DNA from: an uncultured Elusimicrobia bacterium
GTDB lineage: Bacteria > Elusimicrobiota > Elusimicrobia > 2-01-FULL-59-12
Direction of reading: 5' to 3'
Assembly: GCA_963702895.1 (NCBI GenBank)
Contig: OY969767.1
Location: 2,016,001 to 2,080,000, forward strand
DNA length: 64,000 nt
Part shown: positions 1 to 64,000 of the stretch, in pieces
Position numbering within the stretch: position 1 is the first letter of the stretch
How the letters are laid out: each line of letters opens with the position of its first letter
Program-made: the position numbers and the translations under genes
Notes under the pieces: model-generated
Seen by the model: the letters and a program-made list of their open reading frames with translations, nothing else
Database searches by the model: none
Told to the model about the DNA's origin: nothing

Positions 1-154
1 CAGCGTCGATGGCCGCCACCCGAAACCCCTGACGTTTCAGGGAGGCATAGATGGCGCGTCCCGTTTTAAGTGAAATCTCCCGCTCGGTGGAAGTCCCCCC
101 CATGAGCACGCCGATGCGTTGCTTTTTCAGCCAACTTCTAAAATCCCTCACCAT
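1..154 (-). CDS. ddl: D-alanine--D-alanine ligase, N-terminal part (runs off the window)
   Basis: Manual translation from ATG at 154 gives [32 protein letters not shown], the Ddl GGxSxERExSL motif. It follows murB. Confidence 0.9.
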
Positions 155-1041
155 GCCCCCACAAGCTTCACTTCAGTCTCCAAACGAACACCGGATTGCT
201 TTTGGACGGTCTCCTGAATGTGTCGAATAAGGTCATAGACATCCTGGGCCTTTGCTGTTTCATTCGTCACGATAAAATTGGCGTGGCGCTCCGACACCCT
301 AGCTCCTCCCCTCATCATCCCCTTCAGACCCGCCTTTTCGATCCATTGAGCAGCAGGGCCTTCCGGGGGATTCTTAAAAACGGACCCACAATTAGCTGTC
401 GTAAGAGGCTGCGTGCGTGTGCGGTATTGGAGCAGCTCATCAAGGCGCTTCATTATAGAAGCCGGCTCGTCGGATTTCAAAATGAGCCTGGCGCCGACCA
501 CCCACTCCCCTTCTAAATTGGAATGCCGATAAGCGAAATGGCACGCACCCTGGGCGCGTTCCTCAATTTGGTCGTCACGACCGAGAACCTGAACGGACTG
601 AACGACGTCTCCGATCCAGCCTTCGCGGGTACCCGCGTTCATGACAAGCCCGCCACCGACCGTGCCCGGCACTCCGATCAGGGACTCGACACCGCTCAGA
701 CCCTTTTCAGCGGCCTGTTTGGCGAGCGTCGGCAACAGAACCCCTGCCCCGACTTGAACCGCCGTCCCGTGAAACTCCATGTTTCGGAAATCTCCCAGCA
801 AGTGGACCACCAGCCCGCGCACGCCTGCATCCGAAACGAGCAGGTTCGACCCGGCTCCCAGGAAAAAAACGGGGATTCGCTGCGACTGGCTAAAATGCCG
901 AAGAGCAAGGAGTTCTGCAAGCGTATGCACTTCGGCATAATAATCGGCCGGTCCACCCACGCGGAGGGTGGTGTGCTCAGAGAGGGGTTCCTGAGTCTTT
1001 AGCCCGGGAACGGCGCTACGAAAATCGTCAGCGAGGGACAT
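148..1041 (-). CDS. murB: UDP-N-acetylenolpyruvoylglucosamine reductase
   Basis: [38 protein letters not shown] and HANFI motifs; mur cluster context. Confidence 0.97.
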
Positions 1042-2416
1042 CTACCTTTCCCATCAACTGCTCACCGCACTTCCAGACATCACCGGCACCCAGTGTCAGC
1101 ACGACATCCCCCGGCAAAAGTTCCGCCCGAAACATATCCGCGGCAAAAGGCTTGGGAGCCATGGTCACCTTGGTGTGGACTTGCGGCATGGCTTTTACGA
1201 TCAGATCCGCTGTCACACCCGGAATGGGATCTTCGCCCGCGGGGTAGATGTCCATGACATAGACGCGGTCCGCTTGATCAAAAGAGTGAGCAAACTCGTT
1301 CCACAGCGCTTGGGTGCGGCTGAACCGATGGGGCTGGAACAACACCACGAGGCGCCGCTGGGGATAGCGATCACGAAGGGCGGAAAGGGTCGCACGGATC
1401 TCCGTGGGGTGGTGACCGTAGTCATCGATCACCGTCCAGCCGTCGCGTTCACCTTTCAATTCAAGACGCCGGCCCACTCCTTCAAAGGTCCCGAGACCTT
1501 CCGCAATCTGCTTAAAAGCGATCCCCACCTCAAGCCCTACAGCCACGGCAGCAAGGGCGTTCAGGATGTTGTGGCGCCCGGGCACTTGAAGCCGAACCTT
1601 GCCGAGAGACGTACCCTTTTCCAGGACCTCAAACTCGGAACAACCCTCAGGGAAACAGACGTTGGCGGCCTGGAGCCGGGCCGCCTGACCGAAACCATAG
1701 GTCACGATGCGACGGCTCATGCGCGCCAGATGCGCGCGCACATGCGGATCATCCAGGCACGCGATCACACACCCGTAAAACGGCACGCGCCCCGCGTATT
1801 CCACAAAGGCGTCCGCGATCTTATCGAACGTCCCATAAAAATCGAGATGATCATTGTCGATGTTGGTGATGACCGCCAAGGCCGGCGAAAGTTTAAGGAA
1901 TGAGCCGTCTGATTCGTCCGCTTCGGCCACGAGATACTCACCTTTGCCAAGACGCGCGCCAGAATCGAGATGCTTGAGCCTTCCCCCCACCACCACCGTG
2001 GGATCAAAACCGCCCGCTTGCAGAACGGAGGCAACCATGGAGGTCGTGGTTGTTTTGCCATGCGTGCCGGCAATCGCGATGGTGTACTTGAGACGCGCGA
2101 TCTCCGCGAGCATCTCGATGCGGGGAATGACCGGAATACTTTTGGTTTTGGCCGCCATCACTTCGGGGTTCTGAGAGGAAACGGCCGTCGAGGTCACGAC
2201 GACGTGAGCGCCCTCGATGTTCTGGGGGCGGTGCCCGATGGCAATCAGGACACCCAATTTTTCCAGACGATCGGTGACAGAGGTGGCTTTTAAATCGGAT
2301 CCGGAGACTTTATAGCCCAGGTTGAGGAGCACCTCCGCGATCCCGGACATGCCCGACCCGCCGATCCCGACAAAGTGAATGTGCTGAATTTTCTTAAACA
2401 TATTGTTAGCCGCCAT
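1028..2416 (-). CDS. murC: UDP-N-acetylmuramate--L-alanine ligase (start may be 2401)
   Basis: HFVGIGGSGMSG, GTHGKTTT, EADESD and DDYGHHP motifs. Confidence 0.97.
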   Translation of the reverse strand: MAANNMFKKIQHIHFVGIGGSGMSGIAEVLLNLGYKVSGSDLKATSVTDRLEKLGVLIAIGHRPQNIEGAHVVVTSTAVSSQNPEVMAAKTKSIPVIPRIEMLAEIARLKYTIAIAGTHGKTTTTSMVASVLQAGGFDPTVVVGGRLKHLDSGARLGKGEYLVAEADESDGSFLKLSPALAVITNIDNDHLDFYGTFDKIADAFVEYAGRVPFYGCVIACLDDPHVRAHLARMSRRIVTYGFGQAARLQAANVCFPEGCSEFEVLEKGTSLGKVRLQVPGRHNILNALAAVAVGLEVGIAFKQIAEGLGTFEGVGRRLELKGERDGWTVIDDYGHHPTEIRATLSALRDRYPQRRLVVLFQPHRFSRTQALWNEFAHSFDQADRVYVMDIYPAGEDPIPGVTADLIVKAMPQVHTKVTMAPKPFAADMFRAELLPGDVVLTLGAGDVWKCGEQLMGKVDVPR

Positions 2417-2458
2417 CCCGATCCCGGCATGCTGTCTGCGGGGATGAGATCATCACTC

Positions 2459-3649
2459 CTAGACGATCTGTAGTATTGCAAATTTCAAATATTCTGTCTC
2501 TGGCATCGCCAAAAGGATGGGATGGTCCTTGGCTTGCGAGCGCAGCTCCACGAGCCGTATTTGGCGTCCCGCCTTCCTGGCTGCATGACGTAACATTTCG
2601 AGAAAGAGTTCCCGGCTCATGTGGTGAGAGCAAGAAGAGGTGGCCAGGAGCCCTCCTCGAGGCAAAGCCTTCATGGCAAGCGTATTCAGCTTCTCATAGG
2701 CTTTCAGGGCCAAGGGTAAATGCTTTTTCGAACGGGCATAGGCCGGTGGATCAATCGAGATCACGTCAAAGGGTCCGCCCGGATTTTCATGCGCGAGCAG
2801 CGCCAGGGCATCGCCCTCCACGCAGGTGGCGCGCGCCGAGAGCCCGTTGAGTTCCGCATTCGCCTGAGCAAGCTCGAGCGCCGCGTGCGCACTCTCCACG
2901 AAAACAACCTCGCGTGCGCCGGCGCGTCCTGCCGCAATCCCAAAGCCGCCCGAATAAGAGAAAGCGTCCAGCACCCTTCTGCCCGCACAAAAAGCAGCGA
3001 GCGCTTGCCGGTTATCCCGCTGGTCAAAATAAAATCCGGTCTTCTGCCCCGCGAGCGGATCGACCCAAAACTTTCCATTTTCGGTTTCAATCTGAACCCG
3101 GCCCGTGAGTGACCCGTGGACCACGCGGGGCACTTCCATGGCAAGGCCTTCCAGTTCCCGCAGGGAAGAGTCCGCCCGCCAAACAATCGTTTCGACGCGG
3201 AGGACCTTTTGCAGGGCCGCCACGATCCAATCGCGGCACGACTCCATCCCGGCAGCGATCGCTTGAACGACAACGCAGGCCCCAAAACGGTCGACAATCA
3301 GACCAGGCAGCCGGTCTCCTTCACCAAAAATCAGCCGGTAGGCTTGTGTTCCCGGGTAAAGCTTTTCTCTCCAGGTGAGCGCCTCCTGAAAGCGCTTTGC
3401 AAAGAAAGATTCATTGATTTCCTCTTTTTGGCTCGAAAGAATCCGGAATGCTATCAACGCATGAGGATGGTAGAAACCGCGACCCAGAAAGCCGGAGCGC
3501 GCATGAAGAAGGTCCGCGATCATGCCCGCGGAGGCGTTCTCGGGCCGTTTTTCAATTTCATTGGAGAAAGCCCAGAGGTGGCCTGCCAGCAGACGGCCCT
3601 CTTCCTTGGGCTTTAAGACAACGGAAGGTAAATCAGAGATGTGCGTCAA
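2459..3649 (-). CDS. RlmI-type class I SAM-dependent rRNA m5C methyltransferase
   Basis: PUA-like N-terminus (GHLWAFSNEI), EGDRLPGLIVDRF, GQKTGFYFDQRDNR, DPPAY, SSCS and PETEYLK. Confidence 0.88.
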   Translation of the reverse strand: MTHISDLPSVVLKPKEEGRLLAGHLWAFSNEIEKRPENASAGMIADLLHARSGFLGRGFYHPHALIAFRILSSQKEEINESFFAKRFQEALTWREKLYPGTQAYRLIFGEGDRLPGLIVDRFGACVVVQAIAAGMESCRDWIVAALQKVLRVETIVWRADSSLRELEGLAMEVPRVVHGSLTGRVQIETENGKFWVDPLAGQKTGFYFDQRDNRQALAAFCAGRRVLDAFSYSGGFGIAAGRAGAREVVFVESAHAALELAQANAELNGLSARATCVEGDALALLAHENPGGPFDVISIDPPAYARSKKHLPLALKAYEKLNTLAMKALPRGGLLATSSCSHHMSRELFLEMLRHAARKAGRQIRLVELRSQAKDHPILLAMPETEYLKFAILQIV

Positions 3650-4154
3650 GCCACTTGCGGACTTGCTGCTTGACCTGCTGATAGTTCGCCTTGGTCAGCA
3701 CGATCGTCTCCGTATCCGAGAGTTTCTTGACCTGATCGGAGAAGGGCTGCGACTCCGCGCGGATCGTGGCGAGCACGGGCTTGGTCGAGGTCAGACATTC
3801 CAGGAGCGTCTGGCGGAAACGCTCAGACATCATTTCCATGGCTCCGATCTCATCGATCACCACCAGGTCCTTGGTCATGAGAGCGAGCTTGAGCGCCGGG
3901 ATGCCGACATTTTCAAGCGCGTTGATGTCCACCCCATATTTGCCCAGCTGGTGAGGACTCTTCATGCCCTTGGTGGCCAAGACGCGTTCCTGCCCGTCAA
4001 AGGTGCGCATCATGAAACCCTTGCGCATGCGCCCCGCAAGAATGTGTTCCGTATAAAACCCTCCGATTCGGTGGCGCTTGGCGAGCGACACTTCACGCAG
4101 AAGCATGGTTTTCCCCACACCGGGGGTCCCTGCGATAAAGAGGTTCTTGGTCAC
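3633..4154 (-). CDS. Nucleoside triphosphatase (THEP1/NTPase_1 family)
   Basis: GTPGVGKT Walker A, GGFYT, GKYGVD, VIDEIGAME. GTG start at 4154 overlaps the queE stop (GTGA); the longer ORF extension overlaps queE. Confidence 0.88.
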   Translation of the reverse strand: MTKNLFIAGTPGVGKTMLLREVSLAKRHRIGGFYTEHILAGRMRKGFMMRTFDGQERVLATKGMKSPHQLGKYGVDINALENVGIPALKLALMTKDLVVIDEIGAMEMMSERFRQTLLECLTSTKPVLATIRAESQPFSDQVKKLSDTETIVLTKANYQQVKQQVRKWLDAHL

Positions 4155-4870
4155 GGTATCGCCCATAATCGATGCACTTGAGGAAGAATGCGCACGTCGC
4201 AGAGCTGCCGCGTCGCCAGGGCCCACCAGGACGCCAAGCGCCCCAGAGGAATGGCCTGCACGCGATTCCACGGAGTGGCCGGCTGGAGCACCAGGGGAAT
4301 ATCGCGCCGCACGCCACTGATCAAATCCACGACGTGCCGCAACTCCTCTTCCCTCGTGTTTGCGGTGAGAACCATTTTGGTGAAGATTTTGTTTTCGCCC
4401 ATTCTGAGAAACCATCGATGTGCCTCCCATAAGTCGCGGCCAACCGCGCTTTCCGGCTTGACGTCCATCGCGATCCAGTCGCACCCCTCGACAATGCGTT
4501 CCAACGCCTGGGGCAAGGTACCGTTGGTTTCTAAATAAACTTGGCGTCCCTGCTTGCGGAGTTCGGGGAGCAACTGCTCCAGAAACCCGACTTGCAGGAG
4601 AGGCTCCCCCCCTGTCAGGGAAACCGCTCGGGTCCGCCTCTCGGGATCCAGCTGGGAGATCCGTTCCAAAAGGCTTCTCGGGTCCCACCTGTGGCCCACG
4701 TCCAAAGGGATGCTTTCGGGCGTATCACAGTAATCGCAAACGAGATTACAGCCGCCAAAACGCACAAACAGATGAGGGTCGCCGACACAGATGCCTTCCC
4801 CCTGACGGCTTATAAAAAGATCCAGGACCGGCGCTTCCACATCCACGGCCAAGGCTGTTGCGGCGCTCAC
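4151..4870 (-). CDS. queE: 7-carboxy-7-deazaguanine synthase (radical SAM)
   Basis: SRQGEG, FVRFGGCNLVCDYCDT (CxxxCxxC), TGGEPLLQ, LETNG, PQVH. GTG start overlaps the queD stop. Confidence 0.9.
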   Translation of the reverse strand: MSAATALAVDVEAPVLDLFISRQGEGICVGDPHLFVRFGGCNLVCDYCDTPESIPLDVGHRWDPRSLLERISQLDPERRTRAVSLTGGEPLLQVGFLEQLLPELRKQGRQVYLETNGTLPQALERIVEGCDWIAMDVKPESAVGRDLWEAHRWFLRMGENKIFTKMVLTANTREEELRHVVDLISGVRRDIPLVLQPATPWNRVQAIPLGRLASWWALATRQLCDVRILPQVHRLWAIP

Positions 4871-5250
4871 TGAATAATCCGGGCGGCCGCTTCCGGGGTC
4901 TCCCAAACCGTCACCGACACCAGTCTCACGCCTGGTTCACGCCAGCGGCGCTTCAGTTCTTGGCTAATGTAGAGGGCGATATTTTCCGCGCTGGGATTTT
5001 CCTTCGTGAAAGGCGGAACCTCGTTTAGATTGCCTAAATCGAACCGCGCAACCGTCGCCCGCAAGGCCTTGCGCAAAGCAACGAAATCCGTGACATATTT
5101 TACCTTGTTTTGAAGTCTTTTTGCCTCCACGACGATTTGGACACGGTAGTTATGCCCGTGGAGCGGCTCGGTTTTCCCATGGTAATGGCGCAGGGCGTGG
5201 GCACTCGAAAAGTGATCCTCGACGATAACCTGATAGCGGATCATCACCAT
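4867..5250 (-). CDS. queD: 6-carboxytetrahydropterin synthase
   Basis: FSSAHAL, LHGHNY, NPSAENIA and VWET motifs; adjacent to queE. Confidence 0.9.
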   Translation of the reverse strand: MVMIRYQVIVEDHFSSAHALRHYHGKTEPLHGHNYRVQIVVEAKRLQNKVKYVTDFVALRKALRATVARFDLGNLNEVPPFTKENPSAENIALYISQELKRRWREPGVRLVSVTVWETPEAAARIIQ

Positions 5251-6053
5251 TGGCTGATGTCAACCCGCCGAACCCCCGGCAGGCCCTGCCCCAAAAAGCG
5301 TTGCCCAATCTTCTCGAACTTTTCCGGGGAGTCACTGACAAAGAACCGCCTCACGGGTGCCCCTGCCTCCGATGTCCCCAGATGAAGGCGATGGAGCTCC
5401 TGGCCGACTTGACGAGCCGTTTCCTCAGCGGAATCAATCAAGCGCACCTGAGGGCCCGCCACCTTCGACAGGAGAGATTTTAAAAGTGGGTAATGGGTGC
5501 AGCCCAGAACCATGGTGTCAATCTGGTTCTTGAGCAAGGGGTCAAGATATTCTTTGACAATCTCAAGCGCAACAGGCTTCTCAAGCCATCCTTCTTCAAC
5601 GAGAGGCACGATCAGCGGACAGGCCTGCCCAAACACATGAGCATCGACTTTGAGCTGGTGGATCGCCTCGGTATAGGCTTGGCTTTCGATGGTGCCTTCC
5701 GTCCCGATGACGCCAATGCGTCCCGTATGCGTGGCGCCCAGCGCGGCCTGAGCTCCCGGCTCGATCACGCCGACGATCGGAATGTCAAAACGGGACCGCA
5801 GGGCCGGCAAAGCGAAGGCGCTCGCTGTATTGCAGGCGACGATAATCATTTTCACTTTCTCCTGCAACAAGAACTGAGCGATCTGGAGAGAAAAGCGGGT
5901 AATCACATCCCTTGATTTGGATCCATAGGGCACACGGGCGGTATCCCCAAAGTAGAGGGTGGACTCCTGCGGCAGCTGCCGGACAACCTCGCGCAACACC
6001 GTCAGTCCTCCAACCCCCGAATCAAAGAGCCCGATGGGCCATAAACGATTCAT
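5244..6053 (-). CDS. murI: Glutamate racemase
   Basis: FDSGVGGLTV, PYGSKS, ACNTAS and LGCTHYP. Confidence 0.97.
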   Translation of the reverse strand: MNRLWPIGLFDSGVGGLTVLREVVRQLPQESTLYFGDTARVPYGSKSRDVITRFSLQIAQFLLQEKVKMIIVACNTASAFALPALRSRFDIPIVGVIEPGAQAALGATHTGRIGVIGTEGTIESQAYTEAIHQLKVDAHVFGQACPLIVPLVEEGWLEKPVALEIVKEYLDPLLKNQIDTMVLGCTHYPLLKSLLSKVAGPQVRLIDSAEETARQVGQELHRLHLGTSEAGAPVRRFFVSDSPEKFEKIGQRFLGQGLPGVRRVDISQW

Positions 6054-7285
6054 GTGCGCTCCTTCTGCTTGCGTACGTCATAAGCGGCAATTCCCGCGGC
6101 AAGCCCTTCCACCATTTTCTTTCTGAAGCTGGATGATTGGAGAAGACGTTCTTCATGACGATTGGAGACAAACGCCATTTCAACGAGTACCGCGGGCATC
6201 TCCGCGCCGCGAAGAACGTAAAAGGCGGCCTGTTTGACCCCCAGGGAAGGGACGGAGAGCCTTTCCGACAGATGCCGATCCAGAAGGGAACCCGCCGCGG
6301 ACGCTTCGTTGATGTTGGCTGTAATCTGAAGAGATCGGAGCACTTGTTTCAACCGACTGGGCGTTGGAAGCTCCTTGCCTTCCAGAGCCAGCACGGCGTT
6401 CTCCAGGCGGGCAACAGCGTCCGCGTGCGAATCCGAAGCGCGTTCGGAAAGAAAATAAACCTCAAAACCTTTACGGCGCGGGGAGGAGGAGGCGTTGCAG
6501 TGCAGGGAAATAAAGAGGTCCGCATGATGCTTGTTGGCGAGGCGCGCGCGTTCTTCAAGTGGGACAAACGAGTCGTCCATGCGCGTCAGAAGCACCTCAT
6601 ACCCATAGGCTTCGCGCAAAGAGTCCGCCAGATCAAGCGCCATGCGGAGGTTAATGTCTTTCTCAAGGGAGCCCTCCGGGCCTATCGCACCGGGGTCCTT
6701 GCCACCGTGTCCCGGATCAATCGCGATGCGCCGAAGGGCCTTGGCTTGCCGGGGAGGATCCACCTTGACGGCCGCTGCGGCTGGAGGACTGGAGATTTTC
6801 AAATTCGCAGAGTTGTTTCGATCAATGGGCCGACGCGAGGCCTCCTGCTCTTCGTCGGAAAGTGGCCCGATGAGCCGCGCCTTAGTCCGTTGAGTAAAAG
6901 TGGGTGACGAAAAGAAGTTGAGCGGGACCCAAAAGCCGTCTTCATTTTTGAGAGCCGGCGCCTCCATCAAGAACTCGCGCCCCGTCAACACAACTTTCGG
7001 CGAATCCGCTGTAAAACGAAAAATTTGTCTCGGAGTGGACAATTGAGCGCTTTTCGATGGAGGGAGGGGTTCAAGACGTCCATTTAAAATCGCGGCGACC
7101 TGGACCAGAAGGACATACGCGGTACCGCTATAGTCCTGGACCCGAAGGAAAGTTCTCCATTCCGGGACGGAATTCGGGGTCGCTTGGGGCCCCTCTTGAA
7201 CAACCGTCACCAACTCTTGGCGGTAGGCACCCTGGACGAAACAGGCCATTCCAAGAAGGAGCATGAAGGCACGAAAAACACACAT
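6050..7285 (-). CDS. N-acetylmuramoyl-L-alanine amidase (Amidase_3) with signal peptide
   Basis: IDPGHGGKDPGA, EKDINL, FISLHCNA, FYVLRGAEMPAVLVE. Confidence 0.92.
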   Translation of the reverse strand: MCVFRAFMLLLGMACFVQGAYRQELVTVVQEGPQATPNSVPEWRTFLRVQDYSGTAYVLLVQVAAILNGRLEPLPPSKSAQLSTPRQIFRFTADSPKVVLTGREFLMEAPALKNEDGFWVPLNFFSSPTFTQRTKARLIGPLSDEEQEASRRPIDRNNSANLKISSPPAAAAVKVDPPRQAKALRRIAIDPGHGGKDPGAIGPEGSLEKDINLRMALDLADSLREAYGYEVLLTRMDDSFVPLEERARLANKHHADLFISLHCNASSSPRRKGFEVYFLSERASDSHADAVARLENAVLALEGKELPTPSRLKQVLRSLQITANINEASAAGSLLDRHLSERLSVPSLGVKQAAFYVLRGAEMPAVLVEMAFVSNRHEERLLQSSSFRKKMVEGLAAGIAAYDVRKQKERT

Positions 7286-7319
7286 ATCCGTGCAATTTTA
7301 GCATTTCGCTTCGAGGCGG

Positions 7320-10300
7320 CTAACGGAGCTCGATATCGACGCGCAGGTATTGACCGTCGCGAAGCGCGCGCGCTTGACGATCCGGAAGGAACCGGCCCTC
7401 ATGGGTCGTGATGCGACCCTCTTGGGAATGTAATTTGAAACGAATGACTTTTAAACCGCGTCCGGCAAAAGTATCTTGGCGGGAGGGATTGTGATAGACG
7501 ATCCAGGTCTGACTGAAGAGCCGGAAGGCGAAAGTCCCCTTGTCAAAGGACTCGTGAGCGCGTCCGCTAAAAAACCTTCCCGGAAGTGTCGGCTGTGGTT
7601 CAAAGCGAAGAGCGCCGTCCGTACACTTGAAGGGTTCAGCTCCAAGACCCATGAACAGGATCATGCTGAGCCATTCCGCTGTTGAACCGGAGAGCCTGGC
7701 AACAAATCCTGTTCCATGCAGGCGAGCATCCGGGAAGGAACTGGATGCGATAAAAGAGGAATTTTCGAAAGTTGATCGGCCATAGACCGCCGGATTCATA
7801 AAGGCCACAATGCCGTGCTTCATTTCCTGAAAGAATTCCTCGACGAGACCCGCGCGAAGGAGTTCCAGCATAAACTTGTAATGCATATGGAGGAAGATGG
7901 ACTCATTTTCAAGCCACCCTGGTGTGAAGATCTTGTTTCGGCCGATTTCGTAGGTCTCCCGAACCAAGGGAACGTTGAGCTTGTACATCTTCAGTTTTCG
8001 GTCAAAAAGCTCTGAAGCGCGCACGGCTTTATAGATCTTGCGAGCGTGCTGCACGTCACGGGCCAGGCGCATGGCATGCATAGGCCCTTCGAGAAACGGG
8101 CTCAAGGGGATTTGCTTAAAACGCAACGCTTTCACGTGCTGGAGGGGAGCGCCGTCGGCATCATCGGATCGTTGAGGAAGCGGCAGTTTTTCGTATTCCG
8201 TGACCTCGTTGATGAAATATGTAATGCAGAGCCCATCTGCGCCCACGGCCCGGCCCAGACCCGTGGACAGGACTGCGTCCACTTGCTTGAGAAAGGCTTC
8301 GATATCCCCACGTGCAAGGGATTGTTCCTGGCCGCTCACGCCCATCCAGGTCTTTTGGCGGAACCTTTCTTTCAAGGAAGCCAGTGTGTCCCAGGTACGG
8401 TAAAAATCATCCTGTCGCGCAAGCGCAAGCGCTTCTTGCACGGCTTTAAGGAGTTCCGCCACTTCTTCTGCCAGCTGAAGCCTATCGGACTCCATCATGC
8501 AGGCCGGCAAATGGCGTCTCACAAAGGCGATCCAGCGCCTCAATTCGAGGGCTTCATTCACGGAAGAACCCAAGAGCCCCGGCAAGCCGTTGAGCGCGTC
8601 ACACCAGCCCGGTCGGTCTGCTTCCATCTCAATGCCGACCCCAAAGGGGTCCAGGGACGCCGCTTTGATCGCTAAGAGCCCCAGGATTTTCGCCAGCAGG
8701 GTGGTGTGGTAGACAGGACCCGTGCCACCTTTGGTACGCACCTTATGCGGCTCCTCTTTACGCCCGCGTAAGAGGTGGGTCTTTGCCGGATCGCGCCAGA
8801 CCGCGTGCATCTGTCGGACAGCGCCGTCCTGACGCAGCACATATTTTTTCTCGCGCGGCCGCACCGCGTGGTCGTTATCGTAAAAAGTGAAATCGTTTTT
8901 CTCGACCAGCAAGGCCTTCAGTTGATCCGGATAGATCGCAGCAAAACTCTCCAGGTGGTCGAGGTTGTACGTCCAGTGATCGACCCAGAAGCCCTCGCCG
9001 TGCGAAGCGTCCTGGACCCTGGGGGCCGATGCTAATTGTCGCTCCAGTTCCTGGAAGGCTTGCTCGCGGGATGGGGTGCTCTCCAAAAGTTTCTCAAAGA
9101 GCTCGCTCGGCCGCACGTACTTCCCTTTGACAAGGTATCGTTCATACTGGAAGAGCAGTGGATTAAACCCATCGAGCTGAAGCAAATTAAAAAATGTCTC
9201 GACGTTGCTGGATCCCACACCCGCATGGAGGTAAGTCTCTGAACGACGATTCTGATTGACATCGCGGAAACTCCCATTGCCTTGAGAAAAGTAGCTCGGA
9301 GCGACCTCAAAGAAATTGTAATCCCTCTCCATATCCCCGTGTTTCCGGGAATACGCGTGATAGATCTGAGTTTTATTTCCATCCCGGAAGAGGATGGGCT
9401 GACCGCCACGAAGGACGTTGTCGAGGTAGGTCTGCCGGCTATAAGCGTCCAGGGCCGGCGAACCGGTATGAATGGCAAAGGCGTCTGTGATCTGGGACAA
9501 GACCGATGCGTTTTCCTCTCGTTTCAACTCTCCATACTTCGGGCTGGCTTGGACGCGCTGGCGAAAAGCCAGAGCCGCAGGCCAGGCACCCGCCTGACCG
9601 TAATAAGAGAACAGCTTTGCGGACTCACCGGGCTTGATCGAGAGCGGTGTATAGGAAAACGCCGAGGCAAAGCAGGATTCCGTGCGCTGCCCTCGAAAGG
9701 AGAGCGCCCTGCCTGCGGCAAAGACCGTCGGAGTCTGAAAGCTCGTCTCCTGGCCAAAGAGGGTGCCAGGGTCAACCAGGATGTCCAAACTTCGACCTTT
9801 CATGATCGAGAAGGAAAAGAAACCGCCTTCAATCCATTGCACTTCGGGTTTGTCTGAAGGTTCGGTTTTTAACTTGAAAAAAGGAAGTTTCTCATCCACG
9901 TGCGGGACTTCGGCAAAGGCCTCCATCGTCCGGGACATATGCTTGAGGAGGTAGTCGTTGAGACCGAACGGCACGATCTGCGGCAGGCCGTCGACCATTT
10001 CCCCTTGAAAGCTTTGGCCTCTGAGATTGTCCACCTGGACCTCACGCAGAAGCACGGGCAACGCCTCATTCGGCGCATTGAAAAACACCACCCTCACACG
10101 CAGGCCGAAATCCTGGTGGGTCTCTTCGAGCTCGATTTCATGGGGACGAATCGTGAGAGACTGTTTGACCTTGGGACCGGCATTGACCCTAAACGGCTCA
10201 TACAACACCGTTTGAGTGCCTTTTTTAAAACGAACAAACGTCCGAAACCCAAGGAGCGGTGTCATCGCATAAGCCTTATTGGCGGGATAGAACTCAAGCA

Positions 10301-10511
10301 TGGCGCCATTTTTATTGTGCACGCCAAAACTCGAAATACACTGTCCGCGGTTGGTGTAAAACACCCACATCGGCTTGCCAAAAAGGCATGAGATTCCTGG
10401 CAGAAAACTCGAGAAAGGGCGCGCCTGATGATAATCTTCAATGACAAACGCGTTCTGTTGGATGGAATATTTGGGACTCATTTTGGGCGCTATTGTACCA
10501 GAAAGTGTCAC
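7320..10511 (-). CDS. Large glycoside phosphorylase, probably GH161-like beta-1,3-glucan phosphorylase (start may be 10481)
   Basis: About 1060 aa with YSRKHGDMERDYN, SQGNGSFRDVNQNRR, WVDHWTYNLD, GWCDALNGLPG and GWLENESIFLHM. These are recalled as typical of this 'cellobiose phosphorylase'-annotated family. Confidence 0.65.
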   Translation of the reverse strand: MTLSGTIAPKMSPKYSIQQNAFVIEDYHQARPFSSFLPGISCLFGKPMWVFYTNRGQCISSFGVHNKNGAMLEFYPANKAYAMTPLLGFRTFVRFKKGTQTVLYEPFRVNAGPKVKQSLTIRPHEIELEETHQDFGLRVRVVFFNAPNEALPVLLREVQVDNLRGQSFQGEMVDGLPQIVPFGLNDYLLKHMSRTMEAFAEVPHVDEKLPFFKLKTEPSDKPEVQWIEGGFFSFSIMKGRSLDILVDPGTLFGQETSFQTPTVFAAGRALSFRGQRTESCFASAFSYTPLSIKPGESAKLFSYYGQAGAWPAALAFRQRVQASPKYGELKREENASVLSQITDAFAIHTGSPALDAYSRQTYLDNVLRGGQPILFRDGNKTQIYHAYSRKHGDMERDYNFFEVAPSYFSQGNGSFRDVNQNRRSETYLHAGVGSSNVETFFNLLQLDGFNPLLFQYERYLVKGKYVRPSELFEKLLESTPSREQAFQELERQLASAPRVQDASHGEGFWVDHWTYNLDHLESFAAIYPDQLKALLVEKNDFTFYDNDHAVRPREKKYVLRQDGAVRQMHAVWRDPAKTHLLRGRKEEPHKVRTKGGTGPVYHTTLLAKILGLLAIKAASLDPFGVGIEMEADRPGWCDALNGLPGLLGSSVNEALELRRWIAFVRRHLPACMMESDRLQLAEEVAELLKAVQEALALARQDDFYRTWDTLASLKERFRQKTWMGVSGQEQSLARGDIEAFLKQVDAVLSTGLGRAVGADGLCITYFINEVTEYEKLPLPQRSDDADGAPLQHVKALRFKQIPLSPFLEGPMHAMRLARDVQHARKIYKAVRASELFDRKLKMYKLNVPLVRETYEIGRNKIFTPGWLENESIFLHMHYKFMLELLRAGLVEEFFQEMKHGIVAFMNPAVYGRSTFENSSFIASSSFPDARLHGTGFVARLSGSTAEWLSMILFMGLGAEPFKCTDGALRFEPQPTLPGRFFSGRAHESFDKGTFAFRLFSQTWIVYHNPSRQDTFAGRGLKVIRFKLHSQEGRITTHEGRFLPDRQARALRDGQYLRVDIELR

Positions 10512-10545
10512 GACCCCTTATAGAAATGGCCGGGCGATGTCGATG

Positions 10546-12588
10546 CTATCGTGATAGGGAGACGTTGTTTTTCTGTAAGGGAGGATCCGCAGATTCTGCT
10601 CGGGCAGAAGAAGAGGCCCCCAGCTCCTCCTTCAGAACGCGCAGGATTTCACCAACAGACCAAGCCTGAGCAATACAACCTCGCGGATCATGAGGCATAT
10701 CACCATCAAAAACCTCTGAGACTGTTCCCAAGCCTGACTCCCAGAGATGGGTGAGGAGGAGGGCCAGATGGGCGCGGATATGCGAGTGCACTTTCGCCGA
10801 TTTGCCGTAGACCTTTTGATAGGCCGTCAGAAAAGGACCCATCAGCCAAGGCCATACCGTCCCTTGGTGATAGGCCGAGTCTCGGTCCGCGGGTTTCCCC
10901 TTGTAATACGGAAGATACCTCGAGTCTCGGGGATCCAAGGTTCTTAAACCAAAAGGCGTCAAGAGCCTCTCTTCGAGAATGGCCACAATACGCGACGCCC
11001 TATCGGGAGTCACGCTCTCAAAAGGAAGGCTCACGGCGAAAATTTGATTGGGACGAAGACTGGCATCTTTTTCCTGGCCGTTAATGCAATCGTAGAGATA
11101 ACCGCCCTCTTCATACCAGAAATGTTGATTGATCGTAGACCACACTTTTTCGGCAAGCCCCATCCATTTCTTGGCATGGTTCTTCTCACCGAGCCGACCT
11201 CCGATTTGCTCCATGACACGCAGCGCGTTGTACCAGAGGGCTTGAATTTCGATGGCCTTGCCCGCGCGCGGGGTCACGGCACTCTCACCCACTTTCGCAT
11301 CCATCCACGTGAGCGGCGTGCTGGATTGTCCAGAGTAAATGAGACCGTCAAGATCCATATGGATGTGATACCTCGTGCCATTCTGGTAATGCGCAATGAT
11401 CTCCTTCATGACGGTCCAGAGCCTCTCATGGACAAAATCAAAGTCTTTCGTGTAGCGGACATAGTGAAAAACTCCGAGGATAAACCAGAGGCTTGCGTCC
11501 ACAGAATTGTATTCCGGTGTGCCCTCCCGGTCTGGGAAAAGATTCGGCACCAACCCGTCTTTCATCGAACCCGCGTAGGTTTCGAGGATCTCGCGCGCCT
11601 CTGTGAAGCGCCCAGGCGTCAGGAGCAATCCCGGCAGGGCGATCAGGCTGTCCCGGCCCCAGTCTTCAAACCAAGGATAACCGGCGATGATGCTCTTGTG
11701 CCGAGCATGACTCGGGTCCGGGCGGTTCTGGACAATAAATTGGTCAGCCGCCAGGAGGAGGTGATGGGTCACATCATCCGAGGCTTCCCAGCCCACCAGG
11801 AGCGACTGGCGGCGCTTGCGCTCCGCAGACAACAGATAGGAAGCGTCAAAGTAACCAGACCCTTCTGTCGTGATCACTATAACGGCTTCCTGACCCGGCG
11901 TCAGGAGGAATTTGAAATGACCAGGCGACCAACAATCCTCGTGAGCCTCAAGACCGCGTTCCTCTTCGCCTGCGTAGGCGACTTGTCGATACCAATTGAA
12001 GCCCTGCACATACGCCTCGGCATTATGATGGAAGTAAACGCACGGCACACCCGGATAGGGGGTGAAAGAGCAGACGCCCTGAGCGAGCTCCGGTTGAGCG
12101 CTCAATTGTCGGTTTTCTTTGTGCAACGCATGGAAATCACGTCCCGTCAAAAGCGGTCGAAGAATCAACTCCGCGCGAGGTTCATCTTTACGAATTTTAT
12201 AGGTGAGGATCGCGGTGTTTTGACCGTGAATCATCGTGAGCGACTTTTCCAAAATAAGGGGCCCAATCCGATAGGTCCACAAAGGCCAGGGATCGAGGCG
12301 AAAACCCATGAGATTTTCGTGGCCGCGCGGGTGCACGACCCCGGGGTATTGGTGGCAGGATAAATCGTACCGGGCATCGCCCATCACGACCCATTCGTCG
12401 AGGCCGTTGACCAGCATCATGCGCCCGCCTGGCGGGCGCGTCGCGGCGACGAGGAGGCCGTGGTAGCGGCGTGTGTTGCAGTTGATGAGCGTCGAGGAGG
12501 CAAAGCCCCCCAGGCCGTTGGTCTCGAGCCATTCCTTGGACAGCGCTGTCTCAAAATCAGAACAGGTGTCCTTATCGAAGGCGATCAC
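10546..12588 (-). CDS. Amylo-alpha-1,6-glucosidase / glycogen debranching enzyme (GDE_N + GDE_C)
   Basis: EWLETNGLGGFASS, TRRYHGLLVA, IIAGYPWFEDWGRD, LTWMDA, YHQGTVWPW, QAWSVGE. Confidence 0.92.
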   Translation of the reverse strand: MIAFDKDTCSDFETALSKEWLETNGLGGFASSTLINCNTRRYHGLLVAATRPPGGRMMLVNGLDEWVVMGDARYDLSCHQYPGVVHPRGHENLMGFRLDPWPLWTYRIGPLILEKSLTMIHGQNTAILTYKIRKDEPRAELILRPLLTGRDFHALHKENRQLSAQPELAQGVCSFTPYPGVPCVYFHHNAEAYVQGFNWYRQVAYAGEEERGLEAHEDCWSPGHFKFLLTPGQEAVIVITTEGSGYFDASYLLSAERKRRQSLLVGWEASDDVTHHLLLAADQFIVQNRPDPSHARHKSIIAGYPWFEDWGRDSLIALPGLLLTPGRFTEAREILETYAGSMKDGLVPNLFPDREGTPEYNSVDASLWFILGVFHYVRYTKDFDFVHERLWTVMKEIIAHYQNGTRYHIHMDLDGLIYSGQSSTPLTWMDAKVGESAVTPRAGKAIEIQALWYNALRVMEQIGGRLGEKNHAKKWMGLAEKVWSTINQHFWYEEGGYLYDCINGQEKDASLRPNQIFAVSLPFESVTPDRASRIVAILEERLLTPFGLRTLDPRDSRYLPYYKGKPADRDSAYHQGTVWPWLMGPFLTAYQKVYGKSAKVHSHIRAHLALLLTHLWESGLGTVSEVFDGDMPHDPRGCIAQAWSVGEILRVLKEELGASSSARAESADPPLQKNNVSLSR

Positions 12589-12728
12589 CCCGCCACCTCT
12601 TTGTGAAGGTCCACCACTTGTGGACGGTCGCCAGAACCCTGGCGACCTTTCGCTCGCGACGGGAGCGAAAATTCACAAAGAAGTGTTGGGGTCACAGAGG
12701 AAAGTCTACAATAATTTTCTTTCGACGC

Positions 12729-12764
12729 AAAAAGAGCGGGCCGGCCCGCGAGGGCCGGCCCGCT
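12729..12764 (-). terminator. Intrinsic terminator downstream of the porin gene
   Basis: Minus strand AGCGGGCCGGCCC-TCGC-GGGCCGGCCCGCT followed by CTTTTT. Confidence 0.8.
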
Positions 12765-12789
12765 GCCAACAGCAGCGCGTCGAGGATCG

Positions 12790-13908
12790 TCAGAAGAACA
12801 GGAACCAGTCCGCGCTGATCGTGTTCTGAACCCGCACGGCGGATCCATCATGGCGGACAAAGTAAGCCTGATTGGACCAGTCATGCCGGTATTCACCGCG
12901 CACACCCATATTCGAGGTGAGCATATACTTTTGTGTGAGGGTGATGTCTTTTACGGTCTGGTTGGTTGACCCATCAGCAAAGGCCGTTGCCCCAAACCGA
13001 TTGGCCCCGTGCTGATCCGCCAAAACTTCGAAACGGACGCTGGTCGAAGTCTTCGCCGTCTCGGCAAAAGTCGCCCAGAGGCCTGCGCCAGACCAATGGG
13101 TCGTGCCAGAGGTGTTCGGATCAACCGTTTGCTGGCCCCAATCGAGCTGCCCAGCGAAGCTCAACTTCTCAGTGGCCGCCAACGTGACCACCGTGTCCAA
13201 CGAGAGTCGAGTGGAGTTCGTCGGATCCGGGAGTTCCTTGCCATAGAGGCCCTGGAAGAACCAAGCAACCTTCTTCGTTGGCGTCACAACGGTTTGCCAA
13301 AGAAGAGTCTTGGCCGTATTGTTGTCTGGATTGGTCGTATCCCAGCCATTGACCACACCCAGCGTCGCGTTCACCTTCTCGGAGAAGACATAGTTGGCTT
13401 TGAGCCCCGTATGCGTAACAGGCTCTGCGAACGTGTAGAGCAAGCCTTCCGAGAAGTTCGGATTGCTGACACTGTCGACCAGTTCGTACCCGAAAGGCGT
13501 CACAAACTTTCCACCGATGACCGAGAGTTTCGAAGTCGCGGCATAGGTCAGATACGCTTCCTGGACCCAGAAGTTCGAGCTATTCCCGGAGACAACGGTG
13601 GCATCCTGCCCGGTGCGGAACCGGGTGGTAAAGCCAACTTTGTCTTCACCCACCGGCTTCGCGATTTGCAACAGGAAGGTGTTGAAGTTGAAGCCGTTGG
13701 AATCCGTGTCGAACAGACGCCCGACATTGTTGACTTTGCCGCCACTGCCGTCGGTTGGCTTATTCAGATTGCCAACATAGGATGCTTGAAGATAACCACT
13801 CATCGTAACGGCGTCATACCATTTCGTATCGGCGCAAGTTGCACTTACGGCAAGCGTTCCGACCAGCCCCTGCGAAAGAACCCATCTTGACAACATCCTG
13901 CTTTTCAT
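12790..13908 (-). CDS. Outer-membrane beta-barrel porin (BBP2/DUF1597-like)
   Basis: Signal peptide, QEAYL, GKFVTPFGYE..NPNFS, HTGL, VVNGWD, EYRHDWS and C-terminal aromatic residues. Confidence 0.8.
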   Translation of the reverse strand: MKSRMLSRWVLSQGLVGTLAVSATCADTKWYDAVTMSGYLQASYVGNLNKPTDGSGGKVNNVGRLFDTDSNGFNFNTFLLQIAKPVGEDKVGFTTRFRTGQDATVVSGNSSNFWVQEAYLTYAATSKLSVIGGKFVTPFGYELVDSVSNPNFSEGLLYTFAEPVTHTGLKANYVFSEKVNATLGVVNGWDTTNPDNNTAKTLLWQTVVTPTKKVAWFFQGLYGKELPDPTNSTRLSLDTVVTLAATEKLSFAGQLDWGQQTVDPNTSGTTHWSGAGLWATFAETAKTSTSVRFEVLADQHGANRFGATAFADGSTNQTVKDITLTQKYMLTSNMGVRGEYRHDWSNQAYFVRHDGSAVRVQNTISADWFLFF

Positions 13909-13931
13909 TGTGTCCTCCTTTTGATTTCAGG

Positions 13932-14000
13932 AAAAAGCGAAGGCGTTACCACCCACTTCACGAACGCCTGCGTTCGGTTCGACCGGTACTCCTTTGTACC
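13932..14000 (-). promoter_or_regulatory. Probable ANTAR-type attenuator between P-II and porin
   Basis: Minus strand GGTAC-AAAGGA-GTACC hexaloop (A1, G4), a degenerate second loop AACGCA, then terminator AGGCGTT...AACGCCT..TTTTT. Confidence 0.5.
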
Positions 14001-14026
14001 CTCCCCCGCCCATGTGAGCTTGCCAC

Positions 14027-14344
14027 TTAGAAGACGGCCTTAGCCCCTTTTTCTCCTGTCCGTATTCGAACCACTTCATCGACGGGAAGTACCGCGATTT
14101 TCCCGTCGCCAAACTTGCCCTGACGAGTAACTTTTAAAATGGTCGCGATGAGGCGTTCGATTTCGATATCCAGGGCAAAGACTTCAAGCTTCATCTTCGG
14201 CATCAGGATCGCCTTCCCTTTGCCCTGCTGCTTTCCGAAACCTTGAACGGCATAAGCGCTCAGGCCACCCACCCCGGCCTTGGCCAATGCCTTGATGAGA
14301 TCTTCCATAGATGATTCACGCACAAAACATTCAATTTTTTTCAT
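14027..14344 (-). CDS. P-II family nitrogen regulator with shortened T-loop
   Basis: MKKIECFVR, QGFGKQQG, PKMKLE, GKFGDGKI and VRIRTGE. ATG at 14344 has GGAG upstream. Confidence 0.9.
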   Translation of the reverse strand: MKKIECFVRESSMEDLIKALAKAGVGGLSAYAVQGFGKQQGKGKAILMPKMKLEVFALDIEIERLIATILKVTRQGKFGDGKIAVLPVDEVVRIRTGEKGAKAVF

Positions 14345-14361
14345 TTCCACTCCAGAACAAC

Positions 14362-14425
14362 AAAAAAGGCGACCGCCACGATCGTGGCTGCCGCCGTCAT
14401 TGGATGCCTCTACACTTCACTGTGC
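14362..14425 (-). promoter_or_regulatory. ANTAR dual-hairpin antitermination leader with overlapping intrinsic terminator
   Basis: Minus strand CAC-AGTGAA-GTG and CC-AATGAC-GG hexaloops (A1, G4). The second overlaps terminator GGCGGCAGCCAC-GATC-GTGGCGGTCGCC-TTTTTT. Confidence 0.8.
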
Positions 14426-14490
14426 TGGTCGTAACTTTAGCAGATCACGAAAAGATCGGTCAAGAAGTAAATGAAGTAAAATAAGGGACG

Positions 14491-15171
14491 ATGAACAAAG
14501 AATCGGCGTTTATCGAGGCGTTTAGGACCACCCGCATTATCCGACCGCCGACGCATACGATCGCGACGTTCGGGACCACCACGCTGCGCTACGTCCTCTT
14601 ATCCAGGATCGCGGAGCAGCCGGACTTCTGCCGGCTGCGCGAAGGTGAAGTGACGGCCGAACGCCCCAAGATTTTGACACCGGACTTTTGGAAAAAGCGC
14701 TTCGAAGGCTTCGGGGAGGACGAAGCGTATTACGGTGAAGAATTGGCCAAAGCCTATGGCGAGGCGCTGAAAGGTCTTGAATACAGCTTTCGGAACAACC
14801 TCAAAAACACATCGCTCGAGCATGCCTCTCTGCCCGAGGTTTCCGACCGAACGCGGAAAATCATGGAACAGGAAAACGCGCCGCGCACTTCTCTTTTGGA
14901 AGGACCAGACGGTCAGTGGTCGTTATCCATCATGAAATTTATTGTCGATATGAGCCTTCGCTCGTTTCCGATGAACTTTCGGGAACTGGAGGATCGCGGC
15001 CTCTTTGATCCAGGCAAACGACAGGAGAACCGTGAGCGGCTGGAAATCGAGAAGCTCTTTGGGCAGGCGCAGGTGGACCGCTCGAAAGTGAGCGGGCTGG
15101 GCGATTATCTTCGACGTTCAGGTTATTTCAACGATTACGAGGACAGGTTCTTTTCACTGATTCAGCGTTGA
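14491..15171 (+). CDS. Conserved-looking hypothetical protein
   Basis: 226-aa ORF with globular composition, divergent from P-II; no family recognised. Confidence 0.75.
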   Translation: MNKESAFIEAFRTTRIIRPPTHTIATFGTTTLRYVLLSRIAEQPDFCRLREGEVTAERPKILTPDFWKKRFEGFGEDEAYYGEELAKAYGEALKGLEYSFRNNLKNTSLEHASLPEVSDRTRKIMEQENAPRTSLLEGPDGQWSLSIMKFIVDMSLRSFPMNFRELEDRGLFDPGKRQENRERLEIEKLFGQAQVDRSKVSGLGDYLRRSGYFNDYEDRFFSLIQR

Positions 15172-15455
15172 AGTCCCTTGGGCTCTTGGGAGAGCTCGCT
15201 CTCCGGGATGTCGTAGATCTGAACAAGACGGACAACCCCAAAAGGCTGAAGGAGCCTCTGGCTGGCAACACGAATGGTCTCGGGAGATTCTGAAACATCC
15301 AATAAGCGGGCGTTGAGCTCATGGCTTGTCCCGAGGAGCGCCCGAAAGGGGTAAGTCAGCGTCTCGCCCCACGATCCCGGCATCGAGACCACAAAATAGG
15401 CGGCCAGAAAAACGACGAAGGCAAAGCAGAGCGTCAGAAAAAGAGGACGTTTCAC
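15162..15455 (-). CDS. Small membrane-anchored hypothetical protein
   Basis: N-terminal hydrophobic helix (LFLTLCFAFVVFLAAYFVV); fills the gap between neighbouring genes. Confidence 0.5.
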   Translation of the reverse strand: MKRPLFLTLCFAFVVFLAAYFVVSMPGSWGETLTYPFRALLGTSHELNARLLDVSESPETIRVASQRLLQPFGVVRLVQIYDIPESELSQEPKGLQR

Positions 15456-15466
15456 GGAGTTATTCT

Positions 15467-16249
15467 ATGAAAATCTATACCAAAACGGGTGACGATGGCA
15501 ACACGGGGCTCCTTGGGAACGTGCGCGTCGGCAAGGACTCTTCTCGCCTTGAAGCCTGTGGGTCCGTGGATGAGACCAATGCTGCCCTGGGCGTGATCCT
15601 CGCCTTCCTGCCCGAACAAGTGCAGGAAGCCCGAGCATGGCTTGGCGGCATCCAAAGTGATCTTTTCATCCTGGGAACGCTTCTCGCGACCCCGCCTTCC
15701 GACACAAAAAAGCACGCGGAACTGCCCCCCCAGCGTCTCCAGGCGCTGGAGACCCATATCGATCAGATGGAGTCGGAGCTCAAAGAGCTCACGCAATTTG
15801 TTTTGCCGCAAGGCACGCCTGGCGCAAGCTTGGCTCATCTGGCGCGCGCCATCTGTCGGCGCGCCGAGCGACGCGTGGTGAAACTGGCGCGCGAGGAACG
15901 TGTCGACAAAGTGATCCTGGCGTATTTGAACCGCCTCTCTGACTTTTTATTTGTCCTGGCGCGCTGGATCAACGCTCAAGAAGGCGGCGCGGAGGTGAGC
16001 TGGTCATACTCCACAGCCGACGGTGCAAAGACCACGAGCGAAACCGCTCGCCCGGCTGACCGCTTGGGTTCGACTCTCAAGAAGCTTGAGACCGAGAAAG
16101 AAAATCGAAAAACGCTTTTTGAGAAGACGACCTCGCAGATCCAGAAGAAGAAAGAGATCGCCGACAAGCTTTTTCGCCAGAACATCGATCAGATTAACAA
16201 AGAAGGCGGAAAAGTCGAGAAACCCCTCCGAGACTTTGATCTCGAATAA
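15467..16249 (+). CDS. PduO-type ATP:cob(I)alamin adenosyltransferase with charged C-terminal extension
   Basis: MKIYTKTGDDG, GSVDETN, ARAICRRAER, YLNRLSDFLFVLAR. ATG at 15467. Confidence 0.92.
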   Translation: MKIYTKTGDDGNTGLLGNVRVGKDSSRLEACGSVDETNAALGVILAFLPEQVQEARAWLGGIQSDLFILGTLLATPPSDTKKHAELPPQRLQALETHIDQMESELKELTQFVLPQGTPGASLAHLARAICRRAERRVVKLAREERVDKVILAYLNRLSDFLFVLARWINAQEGGAEVSWSYSTADGAKTTSETARPADRLGSTLKKLETEKENRKTLFEKTTSQIQKKKEIADKLFRQNIDQINKEGGKVEKPLRDFDLE

Positions 16250-16251
16250 AC

Positions 16252-17025
16252 CTATATTTTGACGATTTGGGGCAGTGGGACTTTGGGTGTGCAGATCACC
16301 AGTTGTCTCTGTTGCACGGCAATCCAAGCTCCCGTCAGTTCAGGAAGCGGCTCTGAGGCGATGACGACGCTGGTGGGCAGTGTCGCGTAATAGAGCGTGT
16401 AGTAGGCGGCTCGATCATCGACCGTTTCCCCCTTCTCCAGGCGCCGGTCCCCGTACTCGCGATAGGCCCAGAGACGTTTGCCATCACTTAAAAAAAAGCT
16501 CAGCGATGTGAAGACGAGTTCCTGCCGGACCTTTTTGAGAATGTCCACCAGCGCGCGTGTCGGGTCAATTTCTGGTTGGATTTGTTCATAGAGCCAGTGG
16601 AAAAATCGTTCACTGTCCGTGCTGCCAAAGGGCTGCGCGGAGATGAGCGGAAACGACCCCACAGCGCCAAAGACGGTGCCGTTGTGGGCGAAGACCCAGT
16701 CCTGGTAGTGGAAGGGATGCGTATTGGCAATCGATCTTTCCCCTTCCGAGGCTTTTCGAAGATGCGTGATGAGGATGGGCGACGATGATTTCACGGCCCG
16801 CGCGGCTGCCTCTTGATAGGCAACATCGCATTCTGCGGCTGATCGCGCATCCCGTCCAAAATAAACCGCGCGACCTGAGCTAAAACCCGAGATCCCCCAC
16901 CCATCGAAATGCCCTGGCGTCATTCCCTTTTTGACGCCACCCTTTTGGCAAAGGGGATAAAAGGAGCTCAGCGCCTGTTCAAGCGGTAAGGGCGGGGGCC
17001 CCGCGATAGCCATCATCCGACACAT
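16252..17025 (-). CDS. Class II glutamine amidotransferase (YafJ/EgtC-like)
   Basis: N-terminal MCRM (catalytic Cys), DGWG, HLRKAS, NTHPF, FAHNG, TDSE. Confidence 0.88.
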   Translation of the reverse strand: MCRMMAIAGPPPLPLEQALSSFYPLCQKGGVKKGMTPGHFDGWGISGFSSGRAVYFGRDARSAAECDVAYQEAAARAVKSSSPILITHLRKASEGERSIANTHPFHYQDWVFAHNGTVFGAVGSFPLISAQPFGSTDSERFFHWLYEQIQPEIDPTRALVDILKKVRQELVFTSLSFFLSDGKRLWAYREYGDRRLEKGETVDDRAAYYTLYYATLPTSVVIASEPLPELTGAWIAVQQRQLVICTPKVPLPQIVKI

Positions 17026-17086
17026 GCGATGTGGAATGAAAGCAAATTCAGCTTGATCCCGGCAACAAGGAAGGTCATACTGGGCT

Positions 17087-17863
17087 ATGCGCGTCCTTCA
17101 AACCTTCTTCTTGTTGGCACTCTGTGGCGCGACCGCCTGGGGTCGCACCGGGCCCGTGATCATCAAAACCTATACGGGCCAGCACCAGGATCACTTCATC
17201 TCCCAGTATGACCGTGTGCGGCTTCTCACACGCCAGGCACAGTTGCAAGCCTCGGCACGACTAGGCCTGCTTCAGTATCGTGAAGGATTCTCCTTTCCAC
17301 TGACGATTCGCTTTGCGGATGGGGCCCCCCAGGGCATCCAGAATGCCGCTGCCTATGTTCGTTTGCTCTCTGGCCCTGAAGGATTTTCTCAGGAACTCGT
17401 GGTGAACCTGGATGCGGCTAGTCAGCTGGACATGGAGTTCGATTCTCTTTTCCTGCACGAGATGACCCATGCCGTCCTGAACGATGCCGTGGGGGGCCAA
17501 GCGGCCACGAAGATCCCTCATTGGGTCCAGGAAGGGTTGGCACAATTGATCTCCGAAGAAGGGATGAACCGGGTCAAGAAAGCAGCGGGAGCTTACAGAA
17601 AATCGCAGGTTAAGGCCCTCCTCTATGACCTGGACGGCCCCTATTCCAGCCACGCCTATCCCCAGTACTATCTGGCCATCGAAGCGATGGAGGCGCGGCA
17701 CAGCATCAACGCCGTTCAGGCTCTGGTGAGGAACCTGATCGAGGGAAAAACCGTGATCGAGTCCGTGGAGGACGCCGCCGGCTGCCCCTGGACAGAATTT
17801 GAGAAGGAAGTTCGTGACTATAGCCTCAAAGTGCTGATCGAGCACGCCCGCCCTGATCTCTAG
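17087..17863 (+). CDS. Secreted zinc metallopeptidase-like protein (MA clan)
   Basis: Signal peptide; LHEMTH followed by PHWVQEGLA. Confidence 0.75.
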   Translation: MRVLQTFFLLALCGATAWGRTGPVIIKTYTGQHQDHFISQYDRVRLLTRQAQLQASARLGLLQYREGFSFPLTIRFADGAPQGIQNAAAYVRLLSGPEGFSQELVVNLDAASQLDMEFDSLFLHEMTHAVLNDAVGGQAATKIPHWVQEGLAQLISEEGMNRVKKAAGAYRKSQVKALLYDLDGPYSSHAYPQYYLAIEAMEARHSINAVQALVRNLIEGKTVIESVEDAAGCPWTEFEKEVRDYSLKVLIEHARPDL

Positions 17864-17912
17864 TAATAACAAGCGATCCTAAGACGCCTCCCTTTCGTAT
17901 CGGTTAGACCGC

Positions 17913-18509
17913 ATCAGGTTCAGGGTTCTTCCGGGCTCCGATATGCCGATTCCAGCTGTCCTACCTACACCCAGGGAGGGGATCCGTCCTCTTTCTTGCG
18001 CGAGAGGATTTCTGCCGCCGGTTCGGATGGACGAACCCCCCATCCCCCGTCTGCGACGGGGAGTAAGCACGTCCATCCTTCACCGGCCTGGCAAATCCTA
18101 CGCGCAAATCCAGAGGCCGGATCCCCTTATCCAGAATTCATCAGGTCATCACCCCCGCGGAAGCGAGGATTCATCATGCCGAAAGACGGTCCTTTGTCCA
18201 TACTCGATTTTCCCCGGGAAACTTCAGTTAAACCGATTTGGATTTCTCAGACAAAGCGCCTTGTGATGAATGTCTCAAGGCGCTCTTGCCGAGTGGATCG
18301 GCGATCCAAGGAGACAATGGAATTAGTATTCAAGGCAAGAATGATCAGGTTCAGGATTCTGGAGGGCGACTGTGCGGCTTTAGCGACGAGAGTCGGAACG
18401 TTCTGGATGGCGCCAGACGTCATAAAGCCATCCAGGTCCGACTGAGGAGCGATCCAGCCGCCGCGGCTGGAAAAGGCGCACCGGAGCCCGGAAGAATCCT
18501 GAACCTGAT
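17913..18509. repeat. About 600-bp non-coding element bounded by ~44-bp imperfect inverted repeats
   Basis: ATCAGGTTCAGGGTTCTTCCGGGCTCCG (17913) versus CGGAGCCCGGAAGAATCCTGAACCTGAT (ends 18509); third partial copy at 18344-18360. Confidence 0.75.
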
Positions 18510-18580
18510 CCGGCCTGGATAAAGCTACGACAATCAGGTTGCCCATGAAAATGGGCGATGGACCGAAGGAGAAGAACCGC

Positions 18581-18586
18581 TATAAT
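18581..18586 (+). promoter_or_regulatory. Probable -10 box of the tmRNA promoter
   Basis: Perfect TATAAT about 20 nt upstream of the mature tmRNA 5' end. Confidence 0.5.
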
Positions 18587-18606
18587 AAGGCGTAGATCTT
18601 TGATTT

Positions 18607-18975
18607 GGGGCTGAATAGGATCGACAGGGTTAGACGGAGCGGATGGTCGCAAGCCGTGGTTGGTCAGACCCACGTTAAAATCCGGCCAAAAACCAACTGG
18701 CGAACCTGAACTCGCCCTCGCTGCCTAAACCGTAGCGAGTCCGGGGCTTTGCTCCGGCGCTCACCCTCGACCTCGCCTGTGGGCGGGGCGTGAGTGTCAT
18801 GATGCAGGCTAGGCCGCCAAGCGCGCCTTCGCGAAACGGCCGAAACGCAGCAAGGCTGGGCCGGGAGAATGCGGTACGCAGCTACCTCCAGGCCGAGACT
18901 CAAGAGCGCACTAAGCTTGTAGTGACGCCGCCAGGCTGATCTTGGACCCGGGTGCAATTCCCGGCAGCTCCACCA
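18607..18975 (+). ncRNA. ssrA: tmRNA; tag reading frame 18699-18728, (A)GEPELALAA*
   Basis: 5' GGGGCTGAATAGGATCGAC; 3' GACCCGGGTGCAATTCCCGGCAGCTCCACCA; internal tag ending LAA-stop; 369 nt. Confidence 0.95.
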
Positions 18976-18987
18976 GTGGTGATAGAG

Positions 18988-19027
18988 AAAAGGCCCTCGG
19001 TCGTTACAGCGACCGAGGGCCTTCCTT
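18988..19027 (+). terminator. Hairpin terminator after tmRNA
   Basis: AAGGCCCTCGGTCG-TTACAG-CGACCGAGGGCCTT followed by CCTTATT. Confidence 0.65.
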
Positions 19028-19264
19028 ATTGTGCACTGGTGGAGCTGCCTGTCCCCGAAGGTCGCAATTCGTATAGCGACCGGAGTGGGACGGCAGCGAG
19101 ACCGCTATTTACGCTGGTGGAGCTGCCTGTCCCCCGTAGCCTGCTGGCGTCGTGTGCCAGCGCCCAGGCGAAGGGGGGCGGCAGCGAACAGAATGGTTGA
19201 GTGTCAGGTAAAAGCAAAAGTCTTTTTTTCTTACAGACTGTAAGAGATTGGGCAGGCGCGGGTT

Positions 19265-20404
19265 TCATGCGTCTGTGCCTTCGTTGTGAGTCCACTCGAG
19301 AAGTCTCCGTTGCAGGTCTTCTTTGGAGGGCAGGTAGAGCTGGTATCGGGAGGCAAAGATATTGGCGTTCTTCGGTAGCGTCAACCGGACAAGCGCTTCC
19401 TTCTTGCGCTTGCAGAGGAGAATTCCGATGGTGGGGTTTTCGCCGGTTGTTCTGACATGACGGTCAAAATGATTGACATACATCTGCATCTGACCCAGGT
19501 CCTGATGCGTGAGCTTATCGAGCTTTAAATCCACGAGGACATAGCAGCGTAGAAGGCGGTTGTAAAAGACCAAGTCCACGAAAAAATGGTCTTCATCAAA
19601 AGTGAACCGCTTTTGCCGGGCCTCGAACAAAAAACCTTTGCCGAGTTCCAGCAGGAAGTGCTGGAGCTTGTCGATGATGGCGGATTCGAGGTCGCTTTCG
19701 GAATAGGAAGGTTTTTCTTCGAGGCCGAGGAATTCGAGAACAAGGGGTTCTTTCATCAAATCTACGGGACGGCTGACTCTGTGTCCTTCCTCTGCGAGCT
19801 TCCTCATACGTGTTTTGTTTCGGCTGAGGGCAAGGCGTTCGTAGAGACCCGAGCCCAGTTGGCGCTTGAATTCGGGGATCGACCAACCGGATTCCGCGGC
19901 CTCGATCTCGTAGAAGCGGCGCTCTTTCTCGTCTTTGATGCCAAGAAGTGTGACGTAATGCGACCATCCCAAGGTGAAGGGATACGTCAGGACCGAGGGG
20001 TCAGACAGCTTCTGACGTATGAGGTCAGATTTCCTAGAAGGCTTCTCGGAAATGGCGGCGGATTTTTCAGAAGGCTTCTGAAGAATTGGTACGCGATCAC
20101 GCCACAGAAGATAGAACTTGCGCATGTGAGATAGGTTATCTTCAGAAAATCCTCGCCCGAATTCCGATGTCAGGCTGGCAGACAAATGAAGGAGTGTTTC
20201 TGCGCCATAGGCCGCTCGGGCAATGCCCGTCTGCTCGTGCTCCACAATGAGACGGCCGATTTCAAAATTGGTGCGAACCTGCAGGATATTGATGCTGCTG
20301 GCAGCAGCCCGGCGCGCGGCTTGCACCAGAGTGCGGACCCGTTCGATCAGTGGCGAAAGACCGCGGTCGACTCCTGCGACTTTGATGGGTCTGCTTAGCT
20401 CCAT
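19265..20404 (-). CDS. DUF1016/YhcG family PD-(D/E)xK nuclease-domain protein, intact
   Basis: FGRGFS..NL, LGWSHY, RRFYEIEA, LEFLGL, FLLELGKGF, VDLVFYNRLLRCYVLVDLK, GQMQMYVN. Confidence 0.92.
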   Translation of the reverse strand: MELSRPIKVAGVDRGLSPLIERVRTLVQAARRAAASSINILQVRTNFEIGRLIVEHEQTGIARAAYGAETLLHLSASLTSEFGRGFSEDNLSHMRKFYLLWRDRVPILQKPSEKSAAISEKPSRKSDLIRQKLSDPSVLTYPFTLGWSHYVTLLGIKDEKERRFYEIEAAESGWSIPEFKRQLGSGLYERLALSRNKTRMRKLAEEGHRVSRPVDLMKEPLVLEFLGLEEKPSYSESDLESAIIDKLQHFLLELGKGFLFEARQKRFTFDEDHFFVDLVFYNRLLRCYVLVDLKLDKLTHQDLGQMQMYVNHFDRHVRTTGENPTIGILLCKRKKEALVRLTLPKNANIFASRYQLYLPSKEDLQRRLLEWTHNEGTDA

Positions 20405-20652
20405 ATCCCTTAGATGTAAATCTCGGGAGAATATTCACATTAATTTTTTCTCCGTCGGGGGAGCACATGCCGGGTGTTTGGCGAGGTTGAGGGGGTGGCC
20501 CCCTCTCCGCCACTACACCTTGGCGGATTCGCTAAAGCCTCAGTGGCGCAAAGGAGCACCGGAGCGCGCAGACTACCTCTCGGGCTCCGGCTTCAGCACG
20601 AGAAGCCGAAGGCAACCGGAGTGGGGCGGCTCTCCAACACCCATGATAGAGC

Positions 20653-20698
20653 AAAAGCCGGCATATTCTCAAAAGAGGATATGCCGGCTTTCCTTTTT
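20653..20698. terminator. Bidirectional-looking terminator hairpin directly 3' of a tmRNA-end copy (also at 22204-22249 and 23621-23666)
   Basis: AAAAGCCGGCATATTCTC-AAAA-GAGGATATGCCGGCTTT-CCTTTTT. Confidence 0.7.
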
Positions 20699-20942
20699 GT
20701 CGGGTGGTGGAGCTGCCTGTCCCCCGTAGCCTGCTGGCGTCGTGTGCCAGCGCCCAGGCGAAGGGGGGCGGCAGCGACCCCCTGTCGGGTGGTGGAGCTG
20801 CCTGCCCCACGAAGCGCGCTAGCGTTGAAGGGGGGGCAGCCGCAAGCGAGTGCCGGGCGGTTCATCGGCCGGACATTTCTGAAAATTCTCCTTCAAAGAT
20901 TCAACATTTTGCTCGAAGATTTAGCAGCTGGCAGGAGAAATC

Positions 20943-21163
20943 GAGCAGCTTCCTCGAAAAGTGAGCAGGTTGGCCTTCCAAAACGAGCAGCTTCAACTGT
21001 AAAAGTGAGCAGCTTCCTCGAAAAGTGAGCAGCTTGGCCTTCCAAAACGAGCAGCTTCAACTGCAAAAGTGAGCAGCTTCCTCGAAAAGTGAGCAGCTTG
21101 GCCTTCCAGAACGAGCAGCTTCAACTGTAAAAGTGAGCAGCTTCCTCAAAAAGTGAGCAGCTT
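20943..21163. repeat. Tandem 64-bp array (about 3.4 units), each unit made of three GAGCAGCTT-led subunits of 20/22/22 bp
   Basis: Unit starts at 20943, 21007, 21071 and 21135. Confidence 0.92.
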
Positions 21164-21955
21164 TTGCCGGGCCTCGAACAAAAAACCTTTGCCGAGTTCC
21201 AGCAGGAAGTGCTGGAGCTTGTCGATGATGGCGGATTCGAGGTCGCTTTCGGAATAGGAAGGTTTTTCTTCGAGGCCGAGGAATTCGAGAACAAGGGGTT
21301 CTTTCATCAAATCTACGGGACGGCTGACTCTGTGTCCTTCCTCTGCGAGCTTCCTCATACGTGTTTTGTTTCGGCTGAGGGCAAGGCGTTCGTAGAGACC
21401 CGAGCCCAGTTGGCGCTTGAATTCGGGGATCGACCAACCGGATTCCGCGGCCTCGATCTCGTAGAAGCGGCGCTCTTTCTCGTCTTTGATGCCAAGAAGT
21501 GTGACGTAATGCGACCATCCCAAGGTGAAGGGATACGTCAGGACCGAGGGGTCAGACAGCTTCTGACGTATGAGGTCAGATTTCCTAGAAGGCTTCTCGG
21601 AAATGGCGGCGGATTTTTCAGAAGGCTTCTGAAGAATTGGTACGCGATCACGCCACAGAAGATAGAACTTGCGCATGTGAGATAGGTTATCTTCAGAAAA
21701 TCCTCGCCCGAATTCCGATGTCAGGCTGGCAGACAAATGAAGGAGTGTTTCTGCGCCATAGGCCGCTCGGGCAATGCCCGTCTGCTCGTGCTCCACAATG
21801 AGACGGCCGATTTCAAAATTGGTGCGAACCTGCAGGATATTGATGCTGCTGGCAGCAGCCCGGCGCGCGGCTTGCACCAGAGTGCGGACCCGTTCGATCA
21901 GTGGCGAAAGACCGCGGTCGACTCCTGCGACTTTGATGGGTCTGCTTAGCTCCAT
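21146..21955 (-). pseudogene. C-terminally truncated DUF1016 copy 2
   Basis: Identical to copy 1 up to EARQK, then reads into the array (LLTF*); the nuclease catalytic motif is lost. Confidence 0.85.
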
Positions 21956-22493
21956 ATCCCTTAGATGTAAATCTCGGGAGAATATTCACATTAATTTTTT
22001 CTCCGTCGGGGGAGCACATGCCGGGTGTTTGGCGAGGTTGAGGGGGTGGCCCCCTCTCCGCCACTACACCTTGGCGGATTCGCTAAAGCCTCAGTGGCGC
22101 AAAGGAGCACCGGAGCGCGCAGACTACCTCTCGGGCTCCGGCTTCAGCACGAGAAGCCGAAGGCAACCGGAGTGGGGCGGCTCTCCAACACCCATGATAG
22201 AGCAAAAGCCGGCATATTCTCAAAAGAGGATATGCCGGCTTTCCTTTTTGTCGGGTGGTGGAGCTGCCTGTCCCCCGTAGCCTGCTGGCGTCGTGTGCCA
22301 GCGCCCAGGCGAAGGGGGGCGGCAGCGACCCCCTGTCGGGTGGTGGAGCTGCCTGCCCCACGAAGCGCGCTAGCGTTGAAGGGGGGGCAGCCGCAAGCGA
22401 GTGCCGGGCGGTTCATCGGCCGGGCATTTCTGAAAATTCTCCTTCAAAGATTCAACATTTTGCTCGAAGATTTAGCAGCTGGCAGGAGAAATC

Positions 22494-22714
22494 GAGCAGC
22501 TTCCTCGAAAAGTGAGCAGGTTGGCCTTCCAAAACGAGCAGCTTCAACTGTAAAAGTGAGCAGCTTCCTCGAAAAGTGAGCAGCTTGGCCTTCCAAAACG
22601 AGCAGCTTCAACTGCAAAAGTGAGCAGCTTCCTCGAAAAGTGAGCAGCTTGGCCTTCCAGAACGAGCAGCTTCAACTGTAAAAGTGAGCAGCTTCCTCAA
22701 AAAGTGAGCAGCTT
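22494..22714. repeat. Second copy of the 64-bp array
   Basis: Same sequence as 20943-21163, shifted by 1551 bp. Confidence 0.92.
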
Positions 22715-23506
22715 TTGCCGGGCCTCGAACAAAAAGCCTTTGCCGAGTTCCAGCAGGAAGTGCTGGAGCTTGTCGATGATGGCGGATTCGAGGTCGCTTT
22801 CGGAATAGGAAGGTTTTTCTTCGAGGCCGAGGAATTCGAGAACAAGGGGTTCTTTCATCAAATCTACGGGACGGCTGACTCGGTGTCCTTCCTCTGCGAG
22901 CTTCCTCATACGTGTTTTGTTTCGGCTGAGGGCAAGGCGTTCGTAGAGACCCGAGCTCAGTTGGCGCTTGAATTCGGGGATCGACCAATCAGATTCCGCG
23001 GCCTCGATCTCGTAGAAGCGGCGCTCTTTTTCGTCTTCGATGCCAAGAAGCGTGACGTAATGCGACCATCCCAAGGTGAAGGGATACGACAGGACCGATG
23101 GGTCAGACGGCTTCTGACGAATGAGGTCAGATTTCCTAGAAGGCTTCTCGGAAATGGCGGCGGATTTTTCAGAAGGCTTCTGAAGAATTGGTACGCGATC
23201 CCGCCACAAAAGATAGAACTTGCGCATATGGGACAGGTTTACCGCGGAGAATCCCCTCCCGAACTCCGCTGTCAGGCTGGCAGACAAATGAAGGAGTGTT
23301 TCTGCGCCATAGGCCGCTCGGGCAATGCCCGTCTGCTCGTTCTCCACAATGAGACGGCCGATTTCAAAATTGGTGCGAACCTGCAGGAGATTGATGCTGC
23401 TGGCAGCAGCCCGGCGCGCGGCTTGCACCAGAGTGCGAACCCGTTCGATCAGTGGCGAAAGACCGCGGTCGACTCCTGCGACTTTGATGGGTCTGCTTAG
23501 CTCCAT
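22697..23506 (-). pseudogene. C-terminally truncated, slightly diverged DUF1016 copy 3
   Basis: Same truncation (RQKLLTF*) with substitutions such as SAVN for SEDN, IED for IKD and SDW for SGW. Confidence 0.85.
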
Positions 23507-23794
23507 ATCCCTTAGATGCAAAACTCGGGAGAATATTCACATTAATTTTTTCTCCGTCGGGGGAGCACATGCCGGGTGTTTGGCGGGGTTGAGGGGGTGT
23601 CCCCCTCTCCGCGATAGAGCAAAAGCCGGCATATTCTCGTATGAGGATATGCCGGCTTTTCTTTTTGTCGGGTGGTGGAGCTGCCTGTCCCTCAACGCGC
23701 GACGAGCGCGATCGAGATACAACAGCCGTGAAACGAGAGCGTGGAGAGGCGGAATCTCCTGTTTTCGAGAGGGAACGTTACCGAGTGCCTCGAC

Positions 23795-24166
23795 TCATTC
23801 GCCGAGTACGGATGCAGGACAACGATAGACCGTACCTGTTAGTGTGACATTCGTTTGTGACGAATGTCCCGTACCTTCATTGACAGAGCCCGTTTGTCCA
23901 GCACGGTTGGTGAGCAGGACGATGACATTCCCACCCATTTCGGTTGCTTTATTTTTAAGACGATTACGAGCACCAGTTTCTAAATTAGCATTGCTCGTCC
24001 AGGGCCCTGTGAAGAAATTCCCCTGGTTGCCAGTGGCTTCGCCAAGATACTTGCATCCCTTAGGTTCTGATTGCAGAAAACGCACCGTCTGCGCTTCTGG
24101 TTTCAAGGGAACCGCTGCACATCCAGAAAGAACCGCGATCACCGACAGAATTAGGAATGCCCTCAT
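23795..24166 (-). CDS. DUF4156-like lipoprotein
   Basis: Lipobox LSGC; GCKYLG, ARNRLKNKATEMGGN and C-terminal YRC; AGGAGG ribosome-binding site. Confidence 0.8.
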   Translation of the reverse strand: MRAFLILSVIAVLSGCAAVPLKPEAQTVRFLQSEPKGCKYLGEATGNQGNFFTGPWTSNANLETGARNRLKNKATEMGGNVIVLLTNRAGQTGSVNEGTGHSSQTNVTLTGTVYRCPASVLGE

Positions 24167-24360
24167 AAAAATCCTCCTTAGGACTTGAACCTGTAAACTT
24201 CAGCTCCGCATACGAATCAGTGCGACGTTAGCAAACTTATGAACTACGGTCTAGATGTAAGTCAAAGCCACACATGTGCCCGGCAGGCCCTCGCCTTCGG
24301 ATTCGTCACTGAAAAGAAGAAGCCCCGTGTGTGCCCGCGCCCGCCACTACAACGCGGCGG

Positions 24361-24443
24361 GCGTCCGCCCCGAGCACGCTTCGCGTGTAGGGGCAGCCCT
24401 AACAGCTCGCTTCAGCGAGCTGTCCGGGCGCCAACGCTGGAGT
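24361..24443. repeat. 83-bp palindromic direct repeat, copy 1 (copy 2 at 26331-26413)
   Basis: GCGTCCGCCCCGA..ACGCTTCGCGTGTAGGGGCAGCCCTAACAGCTCGCTTCAGCGAGCTGTCCGGGCGCCAACGCTGGAGT at both sites. Confidence 0.9.
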
Positions 24444-24595
24444 CCTTGGTTAGACGATTTTAGAACTTGCCTAGTCCGTGGGCCTCCGATGGCCATTGCA
24501 GAGAAAGCTTTTCCTGGAGCGACGCTTGTTGAAACAGATTAAAGCGTGCTATTGAGAGCGGGTGGGAAGAAATCCATTAGAACACCGATCTTTAA

Positions 24596-25852
24596 TCATT
24601 CAACCGTCACAACCTTCCACAACAGTTCCTGCCCCTTCATCGCGCCGTAAGCCAACGTCTTGCCATCCGGGCTAAAAGTGAGGCTTCCCACCCAATCAAA
24701 GGGCGCAAGTTTTCTTTCATTCACCACCACATGATGTTGTCCCGTCTTCTTATCTTCAGCTATGTAGGCAAGCTGCTTGCCATCCGAGCTATAAACGAGG
24801 TCCCTCGTGGCGTCGCATTCCTTCCCTTCTTTGCCGTTTGCAACAACAACAACTCTTCCTTTCCGCTTCGCCGCATAGGCGATCTCTTTGCTGTCCGGAC
24901 TAAAAACGTAGGATGCCAAATAATTATCATAGGTTTCCAATATCATATCGTCGACAACAAGACAGGGTTTTGCCTTCATCACGAGGTATGCGATGCGTTT
25001 CCCGTCGGGAGAGAAAAGAGGGTGGAAAACATTTGTAAAACTCTTCCCGGGCCTCCCATCGCGCACCATGAAACATTCGCCTTTGGCTCTGCAGGCCGGA
25101 TAGGCCACGTGTTGACCATCGGGACTGAAGCCAATGAAGGAGACGTCATAAAAAGCCTCTCCTCTCTGATTATTGATCACAGCAAACCAGAGTCCTTTCT
25201 CCTTTGCTGTATACGCTGTTGTCCTGCCGTCCGGACTGAACCGATAGCCTTTAACGGCGTCGAACCCTCCGCTTCGTTTCCCGTCCAATACGAGAAACCA
25301 GCGCGGGCCCTTTTTGGCTGGATATGCCAAACGGGTGCCGTCCGGACTGAAAAAGGGGTCACCTACTTCATCGAAAGCTTCTTGCGGTTTCTCATTAACA
25401 ACGACGAACCAATGACGACCCTTCCTGGCCGTATAAGCCAGTCTCGTGCCATCCGGACTGAAAATGGGGTCACCTACTTCATCGAAAGCTTCTTGCGGTT
25501 TCTCATTAACAACGACGAACCGATGACGACCCTTCCTGGCCGTATAAGCCAGTCTCGTGCCATCCGGGCTGAACACGGTGCCGTGTCCAGCCTTCACGAA
25601 ACCGCCCTTCCGCTCACCAATAAAGACGATCTGGTTATCAAGGGCATCCCATCCGCGCCTCCAGGCCTCCGATGCATGGCATGCCACGTGTTTCCCATCA
25701 GGAGTAAATACTGGCCAAAGAGCGACATAGTCGGACGGGATAGTAGCCAAGAGCCTCTCCTGATATAGACTTTCTTCAAGCCCAAACACTCCCGAGCAAG
25801 AGACAAAGATCAGGGCCGACGTAAGCAATGTGCTTTTCATTGGTATCCTCAT
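24596..25852 (-). CDS. Secreted TolB/PD40-like beta-propeller protein
   Basis: Signal peptide; about nine FSPDG..LAY repeats at ~37-aa spacing, two of them nearly identical. Confidence 0.85.
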   Translation of the reverse strand: MRIPMKSTLLTSALIFVSCSGVFGLEESLYQERLLATIPSDYVALWPVFTPDGKHVACHASEAWRRGWDALDNQIVFIGERKGGFVKAGHGTVFSPDGTRLAYTARKGRHRFVVVNEKPQEAFDEVGDPIFSPDGTRLAYTARKGRHWFVVVNEKPQEAFDEVGDPFFSPDGTRLAYPAKKGPRWFLVLDGKRSGGFDAVKGYRFSPDGRTTAYTAKEKGLWFAVINNQRGEAFYDVSFIGFSPDGQHVAYPACRAKGECFMVRDGRPGKSFTNVFHPLFSPDGKRIAYLVMKAKPCLVVDDMILETYDNYLASYVFSPDSKEIAYAAKRKGRVVVVANGKEGKECDATRDLVYSSDGKQLAYIAEDKKTGQHHVVVNERKLAPFDWVGSLTFSPDGKTLAYGAMKGQELLWKVVTVE

Positions 25853-25889
25853 TTCGACGTTTGATCCATCAAGCGACTTTCAATTACCC

Positions 25890-26156
25890 TTAAAGACGCG
25901 GAAACAAACGATTTTCCAGCCATGAGATAGCATAATAAAGAATGAAAACATTCGTTATATGGCCGAGGGAGAGCAGCGATAGCAGTATTGAATCTGAAAA
26001 ATGGATGGGAATTACAACGAGCAAATAAGGCCATGGCCAAGCAAGAAAGAAAAGACATATGTCTGCCAAAAGGTCTAAGTAGCCCCGCGATAACCATATG
26101 ATCAGTGTCACGAGAGCATACACACAGGTGATGCCAACGGCAAAGATTGATCTCAT
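25890..26156 (-). CDS. Small hydrophobic membrane protein
   Basis: 88 aa, about three hydrophobic segments, AT-rich DNA, same orientation as its neighbours. Confidence 0.5.
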   Translation of the reverse strand: MRSIFAVGITCVYALVTLIIWLSRGYLDLLADICLFFLAWPWPYLLVVIPIHFSDSILLSLLSLGHITNVFILYYAISWLENRLFPRL

Positions 26157-26407
26157 GTCTCAAATCACATTCAGCGAGCCAGTGCTCGCTCGGGGAGTTC
26201 CCTTTACGCCATACTCCAGGTTACGTGTGAGATGGTGAAAGCTGGAGTGGCGGACGGGATTTCCCGCCACTGAGTCTTCGTCCGCCACTACGGCTTAGGC
26301 GGATCCGCCAACGTCTTAGTGGCGGAGAGGGCGTCCGCCCCGACGACGCTTCGCGTGTAGGGGCAGCCCTAACAGCTCGCTTCAGCGAGCTGTCCGGGCG
26401 CCAACGC

Positions 26408-26774
26408 TGGAGTGGCGGACGGGATTTGAAGCGAGTGGCGAATGTGCCCGGCGGGATTTGAACTCGCGACCTTCCGCCAGAAGTCTGGCGGACGCTCTAT
26501 CCTGGGAAATAAGTCACCCCTGTGCCCGGCGGGATTTGAACTCGCGACCTCTTCCTTCGCAGGGAAGCGCTCTATCCAGCTGAGCTACGGGCACAGGGGT
26601 GACTCGAATCAACTTACCGCTGAGCTACGGGCACATTCGCCACTCGATGATCCGCGACCTGTCGCCAGATCCGACACACTTCAGTCGGACCCGCCTGCTT
26701 TGTGGCGGGCGTCTGGCGACCGCTCTATCCAGCTGCCTGCCCGCCAACGTCGTAGTGGCGGGAGCTACGGGCAC
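26408..26774 (-). pseudogene. Two interrupted tRNA-Arg-derived copies (26443-26634 and 26408-26774) surrounding the intact tRNA
   Basis: The segments GGGATTTGAA, CGCGACCT, CGCTCTATCC and AGCTACGGGCAC each occur three times in nested order. Confidence 0.8.
26521..26594 (-). tRNA. tRNA-Arg, anticodon GCG (CCA not encoded)
   Basis: GTGCCCGTAGCTCAGCTGGATAGAGCG-CTTCC-CTGCGAA-GGAAG-AGGTC-GCGAG-TTCAAAT-CCCGC-CGGGCAC-A folds as a cloverleaf with one T-stem mismatch. Confidence 0.9.
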
Positions 26775-26798
26775 ACTAACCGCAAATCTTCTATTGAC

Positions 26799-26875
26799 GT
26801 CACCCCGGCATGTCGTAAGCCGGGGTCTATCATGTTTCGACGGAAATGATGGATCCCGGCGTCCGCCGGGATGAC
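26799..26875. repeat. GTCA...TGAC-bounded REP-like palindromic element; family members also at 29846-29912, 31322-31482, 42504-42638, 43258-43392, 44012-44146 and 44766-44845
   Basis: Paired inverted units GTCA(T/C)CCC(C)GG...CCGGG..TC and GGAT(T/C)CCGG...CCGG(G/A)ATGAC in intergenic gaps. Confidence 0.8.
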
Positions 26876-26983
26876 GGCACAGAAATGTCCACTAACCTCA
26901 GACGACAAAACCGGCCAACAGAAGATTCTTGGTCAGCCAGGAATCGGGTGCATTGTATCAAACGGTAAGGATTTGCATTGTGC

Positions 26984-27073
26984 GTGATTAAGTGATTGGG
27001 TGATTAGGTGATTCAGGGATGCAATGCCGTAGGCTACTCCCCTAATTACTCAATCACTTAATCACCTAATCAC
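26984..27073. repeat. Inverted pair of 8-bp tandem microsatellites
   Basis: (GTGATTRR)x4, a spacer, then (YYAATCAC)x4. Confidence 0.85.
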
Positions 27074-27079
27074 GCCCAA

Positions 27080-27769
27080 CTAAGAAAGCAGGCCGCGCGC
27101 CGTAAGGCCCAAGAGGACCACGGCCATGTTGCCAATGATGAGATGCACCCAAGTGCGTTCTTGGGATCTGTAGAAGGATAAGTAGGCGATCCAACCCAAC
27201 CAACCGAAGGCGAGCAGAAAAAGTGGCCCCGGCAAGAGAAAGAGACTGGCGCCGATGAGGCGCTCGCCGATAAAACGATATTTTTTGTCCCCCATCATCT
27301 CCGAACGACCCCAGAGATCGCTCTCAATAAAATAGATCAGGACCGACACAAAATGTGAAAGGACCACGACGCAAAGCACAGGAAAGATCCACATCGAGAC
27401 CGCCGTCTCGTTGGTCGTGGGCGAGAGCGCCAGGATCATGACGATATGCACCACCTGGTCCCAGAGAAAAAACCCGGTGCTGTCGGGGCTTCCCGTCTCC
27501 TGAATGGACCAGACCCGCCACTCGTCCTCAAGCCAGTGGAAGAGCGTGATCACGGCGATACAAACCCAGCCATTCATCCGGAGGAGCGGCGCGTCCACCC
27601 AGGTTTGTCCGAGATAGGGCCAGCAAAGCGCGTAAGAAACAAGGGGGTGCGTGAGAGTGTGGATCAGCATGCCCAGCCGGCTTTCGCGCTTCCAAGAGGC
27701 GACCTTATTGGTTTGAAGCGTGAAATCAGCCACAAAATGCGCCAGGATGAGGCGCCAGAAGATTTCCAT
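27080..27769 (-). CDS. DUF3307-like membrane protein
   Basis: LAHFVADFTLQT, FLWDQVVH and ER motifs; multiple TM helices. Confidence 0.75.
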   Translation of the reverse strand: MEIFWRLILAHFVADFTLQTNKVASWKRESRLGMLIHTLTHPLVSYALCWPYLGQTWVDAPLLRMNGWVCIAVITLFHWLEDEWRVWSIQETGSPDSTGFFLWDQVVHIVMILALSPTTNETAVSMWIFPVLCVVVLSHFVSVLIYFIESDLWGRSEMMGDKKYRFIGERLIGASLFLLPGPLFLLAFGWLGWIAYLSFYRSQERTWVHLIIGNMAVVLLGLTARGLLS

Positions 27770-29814
27770 TATTTGCTTTTCACCTCAAAAACACCATCCC
27801 AATCGTCCGCCGGTGGTGTCTCCATAAACATTTCGGCTCTTTGAATATAGGCCATACTGGCCTTATCTTGTCCCAAGATTTGTGTGACTTCAAGGAATTT
27901 CTTTTTAGCTAAATCGAATTGTTTTTCCGTGAAAAGTTGTATGGCCTCATGGTGAATGGGAAGGGCCTTTTGCCAGACGGGATCAAGCCCCCCTTTCTCC
28001 GCCAGGAGCTCGTAGACCTTCACAGGTTTGGCCTTGCCGGGAACCCGGATCTTGTCCAGAAAGCGCACCTCAAATTGGTCATGGACCATTTCATAAGTAA
28101 ATTCGCTGATCATGATGGAGGAGCCAAAAGCCTTATTGGCCCCTTCCAGGCGCGATCCCAGATTCACATTATCCCCCATCACCGTGAACTGTTTCTTTTG
28201 GGCGGACCCCATATAGCCCGCCGCCATGATCCCGGTGTTGATGCCGATCCGCGCGCCGAGCGCCACAATGCCACCCCTCTTTTTAAGATCTTCGTTCAAA
28301 TCCTTCAGGCGCTTAGCGCTGCCAAGCGCGCAGCGACACGCGCGCTCGGCGTGGTCGGGCTGTTTGAGCAGTCCATTCCAGAACGCCATGATGCCGTCGC
28401 CCATGTACTTGTCGACGTAGCCGCCGTTTTCAAAGATCACGTCCGTCATCGACGTAAGATAGTGATTGAGCAAGTCCACCAACTCTTCCGGTTGAAGCCT
28501 CTCCGAAATCGAGGTGAAGCCCGCCAAATCCGAAAAAAACACGGTCATCTCGCGGCGCTCCCCTGTTTTTTTCAAGATCTCCGGGTTCTCCATAAGAACG
28601 TCAAGAAGTTCGCCAGAGACTTGCTGGCTGAAAAACGATTTCACCAGGCGCTTCTCGCGTTCCTCCGTAAAGAATCGATAAATGACAATGGCGCCATACG
28701 AGGTGAGAAGTGTCAGAAGAGGCCCCGCCATGTCCATGACGACTTGCCGGCTCGTAAAGAGCCATTGCGCGTATCCGACGAAGGCCGCTCCCGCCAAAAG
28801 CGCCCACAGAGCCCCCGCCCACGCCGATGCTCGAACAAGAAGCAGTCCCGCCAAAAGCGCGAACATCGCGATCCCCACATAGGTCCATTTCACTTTTTCC
28901 AGGCGGAGTGCGTTGAGCCTCAGCAGGTTGTCAATGACGTTGGCGTGGAACTCCACGCCAGGCATGAAACTGGAAGTTGGCGTCGGATAATGGTCAAAGG
29001 TTCCTGTGGCGCTTGAGCCGACCAGCAGCACTTTCCCCGCCAGGTTCTTCGCCGGAAACTGGCCGCGGAGCACATCCGCGTAGGGGATGTAGGGAAACGT
29101 ATAGTCTTTCCCCACAAAATTTAAAAGCATACGGCCCTTCTCGTCACGCGGCACCAGGCGCAGGACCTCACTCGGTTCCTTGCCCAAATAGAGCGCCGCG
29201 GCTTCCACCGATAGGAGCGCGATCTCTTGGCCTTGGACAGTGACTTGTCCACGGGCACTGCGAAGCACACCATCTTCATCGATAAAGGCGTTGACGTAGC
29301 CGGCCCTCCCGATCGCGTCCAGGAGGGCGGAGAAAGGGAGTTGAACCTGAACGATTTCATCTCCCTCGCTTTGGAAAAAGTAGGAATGGACCACCCAGGG
29401 ATATCGCTGGGTGGCGCGAACCAGCATGCGGTCCCCCACCGTATCCAACGAGAAGGGCTCAAGGAAGAGTACATCAAAGGCGAGAGCCTTGGGAGGATTC
29501 TTGGCAAGGCGATCGATCAGATTCGCATGGATGCGCCGTGGCCATGGCCACTGATGAAGTTCTTTGAGAGATTTTTCATCGATCGCGATGATGGCGACGT
29601 CCGGGTGGGGTTTTCGATCCCCTTGAATCTTAAATCGCCAATCGAGACAGGCCCACTCCAGGCGCTGCATGAGATAGGCAGCGTTGTAATCGGCAGGATG
29701 TTTGTGGGTTGCCTCCGCCTTGAGAAAGTAATGCTCGCGGCGCGCTTCCAGGAAAGCCCAGAAGGCAGCGACGACGAGCGCTAGAAGAAGACTTATCCAG
29801 TGACTTTTTCGCAT
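27769..29814 (-). CDS. CHASE2-domain class III adenylate/guanylate cyclase
   Basis: IDEKSL..WPWPR, PGVEFHAN, three TM helices, FFSDLAGFTSISE, DKYMGDGIMAFW, GDNVNLGSRLEG. Confidence 0.93.
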   Translation of the reverse strand: MRKSHWISLLLALVVAAFWAFLEARREHYFLKAEATHKHPADYNAAYLMQRLEWACLDWRFKIQGDRKPHPDVAIIAIDEKSLKELHQWPWPRRIHANLIDRLAKNPPKALAFDVLFLEPFSLDTVGDRMLVRATQRYPWVVHSYFFQSEGDEIVQVQLPFSALLDAIGRAGYVNAFIDEDGVLRSARGQVTVQGQEIALLSVEAAALYLGKEPSEVLRLVPRDEKGRMLLNFVGKDYTFPYIPYADVLRGQFPAKNLAGKVLLVGSSATGTFDHYPTPTSSFMPGVEFHANVIDNLLRLNALRLEKVKWTYVGIAMFALLAGLLLVRASAWAGALWALLAGAAFVGYAQWLFTSRQVVMDMAGPLLTLLTSYGAIVIYRFFTEEREKRLVKSFFSQQVSGELLDVLMENPEILKKTGERREMTVFFSDLAGFTSISERLQPEELVDLLNHYLTSMTDVIFENGGYVDKYMGDGIMAFWNGLLKQPDHAERACRCALGSAKRLKDLNEDLKKRGGIVALGARIGINTGIMAAGYMGSAQKKQFTVMGDNVNLGSRLEGANKAFGSSIMISEFTYEMVHDQFEVRFLDKIRVPGKAKPVKVYELLAEKGGLDPVWQKALPIHHEAIQLFTEKQFDLAKKKFLEVTQILGQDKASMAYIQRAEMFMETPPADDWDGVFEVKSK

Positions 29815-29930
29815 CTTTATAGTTTAAGACTTACGCTGCATTGCGGTCACCCCGGTGAAAACCGGGGTCCATCATTATTCAAGTGATGGATTCCGGCTTT
29901 CGCCGGAATGACGATCGGTTTTCGCAAGTT

Positions 29931-31217
29931 TTACGCTGTCTCTAAGGAATAAAGATGCGAGATTAAGAGCGATTTTTCAATGGTTTTTTGTGTTCCGGTG
30001 GAAAAAGTTTTGAACGTCACCTTGCCTTGCTTGACTTCGTCTTCGCCTAGAATGACCGCGTGACCGGCGCCGATCCGGTCCGCGATCGTGAGTTGAGCGC
30101 TCAGTTTCTTCTCAAAGAAGCCTCCATCGAACCTGATGTCTCTGGCCGCAAGCGTCTTGTCCTGCCGAAGCTGTTCAAGGAGAACGAACGCTTCCTGGGA
30201 AGCTTTCTCCCCCATCGCCGCCACAAATATGATGTCCCGGCGTCCCGGCGTCCCGGCGTCTTTCCCTCCAGCCGCCTGCATCGCCTGAATCGCTCGCTCC
30301 ACCCCCATCGCAAACCCAAGCGCCGGCACATCAGGTCCCCCCAGCTCTTGAACCAATTGGTCGTACCGGCCACCGGCCGCCAACGCGTCTTGAGCACCCA
30401 GCACCGAAGTCGTCACTTCGAAAATCGTGCGACTGTAGTAATCGAGCCCTCGCACCAGTCCAGGCACAACCTCAAAGGCGACCCGGGCTGCTTGGAGATA
30501 TCGTACGACGTCGTCAAAATGTGTCCGGCAAGGCGCGCACCAGAACTTGTCGATCGTCGGCGCGTCTTGGAGCTTCGGGCCATCCACTTTGCAATCCAGG
30601 GCTCGGAGTGGGTTCTTGTCGTAGCGCGTCTGGCAGTCCTCACAAAGCGTAGAGAGTTTGCTCTTCAAATACGCTCGCAGGGCCTGTAAATAGGGGGGAC
30701 GGCATTGCGCGTCGCCGAGGCTGTTGATCTTAAGACGCGCGTCCTGGATGCCGACACCCAGGAAGAGCTTCTCGATCAGGCTCAAGAGCTCCGCATCAGC
30801 GACGGGAGAGGCATTGGCAAAATACTCCGCGCCAATCTGCCAAAACTCCCGGTAGCGCCCCGCCTGGGGACGCTCGGCGCGGAACATTGGCCCTATGTAA
30901 AACAGCTTGCAAAATGGAGCATTTTGAGATAAATGATGCTCGATTAAAGCCCGCACGACGCCGGCGGTCCCTTCCGGTCTTAGCGCGAGCTTGCGGCCGC
31001 CGCGGTCCTCGAAAACGTACATCTCCTTTTGTACGACATCGGTGGTTTCACCGAGGGACCTTTGAAAGAGATCGACGGACTCAAAGGTGGGCGTGCGAAT
31101 TTCTTGGTAGCCGTAGCATTTGAAAAGGTCCCGCGCGTGGACCTCGAGGCGCTCAAACTGAGCGGCATCTTGCGGGAGGATATCCTTGGTGCCACGAATC
31201 GCTTGGTACTTGGGCAT
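29931..31217 (-). CDS. hisS: Histidine--tRNA ligase
   Basis: RGTKDILP, KEMY, LRPEGTA, ERPQAGRYREF, LVRGLDYY, GGRYD. Confidence 0.98.
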   Translation of the reverse strand: MPKYQAIRGTKDILPQDAAQFERLEVHARDLFKCYGYQEIRTPTFESVDLFQRSLGETTDVVQKEMYVFEDRGGRKLALRPEGTAGVVRALIEHHLSQNAPFCKLFYIGPMFRAERPQAGRYREFWQIGAEYFANASPVADAELLSLIEKLFLGVGIQDARLKINSLGDAQCRPPYLQALRAYLKSKLSTLCEDCQTRYDKNPLRALDCKVDGPKLQDAPTIDKFWCAPCRTHFDDVVRYLQAARVAFEVVPGLVRGLDYYSRTIFEVTTSVLGAQDALAAGGRYDQLVQELGGPDVPALGFAMGVERAIQAMQAAGGKDAGTPGRRDIIFVAAMGEKASQEAFVLLEQLRQDKTLAARDIRFDGGFFEKKLSAQLTIADRIGAGHAVILGEDEVKQGKVTFKTFSTGTQKTIEKSLLISHLYSLETA

Positions 31218-31511
31218 GGTGAGATTATAGACAAAGTGGAGAATATCTTGAATTTATTCCACGAACTTGGAGCAGTAATTTGAGCATTGATGCTCGACTG
31301 AAGAGTCTTGTCTTTTTTGCCGTCATACCGGCGAACGCCGGTATCCATCATTTCCATCGGAGCATGATAGACCCCGTCCGCCACACGGCAGGGCGGACGG
31401 CCCCCGCCAAACTTCCGGCGAGGCCTCGCCAGCCGTGTGGCGGGCGCCGGATGTGTGGAGGGCCGGCTTTCGCCGGGGTGACGCCCAAATTGAATATTTT
31501 TGGCTAAGCCC

Positions 31512-33524
31512 ATGGATTCTCAAATCAAAACAGATGGACTCTTTTTCTTAAGGCGGAACTCGCTCTTTGGTCAATTGGGCGATGATGTCCTGGAGGAGCT
31601 CGTCGCCAAACTCCGAGTTGTCCAAATGGAAAAAGGGAGAGTGATCCTTCAAGCGGAGGAGCCTTGCGACATTCTCTATCTCATCCGCAACGGACACGTC
31701 AGAATCTCGTCCAAGGCCAGCGTCACGGACAACGAAAAAACTCTCGATTACCTGGGCCGGGGCGACGCGCTGGGTGAACTCTCCCTTCTCACAGGAGAGC
31801 CTCAGGTTTTCCAGGTCATCACCGCGACGCCCTGCGAGTTTCTCACGCTCTCAAAATCTGACTTTGACGATGTTCTGGAACACCACCCGCTCGTCGGGAT
31901 GCAGCTCTCACGAGCGCTGTCCAAACGCCTTGCCGTGTCCATTAACCCTCGGGAGGAGAAGCCCAGCCAGCCTCAGGTGATTTCTCTGGTTGCCGCGCTG
32001 CCCCATGAGGCCATGATGATCTTGACGATTAACCTGGCGATCGCTTTCGTCGAGCAAACGCGGCGCCGCGTCCTGGTGCTGGATGCTGGGCTGCGCTCAG
32101 GCGACATGGCACGCGCCTTGGGGCTGACTTCGCCTCCGGCTCAAGAAGCCTTGCACAGGGCCGAGGACCTTCTGGATCTTCAAATTCTTCACAAACTGCT
32201 CGCGATCCACCCTTCCGGCTTAGAATTCCTCTCCTTGCCGCCGAAGCTCCTCAAGGAAAGCCTCTTCAACGCGGTCCCTTCGTTTATGAGCTTTCTCAAA
32301 GACCATTATGATTTCGTTTTGACCCTGGCCCCCGTCGAGAAGGACCCTTTGAGCCAGATGCTGCTTCAGGAGTCGGACCATATTTTCTTCATCTCCTGGG
32401 ACCAAGCGGACGATCTCGTGACACCCTCTCACGAAACGCTGCAGAACAATATGAAGGACCCGACGATCCCCGTGCAAACCGTCCGTCTGCTCCATCCCAG
32501 CCGCGCCCTGGCAGGCACGGCAACGGCTGATTTTCGTGTCCCCTGGAGCGAACTGTATCATCAACCCTTTCGCGAGAGCGGGTCCCCTTATCTTCCGATG
32601 GCCATCGCGAAGCCAGCGGTGGCGGCGCTTGAGCGCATCGCCCGCACCTTGGCGCATCTTCAGGTGGGCCTGGCGATGGGCTCCGGCGCGGCTTATGGTT
32701 ATGCCTTGATCGGGATTCTCAAGGTCTTCGAAAGAGAGGGCATCCCGATCGACATGGTGGCCGGCACCTCGATGGGAGCCTTGCTGGGTAGTTTTTACTG
32801 CGCGGGGAAATCCCCTGAGGAGATCCGCGAGATCGCAAAAACCATAACCAAACATTGGTTGCGCCACAACATCTTGGGTGATCTCACTTTTCCTCATGGA
32901 GGGTTCCTCGCAGGACAAACCTTAAGCGCCTTCTTGCGCAGCGTTCTGGGTCATGTGGAATTTAGCCAATTGCATCGGCCTTTCGCCGCCATTGCGACCG
33001 ACATCCGCTACGGTGAAGAGGTGGTGATCCGGGAAGGGCGTGTCGCCGACGCCGTCCGCGCCTCCACGTCCCTCCCCATTATTTTCAGGCCCTTCCTCCA
33101 CAGAGGGCACTATTTGGTCGATGGCGGTCTCACGAACCCCGTGCCGACGTCCGTGGTCGCCAAGATGGGCGCTGATATTCTGGTTTCGGTAAACCTGACG
33201 GCAAAGCCTTCCGTCCGTCGAGGTCTTGCCAGCGAAAAAAAGATATTCCCCCTTGCCCCACGCTCCCCCGGCATGGCGGAGGTGTTCTTCAAGATGCTCT
33301 ACACCATGCAGTACGAGATCGCTCAAGCCAGGACCGAAATCGCTCATGTGGTGATCGCGCCGGACATGCACGACTTTCTCTGGACGGAATTTCATAGGTC
33401 AGAGGAGATTTCGAAGGTGGGCGAAGCGGCCGCAGAGGAGGCGGTCGCCAAGGTCAAAGCCCACCTGCCTTTCTTCTCGGACTACTGTAAAGTTCCTCTC
33501 GGGATTTCTCTTCGGGCTTACTAA
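31512..33524 (+). CDS. cNMP-binding plus patatin-like phospholipase (NTE/RssA-like)
   Basis: CAP-type domain (GDALGELSLL), GSGAAYG, GTSMG and DGG; ATG at 31512. Confidence 0.88.
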   Translation: MDSQIKTDGLFFLRRNSLFGQLGDDVLEELVAKLRVVQMEKGRVILQAEEPCDILYLIRNGHVRISSKASVTDNEKTLDYLGRGDALGELSLLTGEPQVFQVITATPCEFLTLSKSDFDDVLEHHPLVGMQLSRALSKRLAVSINPREEKPSQPQVISLVAALPHEAMMILTINLAIAFVEQTRRRVLVLDAGLRSGDMARALGLTSPPAQEALHRAEDLLDLQILHKLLAIHPSGLEFLSLPPKLLKESLFNAVPSFMSFLKDHYDFVLTLAPVEKDPLSQMLLQESDHIFFISWDQADDLVTPSHETLQNNMKDPTIPVQTVRLLHPSRALAGTATADFRVPWSELYHQPFRESGSPYLPMAIAKPAVAALERIARTLAHLQVGLAMGSGAAYGYALIGILKVFEREGIPIDMVAGTSMGALLGSFYCAGKSPEEIREIAKTITKHWLRHNILGDLTFPHGGFLAGQTLSAFLRSVLGHVEFSQLHRPFAAIATDIRYGEEVVIREGRVADAVRASTSLPIIFRPFLHRGHYLVDGGLTNPVPTSVVAKMGADILVSVNLTAKPSVRRGLASEKKIFPLAPRSPGMAEVFFKMLYTMQYEIAQARTEIAHVVIAPDMHDFLWTEFHRSEEISKVGEAAAEEAVAKVKAHLPFFSDYCKVPLGISLRAY

Positions 33525-33547
33525 CCATAAATCTTCGATTCTACGTA

Positions 33548-33640
33548 CCCCCCCTCTCCCGGCGTAAGACGGGAGAGGGCGGGGGTGAGGGCTAATCGTG
33601 CCCTCATCCTAGCCTTCTCCCGCCTTCGGCGGGAGAAGGA
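33548..33640. repeat. CCCTCTCCC...GGGAGAGGG / CCCTCACCC palindromic repeat family; also at 60805-60916 and 63543-63598
   Basis: CTCTCCCGGCGTAAGACGGGAGAG here is nearly the reverse complement of CTCTCCCGTCTTACGCCGGGAGAAG near 63571. Confidence 0.8.
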
Positions 33641-33706
33641 ACAATAAAGGACGGGTTTGTCCATCGGTCATAAGGGGAACGACATGCCGGGATGACAGCC
33701 TAAAAC

Positions 33707-34870
33707 CTACTTCGTGTCGGGATGGGTGTCCGGTTCGTTGTGTTTGAGCGCGGCTTTTCGGCGGGCCATTTCTTCATTGGCGGTGCGCCGGAGTCCTGAT
33801 TCCAGCTGTTTGAGGGACGTCCGGAGTGCTTCTTCTTCTCTTCGAAAACGGGCCGAGAGCTCCGCCTCACGCCTGGCCGCTTGCTGTTCCAACTCAAGGC
33901 GCTTGACCTCCAGCGCCCCTTCTTTTGCTTGCAGATCGGCCAAATACTTTTCGCGAAGGGCGGTTTCCTTTTCCTGAAAGAGAGTCTCAAGGGCCTTTTC
34001 TTTTTCGGCGCGCGCTGCCTCGAGACCCTGCAGTTTTTGTTCATACATGGACTGAAGTTCCAGCCGTTCCTGATGGAGCGACCCCAGGCGGGACTGGTAT
34101 TGCGCCTGCCATGTTGATTCGGTTTGCGCGCGCGCCTGCTCCATCTGCTTCCAGGCTTCTTCCTCGCGCGCGCGCCAGAGCGCTTCCAGCTCCTGCCGTT
34201 TGCGATGGAATTCTGTTTGCCATGTTTCTTCTCGCGCCGCTCGCTCCACCTCGGTGCGCTGCAGAGCATCTTTCAATTCTGTCTTCTCTTTAGCCCACTG
34301 CGCTTTGAGCTCCCGAACCTCTCGATCTTTTTCACTTTGAGCGACCTCGAGGGCTTCTTGGAGGGTATGCCTGGACCGCTCTAAGATGGAGATGATCTCC
34401 GACTGGGCCCTGTGCTCAAAGGCGATTTTTTCCTGCTCAAGCCTCTGCACATCGCGCTCTCGGTCATCATGCATCTCTTTGACCCTGGCCAGTTCCGCTT
34501 CCCTGAGCTCGCGCGCCTTTTGCCACTCTTGCAGAAGGGTTTGCAGTTTTGTGATCTGGGCTTGCCACTTCTCATGCTCTTCGGCCGCGATCTCCTGTCG
34601 CAGTTGCGAGGAGAGCTCGGACTTATACTCCTGAAGAAGCGTCTGACTCTCTTGCCAACGGTCGTGGATCTCGGAGAGGCGCTGTTCCATCGTTTCGACG
34701 CGCGCCTTCCAGGCTTTTTCGCGCACGACCAGTTCCTGATTCTCCGATTTGAGGCTGGTCATCATGTCCTGAAGGTTTCGTAAAGACGCGACGGCTCCGC
34801 GCAGGGCGAGCCTTGCCGTATCAAGGTCAGACACGTCGTGAGAAGAGGAGGGCTCTTCGCTAGCGCTCAT
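33707..34870 (-). CDS. Long coiled-coil protein
   Basis: E/Q/K/R/L-rich heptad pattern throughout; start abuts the upstream stop. Confidence 0.8.
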   Translation of the reverse strand: MSASEEPSSSHDVSDLDTARLALRGAVASLRNLQDMMTSLKSENQELVVREKAWKARVETMEQRLSEIHDRWQESQTLLQEYKSELSSQLRQEIAAEEHEKWQAQITKLQTLLQEWQKARELREAELARVKEMHDDRERDVQRLEQEKIAFEHRAQSEIISILERSRHTLQEALEVAQSEKDREVRELKAQWAKEKTELKDALQRTEVERAAREETWQTEFHRKRQELEALWRAREEEAWKQMEQARAQTESTWQAQYQSRLGSLHQERLELQSMYEQKLQGLEAARAEKEKALETLFQEKETALREKYLADLQAKEGALEVKRLELEQQAARREAELSARFRREEEALRTSLKQLESGLRRTANEEMARRKAALKHNEPDTHPDTK

Positions 34871-36813
34871 TAGAAATTTGCGGCGGGACGCAGTTGCCGT
34901 TGGAGGCGGGCCTTCTGCTTCTGCATGACCTTCTCGAACCGATCAATTTCACGCAACACCTTGGAGAGGGGCTCCAGTGTCCTGCCCTGTGCGATGTTAT
35001 GCCATGTTTCGAGCTTGTATTCATCCATCCCAATCAGAATCTCTTCGACCATCGCCAAAAGGGCCGGTGCCAGACCTGGGATCCGCCGCAAGAGAACCGC
35101 GGAGAGACGTCCCACCTCTGAGCCGACCTCCTCCTGCTGGGCGGCGGGACGAGGAACGACCGCTAAATCATGGAAGAGTGCCGCCAAGGCCATGGCATAA
35201 CGGTGCTCGGGTGAGGCACCGGCTTCCTCAGCGCCGGTCAGGGCCATCAAGACCGTCCGCGCGACATGGGCCGGGAGATTCCCGGGCTCCACGGACCTCG
35301 CGAGGTAGCGCGCGAGCACATCATGGCCCTCGGGTAGAAACTCACTCGACTCCTGCAAAAGCGGGCTGACCGATTCCAACACCCCTTCCGGCGCCTGCAG
35401 GGCAGGCGAGTAAAGAAGTTTGGCGACTTCCACCCATCGCTCATAGAGGGAGGCCGCCTTTTGCGTCAAGGGATCGGCAGGGAGCTCCGGCGTGACCACT
35501 TCGAGCGCGACCGCGCTCGGAGGCGGTTCCGGGACGGAGGACGCCGTTGGTTGAGCCGATGGGACTTTCCACAAGCCATCGAGAGGCAAAGGTTCGGAGA
35601 CGATCTTCTTCGACTTTTTGGCGCGCCTCATCACGACACCCAGAAGGGCCACCGCCAGAACGCCTCCGGCCAGAACAGGCCAGCCCTCCACCCGCCGGGG
35701 CCATGTCGGCTTCTGGAACGGACGCGCTAAGGTCCATAAGGATTTGGCTTGTTTCTCTTCCTTCGCCAGCGCCTCTGCGCGGCGGCCGAGGTAGCCCATC
35801 CAGACTTTGGTCTCATTGATCTGACGATCATAAATCGAGAGTTTCTCGGTCAATCGGGTGGATCGGCGCCCTGTTTTTCCAAGCAATTCTTTAATTTGTT
35901 GACCCAACTGAGCGATATCGGTGTGCGTCGGGTAATTTTCAATCAAGAGGTTCCTGCGGGCTTTTAAGGACTCAATTTGGGCGATGAGCTGCGCGTTCGG
36001 CGTGGTCGGGACGGGGCCCATGAGGAGCGCCTTGCGTTCAAGAGCAAGCTGCTTCAAATTTGTCTCGAGGTTCTGTTGCTGTTTCTGGAACGTTACCACC
36101 TTCTTGTGGAGGGCGTCCTTTTCTCGGGCCAGAGAAGACGCGATGACCGCTTGGACGACCCTGCTTAAGCGCTCCATCAGCTTGCCTGGCATGGACGCCG
36201 TGCCACGGACGAGTATCTGAGGCGGCTCGCCAGGGACCTTTTCGAGGGTCGCCTCCGCCAATGGAATGGAAGGGTCCGCACGAAGTTGTCCCACTTCTTC
36301 TTCCAGATTCTTGGGGTCCCCCCCATAAACGAGGGTGGCTTCTGATTCAAACCTCAACCGTGGAAGGCGCAGATATTGAGGTTTCAAGAAGGAGTGGAAA
36401 TCGATCGATTTTTTGGCGGGGGCCTGGGCTTGCGTGCGGGCCAACTCCAGCTTCTGGTTCAGTGCCGTGTATTCCGCTTCCAGTTGCGGCAGTTTCTCGA
36501 GCGCCGTGCGCATGGTGGCAATTTGCTCATCCAGGATTTTGATGTCCGGGTGCCCGTTGGGATAATGGCGAAGGAGCTGGTTTTTTCGTCCTTCAAGATC
36601 GATCATACGACCCGCGAGAGATCCGCCGGGACGCAGCTGCTTAATACGAACGATAAATTCTTGCTTTTGAGCGGAAAGGCGCTCGACTTCAGGGCTCGTC
36701 GCGGCTCGTGCATGGGCTTCCTTAATAATAAATGGGGAGTAGCTGGGCCACCACCGGACCCCAAGAATTCCGACGATCACCACCAGGACAACGAAAATTA
36801 GGATTTTCTTCAT
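34870..36813 (-). CDS. Membrane protein: Wzc/GumC-like periplasmic coiled coil plus cytoplasmic degenerate HD-like domain
   Basis: N-terminal TM, two YP.HP/HT.DI motifs, second TM, then HVARTV...AALFHDL. Confidence 0.55.
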   Translation of the reverse strand: MKKILIFVVLVVIVGILGVRWWPSYSPFIIKEAHARAATSPEVERLSAQKQEFIVRIKQLRPGGSLAGRMIDLEGRKNQLLRHYPNGHPDIKILDEQIATMRTALEKLPQLEAEYTALNQKLELARTQAQAPAKKSIDFHSFLKPQYLRLPRLRFESEATLVYGGDPKNLEEEVGQLRADPSIPLAEATLEKVPGEPPQILVRGTASMPGKLMERLSRVVQAVIASSLAREKDALHKKVVTFQKQQQNLETNLKQLALERKALLMGPVPTTPNAQLIAQIESLKARRNLLIENYPTHTDIAQLGQQIKELLGKTGRRSTRLTEKLSIYDRQINETKVWMGYLGRRAEALAKEEKQAKSLWTLARPFQKPTWPRRVEGWPVLAGGVLAVALLGVVMRRAKKSKKIVSEPLPLDGLWKVPSAQPTASSVPEPPPSAVALEVVTPELPADPLTQKAASLYERWVEVAKLLYSPALQAPEGVLESVSPLLQESSEFLPEGHDVLARYLARSVEPGNLPAHVARTVLMALTGAEEAGASPEHRYAMALAALFHDLAVVPRPAAQQEEVGSEVGRLSAVLLRRIPGLAPALLAMVEEILIGMDEYKLETWHNIAQGRTLEPLSKVLREIDRFEKVMQKQKARLQRQLRPAANF

Positions 36814-36858
36814 AAAACCTCCTGCCTTAGCCTAGCTGGATTAGCGCTATTTTCAACC

Positions 36859-39171
36859 TTAATTTGCACTCTGAAGCTCTTCATCAAAGGTGGCCTCAAA
36901 CTCCTGATAAGCCAGCCTGCAATCGAGATTGGCCTGCTGGCAGCTGGCGAGGATTTTCTTTAACAGCTTGATGCGTTCGGCGATCGTAGCGCCTGCAGCG
37001 ACCTTGCGGGAGTACTGCAACAACGCCTTTTCATAGCGAATTTGCGACTCGGAGCGCATTTCTTGGGCCTTTTGGGCGGTCGGCGGTTTTGGCGCCACCT
37101 CGGGCACCGTGACGACTGGTTTTGGCGCAGGCGCTGCCTTCGCAGGACCTGCGGTTCGGATAGGTTCTGGCGGCTCATGCTCATAGCGGATCGCTTTGTT
37201 CACAATCCGTTGGAGGGACGCGATTCCATCATTCATCGACATCCCCTGTGCGGGCAAGGACCGCTGGTAGTTCCAGGCCAGGTGCAGCCAAGCCATGTAA
37301 CGCAAGTCCCGCGCGTCTTGGAGGTTCCAGGGACGATTCACCAGGATGTTTTCCAGATACTTCTCCAGGGTGCGCATCAGATAATTCACGCGCTCAGGCT
37401 CTGAGGCTTGGCGCGATCGCAAGTGCGCGTAATAATTCTTTGTGTTCTGCAGTTCATCTTCCAGGTCCATAAACTCCGTGAGTTCCTTCTGAGAGCTCTC
37501 GAAGTAGCTCTTCCAAAGATCGAACTGGGCCTCAAAAGCACCGACACGATGCGCGGACGGCGCCATGAGCAGCGAAGAAACACGCACCAGGAGCTCCTCG
37601 ATGTTTTTCACTTGGGGCACGGGCGACACTCCCAGCGGTCGCGCAGCCGTCAGAGGCACCTGAAGATCTTCCAAAGTCACCGTGGGTGTCGTGGTTGTTG
37701 GGTCCTCCATGATCCCCTTCATCGCTTTGTCCGAAGGCGGCTCTATCTTGGGCGCTTCTTTTGCGAGATGCCCGAGCATCATCTCTGCAGTGACCTGTTC
37801 TTCGGAAGGCGTTCCCGCTCCGGCGCTTGGAGGAATGATGACGATGACGGCAGATCCCGGCTGAGCGGATTTTTGGGCTTGAGCAATCAGCTTCGAAACG
37901 TCTGACACGGATTGAGGCGCCGCGGCTTTTGCCCCTGATGAACCGCGTTGGGGCTGTCCCTGGATCAGCTGTTCCATCTCATTCAGTTCCTGGGCATAGG
38001 CCGAAGACGGCGTCTTGCGAGGTTTTTGCGTCACAGACTTTGGCGTGGCTTTCTTTGCGACAAGTAATTCACCAAGCACGACTGACTCTTCTTTCTTGGG
38101 CTCTTCTTTTTTGGTCTCTTTTTGCCTTGCTTTCAGGATGGGCTGGGCCGGCGCCTCGGGCACACCAAAGCGATAGCTCATCGAGAACCGATGTGTCCCG
38201 GAGGTATCGCCCAGCGTGATGCCGCCCAGATTAAAGACGAACGTATAGTCAAAACCGAGGGCCCCCATCTCATAGCCGCCTCCGAGCGCAAGCTGACGAT
38301 ACTGGCGACTTCCGGCGGCCAAAGACCCGCGGACCGCGACGCGGTCCCCGCCGATCAAACTCCACTTGCGTTCCGCGGCACCGGTCGCGATCGTGTCGCT
38401 CTGGTTGGAGAGTGTTTGCCGTCTTTGCAGGGCACCGGCAAAGCTCAGGTAGCGATTGCGGGCGTAGGAGATGGCCAGTCTTGTCGTGCGCGGGACAATT
38501 TCATGATCAGCGCTTGAGAGCGCGATATTGGGCTCATTGATGTCCTGGAGCGAGAGCGCCAGCGTCGTCTTATCCGTCCACCGGTACAGGGCGCCCAGGT
38601 CCGCGGAGTAGGCGGTGTTCGAGTGGCCGTTTTGCGTGAAGAAGTCGGGCGTGCCGGATTGAACGTTGCCGTTGTTGTCGACGATGATCTGGGGCACGCC
38701 AAAGGAGTGATAAAGCTGCTTGAGGGCCCCGCCAATGGCAATCTTGGACGTCAGCCACTCCCCGTAGCCTAAGGAGAGCGTGCGCTCCTTATAGAGGTCG
38801 TCGAGCCCGAACTGTTTCCAACTTACGGCCAGCGTCCCACCCCAGGACACGGGCTGGCCGTAAGCCAGATAGGTCTGTGATAAATTGGAGCCGTCGGAGA
38901 GGCCCGCGAAGAGTTTCGCGTACTCGGACGTGACTTCTTTCTGCCGGACGCGGGCCAAGGCCGCCGGGTTGTAGGCGAGAGACAGCACGTCATCGCCCAT
39001 CACCACATAGGTGTCACCCAGCGCGGTGCCGCGGGCGCCCGTCCCCTTATCCTCAAACGCCGCGTGGACGGGTACGGCAAACAGCGTAAATAGTGAATAG
39101 AAAATAGGAAGCGCAAGCGCTTGAACTATTGACCATTTACCATTCACGATGTTTGCCTTTGCTGTCATCAT
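36859..39171 (-). CDS. PorV/PorQ-like (FadL superfamily) outer-membrane beta-barrel with long C-terminal extension
   Basis: GARGTALG...DD....YNPAALA start motif and THRFSMSYRFG barrel end, then about 430 aa of Pro/Ala/Lys linker and helical sequence. Confidence 0.75.
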   Translation of the reverse strand: MMTAKANIVNGKWSIVQALALPIFYSLFTLFAVPVHAAFEDKGTGARGTALGDTYVVMGDDVLSLAYNPAALARVRQKEVTSEYAKLFAGLSDGSNLSQTYLAYGQPVSWGGTLAVSWKQFGLDDLYKERTLSLGYGEWLTSKIAIGGALKQLYHSFGVPQIIVDNNGNVQSGTPDFFTQNGHSNTAYSADLGALYRWTDKTTLALSLQDINEPNIALSSADHEIVPRTTRLAISYARNRYLSFAGALQRRQTLSNQSDTIATGAAERKWSLIGGDRVAVRGSLAAGSRQYRQLALGGGYEMGALGFDYTFVFNLGGITLGDTSGTHRFSMSYRFGVPEAPAQPILKARQKETKKEEPKKEESVVLGELLVAKKATPKSVTQKPRKTPSSAYAQELNEMEQLIQGQPQRGSSGAKAAAPQSVSDVSKLIAQAQKSAQPGSAVIVIIPPSAGAGTPSEEQVTAEMMLGHLAKEAPKIEPPSDKAMKGIMEDPTTTTPTVTLEDLQVPLTAARPLGVSPVPQVKNIEELLVRVSSLLMAPSAHRVGAFEAQFDLWKSYFESSQKELTEFMDLEDELQNTKNYYAHLRSRQASEPERVNYLMRTLEKYLENILVNRPWNLQDARDLRYMAWLHLAWNYQRSLPAQGMSMNDGIASLQRIVNKAIRYEHEPPEPIRTAGPAKAAPAPKPVVTVPEVAPKPPTAQKAQEMRSESQIRYEKALLQYSRKVAAGATIAERIKLLKKILASCQQANLDCRLAYQEFEATFDEELQSAN

Positions 39172-41111
39172 CGGGCGACGACCACGGTTCCCGTGGCACT
39201 CTCCTTTCCGGCCTGGATCTTGTAGAGGTAGACGCCGCTCGGCACGACAGCGCCGTTTCCGTCTCTTCCATCCCAGACCAGGGAGTTGGAAGTCGGCGAG
39301 AGACTGCTGAAGGTGATGTCTCGGACCACGGCACCGCGGATGTCGTAAATCGTTCCGGTCACGGGGTCACCCGACGGGTTGTCGAAGAACCAGAAGACGC
39401 GGTTGTTCTGCGACGGATCGTTGGGCGTGATCACGCGCGGGTAAGGCGAGTTCTGTGAGAGTTTGAAGACGGTTCCAATTTGGGTGGCGCGGACCTGGTA
39501 GATTCCGATGTTCCGAACGCTCACGGCGATCTGCTGGGCCGAGGTCAGGACAGGATCGCTCAGCCGGATGTAAGCGGCGCCGTTGTACCAGTAGACCGAG
39601 ACGATTTGAGCGATCGAACCCGGGCCAGGGTCAAGAAATTTCGTGCGGTAGTGGCCAGTTCCTAAAATTGCTCCAAGGCCCAGCTGGACCTGCATGTCGT
39701 TTCGCGAGAAGGCGAAGTTCGGCAACGGCCTGCCGGACTGAGCCAAATAGGCTTCAACGCGGTAGGACCGCAGGGTGACATCCACTTCGTCCTGGGCTCG
39801 GCGCACAATGACCAGCTCAACATCCTCGCCATAGCCGTTGAACCCAGCGTTCAGTTCATGAAGGAGCGCCGCAGGGACCACCACGCGCGTTGTCGGATCA
39901 TCGGCGGCCACGACAATGCGGTTCTCAAGGGTGTCCACATAATCAGAGGCCGCCGATGTGAAGCCGCCCACACCAACAGCAAAGACGCGGTAGTAATAGG
40001 TCTGTGCCCCCACCGCCTCGGAGTAGCTCAAGGTGTCGGCCCCTAAGGTCCCTACGAGCGTCGGAGTGGATTCAATCGCGTCGTACCGGTAGACCGAATA
40101 GTGGTCAAGAGTGATCGGCAGGTAATCTGTCGCGAGGGTGACGGAACTCCAGCTCACGGTAAAGAGACCCCCCGCATTGGAAGCGACAAGTCCATTGGGC
40201 CGCAAGGGTGTCCGGATGATCTGCAGACGTTCGGCAACGACTTCTGAAGAGGGCGGGCTCTCCCAGGCCGTGCCAGGATAGGTCGGCGCCCCTCGATCAA
40301 GGGCCGTGATGATGTAGTAGTAGGAGGTCCCTAGGACAACCGAGTTGTCGCTATAAGAGGTCCCCGTTGACGAACTGAGCAGAACGTAGCCGGTCCCGCT
40401 CTCTGTGGACCGATAAATTTGGTAGGCATCAAAATCAGGCCCTTTCTGGACCGTAGTGAGGTCGGTCCAGGCAAGGTCAATGGACGAGAGAGTGCCGGTC
40501 GCGCTGAGCCCGCTCGGCGTTCCAGGCACCAGATCAACAGGACTCGCTTGGGCAACCCCAGCGATATCGGACCAGAAATCGAGCGAGACGCCCACATCAT
40601 CGGCGGAACGGACGGCGATGTAATACGTGGCCCCAGGGAACAGTGCCAAGGTGTGGTCGGACCCGGTGCCGGGTGGCCCCAAGGTCCTTGTGACGGCATC
40701 CCCTGGAGACTCTCCGTAAAATCCTTGGGCTGTGAAACCGCCAGCGGTATTCCACCAGGCGGTCGTGCTCCCGCCAACGCTGGCCAGTGAAATCGTTTGG
40801 ATCCTGACTTGGTAGGCCTCAAGCGTACTCCCGGGGAATACGGTCGGCGCTGTCCAATCAAGGCGTAGTTGTCCTTCAACGGCCACAGGCGTGGTCGAAA
40901 GGTCAACAATCGTGGCTGGAGGAACTCCAGCAAACGGCCTGACGCTCAGAGAGGCGTCAACGAATGAAGCGGCATAAACCGGTCCGGGCGGGCCGAGTAA
41001 ACACAAAGCTCCCCCGACGAGCACCAGGTGCCGTATCCAACGCGTTACACGCGCGATGAAATTGTTCTCGCTCGTAAGTGCTCCTTTAACTTCCTTCCAT
41101 AACTCCTCCAC
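39168..41111 (-). CDS. Secreted FN3-repeat protein with FlgD-Ig / T9SS-like C-terminal domain
   Basis: LDWTAP, YQIYRS and YYYIITA FN3 patterns; YPRVITPND...IYDIRGAVVR...WDGRDGNGAVVPSGVYLYKI...GTVVVAR. Confidence 0.8.
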   Translation of the reverse strand: MEELWKEVKGALTSENNFIARVTRWIRHLVLVGGALCLLGPPGPVYAASFVDASLSVRPFAGVPPATIVDLSTTPVAVEGQLRLDWTAPTVFPGSTLEAYQVRIQTISLASVGGSTTAWWNTAGGFTAQGFYGESPGDAVTRTLGPPGTGSDHTLALFPGATYYIAVRSADDVGVSLDFWSDIAGVAQASPVDLVPGTPSGLSATGTLSSIDLAWTDLTTVQKGPDFDAYQIYRSTESGTGYVLLSSSTGTSYSDNSVVLGTSYYYIITALDRGAPTYPGTAWESPPSSEVVAERLQIIRTPLRPNGLVASNAGGLFTVSWSSVTLATDYLPITLDHYSVYRYDAIESTPTLVGTLGADTLSYSEAVGAQTYYYRVFAVGVGGFTSAASDYVDTLENRIVVAADDPTTRVVVPAALLHELNAGFNGYGEDVELVIVRRAQDEVDVTLRSYRVEAYLAQSGRPLPNFAFSRNDMQVQLGLGAILGTGHYRTKFLDPGPGSIAQIVSVYWYNGAAYIRLSDPVLTSAQQIAVSVRNIGIYQVRATQIGTVFKLSQNSPYPRVITPNDPSQNNRVFWFFDNPSGDPVTGTIYDIRGAVVRDITFSSLSPTSNSLVWDGRDGNGAVVPSGVYLYKIQAGKESATGTVVVAR

Positions 41112-41262
41112 AAAGGGACATGATTACCCCATGGGGCGATCTTTCCCCTTCCAAGGACAGCGTGGCGGACCCTCCCGAACTTTCGGGTGATCACGCGGCA
41201 ATGGCCAATGAACCTGCCGTGGCCTTAATGCACTCGTAGCAGCCCTCCTTGAAGGCGTCTCC

Positions 41263-41823
41263 TTACTGCGCCGTTCCGGTGAAACGTACTGTGATTTCCC
41301 GTGCGCTGTTGTCGGCGACACTCGTCGGCATATCCAGCCGGAACCACAGATCAACACTCGGCAATGAGCCGCCGGATGTTGTGACCACCGGACTACTTCC
41401 TCCCAACCCTCGCAGGGGGTTGGCTCCTGTTCCATCGAACAAGTGACTGGCCACGCTAAACGCACCACTGGCTGGACGAACGGCTGCCGTCGCCACGTAG
41501 AGCGCGTACGTATTCGCCGCATTGTTCGGTGAAGCGATCGTAGAGGCGAACCAGCCCGCAGGACTTGATTGCGTCTGGATTCGCTTATCGACCGTCACAT
41601 CCACTGAACCGTTATTCGACAAGCTCAGCGCAGAGGCCGTCACGGTTGTGACACCCACATCCAGCGACCCGAACGCATAAGTGGTCGGCGACAACGTCAG
41701 ATCCACCGTCGCGACAGGCGTGACTGTGATGGTGCCATCAACAGGGTTTGAGGCCCTTGCTTGACTGCTGGCCAGCGTTACGAAGACTCCGCATAGCGCA
41801 AGCCATTTGTGTGAATTACGCAT
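41263..41823 (-). CDS. Secreted pilin-like subunit 6 (diverged paralogue)
   Basis: Signal peptide, then SNPVDGTITVTPVATVDLTLSP...LWFRLDMP...REITVRFTGTAQ. Confidence 0.85.
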   Translation of the reverse strand: MRNSHKWLALCGVFVTLASSQARASNPVDGTITVTPVATVDLTLSPTTYAFGSLDVGVTTVTASALSLSNNGSVDVTVDKRIQTQSSPAGWFASTIASPNNAANTYALYVATAAVRPASGAFSVASHLFDGTGANPLRGLGGSSPVVTTSGGSLPSVDLWFRLDMPTSVADNSAREITVRFTGTAQ

Positions 41824-41891
41824 GCATACTCACCCCCCTATTCACATGGTTGTCCTCTCATCGAGGAGTCCTTTTCCATCTGGACTCCCTC

Positions 41892-42458
41892 TTACAGTGC
41901 CGATCCAGTGAAGCGCACCGTGATTTCACGTGCGGTCTGCGCGCTGACTGCGCTCGGCATCGCCAGCTTGAACCACAGGCTCACGTTCGGCGTCGCTCCG
42001 CCTGAAGTCGTGATGGTGGGATCTCCACCGCCCAAGCCCTTCAAGCCGTTGGCTCCGGTCCCGTTGAACAGGTGGTCCGCGTCAACGAAGTCCCCTGTCG
42101 CAGGGCGTGCCGCCGCTGTCGCCACGTAGAGCGCGTACTTGTTCAGCGCTACTGCCGGCGAGCCGATCGTCGCGGCCGTCCAGCCCGCGGGACTTGACTC
42201 GGTCTGGATGTTCTTCTGGACGGTCACGTCCACACTGCCCGAGTTCGACAGCGTGATGGCTGTCGCCGCCACAGACGACGTATTGACGGTGAGCGGCCCG
42301 TAGGCGTAGGTGGTCGGTGACAAGGTCAAGTCCACCGTCGCCACGGGTGTCACCGTGATCGTGCCGTCTACGGGGTTGGCGGCTTGCGCCGTCCCCAGTC
42401 CCAACAACCCAATGCCCAACATCCCAAGCACAACCTTCCATCTTGTTCTGGTGTTCAT
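41892..42458 (-). CDS. Secreted pilin-like subunit 5
   Basis: 188 aa, AQA signal cleavage site, AAGGAGG ribosome-binding site; 754-bp tandem unit. Confidence 0.88.
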   Translation of the reverse strand: MNTRTRWKVVLGMLGIGLLGLGTAQAANPVDGTITVTPVATVDLTLSPTTYAYGPLTVNTSSVAATAITLSNSGSVDVTVQKNIQTESSPAGWTAATIGSPAVALNKYALYVATAAARPATGDFVDADHLFNGTGANGLKGLGGGDPTITTSGGATPNVSLWFKLAMPSAVSAQTAREITVRFTGSAL

Positions 42459-42645
42459 GTGTGTAGACCCTCCTTAAAGGTCGTTTGTCTGTTCGTCCTT
42501 GATGTCATCCCGGCGGTCCGTTCGCCATTCCTCCTGCCCACAAGGGACGGTCCCTCCCCTTGGAGCTTCCAGGACGGCAGCCGAGACCCGTGGCGTTCAT
42601 AAGCGCCACAGACATCCCGATAACGTCTCGGGGATGACGGTCTCT

Positions 42646-43212
42646 TTACAGTGCCGATCCAGTGAAGCGCACCGTGATTTCACGTGCGGTCTGCGCGCTG
42701 ACTGCGCTCGGCATCGCCAGCTTGAACCACAGGCTCACGTTCGGCGTCGCTCCGCCTGAAGTCGTGATGGTGGGATCTCCACCGCCCAAGCCCTTCAAGC
42801 CGTTGGCTCCGGTCCCGTTGAACAGGTGGTCCGCGTCAACGAAGTCCCCTGTCGCAGGGCGTGCCGCCGCTGTCGCCACGTAGAGCGCGTACTTGTTCAG
42901 CGCTACTGCCGGCGAGCCGATCGTCGCGGCCGTCCAGCCCGCGGGACTTGACTCGGTCTGGATGTTCTTCTGGACGGTCACGTCCACACTGCCCGAGTTC
43001 GACAGCGTGATGGCTGTCGCCGCCACAGACGACGTATTGACGGTGAGCGGCCCGTAGGCGTAGGTGGTCGGTGACAAGGTCAAGTCCACCGTCGCCACGG
43101 GTGTCACCGTGATCGTGCCGTCTACGGGGTTGGCGGCTTGCGCCGTCCCCAGTCCCAACAACCCAATGCCCAACATCCCAAGCACAACCTTCCATCTTGT
43201 TCTGGTGTTCAT
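42646..43212 (-). CDS. Secreted pilin-like subunit 4 (protein identical to subunit 5)
   Basis: Same translation as 41892-42458. Confidence 0.88.
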   Translation of the reverse strand: MNTRTRWKVVLGMLGIGLLGLGTAQAANPVDGTITVTPVATVDLTLSPTTYAYGPLTVNTSSVAATAITLSNSGSVDVTVQKNIQTESSPAGWTAATIGSPAVALNKYALYVATAAARPATGDFVDADHLFNGTGANGLKGLGGGDPTITTSGGATPNVSLWFKLAMPSAVSAQTAREITVRFTGSAL

Positions 43213-43399
43213 GTGTGTAGACCCTCCTTAAAGGTCGTTTGTCTGTTCGTCCTTGATGTCATCCCGGCGGTCCGTTCGCCATTCCTCCTGCCCACAAGGG
43301 ACGGTCCCTCCCCTTGGAGCTTCCAGGACGGCAGCCGAGACCCGTGGCGTTCATAAGCGCCACAGACATCCCGATAACGTCTCGGGGATGACGGTCTCT

Positions 43400-43966
43400 T
43401 TACAGTGCCGATCCAGTGAAGCGCACCGTGATTTCACGTGCCGTCTGCGCGCTGACCGCGCTCGGCATGTTCAGCTTGAACCACAGGCTCACGTTCGGCG
43501 TCGCTCCGCCTGAAGTCGTGATGGTGGGATCTCCACCGCCCAAGCCCTTCAAGCCGTTGGCTCCGGTCCCGTTGAACAGGTGGTCCGCGTCAACGAAGTC
43601 CCCTGTCGCAGGGCGTGCCGCCGCTGTCGCCACGTAGAGCGCGTACTTGTTCAGCGCTACCGCCGGCGAGCCGATCGTCGCGGCTGTCCAGCCCGCGGGA
43701 CTTGACTCGGTCTGGATCCTCTTCGTGCAGGTCACGTCCACACTGCCCGAGTTCGACAGCGTGATGGCTGTCGCCGCCACAGACGACGTATTGACGGTGA
43801 GCGGCCCGTAGGCGTAGGTGGTCGGTGACAAGGTCAAGTCCACCGTCGCCACGGGTGTCACCGTGATCGTGCCGTCTACGGGGTTGGCCGCCTGCGCCGT
43901 CCCCAGTCCCAACAACCCAATGCCCAACATCCCAAGCACAACCTTCCATCTTGTTCTGGTGTTCAT
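43400..43966 (-). CDS. Secreted pilin-like subunit 3
   Basis: Variant carrying CTKR and LNMP. Confidence 0.88.
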   Translation of the reverse strand: MNTRTRWKVVLGMLGIGLLGLGTAQAANPVDGTITVTPVATVDLTLSPTTYAYGPLTVNTSSVAATAITLSNSGSVDVTCTKRIQTESSPAGWTAATIGSPAVALNKYALYVATAAARPATGDFVDADHLFNGTGANGLKGLGGGDPTITTSGGATPNVSLWFKLNMPSAVSAQTAREITVRFTGSAL

Positions 43967-44153
43967 GTGTGTAGACCCTCCTTAAAGGTCGTTTGTCTGT
44001 TCGTCCTCGATGTCATCCCGGCGGTCCGTTCGCCATTCCTCCTGCCCACAAGGGACGGTCCCTCCCCTTGCAGCGTCCAGGACGGCAGCCGAGACCCGTG
44101 GCGTTCATAAGCGCCACAGACATCCCGATAACGTCTCGGGGATGACGGTCTCT

Positions 44154-44720
44154 TTACAGTGCCGATCCAGTGAAGCGCACCGTGATTTCGCGTGCCGTCT
44201 GCGCGCTGACCGCGCTCGGCATCGCCAGCTTGAACCACAGGCTCACGTTCGGCGTCGCTCCGCCTGAAGTCGTGATGGTGGGATCTCCACCGCCCAAGCC
44301 CTTCAAGCCGTTGGCTCCGGTCCCGTTGAACAGGTGGTCCGCGTCAACGAAGTCCCCTGTCGCAGGGCGTGCCGCCGCTGTCGCCACGTAGAGCGCGTAC
44401 TTGTTCAGCGCTACCGCCGGCGAGCCGATCGTCGCGGCTGTCCAGCCCGCGGGACTTGACTCGGTCTGGATCCTCTTCGTGCAGGTCACGTCCACACTGC
44501 CCGAGTTCGACAGCGTGATGGCTGTCGCCGCCACAGACGACGTATTGACGGTGAGCGGCCCGTAGGCGTAGGTGGTCGGTGACAAGGTCAAGTCCACCGT
44601 CGCCACGGGTGTCACCGTGATCGTGCCGTCTACGGGGTTGGCCGCCTGCGCCGTCCCCAGTCCCAACAACCCAATGCCCAACATCCCAAGCACAACCTTC
44701 CATCTTGTTCTGGTGTTCAT
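44154..44720 (-). CDS. Secreted pilin-like subunit 2
   Basis: Variant carrying CTKR and LAMP. Confidence 0.88.
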   Translation of the reverse strand: MNTRTRWKVVLGMLGIGLLGLGTAQAANPVDGTITVTPVATVDLTLSPTTYAYGPLTVNTSSVAATAITLSNSGSVDVTCTKRIQTESSPAGWTAATIGSPAVALNKYALYVATAAARPATGDFVDADHLFNGTGANGLKGLGGGDPTITTSGGATPNVSLWFKLAMPSAVSAQTAREITVRFTGSAL

Positions 44721-44852
44721 GTGTGTAGACCCTCCTTAAAGGTCGTTTGTCTGTTCGTCCGTGATGTCATCCCCGTCCAACCGGGGATCCATTCTTTCCA
44801 TTCGTTTTTCCTCTTGGATCCCGGCTTGCGATCCGCCGGGATGACAAAAGGG

Positions 44853-45416
44853 TTACAGTGCCGTTCCAGTGAAGCGCACCGTGATTTCGCGTGCCGTCTG
44901 CGCGCTGACTGCGCTCGGCATGTTCAGCTTGAACCACAGGCTCACGTTCGGCGTCGCTCCGCCTGAAGTCGTGATGGTGGGATCTCCACCGCCCAAGCCC
45001 TTCAAGCCGTTGGCTCCGGTCCCGTTGAACAGGTGGTCCGCGTCAACGAAGTCCCCTGTCGCAGGGCGTGCCGCCGCTGTCGCCACGTAGAGCGCGTACT
45101 TGTTCAGCGCTACCGCCGGCGAGCCGATCGTCGCGGCCGTCCAGCCCGCGGGACTTGACTCGGTCTGGATCCTCTTCGTGCAGGTCACGTCCACGGTCCC
45201 GGTATTGCTCAACGTGACCGCTGTTGCCGATACCGAAGACGCGCTCACGGCGAGCGGCCCAAAGGCGTAAGTGGTGGGTGCAAGCGTCAAGTCCACCGTC
45301 GCCACGGGTGTCACCGTGATCGTGCCGTCCACGGGGTTAGCGGCTTGCGCCGTCCCCAGTCCCAAAAACCCGAAGCCCAACACCCACGTCATGATTCTTT
45401 TCATGTTCGTATGCAT
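44853..45416 (-). CDS. Secreted pilin-like subunit 1
   Basis: Different signal peptide and N-terminal third; the remainder is nearly identical to subunit 3. Confidence 0.88.
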   Translation of the reverse strand: MHTNMKRIMTWVLGFGFLGLGTAQAANPVDGTITVTPVATVDLTLAPTTYAFGPLAVSASSVSATAVTLSNTGTVDVTCTKRIQTESSPAGWTAATIGSPAVALNKYALYVATAAARPATGDFVDADHLFNGTGANGLKGLGGGDPTITTSGGATPNVSLWFKLNMPSAVSAQTAREITVRFTGTAL

Positions 45417-45431
45417 AAGTTCTCCCTTTCC

Positions 45432-46727
45432 TTACTTCGCCACGCTGATATAGACGCGGCTGTAGACTTCCACCGGAATATCCCGTCCCTGCAGGCCGCC
45501 CTGGATGACAAACATGAAGCGTTTCCCGCGTATGGCTGGGTCATCGGGAAGTTCCAGGGTGATGGAGGTGCTCTTGATACTGTCACCGGGGACTTTGAGG
45601 TCCGTGTGTTTGACTTTGATCCACTCCGGCTTTCCGTACTCGTACCCGGACGCCGCGGCCATTCCGCCTGGCGCTGGCACCGAGGCAACCTTGAAGTTCA
45701 AGGTTTGAGGGCTGCGATTGATGAGGCTGAGTCGAACCCCCATCTCGGAGAGGTCCACCTTCTTCCCTGGCACCATAAAGCCGGGGACATACTGAAGGTC
45801 CGGCTCAAGGGTAAAGTTGAGCATCTGGTAGATGCCCTGTTTCTGCAGGCGGCGAATTTCTTCGGGGCCCGCCGAGCCGACGCTAAAACGCAATCGGCTC
45901 GACAACGCAATCCCGAAGGACAACGCTGTGACCTGCCCAGGCGGTGGTTCCGGTGTGGTCGCTGTCAGATGGGCCTGGAAATGCCGTCCCACATACTCTT
46001 CACCCGGCGGGACTTGAAGAATGACATCCACGAGACCCTCTTCGCCGGCGGCCAGCTTGAGGCGGCCAGGGACCAATTTGATCCAGGACGGATCGACAAT
46101 CGCCTCATAACCAGGCTTGAGCTGCTCTTTGCTGGGGATTTCGACTTCCACCTGGAGTTCGACTTCGCCGTTGGAGCGGTTCTCCACACGGTAAGGCAGG
46201 TTCCGCATGGTCCGGAGGTTGTAGATTTTGCCCGGCTGGACATGCTCCATGATGACGTCGGCGAACTTGGTGCCCACGTTGTAGCCGGCTTCCGCTGGCG
46301 TCGCGGAAAAGCCCAACGCGCCTGCGAGCAGCACGGCGATGAGCCCTTTCCAGAAACGACCGGTGTCGGAAGGGTAATCACCGCCTCGTTCGGCAAGCGC
46401 AACGGCCTCGAGGGTCTTACGAATACCCCGGAAACGCGCCTGTCCATACCATGGCCGGAAGGGCGTGGTCTTGGGAGCTGGCGTGGAGGCCGCTTTGACC
46501 ACATCCAAGGCGTACATCTCTTCCGCTGGAGTGGCCAACTGGTAGCGGTGAGGCTTCTCTTCGATGAGAAGCCCACCGGAGGTGAGGTTTTCCAGGATCG
46601 CGACGCAAGAGTCGAAGGGGACCCCCTGTTCGCGGCTGATGTCATGAGCGGAGCGCCATGACGTGCTCTTGTCCTTGAAGGCGCGCAGGCACATCAAGGC
46701 ATACTGAATGCTTTGCTGATTATTCAC
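45432..46727 (-). CDS. Rrf2-like winged-HTH fused through a TM/signal segment to two Ig-like (chaperone-like) domains
   Basis: QYALMCL...AHDISREQGVP...ILENLTSGGLL...YQLATPAEE..ALDVV; hydrophobic LIAVLLAGALGF..AEA; SWIKLVPGRLKLAAGE...ILQVP and EWIKV...LKVPGD...LELP. Confidence 0.7.
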   Translation of the reverse strand: MNNQQSIQYALMCLRAFKDKSTSWRSAHDISREQGVPFDSCVAILENLTSGGLLIEEKPHRYQLATPAEEMYALDVVKAASTPAPKTTPFRPWYGQARFRGIRKTLEAVALAERGGDYPSDTGRFWKGLIAVLLAGALGFSATPAEAGYNVGTKFADVIMEHVQPGKIYNLRTMRNLPYRVENRSNGEVELQVEVEIPSKEQLKPGYEAIVDPSWIKLVPGRLKLAAGEEGLVDVILQVPPGEEYVGRHFQAHLTATTPEPPPGQVTALSFGIALSSRLRFSVGSAGPEEIRRLQKQGIYQMLNFTLEPDLQYVPGFMVPGKKVDLSEMGVRLSLINRSPQTLNFKVASVPAPGGMAAASGYEYGKPEWIKVKHTDLKVPGDSIKSTSITLELPDDPAIRGKRFMFVIQGGLQGRDIPVEVYSRVYISVAK

Positions 46728-46832
46728 GTGTGACTCCTTATGATGTTGGTAGGGCGTCTTCGCCTGAGGGAGCGGCGATCATCACCGCTGGTTGCGACGG
46801 GTGTTTCGGTAGGTACGGCCGGGGTGGGCCCT

Positions 46833-46920
46833 AAAAAGAAATAAGGCTTATCCCGTTATCCCCTTCTTCGAGGACAAGGACAAGCCCCATGCTTGTCATG
46901 CGGCGGCCTTCTTGGCCGCC
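46833..46920 (-). promoter_or_regulatory. Two hairpins plus overlapping intrinsic terminator (attenuator-like)
   Basis: GGCGGCC-AAGAA-GGCCGCC and GACAAGC-ATGGG-GCTTGTC, whose 3' arm is also the 5' arm of GGCTTGTCC...GGATAAGCC-TTATTTCTTTTT. Confidence 0.6.
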
Positions 46921-46929
46921 AGGTCTATG

Positions 46930-47574
46930 TTAAGCGGCTCTCTTGGCTTTTGTCTTTCCGCCTAAAACCATCCGGACCTGAATCAAGGAACGACACAGTT
47001 CCTTGAGTGTGATGCCCTGATCTTGGGCCATTTTTTGAAGCGTCCGGTGCGCTTCATCTTCCGTGTAGCCTTGCTGATCCATCAAAATCCCTTTGGCTTT
47101 TTCGAGAAGTTTGCGTGTTTCCAAAGTTTCGGAAAGCGTCTTCATTTCTTCTTTGAGGGATTTGATCGTTAGGAAACGGTGCCAGGCGCCCTCGATCATC
47201 GGAACGACTTGGGAGGTTTCGATGGGCTTGGCCATATAGGCGCTAGCGCCCAAATCCAAGGCTTGACGGCCGATCTTCGCTGATCCGTCTGCCGTCAAGA
47301 TGACCACAGCGGTCGTTTGAAGGGGCACGATTTGCGCAAGCGCCTCGAGGCCACTCGACTGTGGCATGTGAACATCCATCACGATAACGTCTGGCTTTTT
47401 TTCTTTCACAAGCGCCACAGCTTCCAGGCCGTTGTTGGCGATCCCGAGGATTTGATATTGGGATTGGCAGACGAGTTGCAGAACATTCAGAATGTCCAGT
47501 TGATCATCAGCAAACGCTACAGTTTTAACTCGTTCCATCGGCTCAAGTCTATGGTGAATCCGTAGTGATTTCAA
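46930..47574 (-). CDS. REC-ANTAR response regulator (AmiR/NasT/EutV type; start may be 47538)
   Basis: ADD, MDVHMP, LTA and KP receiver residues; LETRKLLEKAKGILM...TEDEAHRTLQKMA ANTAR domain. Confidence 0.92.
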   Translation of the reverse strand: MKSLRIHHRLEPMERVKTVAFADDQLDILNVLQLVCQSQYQILGIANNGLEAVALVKEKKPDVIVMDVHMPQSSGLEALAQIVPLQTTAVVILTADGSAKIGRQALDLGASAYMAKPIETSQVVPMIEGAWHRFLTIKSLKEEMKTLSETLETRKLLEKAKGILMDQQGYTEDEAHRTLQKMAQDQGITLKELCRSLIQVRMVLGGKTKAKRAA

Positions 47575-47620
47575 TGTTTTTTATTGTTAAAAAGTAAATT
47601 AAACAGTTTGATATTTAGAT

Positions 47621-48097
47621 CTATTTCTCTATGGTAAAGCGCAGTCTCGAAAGTAGTCCGGGACTCACGGACACAGCTGCATCGCTCATCGGTGCTCCTC
47701 GAGTCCAGATCATGATTTGGTAGGGTTGCTCATGACGTTTCACAGAACGTGGGACGATGAGGGTGATCTGGAAGATGCCTTCCCCCCGCGCCGGGAGAAT
47801 TAATTCGTCAGGATCCAGGCGTACCCAAGCCGTCTCAGAAATGGGGATCGCCCCATCCTTCAGCTGGGCCTGGGTTGGAACGAGAGCTTGGACTTTGACA
47901 CGGATGGGCGTGTTTCCTAAGTTTTTGAGCACCAAGCCTTTGCCGCTAGGCCCGCTCACGACATAAGGCTGCCCGCTTGGAACTCCCCGAACGAAGACAT
48001 CACTGAAAGACGTGGATAGACCTTCGGCACACTCACCAAGCGGAGAAAGCGCCCCTAGCATGACACCCAAGATCAAAAAGCAACGTATTCTTATCAT
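47621..48097 (-). CDS. Secreted single Ig-like (chaperone-like) protein
   Basis: ATG overlaps the adhesin stop (ATGA); signal peptide. FSDV..., WVRLDPDELILPARGE..ITLIVP and LSRLRFTI parallel the first Ig domain of 45432-46727. Confidence 0.75.
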   Translation of the reverse strand: MIRIRCFLILGVMLGALSPLGECAEGLSTSFSDVFVRGVPSGQPYVVSGPSGKGLVLKNLGNTPIRVKVQALVPTQAQLKDGAIPISETAWVRLDPDELILPARGEGIFQITLIVPRSVKRHEQPYQIMIWTRGAPMSDAAVSVSPGLLSRLRFTIEK

Positions 48098-51000
48098 GGC
48101 GCGGTCGCCGTCACCGTCAGAATCATTTGCTGCTGATTGGTCGTGCTCGTGGTCGGAGGCGTATCCAGGCGAAGCCAAAGATTGCGGCTAGCGCTCACAG
48201 GAACAGACACGCCTGTCTGGTTGGCTCCGTAAATGCCCGGCGTCGATGCGGTCGGAGTGCTGATGATGATGTCGGTCGAAGAAAAGATATCGCTCAGAGG
48301 CTGGACCGAATTGAACTTACCGAACATGGCAAAGGTGTTGCGCGACGTGGGGAGAGCAGTCCCTACCCCCCACACCGTTGTCGGGCCTGAGGTTGTAATC
48401 GAAAGGGAAAATGTCTCTGCGACATTGCCCGTATTGGTGACGGCGATGGCAGATCCTGAGACGACGGTGCTGGCGACAGGAACGGAACCAAAGTCATAAC
48501 TCGAGGGGGACAAGCTCAGCGACAGGATAACGAAGGTCCAATTGGTGTTATTTTCAGAATCGATGGAATCGGGCCCCGCGGCGATCACGACACCCGCGCT
48601 CGCGCTGGAATAAGCGACATCGACATACGATACCGTATTTGTGGACGTGTTGTTCAAATACCACATTTGGTCCGGAGGCGTCGGCCGGATCCACACGGTG
48701 TTGCCACTCGACCCCCTCAGGACGAGATTGGCAATCGTAAACGTGGAATGGGCGTTGAAGTAGACCGTCGTCGCGCTGGCCAGGCCGGCGCCATCGACGG
48801 TAAGTTTGGTGGCGGTGAAGCTCGAAGCAAACGTCACGCCGCCGCTGGAGGTGTTCGAATCAATTAAGACCCAGAAGGGCAGGCCGGCATTCGTGATGGT
48901 TTGGGCCGAGGAGCCCGTCAGGGCCACGGTGCTCCGGTTGACCGTAAAGGCCCCGCTGTTGAGCTGCATGTCGCCGCCCAAATCCACCCGGTAGGAATTG
49001 GCGTTGGTGTTCATGGTCCCACCGCTAATGATGAAATCACCGTCAATCGCGATATCGGAACCCAGCGTCCACACCATACTTCCCCCCAAGGTGAGGTTCC
49101 CCACAATGGGAGAGGTAAAGGTCGTGCAGGTCTTGGCGCCGCTGCCGCTAAAGGTCAGGTTGTAGTATTGGGCGTTCTTGCAGGTTTGCGCGCCCGCCAA
49201 GGCGTAGTTCACCGTGTTGGAACTCGACACAAAGTCGACGGTGGTGACGGCCATGGCGTTGGTCGTGGCGCCGCTGGCGTTTAGGACAGAATCCAACCCT
49301 TGCGTCCAAGACCCGCCGCCGGTCAAGGTGCTCGAGGCGTTGACCGTGCCGTTGTTCGTGACTGACCCTGTCACGGTGAAGACGCCCGGGGTGGTGAGCG
49401 TCCCGTTGTTGGTCAAGGTCATGCCGGCTGCTACGGTGAGCGTCGTGATGCTCATGGTACCGCTGAGCGCTTGATTGTTGGTGTTGAAGGTGGCCGTACC
49501 AGTGATGGCGATGCTTCCGGAAGTCCGGGTGAGGCCGCCTCGAAACACGATCCCGGTGCTGGCGCCGCTGAGCGTTCCGCCGCTCACCGTGACCAGTCCC
49601 GCGAAGAGTTTTGAGCCTGTGTCGCTGGTGAGCGATACCGTTCCCCCTGAGAGCGTCGAAGCCCCTGTCACCCAGAACTGAAACGCGCCGGTGGTGAGCG
49701 TGCCGCCGGAAGCAAGAATCCCGCCATTGACCGTTACGGATGAGCCCAGCGTCCAGGCGGCGGTCCCGCCCATTTCGATATTCCCTAAGATCGGAGACGT
49801 AAAGGTGGTGCAAGTCTTGACGCCGCTGCCTCCGAAGGCGAGGTTGTAGTACTGGATATTCCTGCAGGTCTGGATGCCGGCGAAATTGTAGCGGACGGTG
49901 TTGCCACTGGCATTCGCTGTCAGCGTCGTGATTCCGGGCGTGCCGGTGAAGTTGAGGTTGAGCGTGCCGCCGGCGGCGTTGGTGAACCCACCTGTTCCGT
50001 TGAGCGCGGTGTTGACCGTAATCGTGCCTTGGTTGGTGAGCGTGGTTCCCGTAATCGTCAAGGTGGCCAGGTTGAGACTGGCGGTGTTGGTGTAGGCGGT
50101 GGTGAACGTGGGGCTGCCAAAGTCTGTGGCGCCCGCTGTGCCGCTGATGGTGCCCCCACCCACCTTGGCAAAGGCCGGCAGGAACGTCGTGGCGGCAGCG
50201 CCGGAGGTCGTACCGTTCATCACCAGATTTCCGTTGATATTGACCGTTTCAGCCGCTGTCACATTGAAATCACCATCCACGGTGAGTGTGTCGTTAAAGG
50301 TCTTGGAGCCGGTCGTGCTGGGAATCTGAAGCGTCCCGCCAGCATCCACTTGAACATCCACAAATATGGAAGTGCCTGTATCCGTGTTGAGTATTCCACC
50401 GTTTCCGATCGTCACGGTCTTATTAAACGTCTTGTTGCCCGTCGCGTTGGTGAGCGTCAAGGTCCCGTAGACATCGACGCTGCCGTTGGCGGTAAAGTCG
50501 AATCCGGCCGTGGTCAGTGTGCTGCCGCTGCGAACCGTAAGACTGGAGATCGTCACAGCCGCCGTGGGGACAGGCATGAAGGTGGCCGTGGACACGATCA
50601 ACACGGAATCCTGGGACGTGGGATACCCCTCATCCCAGTTGGACCAGTTCCACCAGTTGGTGTCGACAGCTCCCCACCAGGTCCGGATTTGTCCGGTGAG
50701 AAAACTCCAAAAGAAATTGTTCCCTGAATTGACGCTCGTGCCGTCATTGGCCACGATCGCTCTTCCCGAACGAGCGTCGGAATCCCGCACGTCCACATAC
50801 ACCCCGGAACTCGTCCCCGTATTGTTCAAATACCAGTTGGTGTCATCGATCGTAGACCTCAGCCAGATCTTTTTGCCGCTGGCACCTACCAGAGACAGGG
50901 TCGTGATGGTAAAAGTTGAATTGGCATTGAAGTAGACCGTCGTTTCGTTCGCCAAGTCGGCGCGGTTGATCATGAGCTTGGTGGCGGTGAAGCTCGAAGC

Positions 51001-54000
51001 AAACGTCACACCGCCGCTGGAGGTGTTCGAATCAATCAAGACCCAGAAGGGCAGGCCGGCATTCGTGATGGTTTGGGCCGAGGAGCCCGTCAGGGCCACG
51101 GTGCTCCGGTTGACCGTAAAGGCCCCGCTGTTGAGCTGCATGTCGCCGCCCAAATCCACCCGGTAGGAATTGGCGTTGGTGTTCATGGTCCCGCCGCTAA
51201 TCACAAAATCCCCGGAAATCGCGATATCGGAACCCAGCGTCCACACCATACTTCCCCCCAGCGTGAGGTTCCCCACAATGGGAGAGGTAAAGGTCGTGCA
51301 GGTCTTGGCGCCGCTGCCGCTAAAGGTCAGGTTGTAATACTGGGCGTTCTTACAGGTCTGAGCGCCCGCCAAGGCGTAGTTCACGGTGTTGGAGCTCGAC
51401 ACAAAGTCGACGGTCGTGACGGCCATGGCGTTGGTCGTGGCGCCGCTGGCGTTTAGGACAGAATCCAACCCTTGCGTCCAAGACCCGACACCGGTCAAGG
51501 TGCTCGAGGCGTTGACCGTGCCGTTGTTGATGACGGCTCCGGTGACCGTGACCACGCCGCTTGCTGTGAGACTCCCGTTGTTCGTTAGGGTTTTTGTGCC
51601 AGCGATGTTGATCGTGGCCGCCGAGATAACGCCGGCACTGTCATTAACAAAATCCTCGTTGATGGTGAGGGTCCCACCGACCGAGAGCGTTGCGACGCTA
51701 TTGGTATAGGCGGTGGAAAAAGTCGCATTGGTGATCGCAACGCTTGTTGCAGTGCCTGAGAGACTTCCCCCGCCCCCCACTTTGTTGAACGTCCAAAGCC
51801 CGGTATTGGACGTGATGCTGCCAGTCCCGTCCACCTGCAGGTCGCCGCTCACGCTTGTGGGCTCGGCGGCCGTGAAATTCACAAGCCCTCCGTTATTGAC
51901 CGTGATCGTGCCAAAGACAACCGAACCCAGTGTCGTGGTGACCGAGAGCGTGCCACTCACATCGACCGCTCCGAAATTCACAGCGGCGTTGTTGCCCTTG
52001 GTCACGGTGGTCCCATTGCCAACAGTCAGGGTGCCGGAAATGGTGCTGGCGGCACTTAGCGACCAGGACGCGGTCCCGCTTAAGGTAATGTTTTGAACAT
52101 TGTTGGCGCCCCCCACGAGAGCACATGTCTTGGCCCCACTATTGCCCAGCTCGAGCGTGTCATAGTTGGTCAGCCTACAGGTTTGTACTCCGGCGAAATT
52201 GTAGCGGACGGTGTTGCCACTGGCATTCGCTGTCAGCGTCGTGATTCCGGGCGTGCCGGTGAAGTTGAGGTTGAGCGTGCCGCCGGCGGCGTTGGTGAAG
52301 CCGCCGGTCCCGCTGAGCGCGGTGTTCACCGTGACGGTCCCTTGGTTGGTGAGGGTCGTCCCCGTGATCGTCAAGGTCGCCAGGTTGAGACTGGCGGTGT
52401 TGGTGTAGGCGGTGGTGAACGTGGGGCTGCCAAAGTCTGTGGCGCCCGCTGTGCCGCTGATGGTGCCCCCACCCACCTTGGCAAAGGCCGGCAGGAACGT
52501 CGTGGCGGCAGCGCCGGAGGTCGTACCGTTCATCACCAGATTTCCGTTGATATTGACCGTTTCAGCCGCTGTCACATTGAAATCACCATCCACGGTGAGT
52601 GTGTCGTTAAAGGTCTTGGAGCCGGTCGTGCTGGGAATCTGAAGCGTCCCGCCAGCATCCACTTGAACATCCACAAATATGGAAGTGCCTGTATCCGTGT
52701 TGAGTATTCCACCGTTTCCGATCGTCACGGTCTTATTAAACGTCTTGTTGCCCGTCGCGTTGGTGAGCGTCAAGGTCCCGTAGACATCGACGCTGCCGTT
52801 GGCGGTAAAGTCGAATCCGGCCGTGGTCAGTGTGCTGCCGCTGCGAACCGTAAGACTGGAGATCGTCACAGCCGCCGTGGGGACAGGCATGAAGGTGGCC
52901 GTGGACACGATCAACACGGAATCCTGGGACGTGGGATACCCCTCATCCCAGTTGGACCAGTTCCACCAGTTGGTGTCGACAGCTCCCCACCAGGTCCGGA
53001 TTTGTCCGGTGAGAAAACTCCAAAAGAAATTGTTCCCTGAATTGACGCTCGTGCCGTCATTGGCCACGATCGCTCTTCCCGAACGAGCGTCGGAATCCCG
53101 CACGTCCACATACACCCCGGAACTCGTCCCCGTATTGTTCAAATACCAGTTGGTGTCATCGATCGTAGACCTCAGCCAGATCTTTTTGCCGCTGGCACCT
53201 ACCAGAGACAGGGTCGTGATGGTAAAAGTTGAATTCGCATTAAAGTAGACCGTCGTTTCGTTCGCCAAGTCGGCGCGGTTGATCATGAGTTTGGTGGCGG
53301 TGAAGCTCGAAGCAAACGTCACACCGCCGCTGGAGGTGTTCGAATCAATCAAGACCCAGAAGGGCAGGCCGGCATTCGTGATGGTTTGGGCCGAGGAGCC
53401 CGTCAGGGCCACGGTGCTCCGGTTGACCGTAAAGGCCCCGCTGTTGAGCTGCATGTCGCCGCCCAAATCCACCCGGTAGGAATTGGCGTTGGTGTTCATG
53501 GTCCCGCCGCTAATCACAAAATCCCCGGAAATCGCGATATCGGAACCCAGCGTCCACACCATACTTCCCCCCAAGGTGAGGTTCCCCACAATGGGAGAGG
53601 TAAAGGTCGTGCAGGTCTTGGCGCCGCTGCCGCTAAAGGTCAGGTTGTAGTATTGGGCGTTCTTGCAGGTTTGCGCGCCCGCCAAGGCGTAGTTCACCGT
53701 GTTGGAACTCGACACAAAGTCGACGGTGGTGACGGCCATGGCGTTGGTCGTGGCGCCGCTGGCGTTTAGGACAGAATCCAACCCTTGCGTCCAAGACCCG
53801 CCGCCGGTCAAGGTGCTCGAGGCGTTGACCGTGCCGTTGTTCGTGACTGACCCTGTCACGGTGAAGACGCCCGGGGTGGTGAGCGTCCCGTTGTTGGTCA
53901 AGGTCATGCCGGCTGCTACGGTGAGCGTCGTGATGCTCATGGTACCGCTGAGCGCTTGATTGTTGGTGTTGAAGGTGGCCGTACCAGTGATGGCGATGCT

Positions 54001-57000
54001 TCCGGAAGTCCGGGTGAGGCCGCCTCGAAACACGATCCCGGTGCTGGCGCCGCTGAGCGTTCCGCCGCTCACCGTGACCAGTCCCGCGAAGAGTTTTGAG
54101 CCTGTGTCGCTGGTGAGCGATACCGTTCCCCCTGAGAGCGTCGAAGCCCCTGTCACCCAGAACTGAAACGCGCCGGTGGTGAGCGTGCCGCCGGAAGCAA
54201 GAATCCCGCCATTGACCGTTACGGATGAGCCCAGCGTCCAGGCGGCGGTCCCGCCCATTTCGATATTCCCTAAGATCGGAGACGTAAAGGTGGTGCAAGT
54301 CTTGACGCCGCTGCCTCCGAAGGCGAGGTTGTAGTACTGGATATTCCTGCAGGTCTGGATGCCGGCGAAATTGTAGCGGACGGTGTTGCCACTGGCATTC
54401 GCTGTCAGCGTCGTGATTCCGGGCGTGCCGGTGAAGTTGAGGTTGAGCGTGCCGCCGGCGGCGTTGGTGAACCCACCTGTTCCGTTGAGCGCGGTGTTGA
54501 CCGTAATCGTGCCTTGGTTGGTGAGCGTGGTTCCCGTAATCGTCAAGGTGGCCAGGTTGAGACTGGCGGTGTTCGTGTAGGCGGTGGTGAACGTGGGGCT
54601 GCCAAAGTCTGTGGCGCCCGCTGTGCCGCTGATGGTGCCCCCACCCACCTTGGCAAAGGCCGGCAGGAACGTCGTGTCGGCAGCGCCGGAGGTCGTGCCG
54701 TTCATCACCAGATCAGCATTGATCGCGACCGTTTCAGCCGCCGTCACATTCAAGTCGCCATCCACGGTGAGTGTGCCGTTAAAGGTCTTGGAGCCGGTGG
54801 TGTTGGAGATTCGCAGCACTCCGCCGCTATTGACCGTAACCGCATCATTAAAAACAACGGTGCCGGTGTCGGTGTTGAGTATTCCACCGTTTCCGACCGT
54901 CACGGTCCCATTAAACGTTTTGTTGCCCGTCGCGTTGGTGAGGGTCAAGGTCCCCGAAAGAGACGTGGGACCGTAGACCGTGAAATTGTACCCTGCAGTG
55001 GTTAATGATCCCGTGATCGTAAGGCCGGCCATGGAGAGGTGGCTGGTCGGCACGGGCATCACCAAGGCCGTTGACACAATCAGCACGTAATCATCCGTAC
55101 TGGGAACACCCGATTCCCAGTTCGAAGGGTTCCACCAATTGGTATCGACCGTCCCCCACCAGGTTCGTGTTTGCCCCCCGCTACCGAAATACCAGTTATA
55201 GTTGTTCCCTGAATTCTGGCTGCCTCCGTCATTGGCTTGTATGATAGACCCGGCGCGGGCATCGGAGTCCCGCACGTCGACATACGTGATGGAATTCGTC
55301 CCCGTATTATTCAAATACCAGTTGGTGTCATCGACTGTAGACCGGAGCCATATCTTTTTGCCGCTGGCGCCTGCCAGAGACAGGGTCGTGATGGTAAAAG
55401 TTGAATTCGCATTAAAGTAGACCGTCGTTTCGTTCGCCAAGTCGGCGCGGTTGATCATGAGTTTGGTGGCGGTGAAGCTCGAAGCAAACGTCACACCGCC
55501 GCTGGAGGTGTTCGAATCAATCAAGACCCAGAAGGGCAGGCCGGCATTCGTGATGGTTTGGGCCGAGGAGCCCGTCAGGGCCACGGTACTCCGGTTGACC
55601 GTAAAGGCCCCGCTGTTGAGCTGCATGTCGCCGCCCAAATCCACCCGGTAGGAATTGGCGTTGGTGTTCATGGTCCCACCGCTAATGATGAAATCACCGT
55701 CAATCGCGATATCGGAACCCAGCGTCCACACCATACTTCCCCCCAGCGTGAGGTTCCCCACAATGGGAGAGGTAAAGGTGGTGCAGGTCTTAGTACCGCT
55801 GCCAGTCATACGGAGGTTGTAATATTGAGCGTTCTTGCACGTTTGGTTGCCGCCCAGGGCATAGTTCACCGTGTTGGAACTGGCGGAGAAATTGACGGTG
55901 GTCACCGCCATGGCGTTGGTCGTGGCGCCGCTGGCGTTCAGGACAGAATCCAACCCTTGCGTCCAAGACCCGCCGCCGGTCAAGGTGCTCGAGGCGTTGA
56001 CCGTGCCGTTGTTCGTCACAGACCCCGTCACCGTGAAGACGCCCGGGGTCGTGAGCGTCCCGTTGTTGGTGAGCGTGATGCCGGCTGCTACGGTGAGCGT
56101 CGTGATGCTCATGGTACCGCTGAGCGCTTGGTTGTTCGTGTTGAAGGTGGCCGTACCAGTGATGGCGACGCTTCCGGAAGTCCGGGTGAGGCCGCCGCGA
56201 AAGACGATCAGGGCGCTGGCGCCGCTCAGCGTCCCTCCACTCACTGTAACCAAGCCGACCATGACTTTCGACCCTGTGTCGCTGGTGAGCGATACCGTTC
56301 CCCCTGAGAGTGTCGAAGCCCCTGTCACCCAGAACTGAAACGCGCCGGTGGTGAGCGTGCCGCCGGAGGCAAGAATCCCGCCATTGACCGTCACCGAAGA
56401 AGCTAAGGTCCAGGCGGCGGTCCCTCCCATTTCGATATTCCCTAAGATCGGTGAGGTAAAGGTGGTGCAGGTCTTAGTACCGCTGCCAGTCATACGGAGG
56501 TTGTAATATTGAGCGTTCTTGCACGTTTGGTTGCCGCCCAGGGCATAGTTCACCGTGTTGGAACTGGCGGAGAAATTGACGGTGGTCACCGCCATGGCGT
56601 TGGTCGTGGCGCCGCTGGCGTTCAGGACAGAATCCAACCCTTGCGTCCAAGACCCGCCGCCGGTCAAGGTGCTCGAGGTGTTGACCGTGCCGTTGTTCGT
56701 CACAGACCCCGTCACCGTGAAGACGCCCGGGGTCGTGAGCGTCCCGTTGTTGGTGAGCGTGATGCCGGCTGCTACGGTGAGCGTCGTGATGCTCATGGTA
56801 CCGCTGAGCGCTTGGTTGTTCGTGTTGAAGGTCGCCGTGCCGGTGATCGACACGCTCCCCGAAGTCCGGGTGAGGCCGCCCCGAAAGACGATCGCTGTGC
56901 TGGCGCCGCTCAATGTGCCGCCGCTCACCGTGACCAGTCCCGCGAAGAGTTTTGAGCCTGTGTCGCTGGTGAGCGATACCGTTCCCCCTGAGAGCGTCGA

Positions 57001-59310
57001 AGCCCCTGTCACCCAGAACTGAAACGCGCCGGTGGTGAGCGTGCCGCCGGAGGCAAGAATCCCGCCATTGACCGTCACCGAAGAAGCTAAGGTCCAGGCG
57101 GCGGTCCCTCCCATTTCGATATTCCCTAAGATCGGTGAGGTAAAGGTGGTGCAGGTCTTAGTACCGCTGCCAGTCATACGGAGGTTGTAATATTGAGCGT
57201 TCTTGCACGTTTGGTTGCCGCCCAGGGCATAGTTCACCGTGTTGGAACTGGCGGAGAAATTGACGGTGGTCACCGCCATGGCGTTGGTCGTGGCGCCGCT
57301 GGCGTTCAGGACAGAATCCAACCCTTGCGTCCAAGACCCGCCGCCGGTCAAGGTGCTCGAGGCGTTGACCGTGCCGTTGTTCGTCACAGACCCCGTCACC
57401 GTGAAGACGCCCGGGGTCGTGAGCGTCCCGTTGTTGGTGAGCGTGATGCCGGCTGCTACGGTGAGCGTCGTGATGCTCATGGTACCGCTGAGCGCTTGGT
57501 TGTTCGTGTTGAAGGTGGCCGTACCAGTGATGGCGACGCTTCCGGAAGTCCGGGTGAGGCCGCCCCGAAAGACGATCGCTGTGCTGGCGCCGCTCAATGT
57601 GCCGCCGCTCACCGTGACCAGTCCCGCGAAGAGTTTTGAGCCTGTGTCGCTGGTGAGCGATACCGTTCCCCCTGAGAGCGTCGAAGCCCCTGTCACCCAG
57701 AACTGAAACGCGCCGGTGGTGAGCGTGCCGCCGGAGGCAAGAATCCCGCCATTGACCGTCACCGAAGAAGCTAAGGTCCAGGCGGCGGTCCCTCCCATTT
57801 CGATATTCCCTAAGATCGGTGAGGTAAAGGTGGTGCAGGTCTTAGTACCGCTGCCAGTCATACGGAGGTTGTAATATTGAGCGTTCTTGCACGTTTGGTT
57901 GCCGCCCAGGGCATAGTTCACCGTGTTGGAACTGGCGGAGAAATTGACGGTGGTCACCGCCATGGCGTTGGTCGTGGCGCCGCTGGCGTTCAGGACAGAA
58001 TCCAACCCTTGCGTCCAAGACCCGCCGCCGGTCAAGGTGCTCGAGGCGTTGACCGTGCCGTTGTTCGTCACAGACCCCGTCACCGTGAAGACGCCCGGGG
58101 TCGTGAGCGTCCCGTTGTTGGTGAGCGTGATGCCGGCTGCTACGGTGAGCGTCGTGATGCTCATGGTACCGCTGAGCGCTTGGTTGTTCGTGTTGAAGGT
58201 CGCCGTGCCGGTGATCGACACGCTCCCCGAAGTCCGGGTGAGGCCGCCCCGAAAGACGATCGCTGTGCTGGCGCCGCTCAGCGTCCCTCCACTCACTGTA
58301 ACCAAGCCGACCATGACTTTCGACCCTGTGTCGCTGGTGAGCGATACCGTTCCCCCTGAGAGCGTCGAAGCCCCTGTCACCCAGAACTGAAACGCGCCGG
58401 TGGTGAGCGTGCCGCCGGAGGCAAGAATCCCGCCATTGACCGTCACCGAAGAAGCTAAGGTCCAGGCGGCGGTCCCTCCCATTTCGATATTCCCTAAGAT
58501 CGGTGAGGTAAAGGTGGTGCAGGTCTTAGTACCGCTGCCAGTCATACGGAGGTTGTAATACTGAGCGTTCTTGCACGTTTGGTTGCCGCCCAGGGCATAG
58601 TTCACCGTGTTGGAACTGGCGGAGAAATTGACGGTGGTCACCGCCATGGCGTTGGTCGTGGCGCCGCTGGCGTTCAAAATGGAATTGGCTCCTTGGTTCC
58701 ACGTGCCAGCTCCCGTCAGTGTCCCCAGGGTTGACGCGGTGCCGTTATTGGTCATAGTGCCGGTCACGGTCATGGTGCCGGCCACCGAGATCGTCCCGTT
58801 ATTCGTCACCGTCCCAGCCGATATCGTAAGCGCTCCCGCAAAAGAGAGGTTCGCCGTGCCCTGAATGGTTTTGTTGTTGGTTAAGGTGGTCAGGCCGGTG
58901 AGGGTGTTGGATCCAGTTCCGTCAATCGTCGTCCCGGCGCCCGTGAGCGTGAGGGCACCGCCACCGCTGTTGGTGCCGTTGTTGGTGTAATTGCCGGTGC
59001 CTGTCAGAGTGAATGTGTTATTGATGGTGAGTATCCCCCCATTGTTAATGGTGATCGCTGTAACAGCTTGAGCGGGGGTGGCGGTCACCGTGACGGTATG
59101 GCCATTGGCAACGGTCATACTGTCGGCCGTTCCGGGAAAATCAACTCCTTGCGTGCAGGCCGCCGCGCAGGCGCCGCCCCACGTCGTGCCGATATTGAAA
59201 TTCCCGGACTGCGATGAAGTGAAAGCGGCTGCCTGGGCGGGAGTCTGCATGAGAAAAAATGCAGCCGCACTAGCACCGCAAAGGAGCGCTAATCTTTGAA
59301 TCCGTAACAT
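48094..59310 (-). CDS. Giant (3738-aa) repetitive secreted adhesin-like protein with C-terminal pilin-like domain
   Basis: AQA signal peptide; Thr/Gly/Asn/Ser-rich beta-helix-like sequence; 228-aa (684-bp) tandem repeats and larger duplications; the last ~145 aa align with the small subunits. Confidence 0.9.
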   Translation of the reverse strand: MLRIQRLALLCGASAAAFFLMQTPAQAAAFTSSQSGNFNIGTTWGGACAAACTQGVDFPGTADSMTVANGHTVTVTATPAQAVTAITINNGGILTINNTFTLTGTGNYTNNGTNSGGGALTLTGAGTTIDGTGSNTLTGLTTLTNNKTIQGTANLSFAGALTISAGTVTNNGTISVAGTMTVTGTMTNNGTASTLGTLTGAGTWNQGANSILNASGATTNAMAVTTVNFSASSNTVNYALGGNQTCKNAQYYNLRMTGSGTKTCTTFTSPILGNIEMGGTAAWTLASSVTVNGGILASGGTLTTGAFQFWVTGASTLSGGTVSLTSDTGSKVMVGLVTVSGGTLSGASTAIVFRGGLTRTSGSVSITGTATFNTNNQALSGTMSITTLTVAAGITLTNNGTLTTPGVFTVTGSVTNNGTVNASSTLTGGGSWTQGLDSVLNASGATTNAMAVTTVNFSASSNTVNYALGGNQTCKNAQYYNLRMTGSGTKTCTTFTSPILGNIEMGGTAAWTLASSVTVNGGILASGGTLTTGAFQFWVTGASTLSGGTVSLTSDTGSKLFAGLVTVSGGTLSGASTAIVFRGGLTRTSGSVAITGTATFNTNNQALSGTMSITTLTVAAGITLTNNGTLTTPGVFTVTGSVTNNGTVNASSTLTGGGSWTQGLDSVLNASGATTNAMAVTTVNFSASSNTVNYALGGNQTCKNAQYYNLRMTGSGTKTCTTFTSPILGNIEMGGTAAWTLASSVTVNGGILASGGTLTTGAFQFWVTGASTLSGGTVSLTSDTGSKLFAGLVTVSGGTLSGASTAIVFRGGLTRTSGSVSITGTATFNTNNQALSGTMSITTLTVAAGITLTNNGTLTTPGVFTVTGSVTNNGTVNTSSTLTGGGSWTQGLDSVLNASGATTNAMAVTTVNFSASSNTVNYALGGNQTCKNAQYYNLRMTGSGTKTCTTFTSPILGNIEMGGTAAWTLASSVTVNGGILASGGTLTTGAFQFWVTGASTLSGGTVSLTSDTGSKVMVGLVTVSGGTLSGASALIVFRGGLTRTSGSVAITGTATFNTNNQALSGTMSITTLTVAAGITLTNNGTLTTPGVFTVTGSVTNNGTVNASSTLTGGGSWTQGLDSVLNASGATTNAMAVTTVNFSASSNTVNYALGGNQTCKNAQYYNLRMTGSGTKTCTTFTSPIVGNLTLGGSMVWTLGSDIAIDGDFIISGGTMNTNANSYRVDLGGDMQLNSGAFTVNRSTVALTGSSAQTITNAGLPFWVLIDSNTSSGGVTFASSFTATKLMINRADLANETTVYFNANSTFTITTLSLAGASGKKIWLRSTVDDTNWYLNNTGTNSITYVDVRDSDARAGSIIQANDGGSQNSGNNYNWYFGSGGQTRTWWGTVDTNWWNPSNWESGVPSTDDYVLIVSTALVMPVPTSHLSMAGLTITGSLTTAGYNFTVYGPTSLSGTLTLTNATGNKTFNGTVTVGNGGILNTDTGTVVFNDAVTVNSGGVLRISNTTGSKTFNGTLTVDGDLNVTAAETVAINADLVMNGTTSGAADTTFLPAFAKVGGGTISGTAGATDFGSPTFTTAYTNTASLNLATLTITGTTLTNQGTITVNTALNGTGGFTNAAGGTLNLNFTGTPGITTLTANASGNTVRYNFAGIQTCRNIQYYNLAFGGSGVKTCTTFTSPILGNIEMGGTAAWTLGSSVTVNGGILASGGTLTTGAFQFWVTGASTLSGGTVSLTSDTGSKLFAGLVTVSGGTLSGASTGIVFRGGLTRTSGSIAITGTATFNTNNQALSGTMSITTLTVAAGMTLTNNGTLTTPGVFTVTGSVTNNGTVNASSTLTGGGSWTQGLDSVLNASGATTNAMAVTTVDFVSSSNTVNYALAGAQTCKNAQYYNLTFSGSGAKTCTTFTSPIVGNLTLGGSMVWTLGSDIAISGDFVISGGTMNTNANSYRVDLGGDMQLNSGAFTVNRSTVALTGSSAQTITNAGLPFWVLIDSNTSSGGVTFASSFTATKLMINRADLANETTVYFNANSTFTITTLSLVGASGKKIWLRSTIDDTNWYLNNTGTSSGVYVDVRDSDARSGRAIVANDGTSVNSGNNFFWSFLTGQIRTWWGAVDTNWWNWSNWDEGYPTSQDSVLIVSTATFMPVPTAAVTISSLTVRSGSTLTTAGFDFTANGSVDVYGTLTLTNATGNKTFNKTVTIGNGGILNTDTGTSIFVDVQVDAGGTLQIPSTTGSKTFNDTLTVDGDFNVTAAETVNINGNLVMNGTTSGAAATTFLPAFAKVGGGTISGTAGATDFGSPTFTTAYTNTASLNLATLTITGTTLTNQGTVTVNTALSGTGGFTNAAGGTLNLNFTGTPGITTLTANASGNTVRYNFAGVQTCRLTNYDTLELGNSGAKTCALVGGANNVQNITLSGTASWSLSAASTISGTLTVGNGTTVTKGNNAAVNFGAVDVSGTLSVTTTLGSVVFGTITVNNGGLVNFTAAEPTSVSGDLQVDGTGSITSNTGLWTFNKVGGGGSLSGTATSVAITNATFSTAYTNSVATLSVGGTLTINEDFVNDSAGVISAATINIAGTKTLTNNGSLTASGVVTVTGAVINNGTVNASSTLTGVGSWTQGLDSVLNASGATTNAMAVTTVDFVSSSNTVNYALAGAQTCKNAQYYNLTFSGSGAKTCTTFTSPIVGNLTLGGSMVWTLGSDIAISGDFVISGGTMNTNANSYRVDLGGDMQLNSGAFTVNRSTVALTGSSAQTITNAGLPFWVLIDSNTSSGGVTFASSFTATKLMINRADLANETTVYFNANSTFTITTLSLVGASGKKIWLRSTIDDTNWYLNNTGTSSGVYVDVRDSDARSGRAIVANDGTSVNSGNNFFWSFLTGQIRTWWGAVDTNWWNWSNWDEGYPTSQDSVLIVSTATFMPVPTAAVTISSLTVRSGSTLTTAGFDFTANGSVDVYGTLTLTNATGNKTFNKTVTIGNGGILNTDTGTSIFVDVQVDAGGTLQIPSTTGSKTFNDTLTVDGDFNVTAAETVNINGNLVMNGTTSGAAATTFLPAFAKVGGGTISGTAGATDFGSPTFTTAYTNTASLNLATLTITGTTLTNQGTITVNTALNGTGGFTNAAGGTLNLNFTGTPGITTLTANASGNTVRYNFAGIQTCRNIQYYNLAFGGSGVKTCTTFTSPILGNIEMGGTAAWTLGSSVTVNGGILASGGTLTTGAFQFWVTGASTLSGGTVSLTSDTGSKLFAGLVTVSGGTLSGASTGIVFRGGLTRTSGSIAITGTATFNTNNQALSGTMSITTLTVAAGMTLTNNGTLTTPGVFTVTGSVTNNGTVNASSTLTGGGSWTQGLDSVLNASGATTNAMAVTTVDFVSSSNTVNYALAGAQTCKNAQYYNLTFSGSGAKTCTTFTSPIVGNLTLGGSMVWTLGSDIAIDGDFIISGGTMNTNANSYRVDLGGDMQLNSGAFTVNRSTVALTGSSAQTITNAGLPFWVLIDSNTSSGGVTFASSFTATKLTVDGAGLASATTVYFNAHSTFTIANLVLRGSSGNTVWIRPTPPDQMWYLNNTSTNTVSYVDVAYSSASAGVVIAAGPDSIDSENNTNWTFVILSLSLSPSSYDFGSVPVASTVVSGSAIAVTNTGNVAETFSLSITTSGPTTVWGVGTALPTSRNTFAMFGKFNSVQPLSDIFSSTDIIISTPTASTPGIYGANQTGVSVPVSASRNLWLRLDTPPTTSTTNQQQMILTVTATAP

Positions 59311-59398
59311 CGATCAAGCCTAGGGGGAATTGATCGATATTTCAATCACTTTTTAAGTTTTTTGAGATGTGGGACGCGATGAATTTCAGTGGCTGATT

Positions 59399-60751
59399 TT
59401 ATGAAGCGATGCCGCCGACTACGACACCCTTGGGAATGCGCAGCGTAGGGAGTCCATCGGACACGGGGGCGCCCTGGCCATCTTTGCCGCAGGTTCCTAC
59501 AGACCAGCCCATATCGGAACCCACGAGATCAATGGCTTTGAGCACATCCGGGCCGTTGCCGAGGAGATTGGCGGATCGGATGAGCGGACCCGCCTTCCCG
59601 TCTTTGATCAAAAATCCTTCTTCCACTTCAAAAACAAAATCGCCGGTCGCGGGCTCCACCTGCCCGCCGCCCATCTTGGTCACGAGAAGCCCATTCTCGA
59701 CGGAGCGTAAGATCATGGCGGGATCATCTGGCCCTGAGGCGACAAAGGTATTGGCCATGCGCGGAATGGGCCGATGACGGTACGACTCGCGCCTTCCGTG
59801 ACCGTTGGAAGCAACGCCGTCCTTTTTTGATGTTTGCCTGTCGTAAATGTAGGTCTTAAGCACCCCGTGATCGACGAGAACAGAGCGTTGCGAGGGAGTT
59901 CCTTCGTCATCAAAAGCGTAAAAGCCGCGCTGGCCAGGCATCGTGGGATCTTCGAGGACGCTCACCTTTTCGTTTCCGATCACCTTTCCGACGGCGCCCC
60001 TATACATCGGCGACACACCTTTTTGCACAGCATCGGCCTCAAGGGGATGGCCAATCGCTTCATGAATGAGGGTCCCCCCCGCTTCGGCCGCGATGATGAT
60101 CGGCATCTCACCCAAGGGCGCGTCGGGTGCGGTTAAACGATCGACCGCCCGCTGTGCCACTTTTTGGGAGAGTCGGGCAACATCCACGCGACTCAAGAAC
60201 TCAAAACCTGACGAGCCGCTCACCGCGTCATAGGCGGTTTGGAGGAGGCCGTCCTTTTCGGCAACGACCGAAATGGAGAAGGTGAGAACAGCCCGCCATT
60301 CTTCCGTCGATGATCCTTCTGAAGTCCAAATCCGGACGTGTTTGTCAGTCTCCCCGTAAGAAATGGAAATCTGGCGGACCCGGGGGAGCTTGGCCGCCTG
60401 GTAGCACTGCTGCAACAACTTTACTTTTTCGTCAACCGCAACCTGGGAGGCCTCGCGGAGGACTTGGGGTTGATAGGACCTGGGGGCCATGAGGAATTTG
60501 CTCCTGAGAAGCTCTTTCGCCCATCGGTCAAGATCCTCGGAGGAGGGGTGGTCGACGCTGGCGTAACGACATTCTTCACCCTGGAGAGCGCGAAGTCCCG
60601 CCCCACATTCTTGGTTCTGGGTCAGGCGCTCGATCTTGCCTTCTTCCCAACGAAGCGTGAAGGATCGCGCGTCTTCCCAGTAGAGGTCGGCGTAATCGCC
60701 AAATCGCAGTATGGACGAAAGGTCTGATGGCATCTGACGGATGGCAGTCAT
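59399..60751 (-). CDS. tldD: TldD family metalloprotease
   Basis: YADLYWE, GAGLR, HEAIGHPLEAD, DDEG, GHGRRESY...PRMANT, TCGKDGQ. The ORF extension to 60919 runs through a repeat. Confidence 0.92.
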   Translation of the reverse strand: MTAIRQMPSDLSSILRFGDYADLYWEDARSFTLRWEEGKIERLTQNQECGAGLRALQGEECRYASVDHPSSEDLDRWAKELLRSKFLMAPRSYQPQVLREASQVAVDEKVKLLQQCYQAAKLPRVRQISISYGETDKHVRIWTSEGSSTEEWRAVLTFSISVVAEKDGLLQTAYDAVSGSSGFEFLSRVDVARLSQKVAQRAVDRLTAPDAPLGEMPIIIAAEAGGTLIHEAIGHPLEADAVQKGVSPMYRGAVGKVIGNEKVSVLEDPTMPGQRGFYAFDDEGTPSQRSVLVDHGVLKTYIYDRQTSKKDGVASNGHGRRESYRHRPIPRMANTFVASGPDDPAMILRSVENGLLVTKMGGGQVEPATGDFVFEVEEGFLIKDGKAGPLIRSANLLGNGPDVLKAIDLVGSDMGWSVGTCGKDGQGAPVSDGLPTLRIPKGVVVGGIAS

Positions 60752-61000
60752 AGAACGGGCATGATTGTAACTTATCAGAGAGAATCGCCTGCGGGCATCA
60801 AGCGCCCTCACCCTCGGCGCTCGCTGCGCTCGGCCTCTCCCTCTCCCGCGTGCACGCGGGAGAGGTCGCCAAGACTGCCGGCGACTCGCCGGACGTCTGG
60901 CGAGGTGGGGTGAGGGCACCCCCGTTTAGCTGAGATTTCTACGACCCGTTGCCAGGCTTGTTGTTCTTGAGAATAGAGATGGAAACGCCGGTTTCTGAGA

Positions 61001-62548
61001 TTACGGCAGAGGCAGACTGACGACGAAGGTGCTCCCTTGTCCGAGCTCGGACTCCACGCGGACGCGCCCGCCATGTTCTTCGACAACGCGCTTCACGAGG
61101 GCGAGCCCCAGGCCCATTCCCTGGACCTGGCCGGTGAAGCTGCCTTCGATCTGATAAAACTTATTAAAGATCTTTTCCCATTCCTCGTGCGGGATGCCGG
61201 GGCCATTATCCTTGAAAAGAATCTCCAGCGTACGCTCTTTCACTCGGGCGGAAAGCGCGAGCTGCCTTGGCGTCCGTGGATTAAACTTGACGGCGTTCTC
61301 AATCAGGTTTCGGAAGACTTCTTTCATCCAGATCTTATCAAGGCTCAGCACAGGCGCGCTGTTGAGGCTCTCGTCGCGCACAATGTCCGCCTCGGTGGTG
61401 CGCAAATAGGAAGCCAGATCGGAGAGCGCCATATCAAAGAGCGAAAGGATCGAATAGGGTTTTACGGTGAGCTCCATCTTTTCACCTTCCAGTGCCGCAA
61501 ACCACACAATCTTTTCGACGAGGTTCGCGAGCTGCTGGCTGTTCCGGTCGATCGTCTCCAGTGCCGTCTTCTGGAAGGACGTGAGCTCTTCAGGCTTTTC
61601 CAGAAGCATGGGCGTAAAACCGCGAATCGCGACGAGCGGAGTCTTCAGTTTGTGCGACACAAGAGCTAAAAAGTTTTTCTTCAGCTGCGCTTCGCGACGC
61701 TCTTCGGTCACGTTGGAAAACACCACGAGATAGCCGCTGACCTTGCCTCGGTCATTGCAGACCTGATTGATGACCCCTGCCAGGATGAGAGGTGGTTCGC
61801 CTTGACGGAGAAGCTCCACACCGCAGGCTCCTCCGAGGGTCGGCACTTCCGACCAAGGAGGTTTGACCTCAAAGGAAGATTCGATGTCCTTCCAGGTCAT
61901 GCCCTCGAGCCTTTCCCTGCCCAAGAGGTGATGAGCGGCAGGATTTCCGAGGACCACTTTTCCGCATGGCTCCAGCAACAAGGCCCCTTCGGCCATCTCC
62001 CCCAGGATGGTCGACATCTTCTCTCGTTCCTGGCGGATGGATTCGAAAAGCCTGGCATTTTCGATGGCAATCGCGGCCTGGGCGGCAAACGTCTCGAGCA
62101 TCTGAACATCGTGTTCGATAAACGGTGAGCCATCTGCCCGATTGATGGCTTCCATCACGCCAATGAGCTTGTCTTTCATGAGCATGGGAACAGCCAGAAT
62201 CGCTTTGGTTTGAAATTGGGTTTGCTTGTCGGCTTTTTGCGTCCAGCGAGGGTCATGGGCCACATCATTGACCACGGCAGGCTTCTTGTTTTCCGCGACC
62301 CAACCAGCGATCCCCTCCCCTTTCTTGAGCCGGACCTGCTGAAGGGCCTCGCCCTTTTCACCCAGCGCCACATCGAAATAGAGTTCGCCGGTGGCGTGGT
62401 CCATCAGAAGAAGGGACCCCGCCTCGGCCCGGACGACTTCACTGGCGAGTTTCACAACGGTGGCTAAGAGCTCGGATAATCGGAGGGTCGACGCGATCGC
62501 GCGTGTCGCTTCAAAGATTCTGACGAGATCCTGTTCCGCAAGCAGCAT
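61001..62548 (-). CDS. Cytoplasmic GAF-PAS sensor histidine kinase
   Basis: GAF (GEGIAGWV, AAIAIENARL), SHKLKTPL H-box, NLIENAVKF, DNGPGI, GMGLGLA, GSTF. Confidence 0.92.
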   Translation of the reverse strand: MLLAEQDLVRIFEATRAIASTLRLSELLATVVKLASEVVRAEAGSLLLMDHATGELYFDVALGEKGEALQQVRLKKGEGIAGWVAENKKPAVVNDVAHDPRWTQKADKQTQFQTKAILAVPMLMKDKLIGVMEAINRADGSPFIEHDVQMLETFAAQAAIAIENARLFESIRQEREKMSTILGEMAEGALLLEPCGKVVLGNPAAHHLLGRERLEGMTWKDIESSFEVKPPWSEVPTLGGACGVELLRQGEPPLILAGVINQVCNDRGKVSGYLVVFSNVTEERREAQLKKNFLALVSHKLKTPLVAIRGFTPMLLEKPEELTSFQKTALETIDRNSQQLANLVEKIVWFAALEGEKMELTVKPYSILSLFDMALSDLASYLRTTEADIVRDESLNSAPVLSLDKIWMKEVFRNLIENAVKFNPRTPRQLALSARVKERTLEILFKDNGPGIPHEEWEKIFNKFYQIEGSFTGQVQGMGLGLALVKRVVEEHGGRVRVESELGQGSTFVVSLPLP

Positions 62549-62584
62549 AGACTGTTTGGAGTTTAGAAGGATCGAGCTGAATTT

Positions 62585-63412
62585 TCAATAGGAATTTTGC
62601 TGCTGTGTCCTAGGGCGCCGGCGGGGTGGTCGGGGTTTGTGTGCCGGATGACGAGAAGGCGGCACGACAAACTTTTTTCGGAGGTCTTTGCGGACCGTCG
62701 GGGTAAAGGCTGTCCATGTCCGTTGGATGGCCTGATGACGCTCTCGAAGTCGCCCGCGCTTGCCCGCATAGACGCGCATCGGCCCTGAGGGCTCTTTGAG
62801 CCGGCGCAGGGGTTTTCCACGCGCCGCAAGCACTTCCTCGCCGGAATTCACCCGCATCGCTTGGCCAGGTCCTTGCGCACTTTCGGCGGGTTGCATTTCA
62901 ACCGTCCCTTCAAAAACTCCCAAGCGCGAGCCTTCCGAGCGAGAAAAGGTTAACGCAAATGCCGTCCCGCGGACGGCCACCACCGCCACCGGCGTGTTGA
63001 GCTCCCAGCGTTGAGCTCTGCCCACAGCGCGCGCGGAATCCACAATACCCAGAAGTGTCCCGGAAGTGAGATGAAATCGGCCGGCACTCATCTCCAGGTG
63101 GTCTATGACCAGTTCTGTTTCTGGTTCGAGCATCCAAAGCGCGGTCTCTCCTGCCACCAGCTCCACACGCCCATCCTCGCCAGTGCGGAGTTGGTCCCCC
63201 GGCTCAAGCGGCAGCCCGTCATGAGGCACAATCCATTCCGCAGCGCCCTGCGTGAGCAACCCGACATCGCCGGAGAGCGCGCCAAGGCGGGCCTGGTTAT
63301 CGGACAAATCCTCTGCATCAAGTGGACCCATGAGCGATCCCATCATGAAAATGAGCACCAGACCGAAGTTCCTTCTCCCGACCGGAGTGTCGGGAGACCC
63401 GCGCTTCCACAA
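62585..63412 (-). CDS. Secreted FecR-domain protein (start uncertain, about 63350-63412)
   Basis: LEPGDQLRTGEDGRVEL and TPVAVVAVRGTAF motifs; hydrophobic leader. Confidence 0.75.
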   Translation of the reverse strand: MWKRGSPDTPVGRRNFGLVLIFMMGSLMGPLDAEDLSDNQARLGALSGDVGLLTQGAAEWIVPHDGLPLEPGDQLRTGEDGRVELVAGETALWMLEPETELVIDHLEMSAGRFHLTSGTLLGIVDSARAVGRAQRWELNTPVAVVAVRGTAFALTFSRSEGSRLGVFEGTVEMQPAESAQGPGQAMRVNSGEEVLAARGKPLRRLKEPSGPMRVYAGKRGRLRERHQAIQRTWTAFTPTVRKDLRKKFVVPPSRHPAHKPRPPRRRPRTQQQNSY

Positions 63413-63614
63413 TTTTCCTATAGCGCGTCCCGTCCACCCTGCGGGTGAAGGGACAGTCCCTACAGTCGCCTCAGGCGACCTGTCGGGACGCAGGTCCCAC
63501 GGTCGTAAGTGGGAAGGTTGGGATGAGGGCACGTCAGACTTGCCCTCACCCGTGGCCCTGTGGGCCACGCCCTCTCCCGTCTTACGCCGGGAGAAGGGAC
63601 TGGACCACTTCCGA

Positions 63615-64000
63615 TCAGCGTTTCTTCTTGGCATTCAAGTGTTCCTTGTAGTACCGGGAGAAGCGGTGTGTGCCCTGCCCATCTGAAACAAAAAAAAGCA
63701 TCTCCGTCACCGCCGGATGCGCGGCCGCCTCGAGCGAAGCCAGGCCTGGATTGCAAATCGGCCCAGGAGGAAGTCCAGGATGCCGATACGTATTGTAGGG
63801 AGAATCCACTTGGAGATCTTTGTAGAGGAGACGGGGCTTCCAAGTGCCCAAGGCGTACTCGACCGTCGCACAGGACTCGAGGTACATCCGTTTCTTAAGC
63901 CTGTTGTGGAAAACTCCCGCGATGAGAGCGCGCTCGTCCGGGACACGCGCCTCTTTCTCAATGATCGAGGCGAGCGTCACGAGCTGCTTCGTGGTGAGCT
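63615..64000 (-). CDS. mltG: Endolytic transglycosylase MltG, C-terminal part
   Basis: LASIIEKEA, IAGVFHNRL, DSPYNTY..PGLPPGPICNPG, LFFVSDGQGTHRFS. Confidence 0.93.
   Translation of the reverse strand, partial: LTTKQLVTLASIIEKEARVPDERALIAGVFHNRLKKRMYLESCATVEYALGTWKPRLLYKDLQVDSPYNTYRHPGLPPGPICNPGLASLEAAAHPAVTEMLFFVSDGQGTHRFSRYYKEHLNAKKKR

Follow-up and report, generated by a model that had tools for sequence, protein, structure and literature searches.

The 3′ flank of the tmRNA gene (ssrA) in an uncultured Elusimicrobia bacterium contains a hairpin module in which the last 13 nt of the gene recur in inverted orientation. This inverted-tail hairpin belongs to the ssrA flank as a standing feature, and it is a conserved ssrA companion in this bacterial family that has apparently gone undescribed so far. 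Beyond it lies an insertion hotspot that extends to a tRNA-Arg gene. The best available explanation, which we hold at slightly less than even confidence, is that the ssrA end underwent small inverted triplications and that cargo was then stacked beside them by ordinary recombination. The 7.5-kb interval is an integrase-free site of gene flux between two conserved stable-RNA genes. The window is the whole stretch analysed, 64,000 nt at 2,016–2,080 kb of a 2.72-Mb genome; its features are listed in Table 1.

Table 1. Features of the ssrA/tRNA-Arg interval (positions within the window)
Feature	Position	Strand	Basis or remark
ssrA (tmRNA gene)	18607–18975	+	ARAGORN; Rfam RF00023, 133.5 bits
Terminator hairpin 1, 15 pairs	18990–19023		Between tail and first inverted tail
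Unit A: inverted tail and bulged hairpin closing on GGCAGC	19037–19099	+	Match search, repeats, unit alignment
Unit B copy 1, 73 nt	19115–19187	+	Repeats, unit alignment
Full-length DUF1016_N + YhcG PDDEXK nuclease gene, 379 aa	19265–20404	-	PF17761 7.6e-36, PF06250 9.4e-53
1,551-bp tandem repeat, 2.6 copies	19591–23612		Repeat analysis
Small GC hairpin repeats, A-like unit relic, decayed direct tail	20491–20644		Repeats
Terminator hairpin 2, paralogue of ssrA terminator module	20654–20691		Duplicate at 22205–22242
Unit B copy 2 (20705–20777) and unit C copy 1 (20790–20842)	20705–20842	+	
Iteron array, 64-nt repeats, each three ~21-nt iterons	20874–21163		Core GAGCAGCTT
Truncated DUF1016 copy b	21146–21955	-	Pfam profile search
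Unit B copy 3 and unit C copy 2	22256–22393	+	Then second iteron array
Second iteron array	22425–22714		After unit C copy 2
Truncated DUF1016 copy c	22697–23521	-	Protein 95% identical to full copy
Terminator hairpin 3 (23621–23660) and unit D (23673–23729)	23621–23729	+	
DUF4156 protein gene, 123 aa	23795–24166	-	Pfam PF13698 2.8e-28
85-nt hairpin-rich direct repeat, left copy	24359–24443	+	98% identical to 26329–26413
Propeller block: PD40 beta-propeller gene (24596–25852) and 104-aa ORF (25849–26163)	24596–26163	-	
85-nt direct repeat, right copy	26329–26413	+	Flanked by 20-mer at 26243 and 26408
tRNA-Arg(GCG) nested in older tRNA-Arg remains	26443–26647	-	ARAGORN and repeat analysis
tRNA-Arg(GCG)	26520–26595	-	ARAGORN; 9-nt complementary flanks

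As a preliminary description of this DNA stated, ssrA and tRNA-Arg converge. The tmRNA tag is GEPELALAA, and the final 13 nt of ssrA, GGCAGCTCCACCA, are called the tail here. The intact tRNA-Arg(GCG) is enclosed by fragments of an older, broken copy (26619–26647, 5′ part; 26443–26500, 3′ part) with 11-nt complementary flanks. Real tRNA-Arg debris consists of 26619–26647 and 26443–26472, the latter a 30-nt perfect copy of the tRNA-Arg 3′ part. Other proposed remnants of stable-RNA 3′ ends fared less well. The one at 24275 is weak, a 13-mer with one mismatch of a type found at six sites (3.9 expected) when up to two mismatches are allowed. The 20-mer TGGAGTGGCGGACGGGATTT is indeed present exactly twice, at 26243 and 26408 (0.01 expected), but it matches none of the 3′ ends of the 48 ARAGORN tRNAs in this genome.

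The tail has eight exact matches in the window, the real one on the plus strand and seven on the minus strand, where shuffles lead one to expect 0.09 in all. A genome-wide search returned the same eight and none elsewhere, so the seven inverted copies first described stand and belong to this locus only. They fall into four unit types: A (19037), B (19115, 20705 and 22256), C (20790 and 22341) and D (23673). The three copies of unit B are 100% identical, and four of the seven inverted tails (20705, 20790, 22256 and 22341) are borne on the 1,551-bp tandem repeat; most copies thus derive from a recent duplication within the locus. The seven copies are therefore not independent events, and the supposed series of independent att sites owes its periodicity mostly to one tandem duplication. 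Strong terminator hairpins abut inverted tails at four places (18990–19023, 20654–20691, 22205–22242 and 23621–23660) rather than three, and every strong terminator in the interval adjoins a unit. The first has an A-rich upstream and a T-rich downstream side.

The units share a plan of GCTGCC, one bulged base, a variable stem and GGCAGC. This was seen in 13 of 18 extracted units, with one further unit fitting the GCTGCC...GGCAGC arrangement on full reading, and perfect inverted tails occur in 13 of the 16 distinct units. Ahead of the GCTGCC arm lies the complement of the tmRNA CCA end. Unit A forms a perfect 16-nt inverted repeat with 18963–18978, and unit D combines an intact inverted tail with a weak closing stem. 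All seven copies share one orientation, as do all copies in other lineages. No forward tail besides that of ssrA was found in the window at up to one mismatch, or inside the island at up to three. The only direct trace is a decayed tail (8/13) in the second module of the window, four nt ahead of that module's own GATAGAG-terminator and at the homologous spot; this module also has its own trailer/flank complement, and an A-like unit relic lies nearby at 20612–20630.

Several known types of repeat were considered and rejected. REP, BIME or REPIN repeats do not fit, as the unit motif, like the 13-mer, is confined to this locus genome-wide and a search for RAYT (Y1) transposases gave one weak 89-aa Y1_Tnp fragment (23.3 bits). 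A shufflon-type invertible switch was dismissed on the single orientation of all seven copies and the lack of a recombinase. A classic tRNA/tmRNA island would have an integrase and a direct repeat of the gene end at its far boundary, neither of which was found here.

The called cargo genes all lie on the minus strand, as first described, and always beyond the tail-derived hairpin modules. The 1,551-bp repeat carries the DUF1016 nuclease module; its copies 1 and 2 are 99.6% identical, and copy 3 is 95.9–97.5% identical with 134 nt missing. At the repeat junction an iteron is joined to a 19-nt look-alike (14/19) within the DUF1016 gene, and in copy b the nuclease domain ends at profile position 53 of 157 and reads into iterons. 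The genome has the same iterons at another place, behind tRNA-Val(CAC). Two cargo blocks lie between direct repeats of hairpin modules: the 73-bp unit B brackets the DUF1016 module, and the 85-bp repeat brackets the propeller pair. Units follow the DUF1016 copies and DUF4156; neither the propeller gene nor the small gene next to it is followed by one. The 104-aa ORF had no family match in a Pfam profile search, and no orthologue of the propeller-block genes was found in 30 relatives.

Gene content between the same flanks differs among relatives: the interval measures 175 nt in G009 and about 290 nt in G010, and it holds 7.7 kb of unrelated genes in G007. The segment studied here is absent from these relatives, and synteny breaks at the RNA gene, as it would for an island integrated at a tRNA or tmRNA gene. 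Cargo across loci comes as modules of one or two genes (Fic, PIN with antitoxin, ORF6N, ImmA/IrrE with XRE, DUF1016). Iteron arrays with small DNA-binding genes lie beside units here, in G005 and behind tRNA-Val. The interval is free of integrases, as had been claimed. None was found among the scanned ORFs (13 in the window, 12 at relatives' ssrA loci, 23 at metagenome loci, and 2 more at another locus of this genome), and the genome's recombinases all lie outside the window. Tyrosine recombinases (PF00589) occur at four places, 368, 694, 1,327 and 2,517 kb, two of them Xer-like and two other; the one serine recombinase, a large one, is at 373 kb.

In this Elusimicrobiota family, 10 lineages have the module directly behind ssrA, cargo or no cargo, in the order tail, terminator hairpin, inverted tail and second hairpin closing on GGCAGC. 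In all 10 the inverted tail lies 58–69 nt from the tail, with one long hairpin between. Their complementarity enters the lineage-specific trailer by 0–7 nt (4, 5, 0, 7, 1, 3, 3, 4, 5 and 4 nt, ten values that cover five distinct sequence types). It extends toward the gene body in none of the 10 lineages; thus, the inverted tail runs up to a natural hairpin and ends two bases into the T-stem. The top consensus fold is the tail:inverted-tail helix, which covaries, and among the close relatives L156, L159 and L163 the apical hairpins differ and the basal stems covary. Even the cargo-free G009 locus has the inverted-tail hairpin, with an almost complete direct tail as its right arm. The module accompanies ssrA in either orientation of tRNA-Arg, which varies among relatives. 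Its distribution is patchy: within the family it was found in 4 of 11 genomes, and outside it, at 5 ssrA loci of the class that belong to other families, it was not found.

The direct-inverted-direct zigzag may be a small inverted triplication of the short segment that lies between the T-arm and the terminator, both natural hairpins of the gene, and it may have arisen when replication snapped back or switched template. Remodelling would have followed, through deletions and through rapid turnover of small hairpin repeats at the tips of the hairpins. In the module, the terminator hairpin is bidirectional and the second hairpin closes on the tail's first six letters. Such a palindromic array would be recombination-prone, and cargo could pile up beside it. 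Circles sharing a unit may enter by Campbell-type insertion, and cargo may also change by unequal crossing-over and by exchange that uses the conserved ssrA and tRNA-Arg flanks as anchors. At this locus, a 1.59-kb DUF1016 module probably came in at unit B, and a 1,551-bp piece was later amplified via the 19-nt iteron/gene look-alike. We infer, then, a replication error as the origin of the module and recombination, not a dedicated enzyme, as the mover of cargo. The confinement of the copies to one locus, the bracketed cargo, the microhomology junction and the failure to find an integrase are consistent with this account, as are the direct-tail arm in G009, the relic in the second module and the covarying basal stems.

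Other observations sit less easily with triplication and ordinary recombination. The 13-nt inverted tail is still perfect in all four unit types and the sole internal direct tail is decayed, a pattern not predicted by a purely neutral history. Across 10 lineages the base of the hairpin, including its bulged T, looks similar, which suggests constraint or a protein site. The copy boundaries of unit B fall exactly at unit ends, as expected of a discrete mobile or recombining entity, and the interior of the second hairpin is unlike the T-arm past the outer two base pairs.

In a rival that we consider possible but less probable, the mirrored module is a recombination site and a recombinase encoded elsewhere inserts integrase-less cassettes of cargo plus unit. 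Folded in single-stranded DNA, either the tail with its inverted copy or the bulged hairpin would mimic the ssrA end, by the same logic as CTX-phage attP or integron attC sites; the modules themselves may be protein-less, gene-restoring insertion elements. The short spacing of two inverted target copies with covarying flanks would suit such a site, as would a conserved bulged base and closing stem around a variable interior, the many perfect inverted tails and the exact end-to-end duplication of unit B around the DUF1016 module. Patchiness within the family and the small cargo modules, typical of cassette arrays, point the same way. However, no candidate enzyme lies near any examined locus, the recombinases of this genome are all distant, and the scanned cargo of the window, relatives and metagenome loci contains no replication-initiator or phage gene. 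A simple exchange of hairpin by real tail would yield direct copies, not inverted ones, and the 73–85-nt direct repeats are equally a product of homologous recombination.

Integron arrays have co-oriented small cargo, each cassette comprising a gene and a site, and attC sites are imperfect hairpins whose ends are conserved, whose middles vary and which contain an unpaired base. The locus resembles them in its co-oriented small cargo and imperfect bulged hairpins with conserved ends, and the bracketing by 73- and 85-bp repeats is cassette-like, yet nothing integron-specific is present. No IntI-type recombinase was found near the array or among the 13 local ORFs, there is no attI, and the units lack attC-type cores, their conserved arms being GCTGCC/GGCAGC. 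Some genes have no unit after them, and an inverted RNA gene closes the array. The integron-like platform acted on in trans that was first proposed is supported in part: the interval is integrase-free, its content differs among relatives and two cargo blocks are bracketed, but no integron features were found. CTX-phage attP consists of two inverted dif-like sites that fold in single-stranded DNA and are used by XerC/D. The restored target followed by an inverted copy about 60–90 nt on is similar here, and two inverted target copies with a short spacer are present in all 10 lineages; in the phage, however, the target is dif and the enzymes are XerC/D, and no single-strand replicon genes occur here. 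A stronger version, which we think rather unlikely, gives ssrA of this family a standing platform for gene capture that has no integrase gene of its own. In single-stranded DNA, tail and inverted tail would form a duplex that copies the end of the tmRNA gene, and a host recombinase would insert small gene-plus-hairpin cassettes there in trans. If true, integron attC or CTX-phage attP recombination would have an independent counterpart anchored in an RNA gene.

The inverted tail could instead act in RNA, by pairing with the tmRNA 3′ end in read-through precursors and guiding their processing, or the units could stabilise or terminate the minus-strand cargo mRNAs. The covarying tail:inverted-tail helix and the unit beside every strong terminator would agree with this, as would leader-trailer complements of at least 8 nt at 13 of 48 tRNAs (a raw count without a shuffle baseline, taken from the first trailer base and at most 7 nt from the gene 5′ end). 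With so patchy a distribution, though, the module cannot be needed for tmRNA maturation. On the tmRNA strand the terminator precedes the inverted tail, the cargo strand has no 5′ acceptor partner for a tRNA-like fold, and Rfam yields no match at gathering score. The RNA-processing punctuation suggested earlier is therefore very improbable. A further rival has ordinary decayed ssrA-integrating islands whose direct att repeats were flipped by one later inversion, an idea that fits the iteron arrays and small DNA-binding genes, typical of integrative-element ends, and the variable orientation of ssrA against tRNA-Arg. Nonetheless, in 10 of 10 lineages the inverted tail sits at the same place and points the same way with respect to ssrA, regardless of the direction of tRNA-Arg, and it is present at the cargo-free G009 locus. 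No integrase remnant appeared in the scanned ORFs of the window, relatives and metagenome loci, and this history is very improbable.

Bacterial tandem inversion duplications produce direct-inverted-direct copies with hairpin-repeat junctions and deletion remodelling. For ODIRA, the part of PMC4689423 used here documents inverted triplications with short interrupted inverted repeats at their boundaries. The ssrA module resembles both in copy order, small hairpin-forming junctions and later deletion remodelling; by those accounts, as far as drawn on here, the amplicons are kilobase-scale and under selection, whereas a 13–19-nt RNA-gene piece is kept here across genera. Integrase-free horizontal-transfer hotspots with high gene turnover, conserved flanks, no recognisable mobile-element genes and flank recombination (PMC5635113, in the sections consulted) resemble this interval, but target-derived mirrored hairpins are absent from that portion of the description.

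In Dehalococcoides, as excerpted from PMC3146451, islands are stacked downstream of a single-copy ssrA and delimited by copies of its 3′ end, each beside a conserved non-ssrA motif, and some members are thought fixed or cis-mobilised. Both loci thus stack elements by ssrA with 3′-end copies. The Dehalococcoides repeats described there are 20-bp direct repeats from the T-loop with a serine recombinase (DsiB) module, whereas here they are 13-nt inverted repeats from the T-stem, inside hairpins, with no recombinase. Prochlorococcus tycheposon islands, in the extracts used of bioRxiv 10.1101/2020.12.28.424599, adjoin tRNA/tmRNA genes; older elements are displaced outward as newer ones arrive, and the islands contain scattered partial tRNAs and degenerate remnants. 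Unlike this locus, tycheposons are described in those extracts with tyrosine recombinases, replication genes and direct partial tRNAs left behind.

Tail arrays also occur at tRNA genes of this genome. A direct array of tail plus trailer trails tRNA-Val(GAC), with six copies at a 120-nt period, and another trails tRNA-Gln(CTG), with six copies at an 82-nt period. These tRNA-linked arrays are head-to-tail direct copies; those of ssrA are inverted instead.

The usual explanation for hotspots beside tRNA and tmRNA genes is an integrase, which leaves direct repeats. The constant feature of the hotspot in the window is a conserved, covarying hairpin module derived from a backwards tmRNA gene end, with no integrase. 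The tmRNA gene (ssrA) and tRNA-Arg(GCG) are spaced 7,544 nt apart, and all called genes between them are on the minus strand. Gene content varies among relatives, and the interval is an insertion relative to these kin, which agrees with the cassette-like array seen in a preliminary description. Among genomes of the same Elusimicrobiota family, the two RNA genes converge across 175 nt in G009, with the same flanking genes, and are ∼290 nt apart in G010. G007 has a 7.7-kb interval of unrelated minus-strand genes (peroxiredoxin, ZnuA, ABC-3 permease, CHAP protein, response regulator and ORF6N protein), and in G004 tRNA-Arg and ssrA share a strand, with tRNA-Arg 15 nt upstream. No orthologue of the propeller gene was found in 30 relatives (best match, 38% identity over 129 residues), and DUF1016 is a patchy multi-copy family with a best non-self identity of 56%. 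The orientation of ssrA against tRNA-Arg and the flanking glutamine-amidotransferase/cyclase genes also varies between the window and loci L029 (G004), L156 and L157, as if ssrA alone had inverted. A 98-nt copy, 87% identical, of positions 18404-18501, just upstream of the ssrA promoter, lies ∼252 kb further on in the genome.

Features of the interval between ssrA and tRNA-Arg(GCG), in window positions
Feature	Position	Strand	Remarks
tmRNA gene (ssrA)	18607-18975	+	
Unit A	19037		
Unit B	19115, 20705, 22256		73 nt, 100% identical; limits of identity are the exact unit ends
Full DUF1016_N/YhcG PDDEXK nuclease gene	19265-20404	-	
Unit C	20790, 22341		
Iteron arrays	20874-21163, 22425-22714		∼21-nt iterons, core GAGCAGCTT, three per 64-nt repeat
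Two DUF1016 gene copies	21146-21955, 22697-23521	-	nuclease domain truncated
Unit D	23673		
DUF4156 gene	23795-24166	-	
PD40 beta-propeller gene	24596-25852	-	
104-aa ORF	25849-26163	-	no family match
tRNA-Arg(GCG)	26520-26595	-	convergent with the tmRNA gene

The last 13 nt of ssrA (the tail) occur in the window once forward and seven times inverted, against 0.09 expected, and are absent elsewhere in the 2.72-Mb single-contig genome. The seven inverted tails counted earlier are real but overstate the number of events: they open four hairpin types (units A-D), and four of them (20705, 20790, 22256 and 22341) are accounted for by a 1,551-bp tandem repeat present in 2.6 copies. Copies 1 (19591-21199) and 2 (21141-22750) have 99.6% identity; copy 3 matches copy 1 at 95.9% over 921 nt, then lacks 134 nt, then matches over 79 nt at 95%. 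At the repeat junction, an iteron array ends directly against a 19-nt stretch within the DUF1016 gene in which 14 of 19 letters agree with the iteron. Strong hairpins, led by A-rich and trailed by T-rich sequence, stand at 18990, 20654, 22205 and 23621, each with one of the seven inverted tails immediately after it. Iterons with the GAGCAGCTT core also occur behind tRNA-Val(CAC) (genome ∼1,394,558-1,394,720; L164:6559-6721), where they follow a plugged tail stub and adjoin a 286-aa ORF that ends in a MarR-type winged helix. At the same relative place in G005, another set of iterons (TGTTTTCA) accompanies an 80-aa HTH gene. One DNA sequencing run (share, 0.08) gave 13 short contig pieces, with no joints and no repeat bridged. 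Elsewhere in the window, long tandem repeats appear as regularly spaced near-matches at ∼41.7-45.0 kb and 49-58.6 kb; those with periods of 754 nt (42018-44280) and 684 nt (55872-58608) probably sit inside large genes.

In each unit, the tail complement is followed by a single unpaired base (T in most cases), a stem-loop that varies and finally GGCAGC, the first six tail letters in direct orientation, mostly with a G after them. This fold, closed by GGCAGC, was found in 13 of 18 extracted units and, on full reading, in the first unit of locus L158; unit D and G005's second unit type do not close. At the 3′ end of ssrA, the tail, a terminator hairpin, an inverted tail and a second hairpin make up a mirrored module, in which the tail, first terminator and first inverted tail form a long interrupted palindrome with perfect outer arms of 16 nt. 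Modules 2 (20.6 kb) and 3 (23.6 kb) are paralogous to this flank of ssrA and have in common with it a GATAGAG box, hairpin flanks, a T-tract and an inverted tail. Module 2 also retains a decayed direct tail (8/13) at the homologous place, four nt upstream of GATAGAG; as read from the alignment, 13 of the 17 letters in this relic and its four-nt spacer complement the inverted tail and flank of the same module. The arrangement can therefore be read as a zigzag of tail, hairpin, inverted tail, hairpin and tail, partly collapsed by deletions. A tRNA-like minihelix on the cargo strand was excluded, as no unit has a 5′ acceptor-strand partner upstream. Rfam searches at E up to 1 gave only sub-threshold matches: tmRNA_permuted for the tail with inverted tail (27.7 bits; gathering score, 47), His_leader, YrlA and others. 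A degenerate unit pattern run against genome contigs returned at least 120 matches in unrelated high-GC phyla, which were discarded as chance.

The mirrored module lies behind ssrA in 4 of 11 family genomes (the window's own, G002, G005 and G009, the last with one or two mismatches in the inverted tail). It was not found behind ssrA of G001, G003, G004, G006, G007, G008 or G010, nor at five ssrA loci in the class's other families. A role at the RNA level, akin to the RNA-processing punctuation considered earlier, is most unlikely because the module is so patchy within the family. A metagenome scan for a tail, 45-75 nt and an inverted tail returned eight loci: six further lineages, a duplicate of G005 (L160) and a chance match within a coding region (L162), which was excluded. 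Tail and inverted tail are separated by 58-69 nt in each of the 10 lineages, with a single hairpin of 14-18 bp in between. Complementarity continues into the lineage-specific trailer for 4, 5, 0, 7, 1, 3, 3, 4, 5 and 4 nt, involving five different sequence types, and never extends towards the gene body. The consensus fold selects the tail/inverted-tail helix, with compensatory changes. The module is oriented alike to ssrA regardless of tRNA-Arg, be the latter convergent, upstream (L156, G004) or downstream in the same direction (L157), and it is present at the cargo-free G009 locus, where its right arm is an almost complete direct tail. Both observations speak against classical islands turned round by inversion, to which we give a very slight chance. 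In G003, of the same genus, what follows the tmRNA gene end is another repeat of ∼165 nt, present twice (L034 1736-2080), in which the last six tmRNA letters plus ten trailer letters recur as a 16-nt inverted copy. The design is again mirrored, in a different sequence.

The interval is integrase-free, as first described. No tyrosine or serine recombinase was found among scanned ORFs above ∼80-110 aa (13 in the window, 12 at relatives' ssrA loci and 23 at metagenome loci), and none of about ten related loci holds an integrase. The genome's recombinases (four tyrosine, one large serine and one weak Y1 fragment) are all far from the window. As to the integron-like platform proposed initially, integron membership is unsupported, although cargo shows cassette-like bracketing. 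An attC-like exchange between a unit hairpin and the real tail, worked through on paper, predicts direct copies and is excluded in its simple form; a shufflon-type switch is excluded by the single orientation of all copies.

The inverted tail ends two bases inside the T-stem, and the other junction is the terminator; the direct-inverted-direct segment is therefore the piece between the gene's two natural hairpins. Bacterial tandem inversion duplications have the same direct-inverted-direct pattern and are then remodelled by deletion. The module would match an inverted triplication between the two natural hairpins of ssrA, with deletions remodelling it later. Inverted triplications that form at short interrupted inverted repeats, with subsequent remodelling by deletion, are described in an excerpt of one study (PMC4689423). 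Cargo may then have built up between the two highly conserved anchors, by ordinary recombination at a fragile site rich in repeats, as an excerpt on integrase-free hotspots describes (PMC5635113). Inverted triplication with such stacking is the account that we tentatively favour, at a little under an even chance. The conserved mirrored module is the interesting part of the locus. The interior of the second hairpin turns over quickly: in the close relatives L156, L159 and L163, the tips differ on a common covarying basal stem. Such turnover fits small hairpin repeats that settle in the tips of hairpins and in the T-loops of tRNA tails that have been discarded; plugged tRNA tails of this kind were observed.

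Three observations count against a replication-error origin and favour a site in use, with an enzyme acting in trans on the folded or duplex unit. Inverted tails are perfect in all four unit types, and the one internal direct tail is decayed; the bulged hairpin base is alike in ten lineages; and unit B was copied exactly, end to end. We regard a site of this kind as possible but rather unlikely. As only a replication-error scar, the module would imply that an RNA gene's two natural hairpins can seed a fragile, recombination-prone site that collects defence-type genes; as a recombination site, it would represent a new way of gene capture. Either reading provides a signature (tail, ∼60 nt, inverted tail) that can be searched for behind every tmRNA gene.

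Cargo adjoining modules is small and defence-like or addiction-like: Fic with a small HTH gene in G005, ImmA/IrrE with XRE in L156, PIN with an AbrB/MazE-type antitoxin and then a transposase fragment in L158, ORF6N, read from sequence, in L159 and L163, and an ORF of no known type with a histidine kinase in L157. In the window, identical B units flank the DUF1016 module on both sides, and an 85-nt hairpin-rich repeat, 98% identical, brackets the propeller pair; in G005, a similar tandem repeat (∼2.05 kb) likewise begins at a unit. These arrangements are cassette-like, although repeats of 73-85 nt are equally left by homologous recombination. Under the triplication and stacking account, a 1,590-bp circle carrying cargo and one ssrA-type module and recombining within B would give exactly the B-bracketed DUF1016 arrangement. 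Upstream of ssrA in G005 (L031 2700-3700, a record interrupted by runs of N), ORFs of 87 and 105 aa resemble, by eye, a Phd/YefM-RelE/ParE toxin-antitoxin pair and are bracketed by a duplicated ssrA promoter region with the first 32 nt of tmRNA.

The nearest described system, as far as the excerpted source goes, is the ssrA island stack of Dehalococcoides, with 20-bp direct repeats starting in the T-loop and a serine recombinase module in each island (PMC3146451). Tycheposons, which an excerpt describes as building islands at tRNA and tmRNA genes (bioRxiv 10.1101/2020.12.28.424599), are also close. Place and stacking are common to both and to the window locus, which is set apart from what these excerpts describe by its orientation, hairpin context and lack of a recombinase. 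A limited literature search, which is no proof of absence, turned up no account of inverted copies of the tail behind ssrA.

Within 26443-26790 (minus strand), the working tRNA-Arg, with 9-nt complementary flanks, is nested in the D-loop of an older copy in which a small hairpin replaces the anticodon loop and the complementary flanks are 11 nt long. A third, more decayed copy (∼26650-26790) has hairpins in its D- and anticodon loops, and G007 has a similar layout, with 17-nt arms 177 nt apart. Behind many tRNA genes of the window's genome lie tandem copies, in direct orientation, of the gene's 3′ end and trailer (for example, genome 1,171,096-1,171,769 and 2,455,062-2,455,544), with six copies at 120 nt for tRNA-Val(GAC) and six at 82 nt for tRNA-Gln(CTG), where a two-hairpin insert splits the T-loop. 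Leader-trailer complements of at least 8 nt (up to 15), starting at the first trailer base and no more than 7 nt from the gene's 5′ end, occur at 13 of its 48 tRNA genes, a count made without a shuffle control. One tRNA-Glu has a complement of 21 nt that starts further from the gene.

Follow-up and report, generated by a model that had tools for sequence, protein, structure and literature searches.

The window, i.e., the whole stretch of 64,000 nt of a contig of the host genome (G000, 98% complete) that was analyzed, harbors a locus in which the genes follow each other in the direction of transcription as those for a giant adhesin, a 185-residue protein, an ANTAR response regulator, a 431-residue protein, six pilins, an FN3 protein with a C-terminal sorting domain (CTD) and a PorV/PorQ-like barrel. 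The regulator is thus encoded between the 185-residue and the 431-residue proteins, and the barrel gene overlaps the stop codon of the FN3/CTD gene. The product of the latter is referred to below as the anchor protein. The features are located as follows.

36859..39171, minus strand: PorV/PorQ-like outer-membrane barrel (residues ~31-340) with a long C-terminal extension, as judged from synteny and a match to NF033709 (E 1.7e-12; 47.6 bits, below the cut-off of 90).
39168..41111, minus strand: end-cap and putative anchor protein, 647 residues as called (true start uncertain), consisting of a signal peptide, a donor strand, three FN3 domains, an unassigned beta domain and a T9SS-like CTD.
39171..39476, minus strand: C-terminal FlgD_ig/T9SS-type sorting domain of the anchor protein (PF13860, E 1.5e-8, over the cut-off; TIGR04183, 27.1 bits at a cut-off of 23).
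39924..40928, minus strand: three FN3 domains of the anchor protein (residues ~62-190, 193-298 and 300-396), from the monomer model and structural matches.
40929..40970, minus strand: donor strand of the anchor protein (residues 48-61), homologous to the N-terminal strand of the pilins, as indicated by the match itself, its rarity, the free strand in the monomer model, modeled docking and co-variation.
40971..41054, minus strand: putative Sec-type signal peptide of the anchor protein, judged by eye from its basic start, hydrophobic core and VYA, and from the orthologues.
41263-41823, 41892-42458, 42646-43212, 43400-43966, 44154-44720 and 44853-45416 (span 41263..45416), minus strand: six pilin genes, each coding for a signal peptide, a free N-terminal strand and an incomplete Ig-like body.
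42339..42380, minus strand: reference pilin donor strand (residues 27-40 of the pilin encoded at 41892-42458), from the pilin model and the strand alignment.
45432..46727, minus strand: putative chaperone with two Ig-like halves and an N-terminal Rrf2-like domain and signal/membrane segment ahead of them.
47621..48178, minus strand: homologue of the putative chaperone with one domain, matching the 431-residue protein (phmmer E 3e-12).
48094..59310, minus strand: putative tip adhesin of 3,738 residues, with a C-terminal pilin domain (48097-48525) that has no donor strand.

The six pilins are near-identical secreted proteins of 186-188 residues, whose mature N-termini open with a strand related to that of the anchor protein. 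By sequence, the pilin falls into no family in Pfam, NCBIfam or the PDB sequences, a match to choice_anch_D (E 5e-4) staying below the cut-off, and a profile of 39 pilins found no PDB sequence either. The structure model of the pilin (pLDDT 90) leaves its own N-terminal strand unpaired, and the top Foldseek match, the only one with an E value below 0.001, is the TasA fibre (8aur, E 5.9e-4), while the other best neighbors are archaeal cannulae, bundling pili, TLP-1 and chaperone-usher pilins. Because VIA-align yielded no Z value of at least 8 for the pilin, its top rows being a mixture of PapD-like/MSP domains and filament subunits, the modeled fold is regarded as a general Ig-like likeness to donor-strand subunits and not as membership in one of their families. 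The adhesin is a repeat protein whose last 143 residues represent a pilin domain (E 2e-11) covering only positions 16-168 of the profile. The 185-residue and 431-residue proteins are related to each other and to Ig-like families and may be taken as putative chaperones. PapD is not among the 24 Pfam families listed for 41 such chaperone-like proteins, their PDB matches are confined to weak ones to MSP/VAP domains, and PF06030 (DUF916/DUF3324, WxLIP) is weakly matched by six of the 41 (best E 0.019); an Atlas value of 0.86 for WxLIP is likewise a weak lead. No terminator is listed between the last pilin gene and the anchor gene, terminator counts being at chance level.

An earlier note on this DNA had claimed that the N-terminal strand of the pilins recurs on the FN3/CTD protein directly after its signal peptide. 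The stretch in question, ASFVDASLSVRPFA (window:40929-40970, minus strand; residues 48-61 of the 647-residue frame 39168-41111), indeed starts immediately C-terminal to the sequence GPVYA, with cleavage predicted after VYA from the basic/hydrophobic/A-x-A layout and from the orthologues. It aligns with pilin residues 27-40 without a gap, as the note had read it, with six of 14 positions identical and a BLOSUM62 score of 28, and such a match is rare in the host genome: only 13 of the 919,060 14-mers in frames of at least 250 residues, the anchor strand counted, reach a score of at least 28. On a profile built from 70 pilin strands the anchor strand scores 10.2 bits, a value reached by five of the same 919,060 14-mers including itself. 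The strand pattern given in the note is matched in 22,192 frames of the host genome by five of the six pilins and the anchor protein only; the sixth pilin, with S as the first residue of its strand, is found with a looser pattern. On a phylum-wide strand profile the anchor strand reaches 2.3 bits, which is not above background, so it appears to resemble the pilins of its own family rather than a universal motif.

Beyond the strand, the protein has no relation to the pilins, again in agreement with the note, as neither pilin queries nor an HMM of the pilin body gave any match. No acceptor (pilin) domain was detected with these queries, and residues 62-396 are accounted for by FN3 domains. Residues 398-545 form a beta domain whose family assignment is swamped by FN3 rows in the fold searches, and the last 100 residues constitute the FlgD_ig/T9SS-type sorting domain. 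An LPxTG motif followed by a membrane helix is absent; the anchor proteins end in the beta strand of the CTD. In the monomer model (20-sequence alignment, mean pLDDT 81.5), residues 33-57 have pLDDT values below 50, and the first FN3 domain is predicted to have seven strands of its own with the donor strand excluded. Structural matches over this domain begin at residues 58-70, one of them at residue 54, and outline three FN3 domains up to residue 396. The low pLDDT of the N-terminus and these match boundaries rule out the strand as an integral part of the first FN3 domain, a finding on which the note had made its reading depend.

The relation between the anchor strand and the pilins was followed across the phylum in 60 stretches taken around pilin or FN3 matches. 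Nineteen of these were set aside, two because they overlapped with others and 17 because they contained no free pilin or no FN3-type partner. The window was added to the remaining 41; one locus was then removed by the partner rule and two by the pilin-strand rule, so that the final set comprised 39 loci, drawn from 37 genomes in 16 families. The strand is conserved in the orthologues, whose loss of it the note would have counted against its claim, and it varies together with the pilin strands of each locus. When the 20 residues preceding the first FN3 domain of each partner were scored against pilin strands, the mean was 28.5 for the own locus and 15.4 for foreign ones (permutation p 5e-5), and shuffling within families (30 loci) gave 28.9 versus 23.8+-1.3 (p 1e-4); note that the loci are kin and not independent, so that these p values overstate the case. 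The own score exceeded the foreign mean in 37 of the 39 loci, the exceptions being L034 and L096. Among disjoint nearest pairs, the own combination surpassed the swapped one in 15 of 19 cases on the FN3 tree (three against, one tie; p 0.004) and in 14 of 19 on the pilin tree (p 0.03), the contrast being small or negative among the closest pairs. In some loci the likeness between anchor and pilin is visible by eye, as in ANPEDG/ANPADG (L031), AATEDL/ALTEDL (L033), ANPDTL/ANPDTM (L038) and AASKNIAIHV/AATKSIEIHV (L111). Three control windows in the same proteins (signal region, FN3 positions 0-20 and 20-40) showed no such tracking (p 0.30-0.57; 0.30 for the signal peptide), which rules out an artefact of composition.

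Whether the strand was "copied" from the pilins, as the note had put it, depends on the meaning of the word: homology and co-evolution are borne out, recent copying of DNA is not. Identical residues share identical codons in 107 of 227 cases against 97.5 expected (z 1.36), which lends no support to a recent transfer of DNA from a pilin gene, be it by copying or by gene conversion; the match thus appears to be kept by selection on the protein. A CTD protein without an FN3 match (L048) has a strand that fits its own pilins with scores of 29-31 (foreign mean 6.9, maximum 16), suggesting that the strand is tied to the CTD and the pilins rather than to the FN3 domains. At the junction of the adhesins no donor strand was found: 25 long frames ending in a pilin domain scored 6.4 against their own pilins and 5.5 against foreign ones, and the only high row (58, L097) represents a pilin inside a longer frame.

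Donation of the strand to a pilin, the functional core of the earlier claim, is supported by a co-folding model of a pilin without its own strand (residues 44-188) and residues 48-187 of the anchor protein, run on alignments prepared for this analysis. The pair reached an ipSAE of 0.79 versus 0.00 for the best of three controls, which were of other kinds than strand-deleted or scrambled-strand ones, and thereby passed a mark that 116 of 157 solved complexes and two of 215 mismatched pairs attain. All contacts (100%) recur between the runs, and the partner pLDDT is at least 79. The tightest contacts are predicted between strand residues 4-10 and pilin residues 177-183, i.e., the last strand of the pilin, in antiparallel orientation, so that the anchor strand would fill the groove of the pilin and complete the fold of the subunit. 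The same geometry, antiparallel to the last strand, is reported for the exchange between subunits in Elr pili (10.64898/2026.10.17.759780). As like complexes have already been solved, the good score may in part reflect memory of them.

At its other end the anchor protein carries the features of a putative tether. In the 38 loci other than the window, a CTD ends 34 of the partners and a PorV-like barrel lies directly downstream of the anchor gene in 31. Of the seven loci without a barrel, three run off the end of the stretch and four do not; L044, L089, L098 and L100 have no same-strand barrel within 3.5-5.2 kb downstream, and the anchor protein of L044 has no CTD match. A putative chaperone gene is present in the fetched stretch of 34 of the 38 loci, and the genes run in the order of adhesin first and donor-only piece last. 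In the host genome, 14 frames match the PorV-like family NF033709 (nine over the cut-off), and 11 of the 14 have a CTD gene within 6 kb, the co-divergence of CTDs and barrels being borderline (Mantel 0.24, p 0.057). A frame of 1,813 residues is SprA-like: four of its stretches match TIGR04189, the best with an E value of 6e-18 (below the cut-off), and PF14349 is matched at E 1.9e-4. Of 401 genomes of the phylum, 353 have an orthologue of this frame. Matches to PorU in the host genome cover only the CTD part, with no CTD-cleaving PorU body found, and GldL/GldM/GldN (PorL/M/N) gave no match in a search in which 14 controls were silent too. The anchor protein is the only protein of the locus with a CTD, which the pilins and the adhesin lack. 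Fusions of a chaperone to a CTD occur beside small pilin-domain adhesins in three related loci (L105-L107), and a fusion of a pilin to a CTD occurs in L118; they hint that pilin-domain cargo may be exported on CTD-bearing partners.

We regard it as likely that the pilus is built by donor-strand exchange and that the anchor protein forms its donor-only end, moored to the outer membrane via its CTD and the barrel. Each pilin would consist of an Ig-like body minus one strand, to be completed by the N-terminal strand of its neighbor. The giant adhesin with its strand-less pilin domain could only accept a strand and would therefore occupy one end of the fibre; the anchor protein, having the strand and no pilin body, could only donate one, and by the polarity of donor-strand exchange would be placed at the end opposite to the acceptor-only adhesin. 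The FN3 domains would serve as a spacer, while the T9SS-like CTD would most likely be exported via the SprA-like translocon and stay bound to the neighboring PorV-family barrel, tying the fibre to the outer membrane as judged from the CTD/carrier pairs of the T9SS. Of these elements, the role of the FN3/CTD protein as an end cap is well supported; membrane anchoring via the CTD and the adjacent barrel we infer by analogy, and filament formation, the chaperone role, the export route and the order of assembly are put forward as a probable course of events. Of the earlier note's statement that the protein ends and anchors the fibre, the end position is supported, both the co-fold and the lack of a detected acceptor domain pointing to it; ending and starting a fibre look alike in the sequence, and anchoring is the conditional part of the statement. 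The export of the CTD-less pilins is left unexplained by the CTD model, which counts against it, as does that of the adhesin.

Proteins acting in comparable positions are known from several systems. PapH of P pili (PDB 2j2z) donates a strand but is itself incapable of exchange; it terminates the pilus of a diderm and anchors it, as proposed for the anchor protein. PapH has a pilin fold of its own and is retained, together with its chaperone, in the usher, whereas the anchor protein has no pilin body and no outer-membrane usher was found in the host genome (no matches to PF00577 at 98% completeness, with a positive E. coli control). The closest parallel in layout is the Elr/WxL pilus of Enterococcus faecalis, whose operon is described as encoding an adhesin that ends in a pilin domain without the strand, pilins, a chaperone and the donor-only base ElrB; the latter has a donor strand, no acceptor domain and a surface-sorting signal, and its role is likewise a prediction from modeling (10.64898/2026.10.17.759780). 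ElrB, from a monoderm host, is given as a protein of 13 kDa carrying an LPxTG sortase motif, in a system found by its authors only in Bacillota (10.64898/2026.10.17.759780), as opposed to the 647 residues, FN3 domains and T9SS-like CTD beside a PorV-like barrel of the anchor protein in a diderm. The WxL domain (PF13731) is neither among the best 25 of 32 families for 70 pilins nor among all eight for 39 pilins (E<=1). WxL is the nearest named cluster in the Atlas lead for the pilin (0.82), and with these weak leads a remote kinship to WxL/WxLIP may exist.

TapA of the Bacillus subtilis TasA fibres is reported as a protein of complete Ig type with a subunit-like N-terminus, which only donates a strand and sits at one end of the filament (PMC10151520), again as proposed for the anchor protein. 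It is presented as an inducer or chaperone at initiation, in a system lacking an outer membrane, CTD and barrel, and the available part of the paper does not mention an adhesin with a pilin domain (PMC10151520). A sequence match to TasA/camelysin (Peptidase_M73) was found for one of 70 pilins at an E value of 0.11 only, the likeness being at the level of the fold. For the tether, PG1035-PorP and SprB-SprF are described as CTD proteins encoded beside the barrels that receive and can hold them, as would be the case here; these are Bacteroidota pairs with type B CTDs, PorP/SprF barrels, a Gld/Por motor and single adhesins (PMC9143113; PMC12618676). By comparison, the CTD of the anchor protein scores as FlgD_ig/type A, the barrel is PorV-like, motor genes were not detected (with silent controls) and the cargo would be a polymer. 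Given the lack of a WxL or TasA sequence match, an LPxTG motif or an usher, the anchor protein seems to work like ElrB and TapA and, by the tests run, to belong to neither of their families.

A TapA-like role would lead to the same end position by a reversed order of events: the protein would act as nucleator and export leader, donating its strand to the first pilin and starting the fibre, with the adhesin as the true terminator, and its CTD would leave the translocon first, the CTD-less pilins following or being added later. TapA is described as a complete Ig fold which accepts no strand, has an N-terminus nearly identical to that of TasA and acts at the start of the filament (PMC10151520), TasA being the top Foldseek match of the pilin. 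In Bacteroidota, T9SS substrates are reported to exit the translocon CTD-first with their carrier barrel (PMC10994853), and the anchor protein is the sole CTD protein here. The putative chaperone gene in 34 of 38 loci, as in the chaperone-usher and Elr pathways, argues against this order, and in these pathways the adhesin is described as coming first and the donor-only piece last (10.64898/2026.10.17.759780), which is also the order of the genes in the loci. On balance, we consider a nucleating protein unlikely.

Distinctly improbable is a second distal cap or cell-to-cell linker, in which the fibre would be released or bridge cells, the CTD would serve for export only and the stack of FN3 domains would bind a ligand. 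In its favor, type A is the best-scoring class for the CTD (TIGR04183 over the cut-off), and cargo of this type is described as normally released from PorV in Bacteroidota (PMC10994853); the number of FN3 domains ranges from one to more than five, as in adhesins. This is opposed by the barrel gene adjoining the anchor gene in 31 of 38 loci, similar to the cognate pairs of cargo-anchoring CTDs and carriers (PMC9143113; PMC12618676), type B CTD proteins being reported to stay anchored on a carrier barrel often encoded alongside (PMC10994853; PMC9143113; PMC12618676), and by the lack of a CTD-cleaving PorU body in the host genome. A last alternative would give the strand no part in a fibre: it would either belong to the internal fold of the FN3 protein or be a relic left by duplication of the 5' end of a pilin gene and maintained by gene conversion. 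This draws on the modest identity of six in 14, the general resemblance of amphipathic strands and the 2.3 bits on the phylum-wide profile, and is largely refuted and scarcely credible: the monomer model leaves the strand unfolded, it lies outside the region of the FN3 matches, and over 16 families it follows the pilin strand of its own locus with no copying at the codon level (no such tracking is seen for the signal-peptide window); it is also present on a CTD protein without FN3 in L048.

If the anchor protein is such a donor-only end piece, the Elusimicrobiota pilus might represent a distinct class, with chaperone-assisted donor-strand exchange but neither usher nor sortase, and with a reduced T9SS-like machine in place of the usher, a proposal we make tentatively and hold for somewhat less than an even case. 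The SprA-like translocon and dedicated PorV-like barrels, perhaps without a Gld motor, would replace the usher, and the protein with donor strand and CTD would, through non-covalent strand complementation, take the CTD-less pilins and the giant adhesin with it through the outer membrane, to moor the fibre on its own barrel afterwards. The fusions of chaperone or pilin to CTD in related loci would then be short-cuts of such piggy-back export.

A view on the range of the system shows that the pilin family occurs in 102 of the 401 genomes of the phylum searched. A scan for pilin loci with a narrow alignment returned four loci, all labeled Elusimicrobiota, and 1,854 representatives matched at E<=0.001, ten of which, when looked up, gave no useful taxon. 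Among open papers and preprints, none was found on this pilus or on an SprA/T9SS-like system in Elusimicrobiota; a co-mention in PMC12204202 is, as far as the available part of that text goes, unrelated to either. Papers on type IX secretion describe it as confined to Bacteroidota or the FCB group. A donor-only end piece as such is a known principle; the new part, not found in open papers and preprints, is its coupling to a T9SS-like CTD and a barrel in a usher-less diderm pilus.

Donor-only end pieces are known from three systems, whose tethers are the usher, sortase and the cell wall. If the proposed reading is true, a T9SS-like CTD on a dedicated barrel would be a fourth type of tether, and it would link donor-strand pili with type IX secretion, which have so far been treated separately. 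Both parts are widespread in this little-studied phylum, the pilin family being common (102 of 401 genomes) and the SprA-like gene nearly universal (353 of 401). The co-variation of strand and groove among these loci would provide a natural test set for the evolution of strand-exchange specificity, and the parts are small enough for work in vitro without culturing the host.

In the pilus operon of the window, the genes around the putative anchor, the FN3/CTD protein with the pilin-like N-terminal strand, include a regulator and a tandem array of subunits:
46930-47574, ANTAR-domain response regulator, within the pilus operon
41892-44720, four tandem, near-identical pilin genes, spaced by about 754 bases

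Tandem pilin copies, up to 8, are also found in other loci, and the ANTAR domain of the regulator suggests that the operon may be controlled at the RNA level. The chaperone-like gene (45432-46727) is a single in-frame fusion of an Rrf2-like helix-turn-helix domain, a signal or membrane segment and the chaperone-like domains, an order which recurs in L032, a locus of genome G064. The start codon of the anchor (41060-41111) is ambiguous. An in-frame ACG-AGC-GA, conserved in the window and in the fetched loci L031 and L032, comes after a ribosome-binding-like site; it was not seen in L038. A weak or unusual start codon could hold the anchor at low abundance.

A view on other loci shows fusions to the CTD, the T9SS-like sorting domain:
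L105:11747-13000, L106:8260-9510 and L107:6951-8528 (G135), chaperone-like domain-CTD fusions
L118:8624-9892, direct pilin domain-CTD fusion (G041)

The three chaperone-like fusions adjoin a barrel and small adhesins ending in a C-terminal pilin domain, and no strand-bearing pilin was detected in these stretches; this arrangement could represent a zero-length pilus. The pilin fusion of L118, flanked by chaperone and pilin genes on one side and a barrel on the other, could be a variant of the anchor or an earlier version of it. Another CTD protein (L048:9848-11143, G104) has no FN3 match and carries an N-terminal strand resembling the pilins of its own locus.

The anchor of the window has a close orthologue (L094:5376-7244), with intact strand and a barrel downstream, at a contig end in G339, a genome from another family, which has no pilin among the matches listed. 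In L097:8130-10137 (G326) the anchor gene is split between two reading frames, through a sequence error or because the gene is broken. Anchor and barrel are often separated by a small CTD protein that stands alone and has a signal-like N terminus of its own (L033, L035, L036, L037, L050, L082 and others); the window's locus lacks this protein.

Elsewhere in the window's genome, 13 large CTD-bearing proteins form one run of about 47 kb (G000:C1:2185276-2232109), within which no PorV-like barrel was detected. The same contig encodes a candidate component of a T9SS-like system:
G000:C1:1185972-1191413 (L121:1973-7414), minus strand, SprA/Sov-like protein of 1,813 amino acids

Its orthologues occur in 353 of 401 Elusimicrobiota genomes searched. 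Many CTD proteins and many PorV-like barrels accompany it, and no PorU body was detected alongside them, nor any GldL, GldM or GldN in this genome, where the respective controls were equally silent. Possibly, a T9SS-like system exists in reduced form throughout the Elusimicrobiota.

Follow-up and report, generated by a model that had tools for sequence, protein, structure and literature searches.

The window is a 64,000-nucleotide stretch of contig OY969767.1 from an uncultured Elusimicrobia bacterium, and its minus strand carries an operon that encodes a giant secreted repeat protein, six small secreted proteins and their putative partners. The features, beginning with the giant and following the direction of transcription, are as follows.

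48094..59310, minus strand: giant secreted repeat protein, 3,738 aa (open reading frame and translation).
48097..48528, minus strand: the giant's subunit-like C-terminal domain, residues 3595-3738 (placed with the domain HMM).
47621..48097, minus strand: p185, secreted, with one PapD-like domain (homology to p431).
46930..47574, minus strand: response regulator whose output domain is of the RNA-binding ANTAR type (Pfam).
45432..46727, minus strand: p431, with an Rrf2-like winged helix, a hydrophobic segment and two tandem periplasmic PapD/ASH-like Ig domains (AF2, Foldseek, VIA).
44853..45416, minus strand: subunit S1, 187 aa, with a signal peptide, an N-terminal strand and an Ig-like domain (domain HMM).
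44154..44720, minus strand: subunit S2, 188 aa (domain HMM).
43400..43966, minus strand: subunit S3, 188 aa (domain HMM).
42646..43212, minus strand: subunit S4, 188 aa, a protein identical to S5 (domain HMM).
41892..42458, minus strand: subunit S5, 188 aa, the copy that was modelled (domain HMM, AF2 model).
41263..41823, minus strand: subunit S6, 186 aa, a divergent paralogue and the last before the anchor gene (domain HMM).
39168..41111, minus strand: anchor candidate, 647 aa, with a signal peptide, an FN3 region and a T9SS type A sorting domain (TIGR04183, FlgD_ig).
40929-40970, minus strand: donor-strand-like mature N-terminus of the anchor candidate, residues 48-61 (likeness to the subunit strand).
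39177-39431, minus strand: T9SS type A sorting domain of the anchor candidate, residues 561-645 (TIGR04183).
36859..39171, minus strand: PorV/PorQ-family outer-membrane barrel, 770 aa, with a long C-terminal extension (NF033709).

An earlier note had placed the end of a giant adhesin at 48094-48528, and this interval is indeed the 3' end of the 3,738-aa minus-strand ORF. The giant consists of a signal peptide, a passenger of ~3,570 residues rich in T, G, S and N, and a C-terminal domain that is its predicted acceptor. The passenger contains five repeats of 684 nt followed by four of ~2.2 kb. Periods of 684 and 754 nt are beyond the limit of Tandem Repeats Finder, which came back blank. Pfam gives no convincing family for the giant, the passenger has no recognised adhesin domain, and a PDB sequence search with the first 1,200 aa returned no relatives at E<=0.01. 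That the giant is an adhesin, and that it is displayed on the surface, are assumptions.

Both sequence strings that the earlier note had aligned were recovered: the giant's C-terminus contains one, and the second occurs in 188-aa ORFs located at 41892-44720. The likeness of the two domains goes far beyond what chance would give. BLASTP aligns residues 13-154 of the giant's last 155 with subunit residues 42-187 (E 1e-8, 34/146 identical). The profile alignment that had been suggested as a check, run with hhalign on 50 C-terminal-domain sequences (A2) and 48 subunit sequences (A1), spans 141 columns and subunit residues 40-187 with a probability of 99.35% (E 5.8e-21). As the note had also proposed, homology to the giant's domain opens directly behind the conserved N-terminal strand of the subunit, at residue 40-42, and this donor strand is absent from the giant's domain. 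A second suggested check, an HMM of the C-terminal-domain family, matched 7 of the 22,192 six-frame ORFs of the 2.72-Mb genome, namely the giant's end and the six subunits, so that all seven genomic copies of the domain are confined to one locus. The predicted lack of an autotransporter barrel, LPxTG or CTD likewise agrees with profile searches, which found no autotransporter, LPxTG or T9SS-tail signature in the giant; no T9SS sorting domain (TIGR04183 / PF18962) was detected in its last 168 aa at E<=0.1.

The association of these genes is not limited to the window. Gene order is kept in four near relatives, and in six distant genomes, for which the sole criterion was that large and small forms of the domain lie close together, the PapD-like gene (6/6), the PorV-like gene (6/6) and the anchor gene (5/6) are present as well. 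A p431 homologue is found in all ten related loci and the PorV-like gene follows in nine, the tenth (L004) ending early. Orthologues of p185 lie directly after the large gene in L002 and G073, and L002 also has an orthologue of the response regulator at the matching place. Where both forms were detected, they lie within 15 kb of each other in 13 of 14 genomes, and the proposed system would occur in 46 of the 201 Elusimicrobiota genomes sampled. The five-part operon is conserved across the phylum. Two junctions in the window are ATGA overlaps: the probable ATG of p185 (48097-48095) overlaps the giant's TGA (ccATGA), and the ATG of the barrel overlaps the TGA of the anchor candidate (cgATGAtg). 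The response regulator lies inside the operon and matches Response_reg (E 6e-22) and ANTAR (E 4.5e-20). No Rfam family was found within 33000-60000 of the window, and a promoter and terminator scan gave nothing above shuffles. Among sequencing runs, no RNA run was listed for the sequence, and one DNA run shares a tenth of its words.

The six subunits are encoded in tandem, secreted and 186-188 aa long. S1 is 86-88% identical to S2-S5, while S6 shares 63-64% identity with the other subunits and is possibly an adaptor; in locus L001, the third of three subunit ORFs begins like S6 and is also the last before the anchor gene. The donor strand of S5 comprises residues 27-40 (about 42339-42380), and the AF2 monomer of this copy (pLDDT 88.8) has no assigned strand at residues 27-43. 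Three of the 12 invariant columns of the subunit family, T35, T37 and P38, fall in this N-terminal stretch (mature residues 27 to ~41). In the wider family, most full-length small forms have, judged by eye, a strand-like segment of ~12-16 residues directly after the signal peptide. Longer proteins account for 102 of the 150 best representatives; in these the domain ends <=12 residues from the C-terminus and is directly preceded by an FN3 domain or the end of a passenger. Payloads ahead of the C-terminal domain in the family are FN3, NHL, SBBP, VCBS and CARDB. An exhaustive search found 621 representatives; when longer proteins carrying the domain were sought by words, just 4 came up. Some family members (P0099, P0137) have tandem domain arrays, indicating that the fold can exist within a single chain.

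A complex was predicted for one pair, the giant's last 155 aa and the mature subunit. It scored 0.90, 0.91 and 0.91, compared with 0.00 for the best of 3 controls, a mark reached by 116 of 157 solved complexes and by 2 of 215 mismatched pairs. The runs share >=99% of contacts with partner pLDDT >=92, and the giant's C-terminal domain, for which a different predicted fold would have spoken against the earlier note, folds confidently in the complex (pLDDT 93). Subunit residues 27-40 are predicted to insert between the first and last strands of the giant's domain, parallel to residues 20-30 and antiparallel to residues 134-152 of the giant's 155-aa piece, with 149-31, 146-34 and 143-37 as antiparallel pairs (giant piece with subunit). 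In the model, this arrangement is strand-exchange geometry. As a PDB sequence search with the subunit profile gave no match at E<=1, recall of a solved homologue by the predictor is less likely.

Beyond weak Ig-like rows, Pfam and NCBIfam have no family for the subunits, the giant's C-terminal domain, p185 or p431. The subunit model found nothing in Foldseek at E<=0.001; the top rows are the TasA fibre 8aur (E 1.3e-3), CanA, Hyper2 and ABP (E>=1.3e-3). In VIA its Z scores are at most 8.0, and complete ASH/MSP Ig domains are level with pilins. The pilin domains of FimH, FocH and PapG score Z 6.8-7.2, a range that supports only a common arrangement, and TasA, CanA and ABP score Z 6.6-7.5 with the longest aligned lengths (131-143 residues). 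Fold searches of the subunit model thus cannot tell a pilin from a generic ASH/MSP Ig domain. The ESM Atlas returned only unnamed Elusimicrobiota clusters, with WxL and SCPU as leads only at 0.76-0.84; of the clusters that have a name, WxL comes nearest, with values no higher than 0.84 and 0.76. Could the giant and the subunits then simply be paralogues of a common Ig-like module, of the ASH or choice-of-anchor-D type, with no role in assembly? ASH domains do head the VIA list of the subunit (Z 8.0), there are weak HYDIN-like Ig matches (E 0.018-0.022), and a choice-of-anchor D match reaches E 4.9e-4, below its cut-off. We nevertheless regard this as highly improbable, since the five-gene neighbourhood is kept across families of the phylum, the domain is limited to one locus in the genome, and the complex prediction passed its controls.

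Two further proteins of the operon have PapD-like domains. The AF2 model of p431 (pLDDT 80.7) matches ASH/hydin domains in Foldseek at E 3e-11 and the chaperones FimC, CsuC, Caf1M and SafB at E 5e-8 to 4e-7. VIA gives Z 10-11 to YadV, CsuC, Caf1M and FimC, and the first domain aligns with WxLIP (9i1y, 9i25) at Z 12.0 (rmsd 3.4, 124 residues) and 11.4, tied with ASH domains. Computation shows the fold of p431; its Rrf2 match is weak (Pfam E 2.8e-4, below cut-off). A near-invariant S-R-L-R-F strand closes domain 1 and is the candidate for a chaperone strand. p185 shows homology (E 8e-16) to the first of the two periplasmic domains in p431. PapD_N (PF00345) has no match in the genome, which is 98% complete. 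We infer a chaperone role for these PapD-like proteins, with p431 as the candidate chaperone of the subunits and p185 as that of the giant's C-terminal domain.

The anchor candidate has no acceptor domain and passes the TIGR04183 cut-off (27.1 bits, cut-off 23), with FlgD_ig at E 1.5e-8. The barrel encoded next to it matches NF033709 at E 1.7e-12 (47.6 bits, below the 90-bit cut-off). For eight of nine loci, the anchor segment most similar to the subunit strand of the same locus sits immediately behind the signal peptide, and where the subunit strand differs, the anchor strand co-varies with the locus's own subunits. The cognate score of the G130 anchor is 36 versus <=16 for other anchors, and that of the G177 anchor is 33 versus <=21; none of 1,500 background ORF N-termini reaches either value. 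The L001 anchor scores 49-52, more than every non-subunit segment of the genome from which the analysed DNA comes (maximum 40 among 2,621,169). The 16-mer of the window's own anchor has a hand-summed strand score of only about 30, a value reached by 18 of 2.62 million background segments, and nine unrelated ORFs contain a better best segment. The G170 strand is weak (37/1,500 background sequences reach its score) and the G073 anchor fails the test with a score of 7. An HMM of the subunit strand alone does not place the anchor among its top 16 genome matches. A regular expression for the strand matches the anchor; as it was composed after both sequences had been seen, this match is circular and only the lack of others is informative.

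Compared by eye, T9SS-tail matches and PorV-family matches are immediate neighbours at five places in the genome, the tail match being the upstream one. At least 9 PorV-family genes pass the cut-off, ~23 sequences match the T9SS-type C-terminal tail, and a single SprA-like ORF is below cut-off; a PorU sortase catalytic region was not found in the genome. The usher (PF00577) has no match at E<=0.01 in the 2.72 Mb, 98% complete, whereas the same search detects the usher in E. coli, and the genome showed no other obvious pore through which folded subunits could pass. Export of fibres is not known for 14-strand PorV-type barrels. These parts raise the question of whether the domain common to giant and subunits might serve, like the T9SS C-terminal domain, as a signal for sorting or attachment that an export or attachment machine recognises, the small proteins being short cargoes or decoys and no fibre being formed. 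A PorV-family barrel and a T9SS-tailed protein in the operon, the type IX-like parts in the genome, and a domain found at the extreme C-terminus of very varied passengers in 102 of 150 best representatives would all fit such a signal. However, T9SS tail models do not match the giant's domain, whose only seven genomic copies sit in one locus, and the conserved strand of the small form, its predicted insertion and the anchor's co-varying copy of it would be left unexplained. We consider a pure sorting signal unlikely.

We think instead that the locus probably encodes a donor-strand-exchange fibre built of shaft, tip and base modules; the operon has the look of a pilus system not described before, in a double-membraned bacterium and with the giant as its tip. 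The six small proteins would form the shaft, and the open groove in the Ig-like domain of each would take up the 14-16-residue N-terminal strand of a neighbour. The giant, with an acceptor domain at its extreme C-terminus and no donor strand, could only accept a strand and is therefore placed at one end of the chain. Mirroring the tip, the 647-aa FN3 protein has a donor-type N-terminus and no acceptor domain; as the base, it would occupy the one groove still open, and its T9SS-type C-terminal domain, together with the translationally coupled PorV-like barrel, would fasten the fibre to the outer membrane. Ahead of assembly, p431, encoded before the subunits, and p185, coupled to the giant, may cap the grooves. 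Whereas strand insertion into the giant's domain is predicted by the complex model, we infer subunit polymerisation, anchoring, surface location and any adhesin function. The interpretation of the giant as a tip adhesin without a donor strand is supported, and the tip logic gains from the donor-strand-only anchor, the PapD-like chaperone candidates and the conservation of the five-part operon across the phylum.

Another arrangement, also based on strand complementation, would join the giant one-to-one to the anchor strand; the six small proteins would then polymerise on their own, for instance into a matrix fibre, or serve only as occasional spacers. The anchor strand resembles the subunit strand and so could fit the giant's groove too, and 26 of the 40 genomes with a large-form match show no small form, a count obtained with a query insensitive to small forms and on fragmented assemblies. 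This arrangement seems improbable to us, as large and small forms lie <=15 kb apart in 13 of the 14 genomes with both, the subunit strand is modelled in the giant's groove with high confidence, and the presence of four to six near-identical genes points to many subunit copies in the same structure.

Three settings are known for donor-strand exchange, namely chaperone-usher pili, type V pili and TasA-like fibres, to which a recent preprint adds WxL pili (10.64898/2026.10.17.759780). In chaperone-usher tips such as FimH and PapG, a passenger is followed by a C-terminal pilin domain that lacks the N-terminal extension, as in the giant; the donor strand that joins subunits is N-terminal and runs antiparallel to the last strand, as in the giant/subunit model, and a periplasmic partner has the PapD fold, a role for which the PapD-like p431 and p185 are candidates. 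The chaperone-usher pathway, however, has an usher and the PapD_N family, and neither sequence was found in the genome of the locus. Fimbrial pilin families have no Pfam match in the window's subunits, and SCPU matches 1 of 48 homologues at E 0.19. The FimH/PapG-style tip of the earlier note therefore stands in its logic, a predicted acceptor without a donor strand, but not as membership of that family, given the lack of an usher and of a fimbrial Pfam match. Compared with T9SS cargo, the anchor candidate passes the type A sorting-domain cut-off and has a PorV-family barrel gene next to it, while the giant itself does not end in a T9SS tail.

Chaperone-free strand-exchange fibres are represented by TasA, archaeal bundling pili and cannulae. 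As proposed for the locus, their subunits are secreted, cut by signal peptidase I and insert an N-terminal strand into the next subunit (PMC9245690). Such fibres are not known to have a giant-passenger tip or an outer-membrane anchor of the kind seen here. Peptidase_M73/TasA (PF12389) matches only 1 of 48 subunits, at E 0.11.

The closest likeness in layout is to the WxL/Elr pilus of Enterococcus faecalis, which, in an October 2026 preprint, comprises a tip, a pilin, a base and a chaperone (10.64898/2026.10.17.759780). There, ElrA is the tip, whose payload varies and whose C-terminal acceptor domain has no donor strand; ElrB is the base, with a donor strand only and an anchoring module; and ElrE is a membrane-tied chaperone of PapD-like fold (10.64898/2026.10.17.759780). 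The same four roles can be putatively assigned at the locus by computation. In the Elr pilus, the donor strand is antiparallel to the acceptor's C-terminal strand, as in the giant/subunit model, and the anchor candidate has the donor-strand-only layout with an anchoring module of the Elr base. The two systems differ in anchoring, described as LPxTG and sortase in WxL/Elr and consisting here of a T9SS-type sorting domain and a PorV-like barrel, and in host, Bacillota versus the double-membraned Elusimicrobiota. The chaperone candidate of the locus also has two PapD-like domains, and its tip a passenger of ~3,570 aa. The preprint's screen of 4,698 genera is reported to have found the WxL system only in Bacillota (10.64898/2026.10.17.759780). 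WxL (PF13731) has no match among the 48 subunit homologues at E<=1, nor among the 50 C-terminal-domain proteins at E<=0.1, and DUF916 (PF06030) matches 0 of 33 p431 homologues at E<=1. Tentatively, and as something we hold possible but short of probable, the locus may be the first double-membraned counterpart of the Gram-positive chaperone-guided strand-exchange pilus: usher-less, widespread in Elusimicrobiota, with giant modular tips, a short shaft and a base that a T9SS-type domain, bound to a dedicated PorV-like barrel, would hold in the outer membrane. The modular tips, some reaching several thousand residues, would plug into such a short shaft through a pilin domain lacking the donor strand.

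Our literature search found nothing relevant on pili, adhesins or type IX secretion of Elusimicrobiota, or on PorV with a donor strand. The family, from a deep-branching double-membraned phylum, is unannotated: neither Pfam nor NCBIfam has a model for it, an usher is lacking, and the putative anchor is PorV-like. If the proposed fibre is real, building of fibres by strand exchange would be far more widespread than current family models detect, and there would be a route of attachment for giant surface proteins that lack all three of an autotransporter barrel, LPxTG and a T9SS tail. It would also give some of the many PorV-like barrels and T9SS-type tails a role outside Bacteroidota and would be the first link of type IX-like sorting parts to pilus anchoring. 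The parts of the locus are small and soluble enough for direct biochemistry.

Positions 48094..48528, where the earlier note had placed a pilin-like domain, make up the 3' end of the minus-strand gene for the 3,738-aa giant. The genes of the locus are as follows.

48094..59310, minus strand: the giant, a 3,738-aa ORF with a Sec-type signal peptide.
Directly 3' of the giant, minus strand: p185, a 185-aa ORF whose probable ATG overlaps the giant's stop (ccATGA).
45432-46727, minus strand: p431, a 431-aa ORF ahead of the subunit genes.
In tandem 3' of the giant, same strand: S1-S6, small subunits of 186-188 aa; all six carry a signal peptide and have a strong Shine-Dalgarno sequence.
39168..41111, 3' of the subunit genes, minus strand: the anchor candidate, 647 aa, combining an FN3 region with a C-terminal domain that scores above the cut-off for the T9SS type A sorting domain (27.1 bits vs 23).
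36859..39171, directly 3' of the anchor, minus strand: a PorV/PorQ-family barrel of 770 aa (E 1.7e-12, below cut-off), whose start overlaps the anchor's stop (cgATGAtg).

At the sequence level, homology of the giant's C-terminal domain to the subunits is secure. By BLASTP, the giant's last 155 residues align with subunit S5 at E 1e-8 (identity 34/146), beginning at subunit residue 42. The profile alignment proposed in the earlier note, performed with hhalign between 48 subunit homologues (A1) and 50 proteins that have the giant-type domain at their end (A2), is significant, with a probability of 99.35% and E 5.8e-21 over 141 columns (subunit residues 40-187). The genome search with a domain HMM, also proposed there, matched 7/22,192 six-frame ORFs of the 2,724,539-bp single-contig genome, namely S1-S6 and the C-terminal end of the giant. 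Both the homology and its start just past the subunit N-terminal strand, as the note had claimed, are borne out. The mature subunit N-terminus, residues 27-43, falls outside the homologous region and includes T35, T37, and P38, three of the family's 12 invariant columns. Four of the six subunits are mutually 98-100% identical; S1 shares 86-88% identity with those four, and S6 shares 63-64% with the other five. T, G, S, and N are abundant in the giant's passenger, in which no recognised domain was found.

We ran phmmer with this domain of the giant exhaustively against 1.84 billion representatives, which gave 621 relatives at E<=0.001. The best 150 comprise 102 longer proteins with the domain <=12 residues from the C-terminus, 42 short forms, many of them fragments, and 6 other arrangements, tandem arrays included. 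Most full-length short forms have, as judged by eye, a strand-like segment of ~12-16 residues directly past the signal peptide; in long forms, an FN3 domain or the passenger end lies directly N-terminal of the domain. Payloads of the large proteins are diverse, with FN3 in 20/50 and also NHL, SBBP, CARDB, galactose-binding, and VCBS domains.

We modelled one complex, that of the giant's C-terminal 155 aa (alignment A2) and the mature subunit (alignment A1, residues 27-188). The prediction scores 0.90, 0.91, and 0.91, versus 0.00 for the best of three controls; in the benchmark for that score, 116/157 solved complexes and 2/215 mismatched pairs reach the mark. Contacts agree by >=99% between runs, and partner pLDDT is >=92. 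In the model, subunit residues 27-40 run parallel to giant residues 20-30 on one side and antiparallel to 134-152 on the other, the antiparallel giant-subunit pairs being 149-31, 146-34, and 143-37. The modelled interface has the geometry of donor-strand exchange, and the prediction supports binding of the subunit strand by the giant's domain. No PDB chain matches the subunit profile up to E<=1, which makes it less likely that the predictor simply reproduced a solved homologue; it may still have drawn on the general pilin arrangement. The model agrees with the earlier proposal of a FimH/PapG-style tip domain that lacks the donor strand.

The subunit's AF2 monomer (pLDDT 88.8) has no strand assigned to residues 27-43. 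Foldseek gave no match at E<=0.001, and its top rows, all at E>0.001, come almost entirely from subunits of strand-exchange fibres (TasA, cannulae, Hyper2, CS20, archaeal bundling pili, FimG, and Csu). With VIA-align, Z is at most 8.0; fibre subunits, aligned over 110-143 residues, and the FimH, FocH, and PapG pilin domains are level with complete ASH/MSP Ig domains, aligned over about 90-98. The modelled fold is an Ig-like sandwich to which these searches assign no finer class.

Two PapD-like proteins are chaperone candidates. The most likely start of p185 is the ATG overlapping the giant's stop, and the protein is homologous to p431's first periplasmic domain (E 8e-16). Modelled with 33 sequences, the periplasmic part of p431 (pLDDT 80.7) forms two tandem PapD/ASH-like domains. 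In Foldseek, this model matches hydin-type domains (E 3e-11) and the chaperones FimC, CsuC, Caf1M, and SafB (E 5e-8 to 4e-7); in VIA, it matches the WxL-interacting protein (WxLIP) of Enterococcus (Z 12.0 and 11.4) and YadV, CsuC, and Caf1M (Z 10-11). An N-terminal Rrf2-type winged helix plus membrane segment is present on p431 and on 2/35 homologues (P0241 and P0242); most others, at ~300-330 aa, are too short for it. p431 may act in the manner of ToxR, sensing the periplasmic subunit load and adjusting transcription to it. The same operon encodes an ANTAR (RNA-binding antiterminator) response regulator (46930-47574). Within S2-S5 (region 41824-44852), three 187-nt intergenic spacers are identical or nearly so, with a few base differences at most, and carry many GC inverted repeats; Rfam returned no family in 33000-60000, and a terminator scan found nothing exceeding shuffles.

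In the window, the anchor's mature N-terminus ASFVDASLSVRPFA resembles the subunit strand ANPVDGTITVTPVA, with a modest ungapped BLOSUM62 score of ~30 over the 16-mer (hand-summed). Nine unrelated ORFs each hold a window that outscores it, 18/2,621,169 background windows reach 30, and a search of the genome with a strand-only HMM missed the anchor. By sequence comparison, the resemblance is much stronger across loci than in the window alone. When anchors were compared with the subunit strand of their own locus, the best-matching 14-mer immediately followed the anchor's signal peptide at 8/9 loci. In the closest relative (L001), the anchor scores 49, and its 16-mer scores 52 against the window's strand (hand-summed), compared with at most 40 for any non-subunit window of the own genome. 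The strands are most divergent in G130 and G177, where the anchor has changed along with the subunit strand. In G130 (anchor ATKSIEIHVR, subunit ASKNIAIHVR), the cognate score is 36 and other anchors reach at most 16; in G177 (anchor GDSFSITFTPVA, subunit SDTFQITFTPTG), these values are 33 and 21. In neither case does a background ORF N-terminus score as high as the cognate pair (0/1,500). The match is weak in G170 (37/1,500 background reach its score) and fails in G073 (score 7). The background ORF sample probably contained subunit ORFs, which would account for its highest values. No acceptor domain was found in the anchor, either by the domain HMM on the genome or at related loci, and its sequence marks it as a putative donor-only mirror image of the giant. 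ATGA-type stop/start overlaps at 48094-48097 (giant/p185) and 39168-39171 (anchor/PorV-like barrel) suggest translational coupling of exactly those pairs proposed as binding partners.

Close relatives of the subunit are found in Elusimicrobiota MAGs, and as far as contigs extend the gene order is kept: large protein with the domain, p185, ANTAR regulator, p431, subunits, anchor, and PorV-like barrel. The giant's domain matches 46/201 sampled genomes of the phylum (34/77 genera), with no match in two large families (0/58 and 0/63). After 11 rows were left out as partial matches only, 40 genomes have a long-frame match, 20 a short-frame match, and 14 both; in 13/14 of the latter, the two forms are <=15 kb apart. 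Six of those 13, picked solely for this proximity, have a p431 homologue (6/6), a PorV-like gene (6/6), and an anchor homologue (5/6).

A close comparison is the Enterococcus elr operon. According to a preprint (17 October 2026, 10.64898/2026.10.17.759780), it forms a pilus by chaperone-guided donor-strand exchange, in which the tip protein ElrA has a C-terminal WxL domain without a donor strand, the base protein ElrB combines a donor strand with an LPxTG anchor and lacks an acceptor domain, and the donor strand pairs antiparallel with the last strand of the acceptor; the WxL system is confined there to Bacillota in a screen of 4,698 genera from 81 phyla. Judged against that account, the four roles proposed for the Elusimicrobia locus, tip, pilin, base, and chaperone, are those of Elr. 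The cell envelope differs, and the locus has a T9SS-type tail and a PorV-like barrel whereas Elr has LPxTG and sortase. No WxL match was found in 48 subunit homologues (E<=1) or 50 tip-domain proteins (E<=0.1), nor a DUF916 match in 33 p431 homologues (E<=1), indicating that the locus is not a sequence member of the WxL/Elr system. S6 (41263-41823), a divergent paralogue, is the final subunit gene ahead of the anchor gene, and the third of three subunit ORFs in L001 shares its position and beginning; it may be an adaptor comparable to ElrC. As for the FimH/PapG-style tip of the earlier note, the tip logic holds and is like that of chaperone-usher pili, but the chaperone-usher sequence families are missing, with neither an usher nor a PapD_N match in the genome. 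Our literature search turned up no account of such a system in Elusimicrobiota and nothing linking PorV to donor strands. As far as computation can go, the note's interpretation is supported and is here extended to a five-part system; we read the locus as a probable variant within strand-exchange pili, with polymerisation of the subunits, the chaperone and anchor contacts, and surface location all putative.

The genome also holds a SprA-like 1,813-aa ORF below cut-off, at least nine PorV-family genes above cut-off, and some 23 ORF matches for the T9SS-type C-terminal tail. At five sites, judged by eye from coordinates, a PorV-family match has a tail match immediately upstream of it (including C1:725390-726318, 276178-277508, 26929-28675, and 2327314-2328470). 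This suggests a tail with its own barrel as a general anchoring pair in an organism that has only the below-cut-off SprA-like ORF and in which no PorU catalytic region was matched. At C1:2185315-2224423, roughly a dozen large ORFs (655-1,653 aa) form an array, each carrying a T9SS-type domain at its C-terminus, and one open frame of ~13,700 aa occupies C1:31594-72714 on the minus strand. Elsewhere in the window, a 1,063-aa ORF (7320-10511) has no Pfam match at E<=0.01, and three successive DUF1016/YhcG (PDDEXK nuclease) genes lie at 19265-23521, one full-length (379 aa) and two (269 and 274 aa) stopping early in the nuclease domain.
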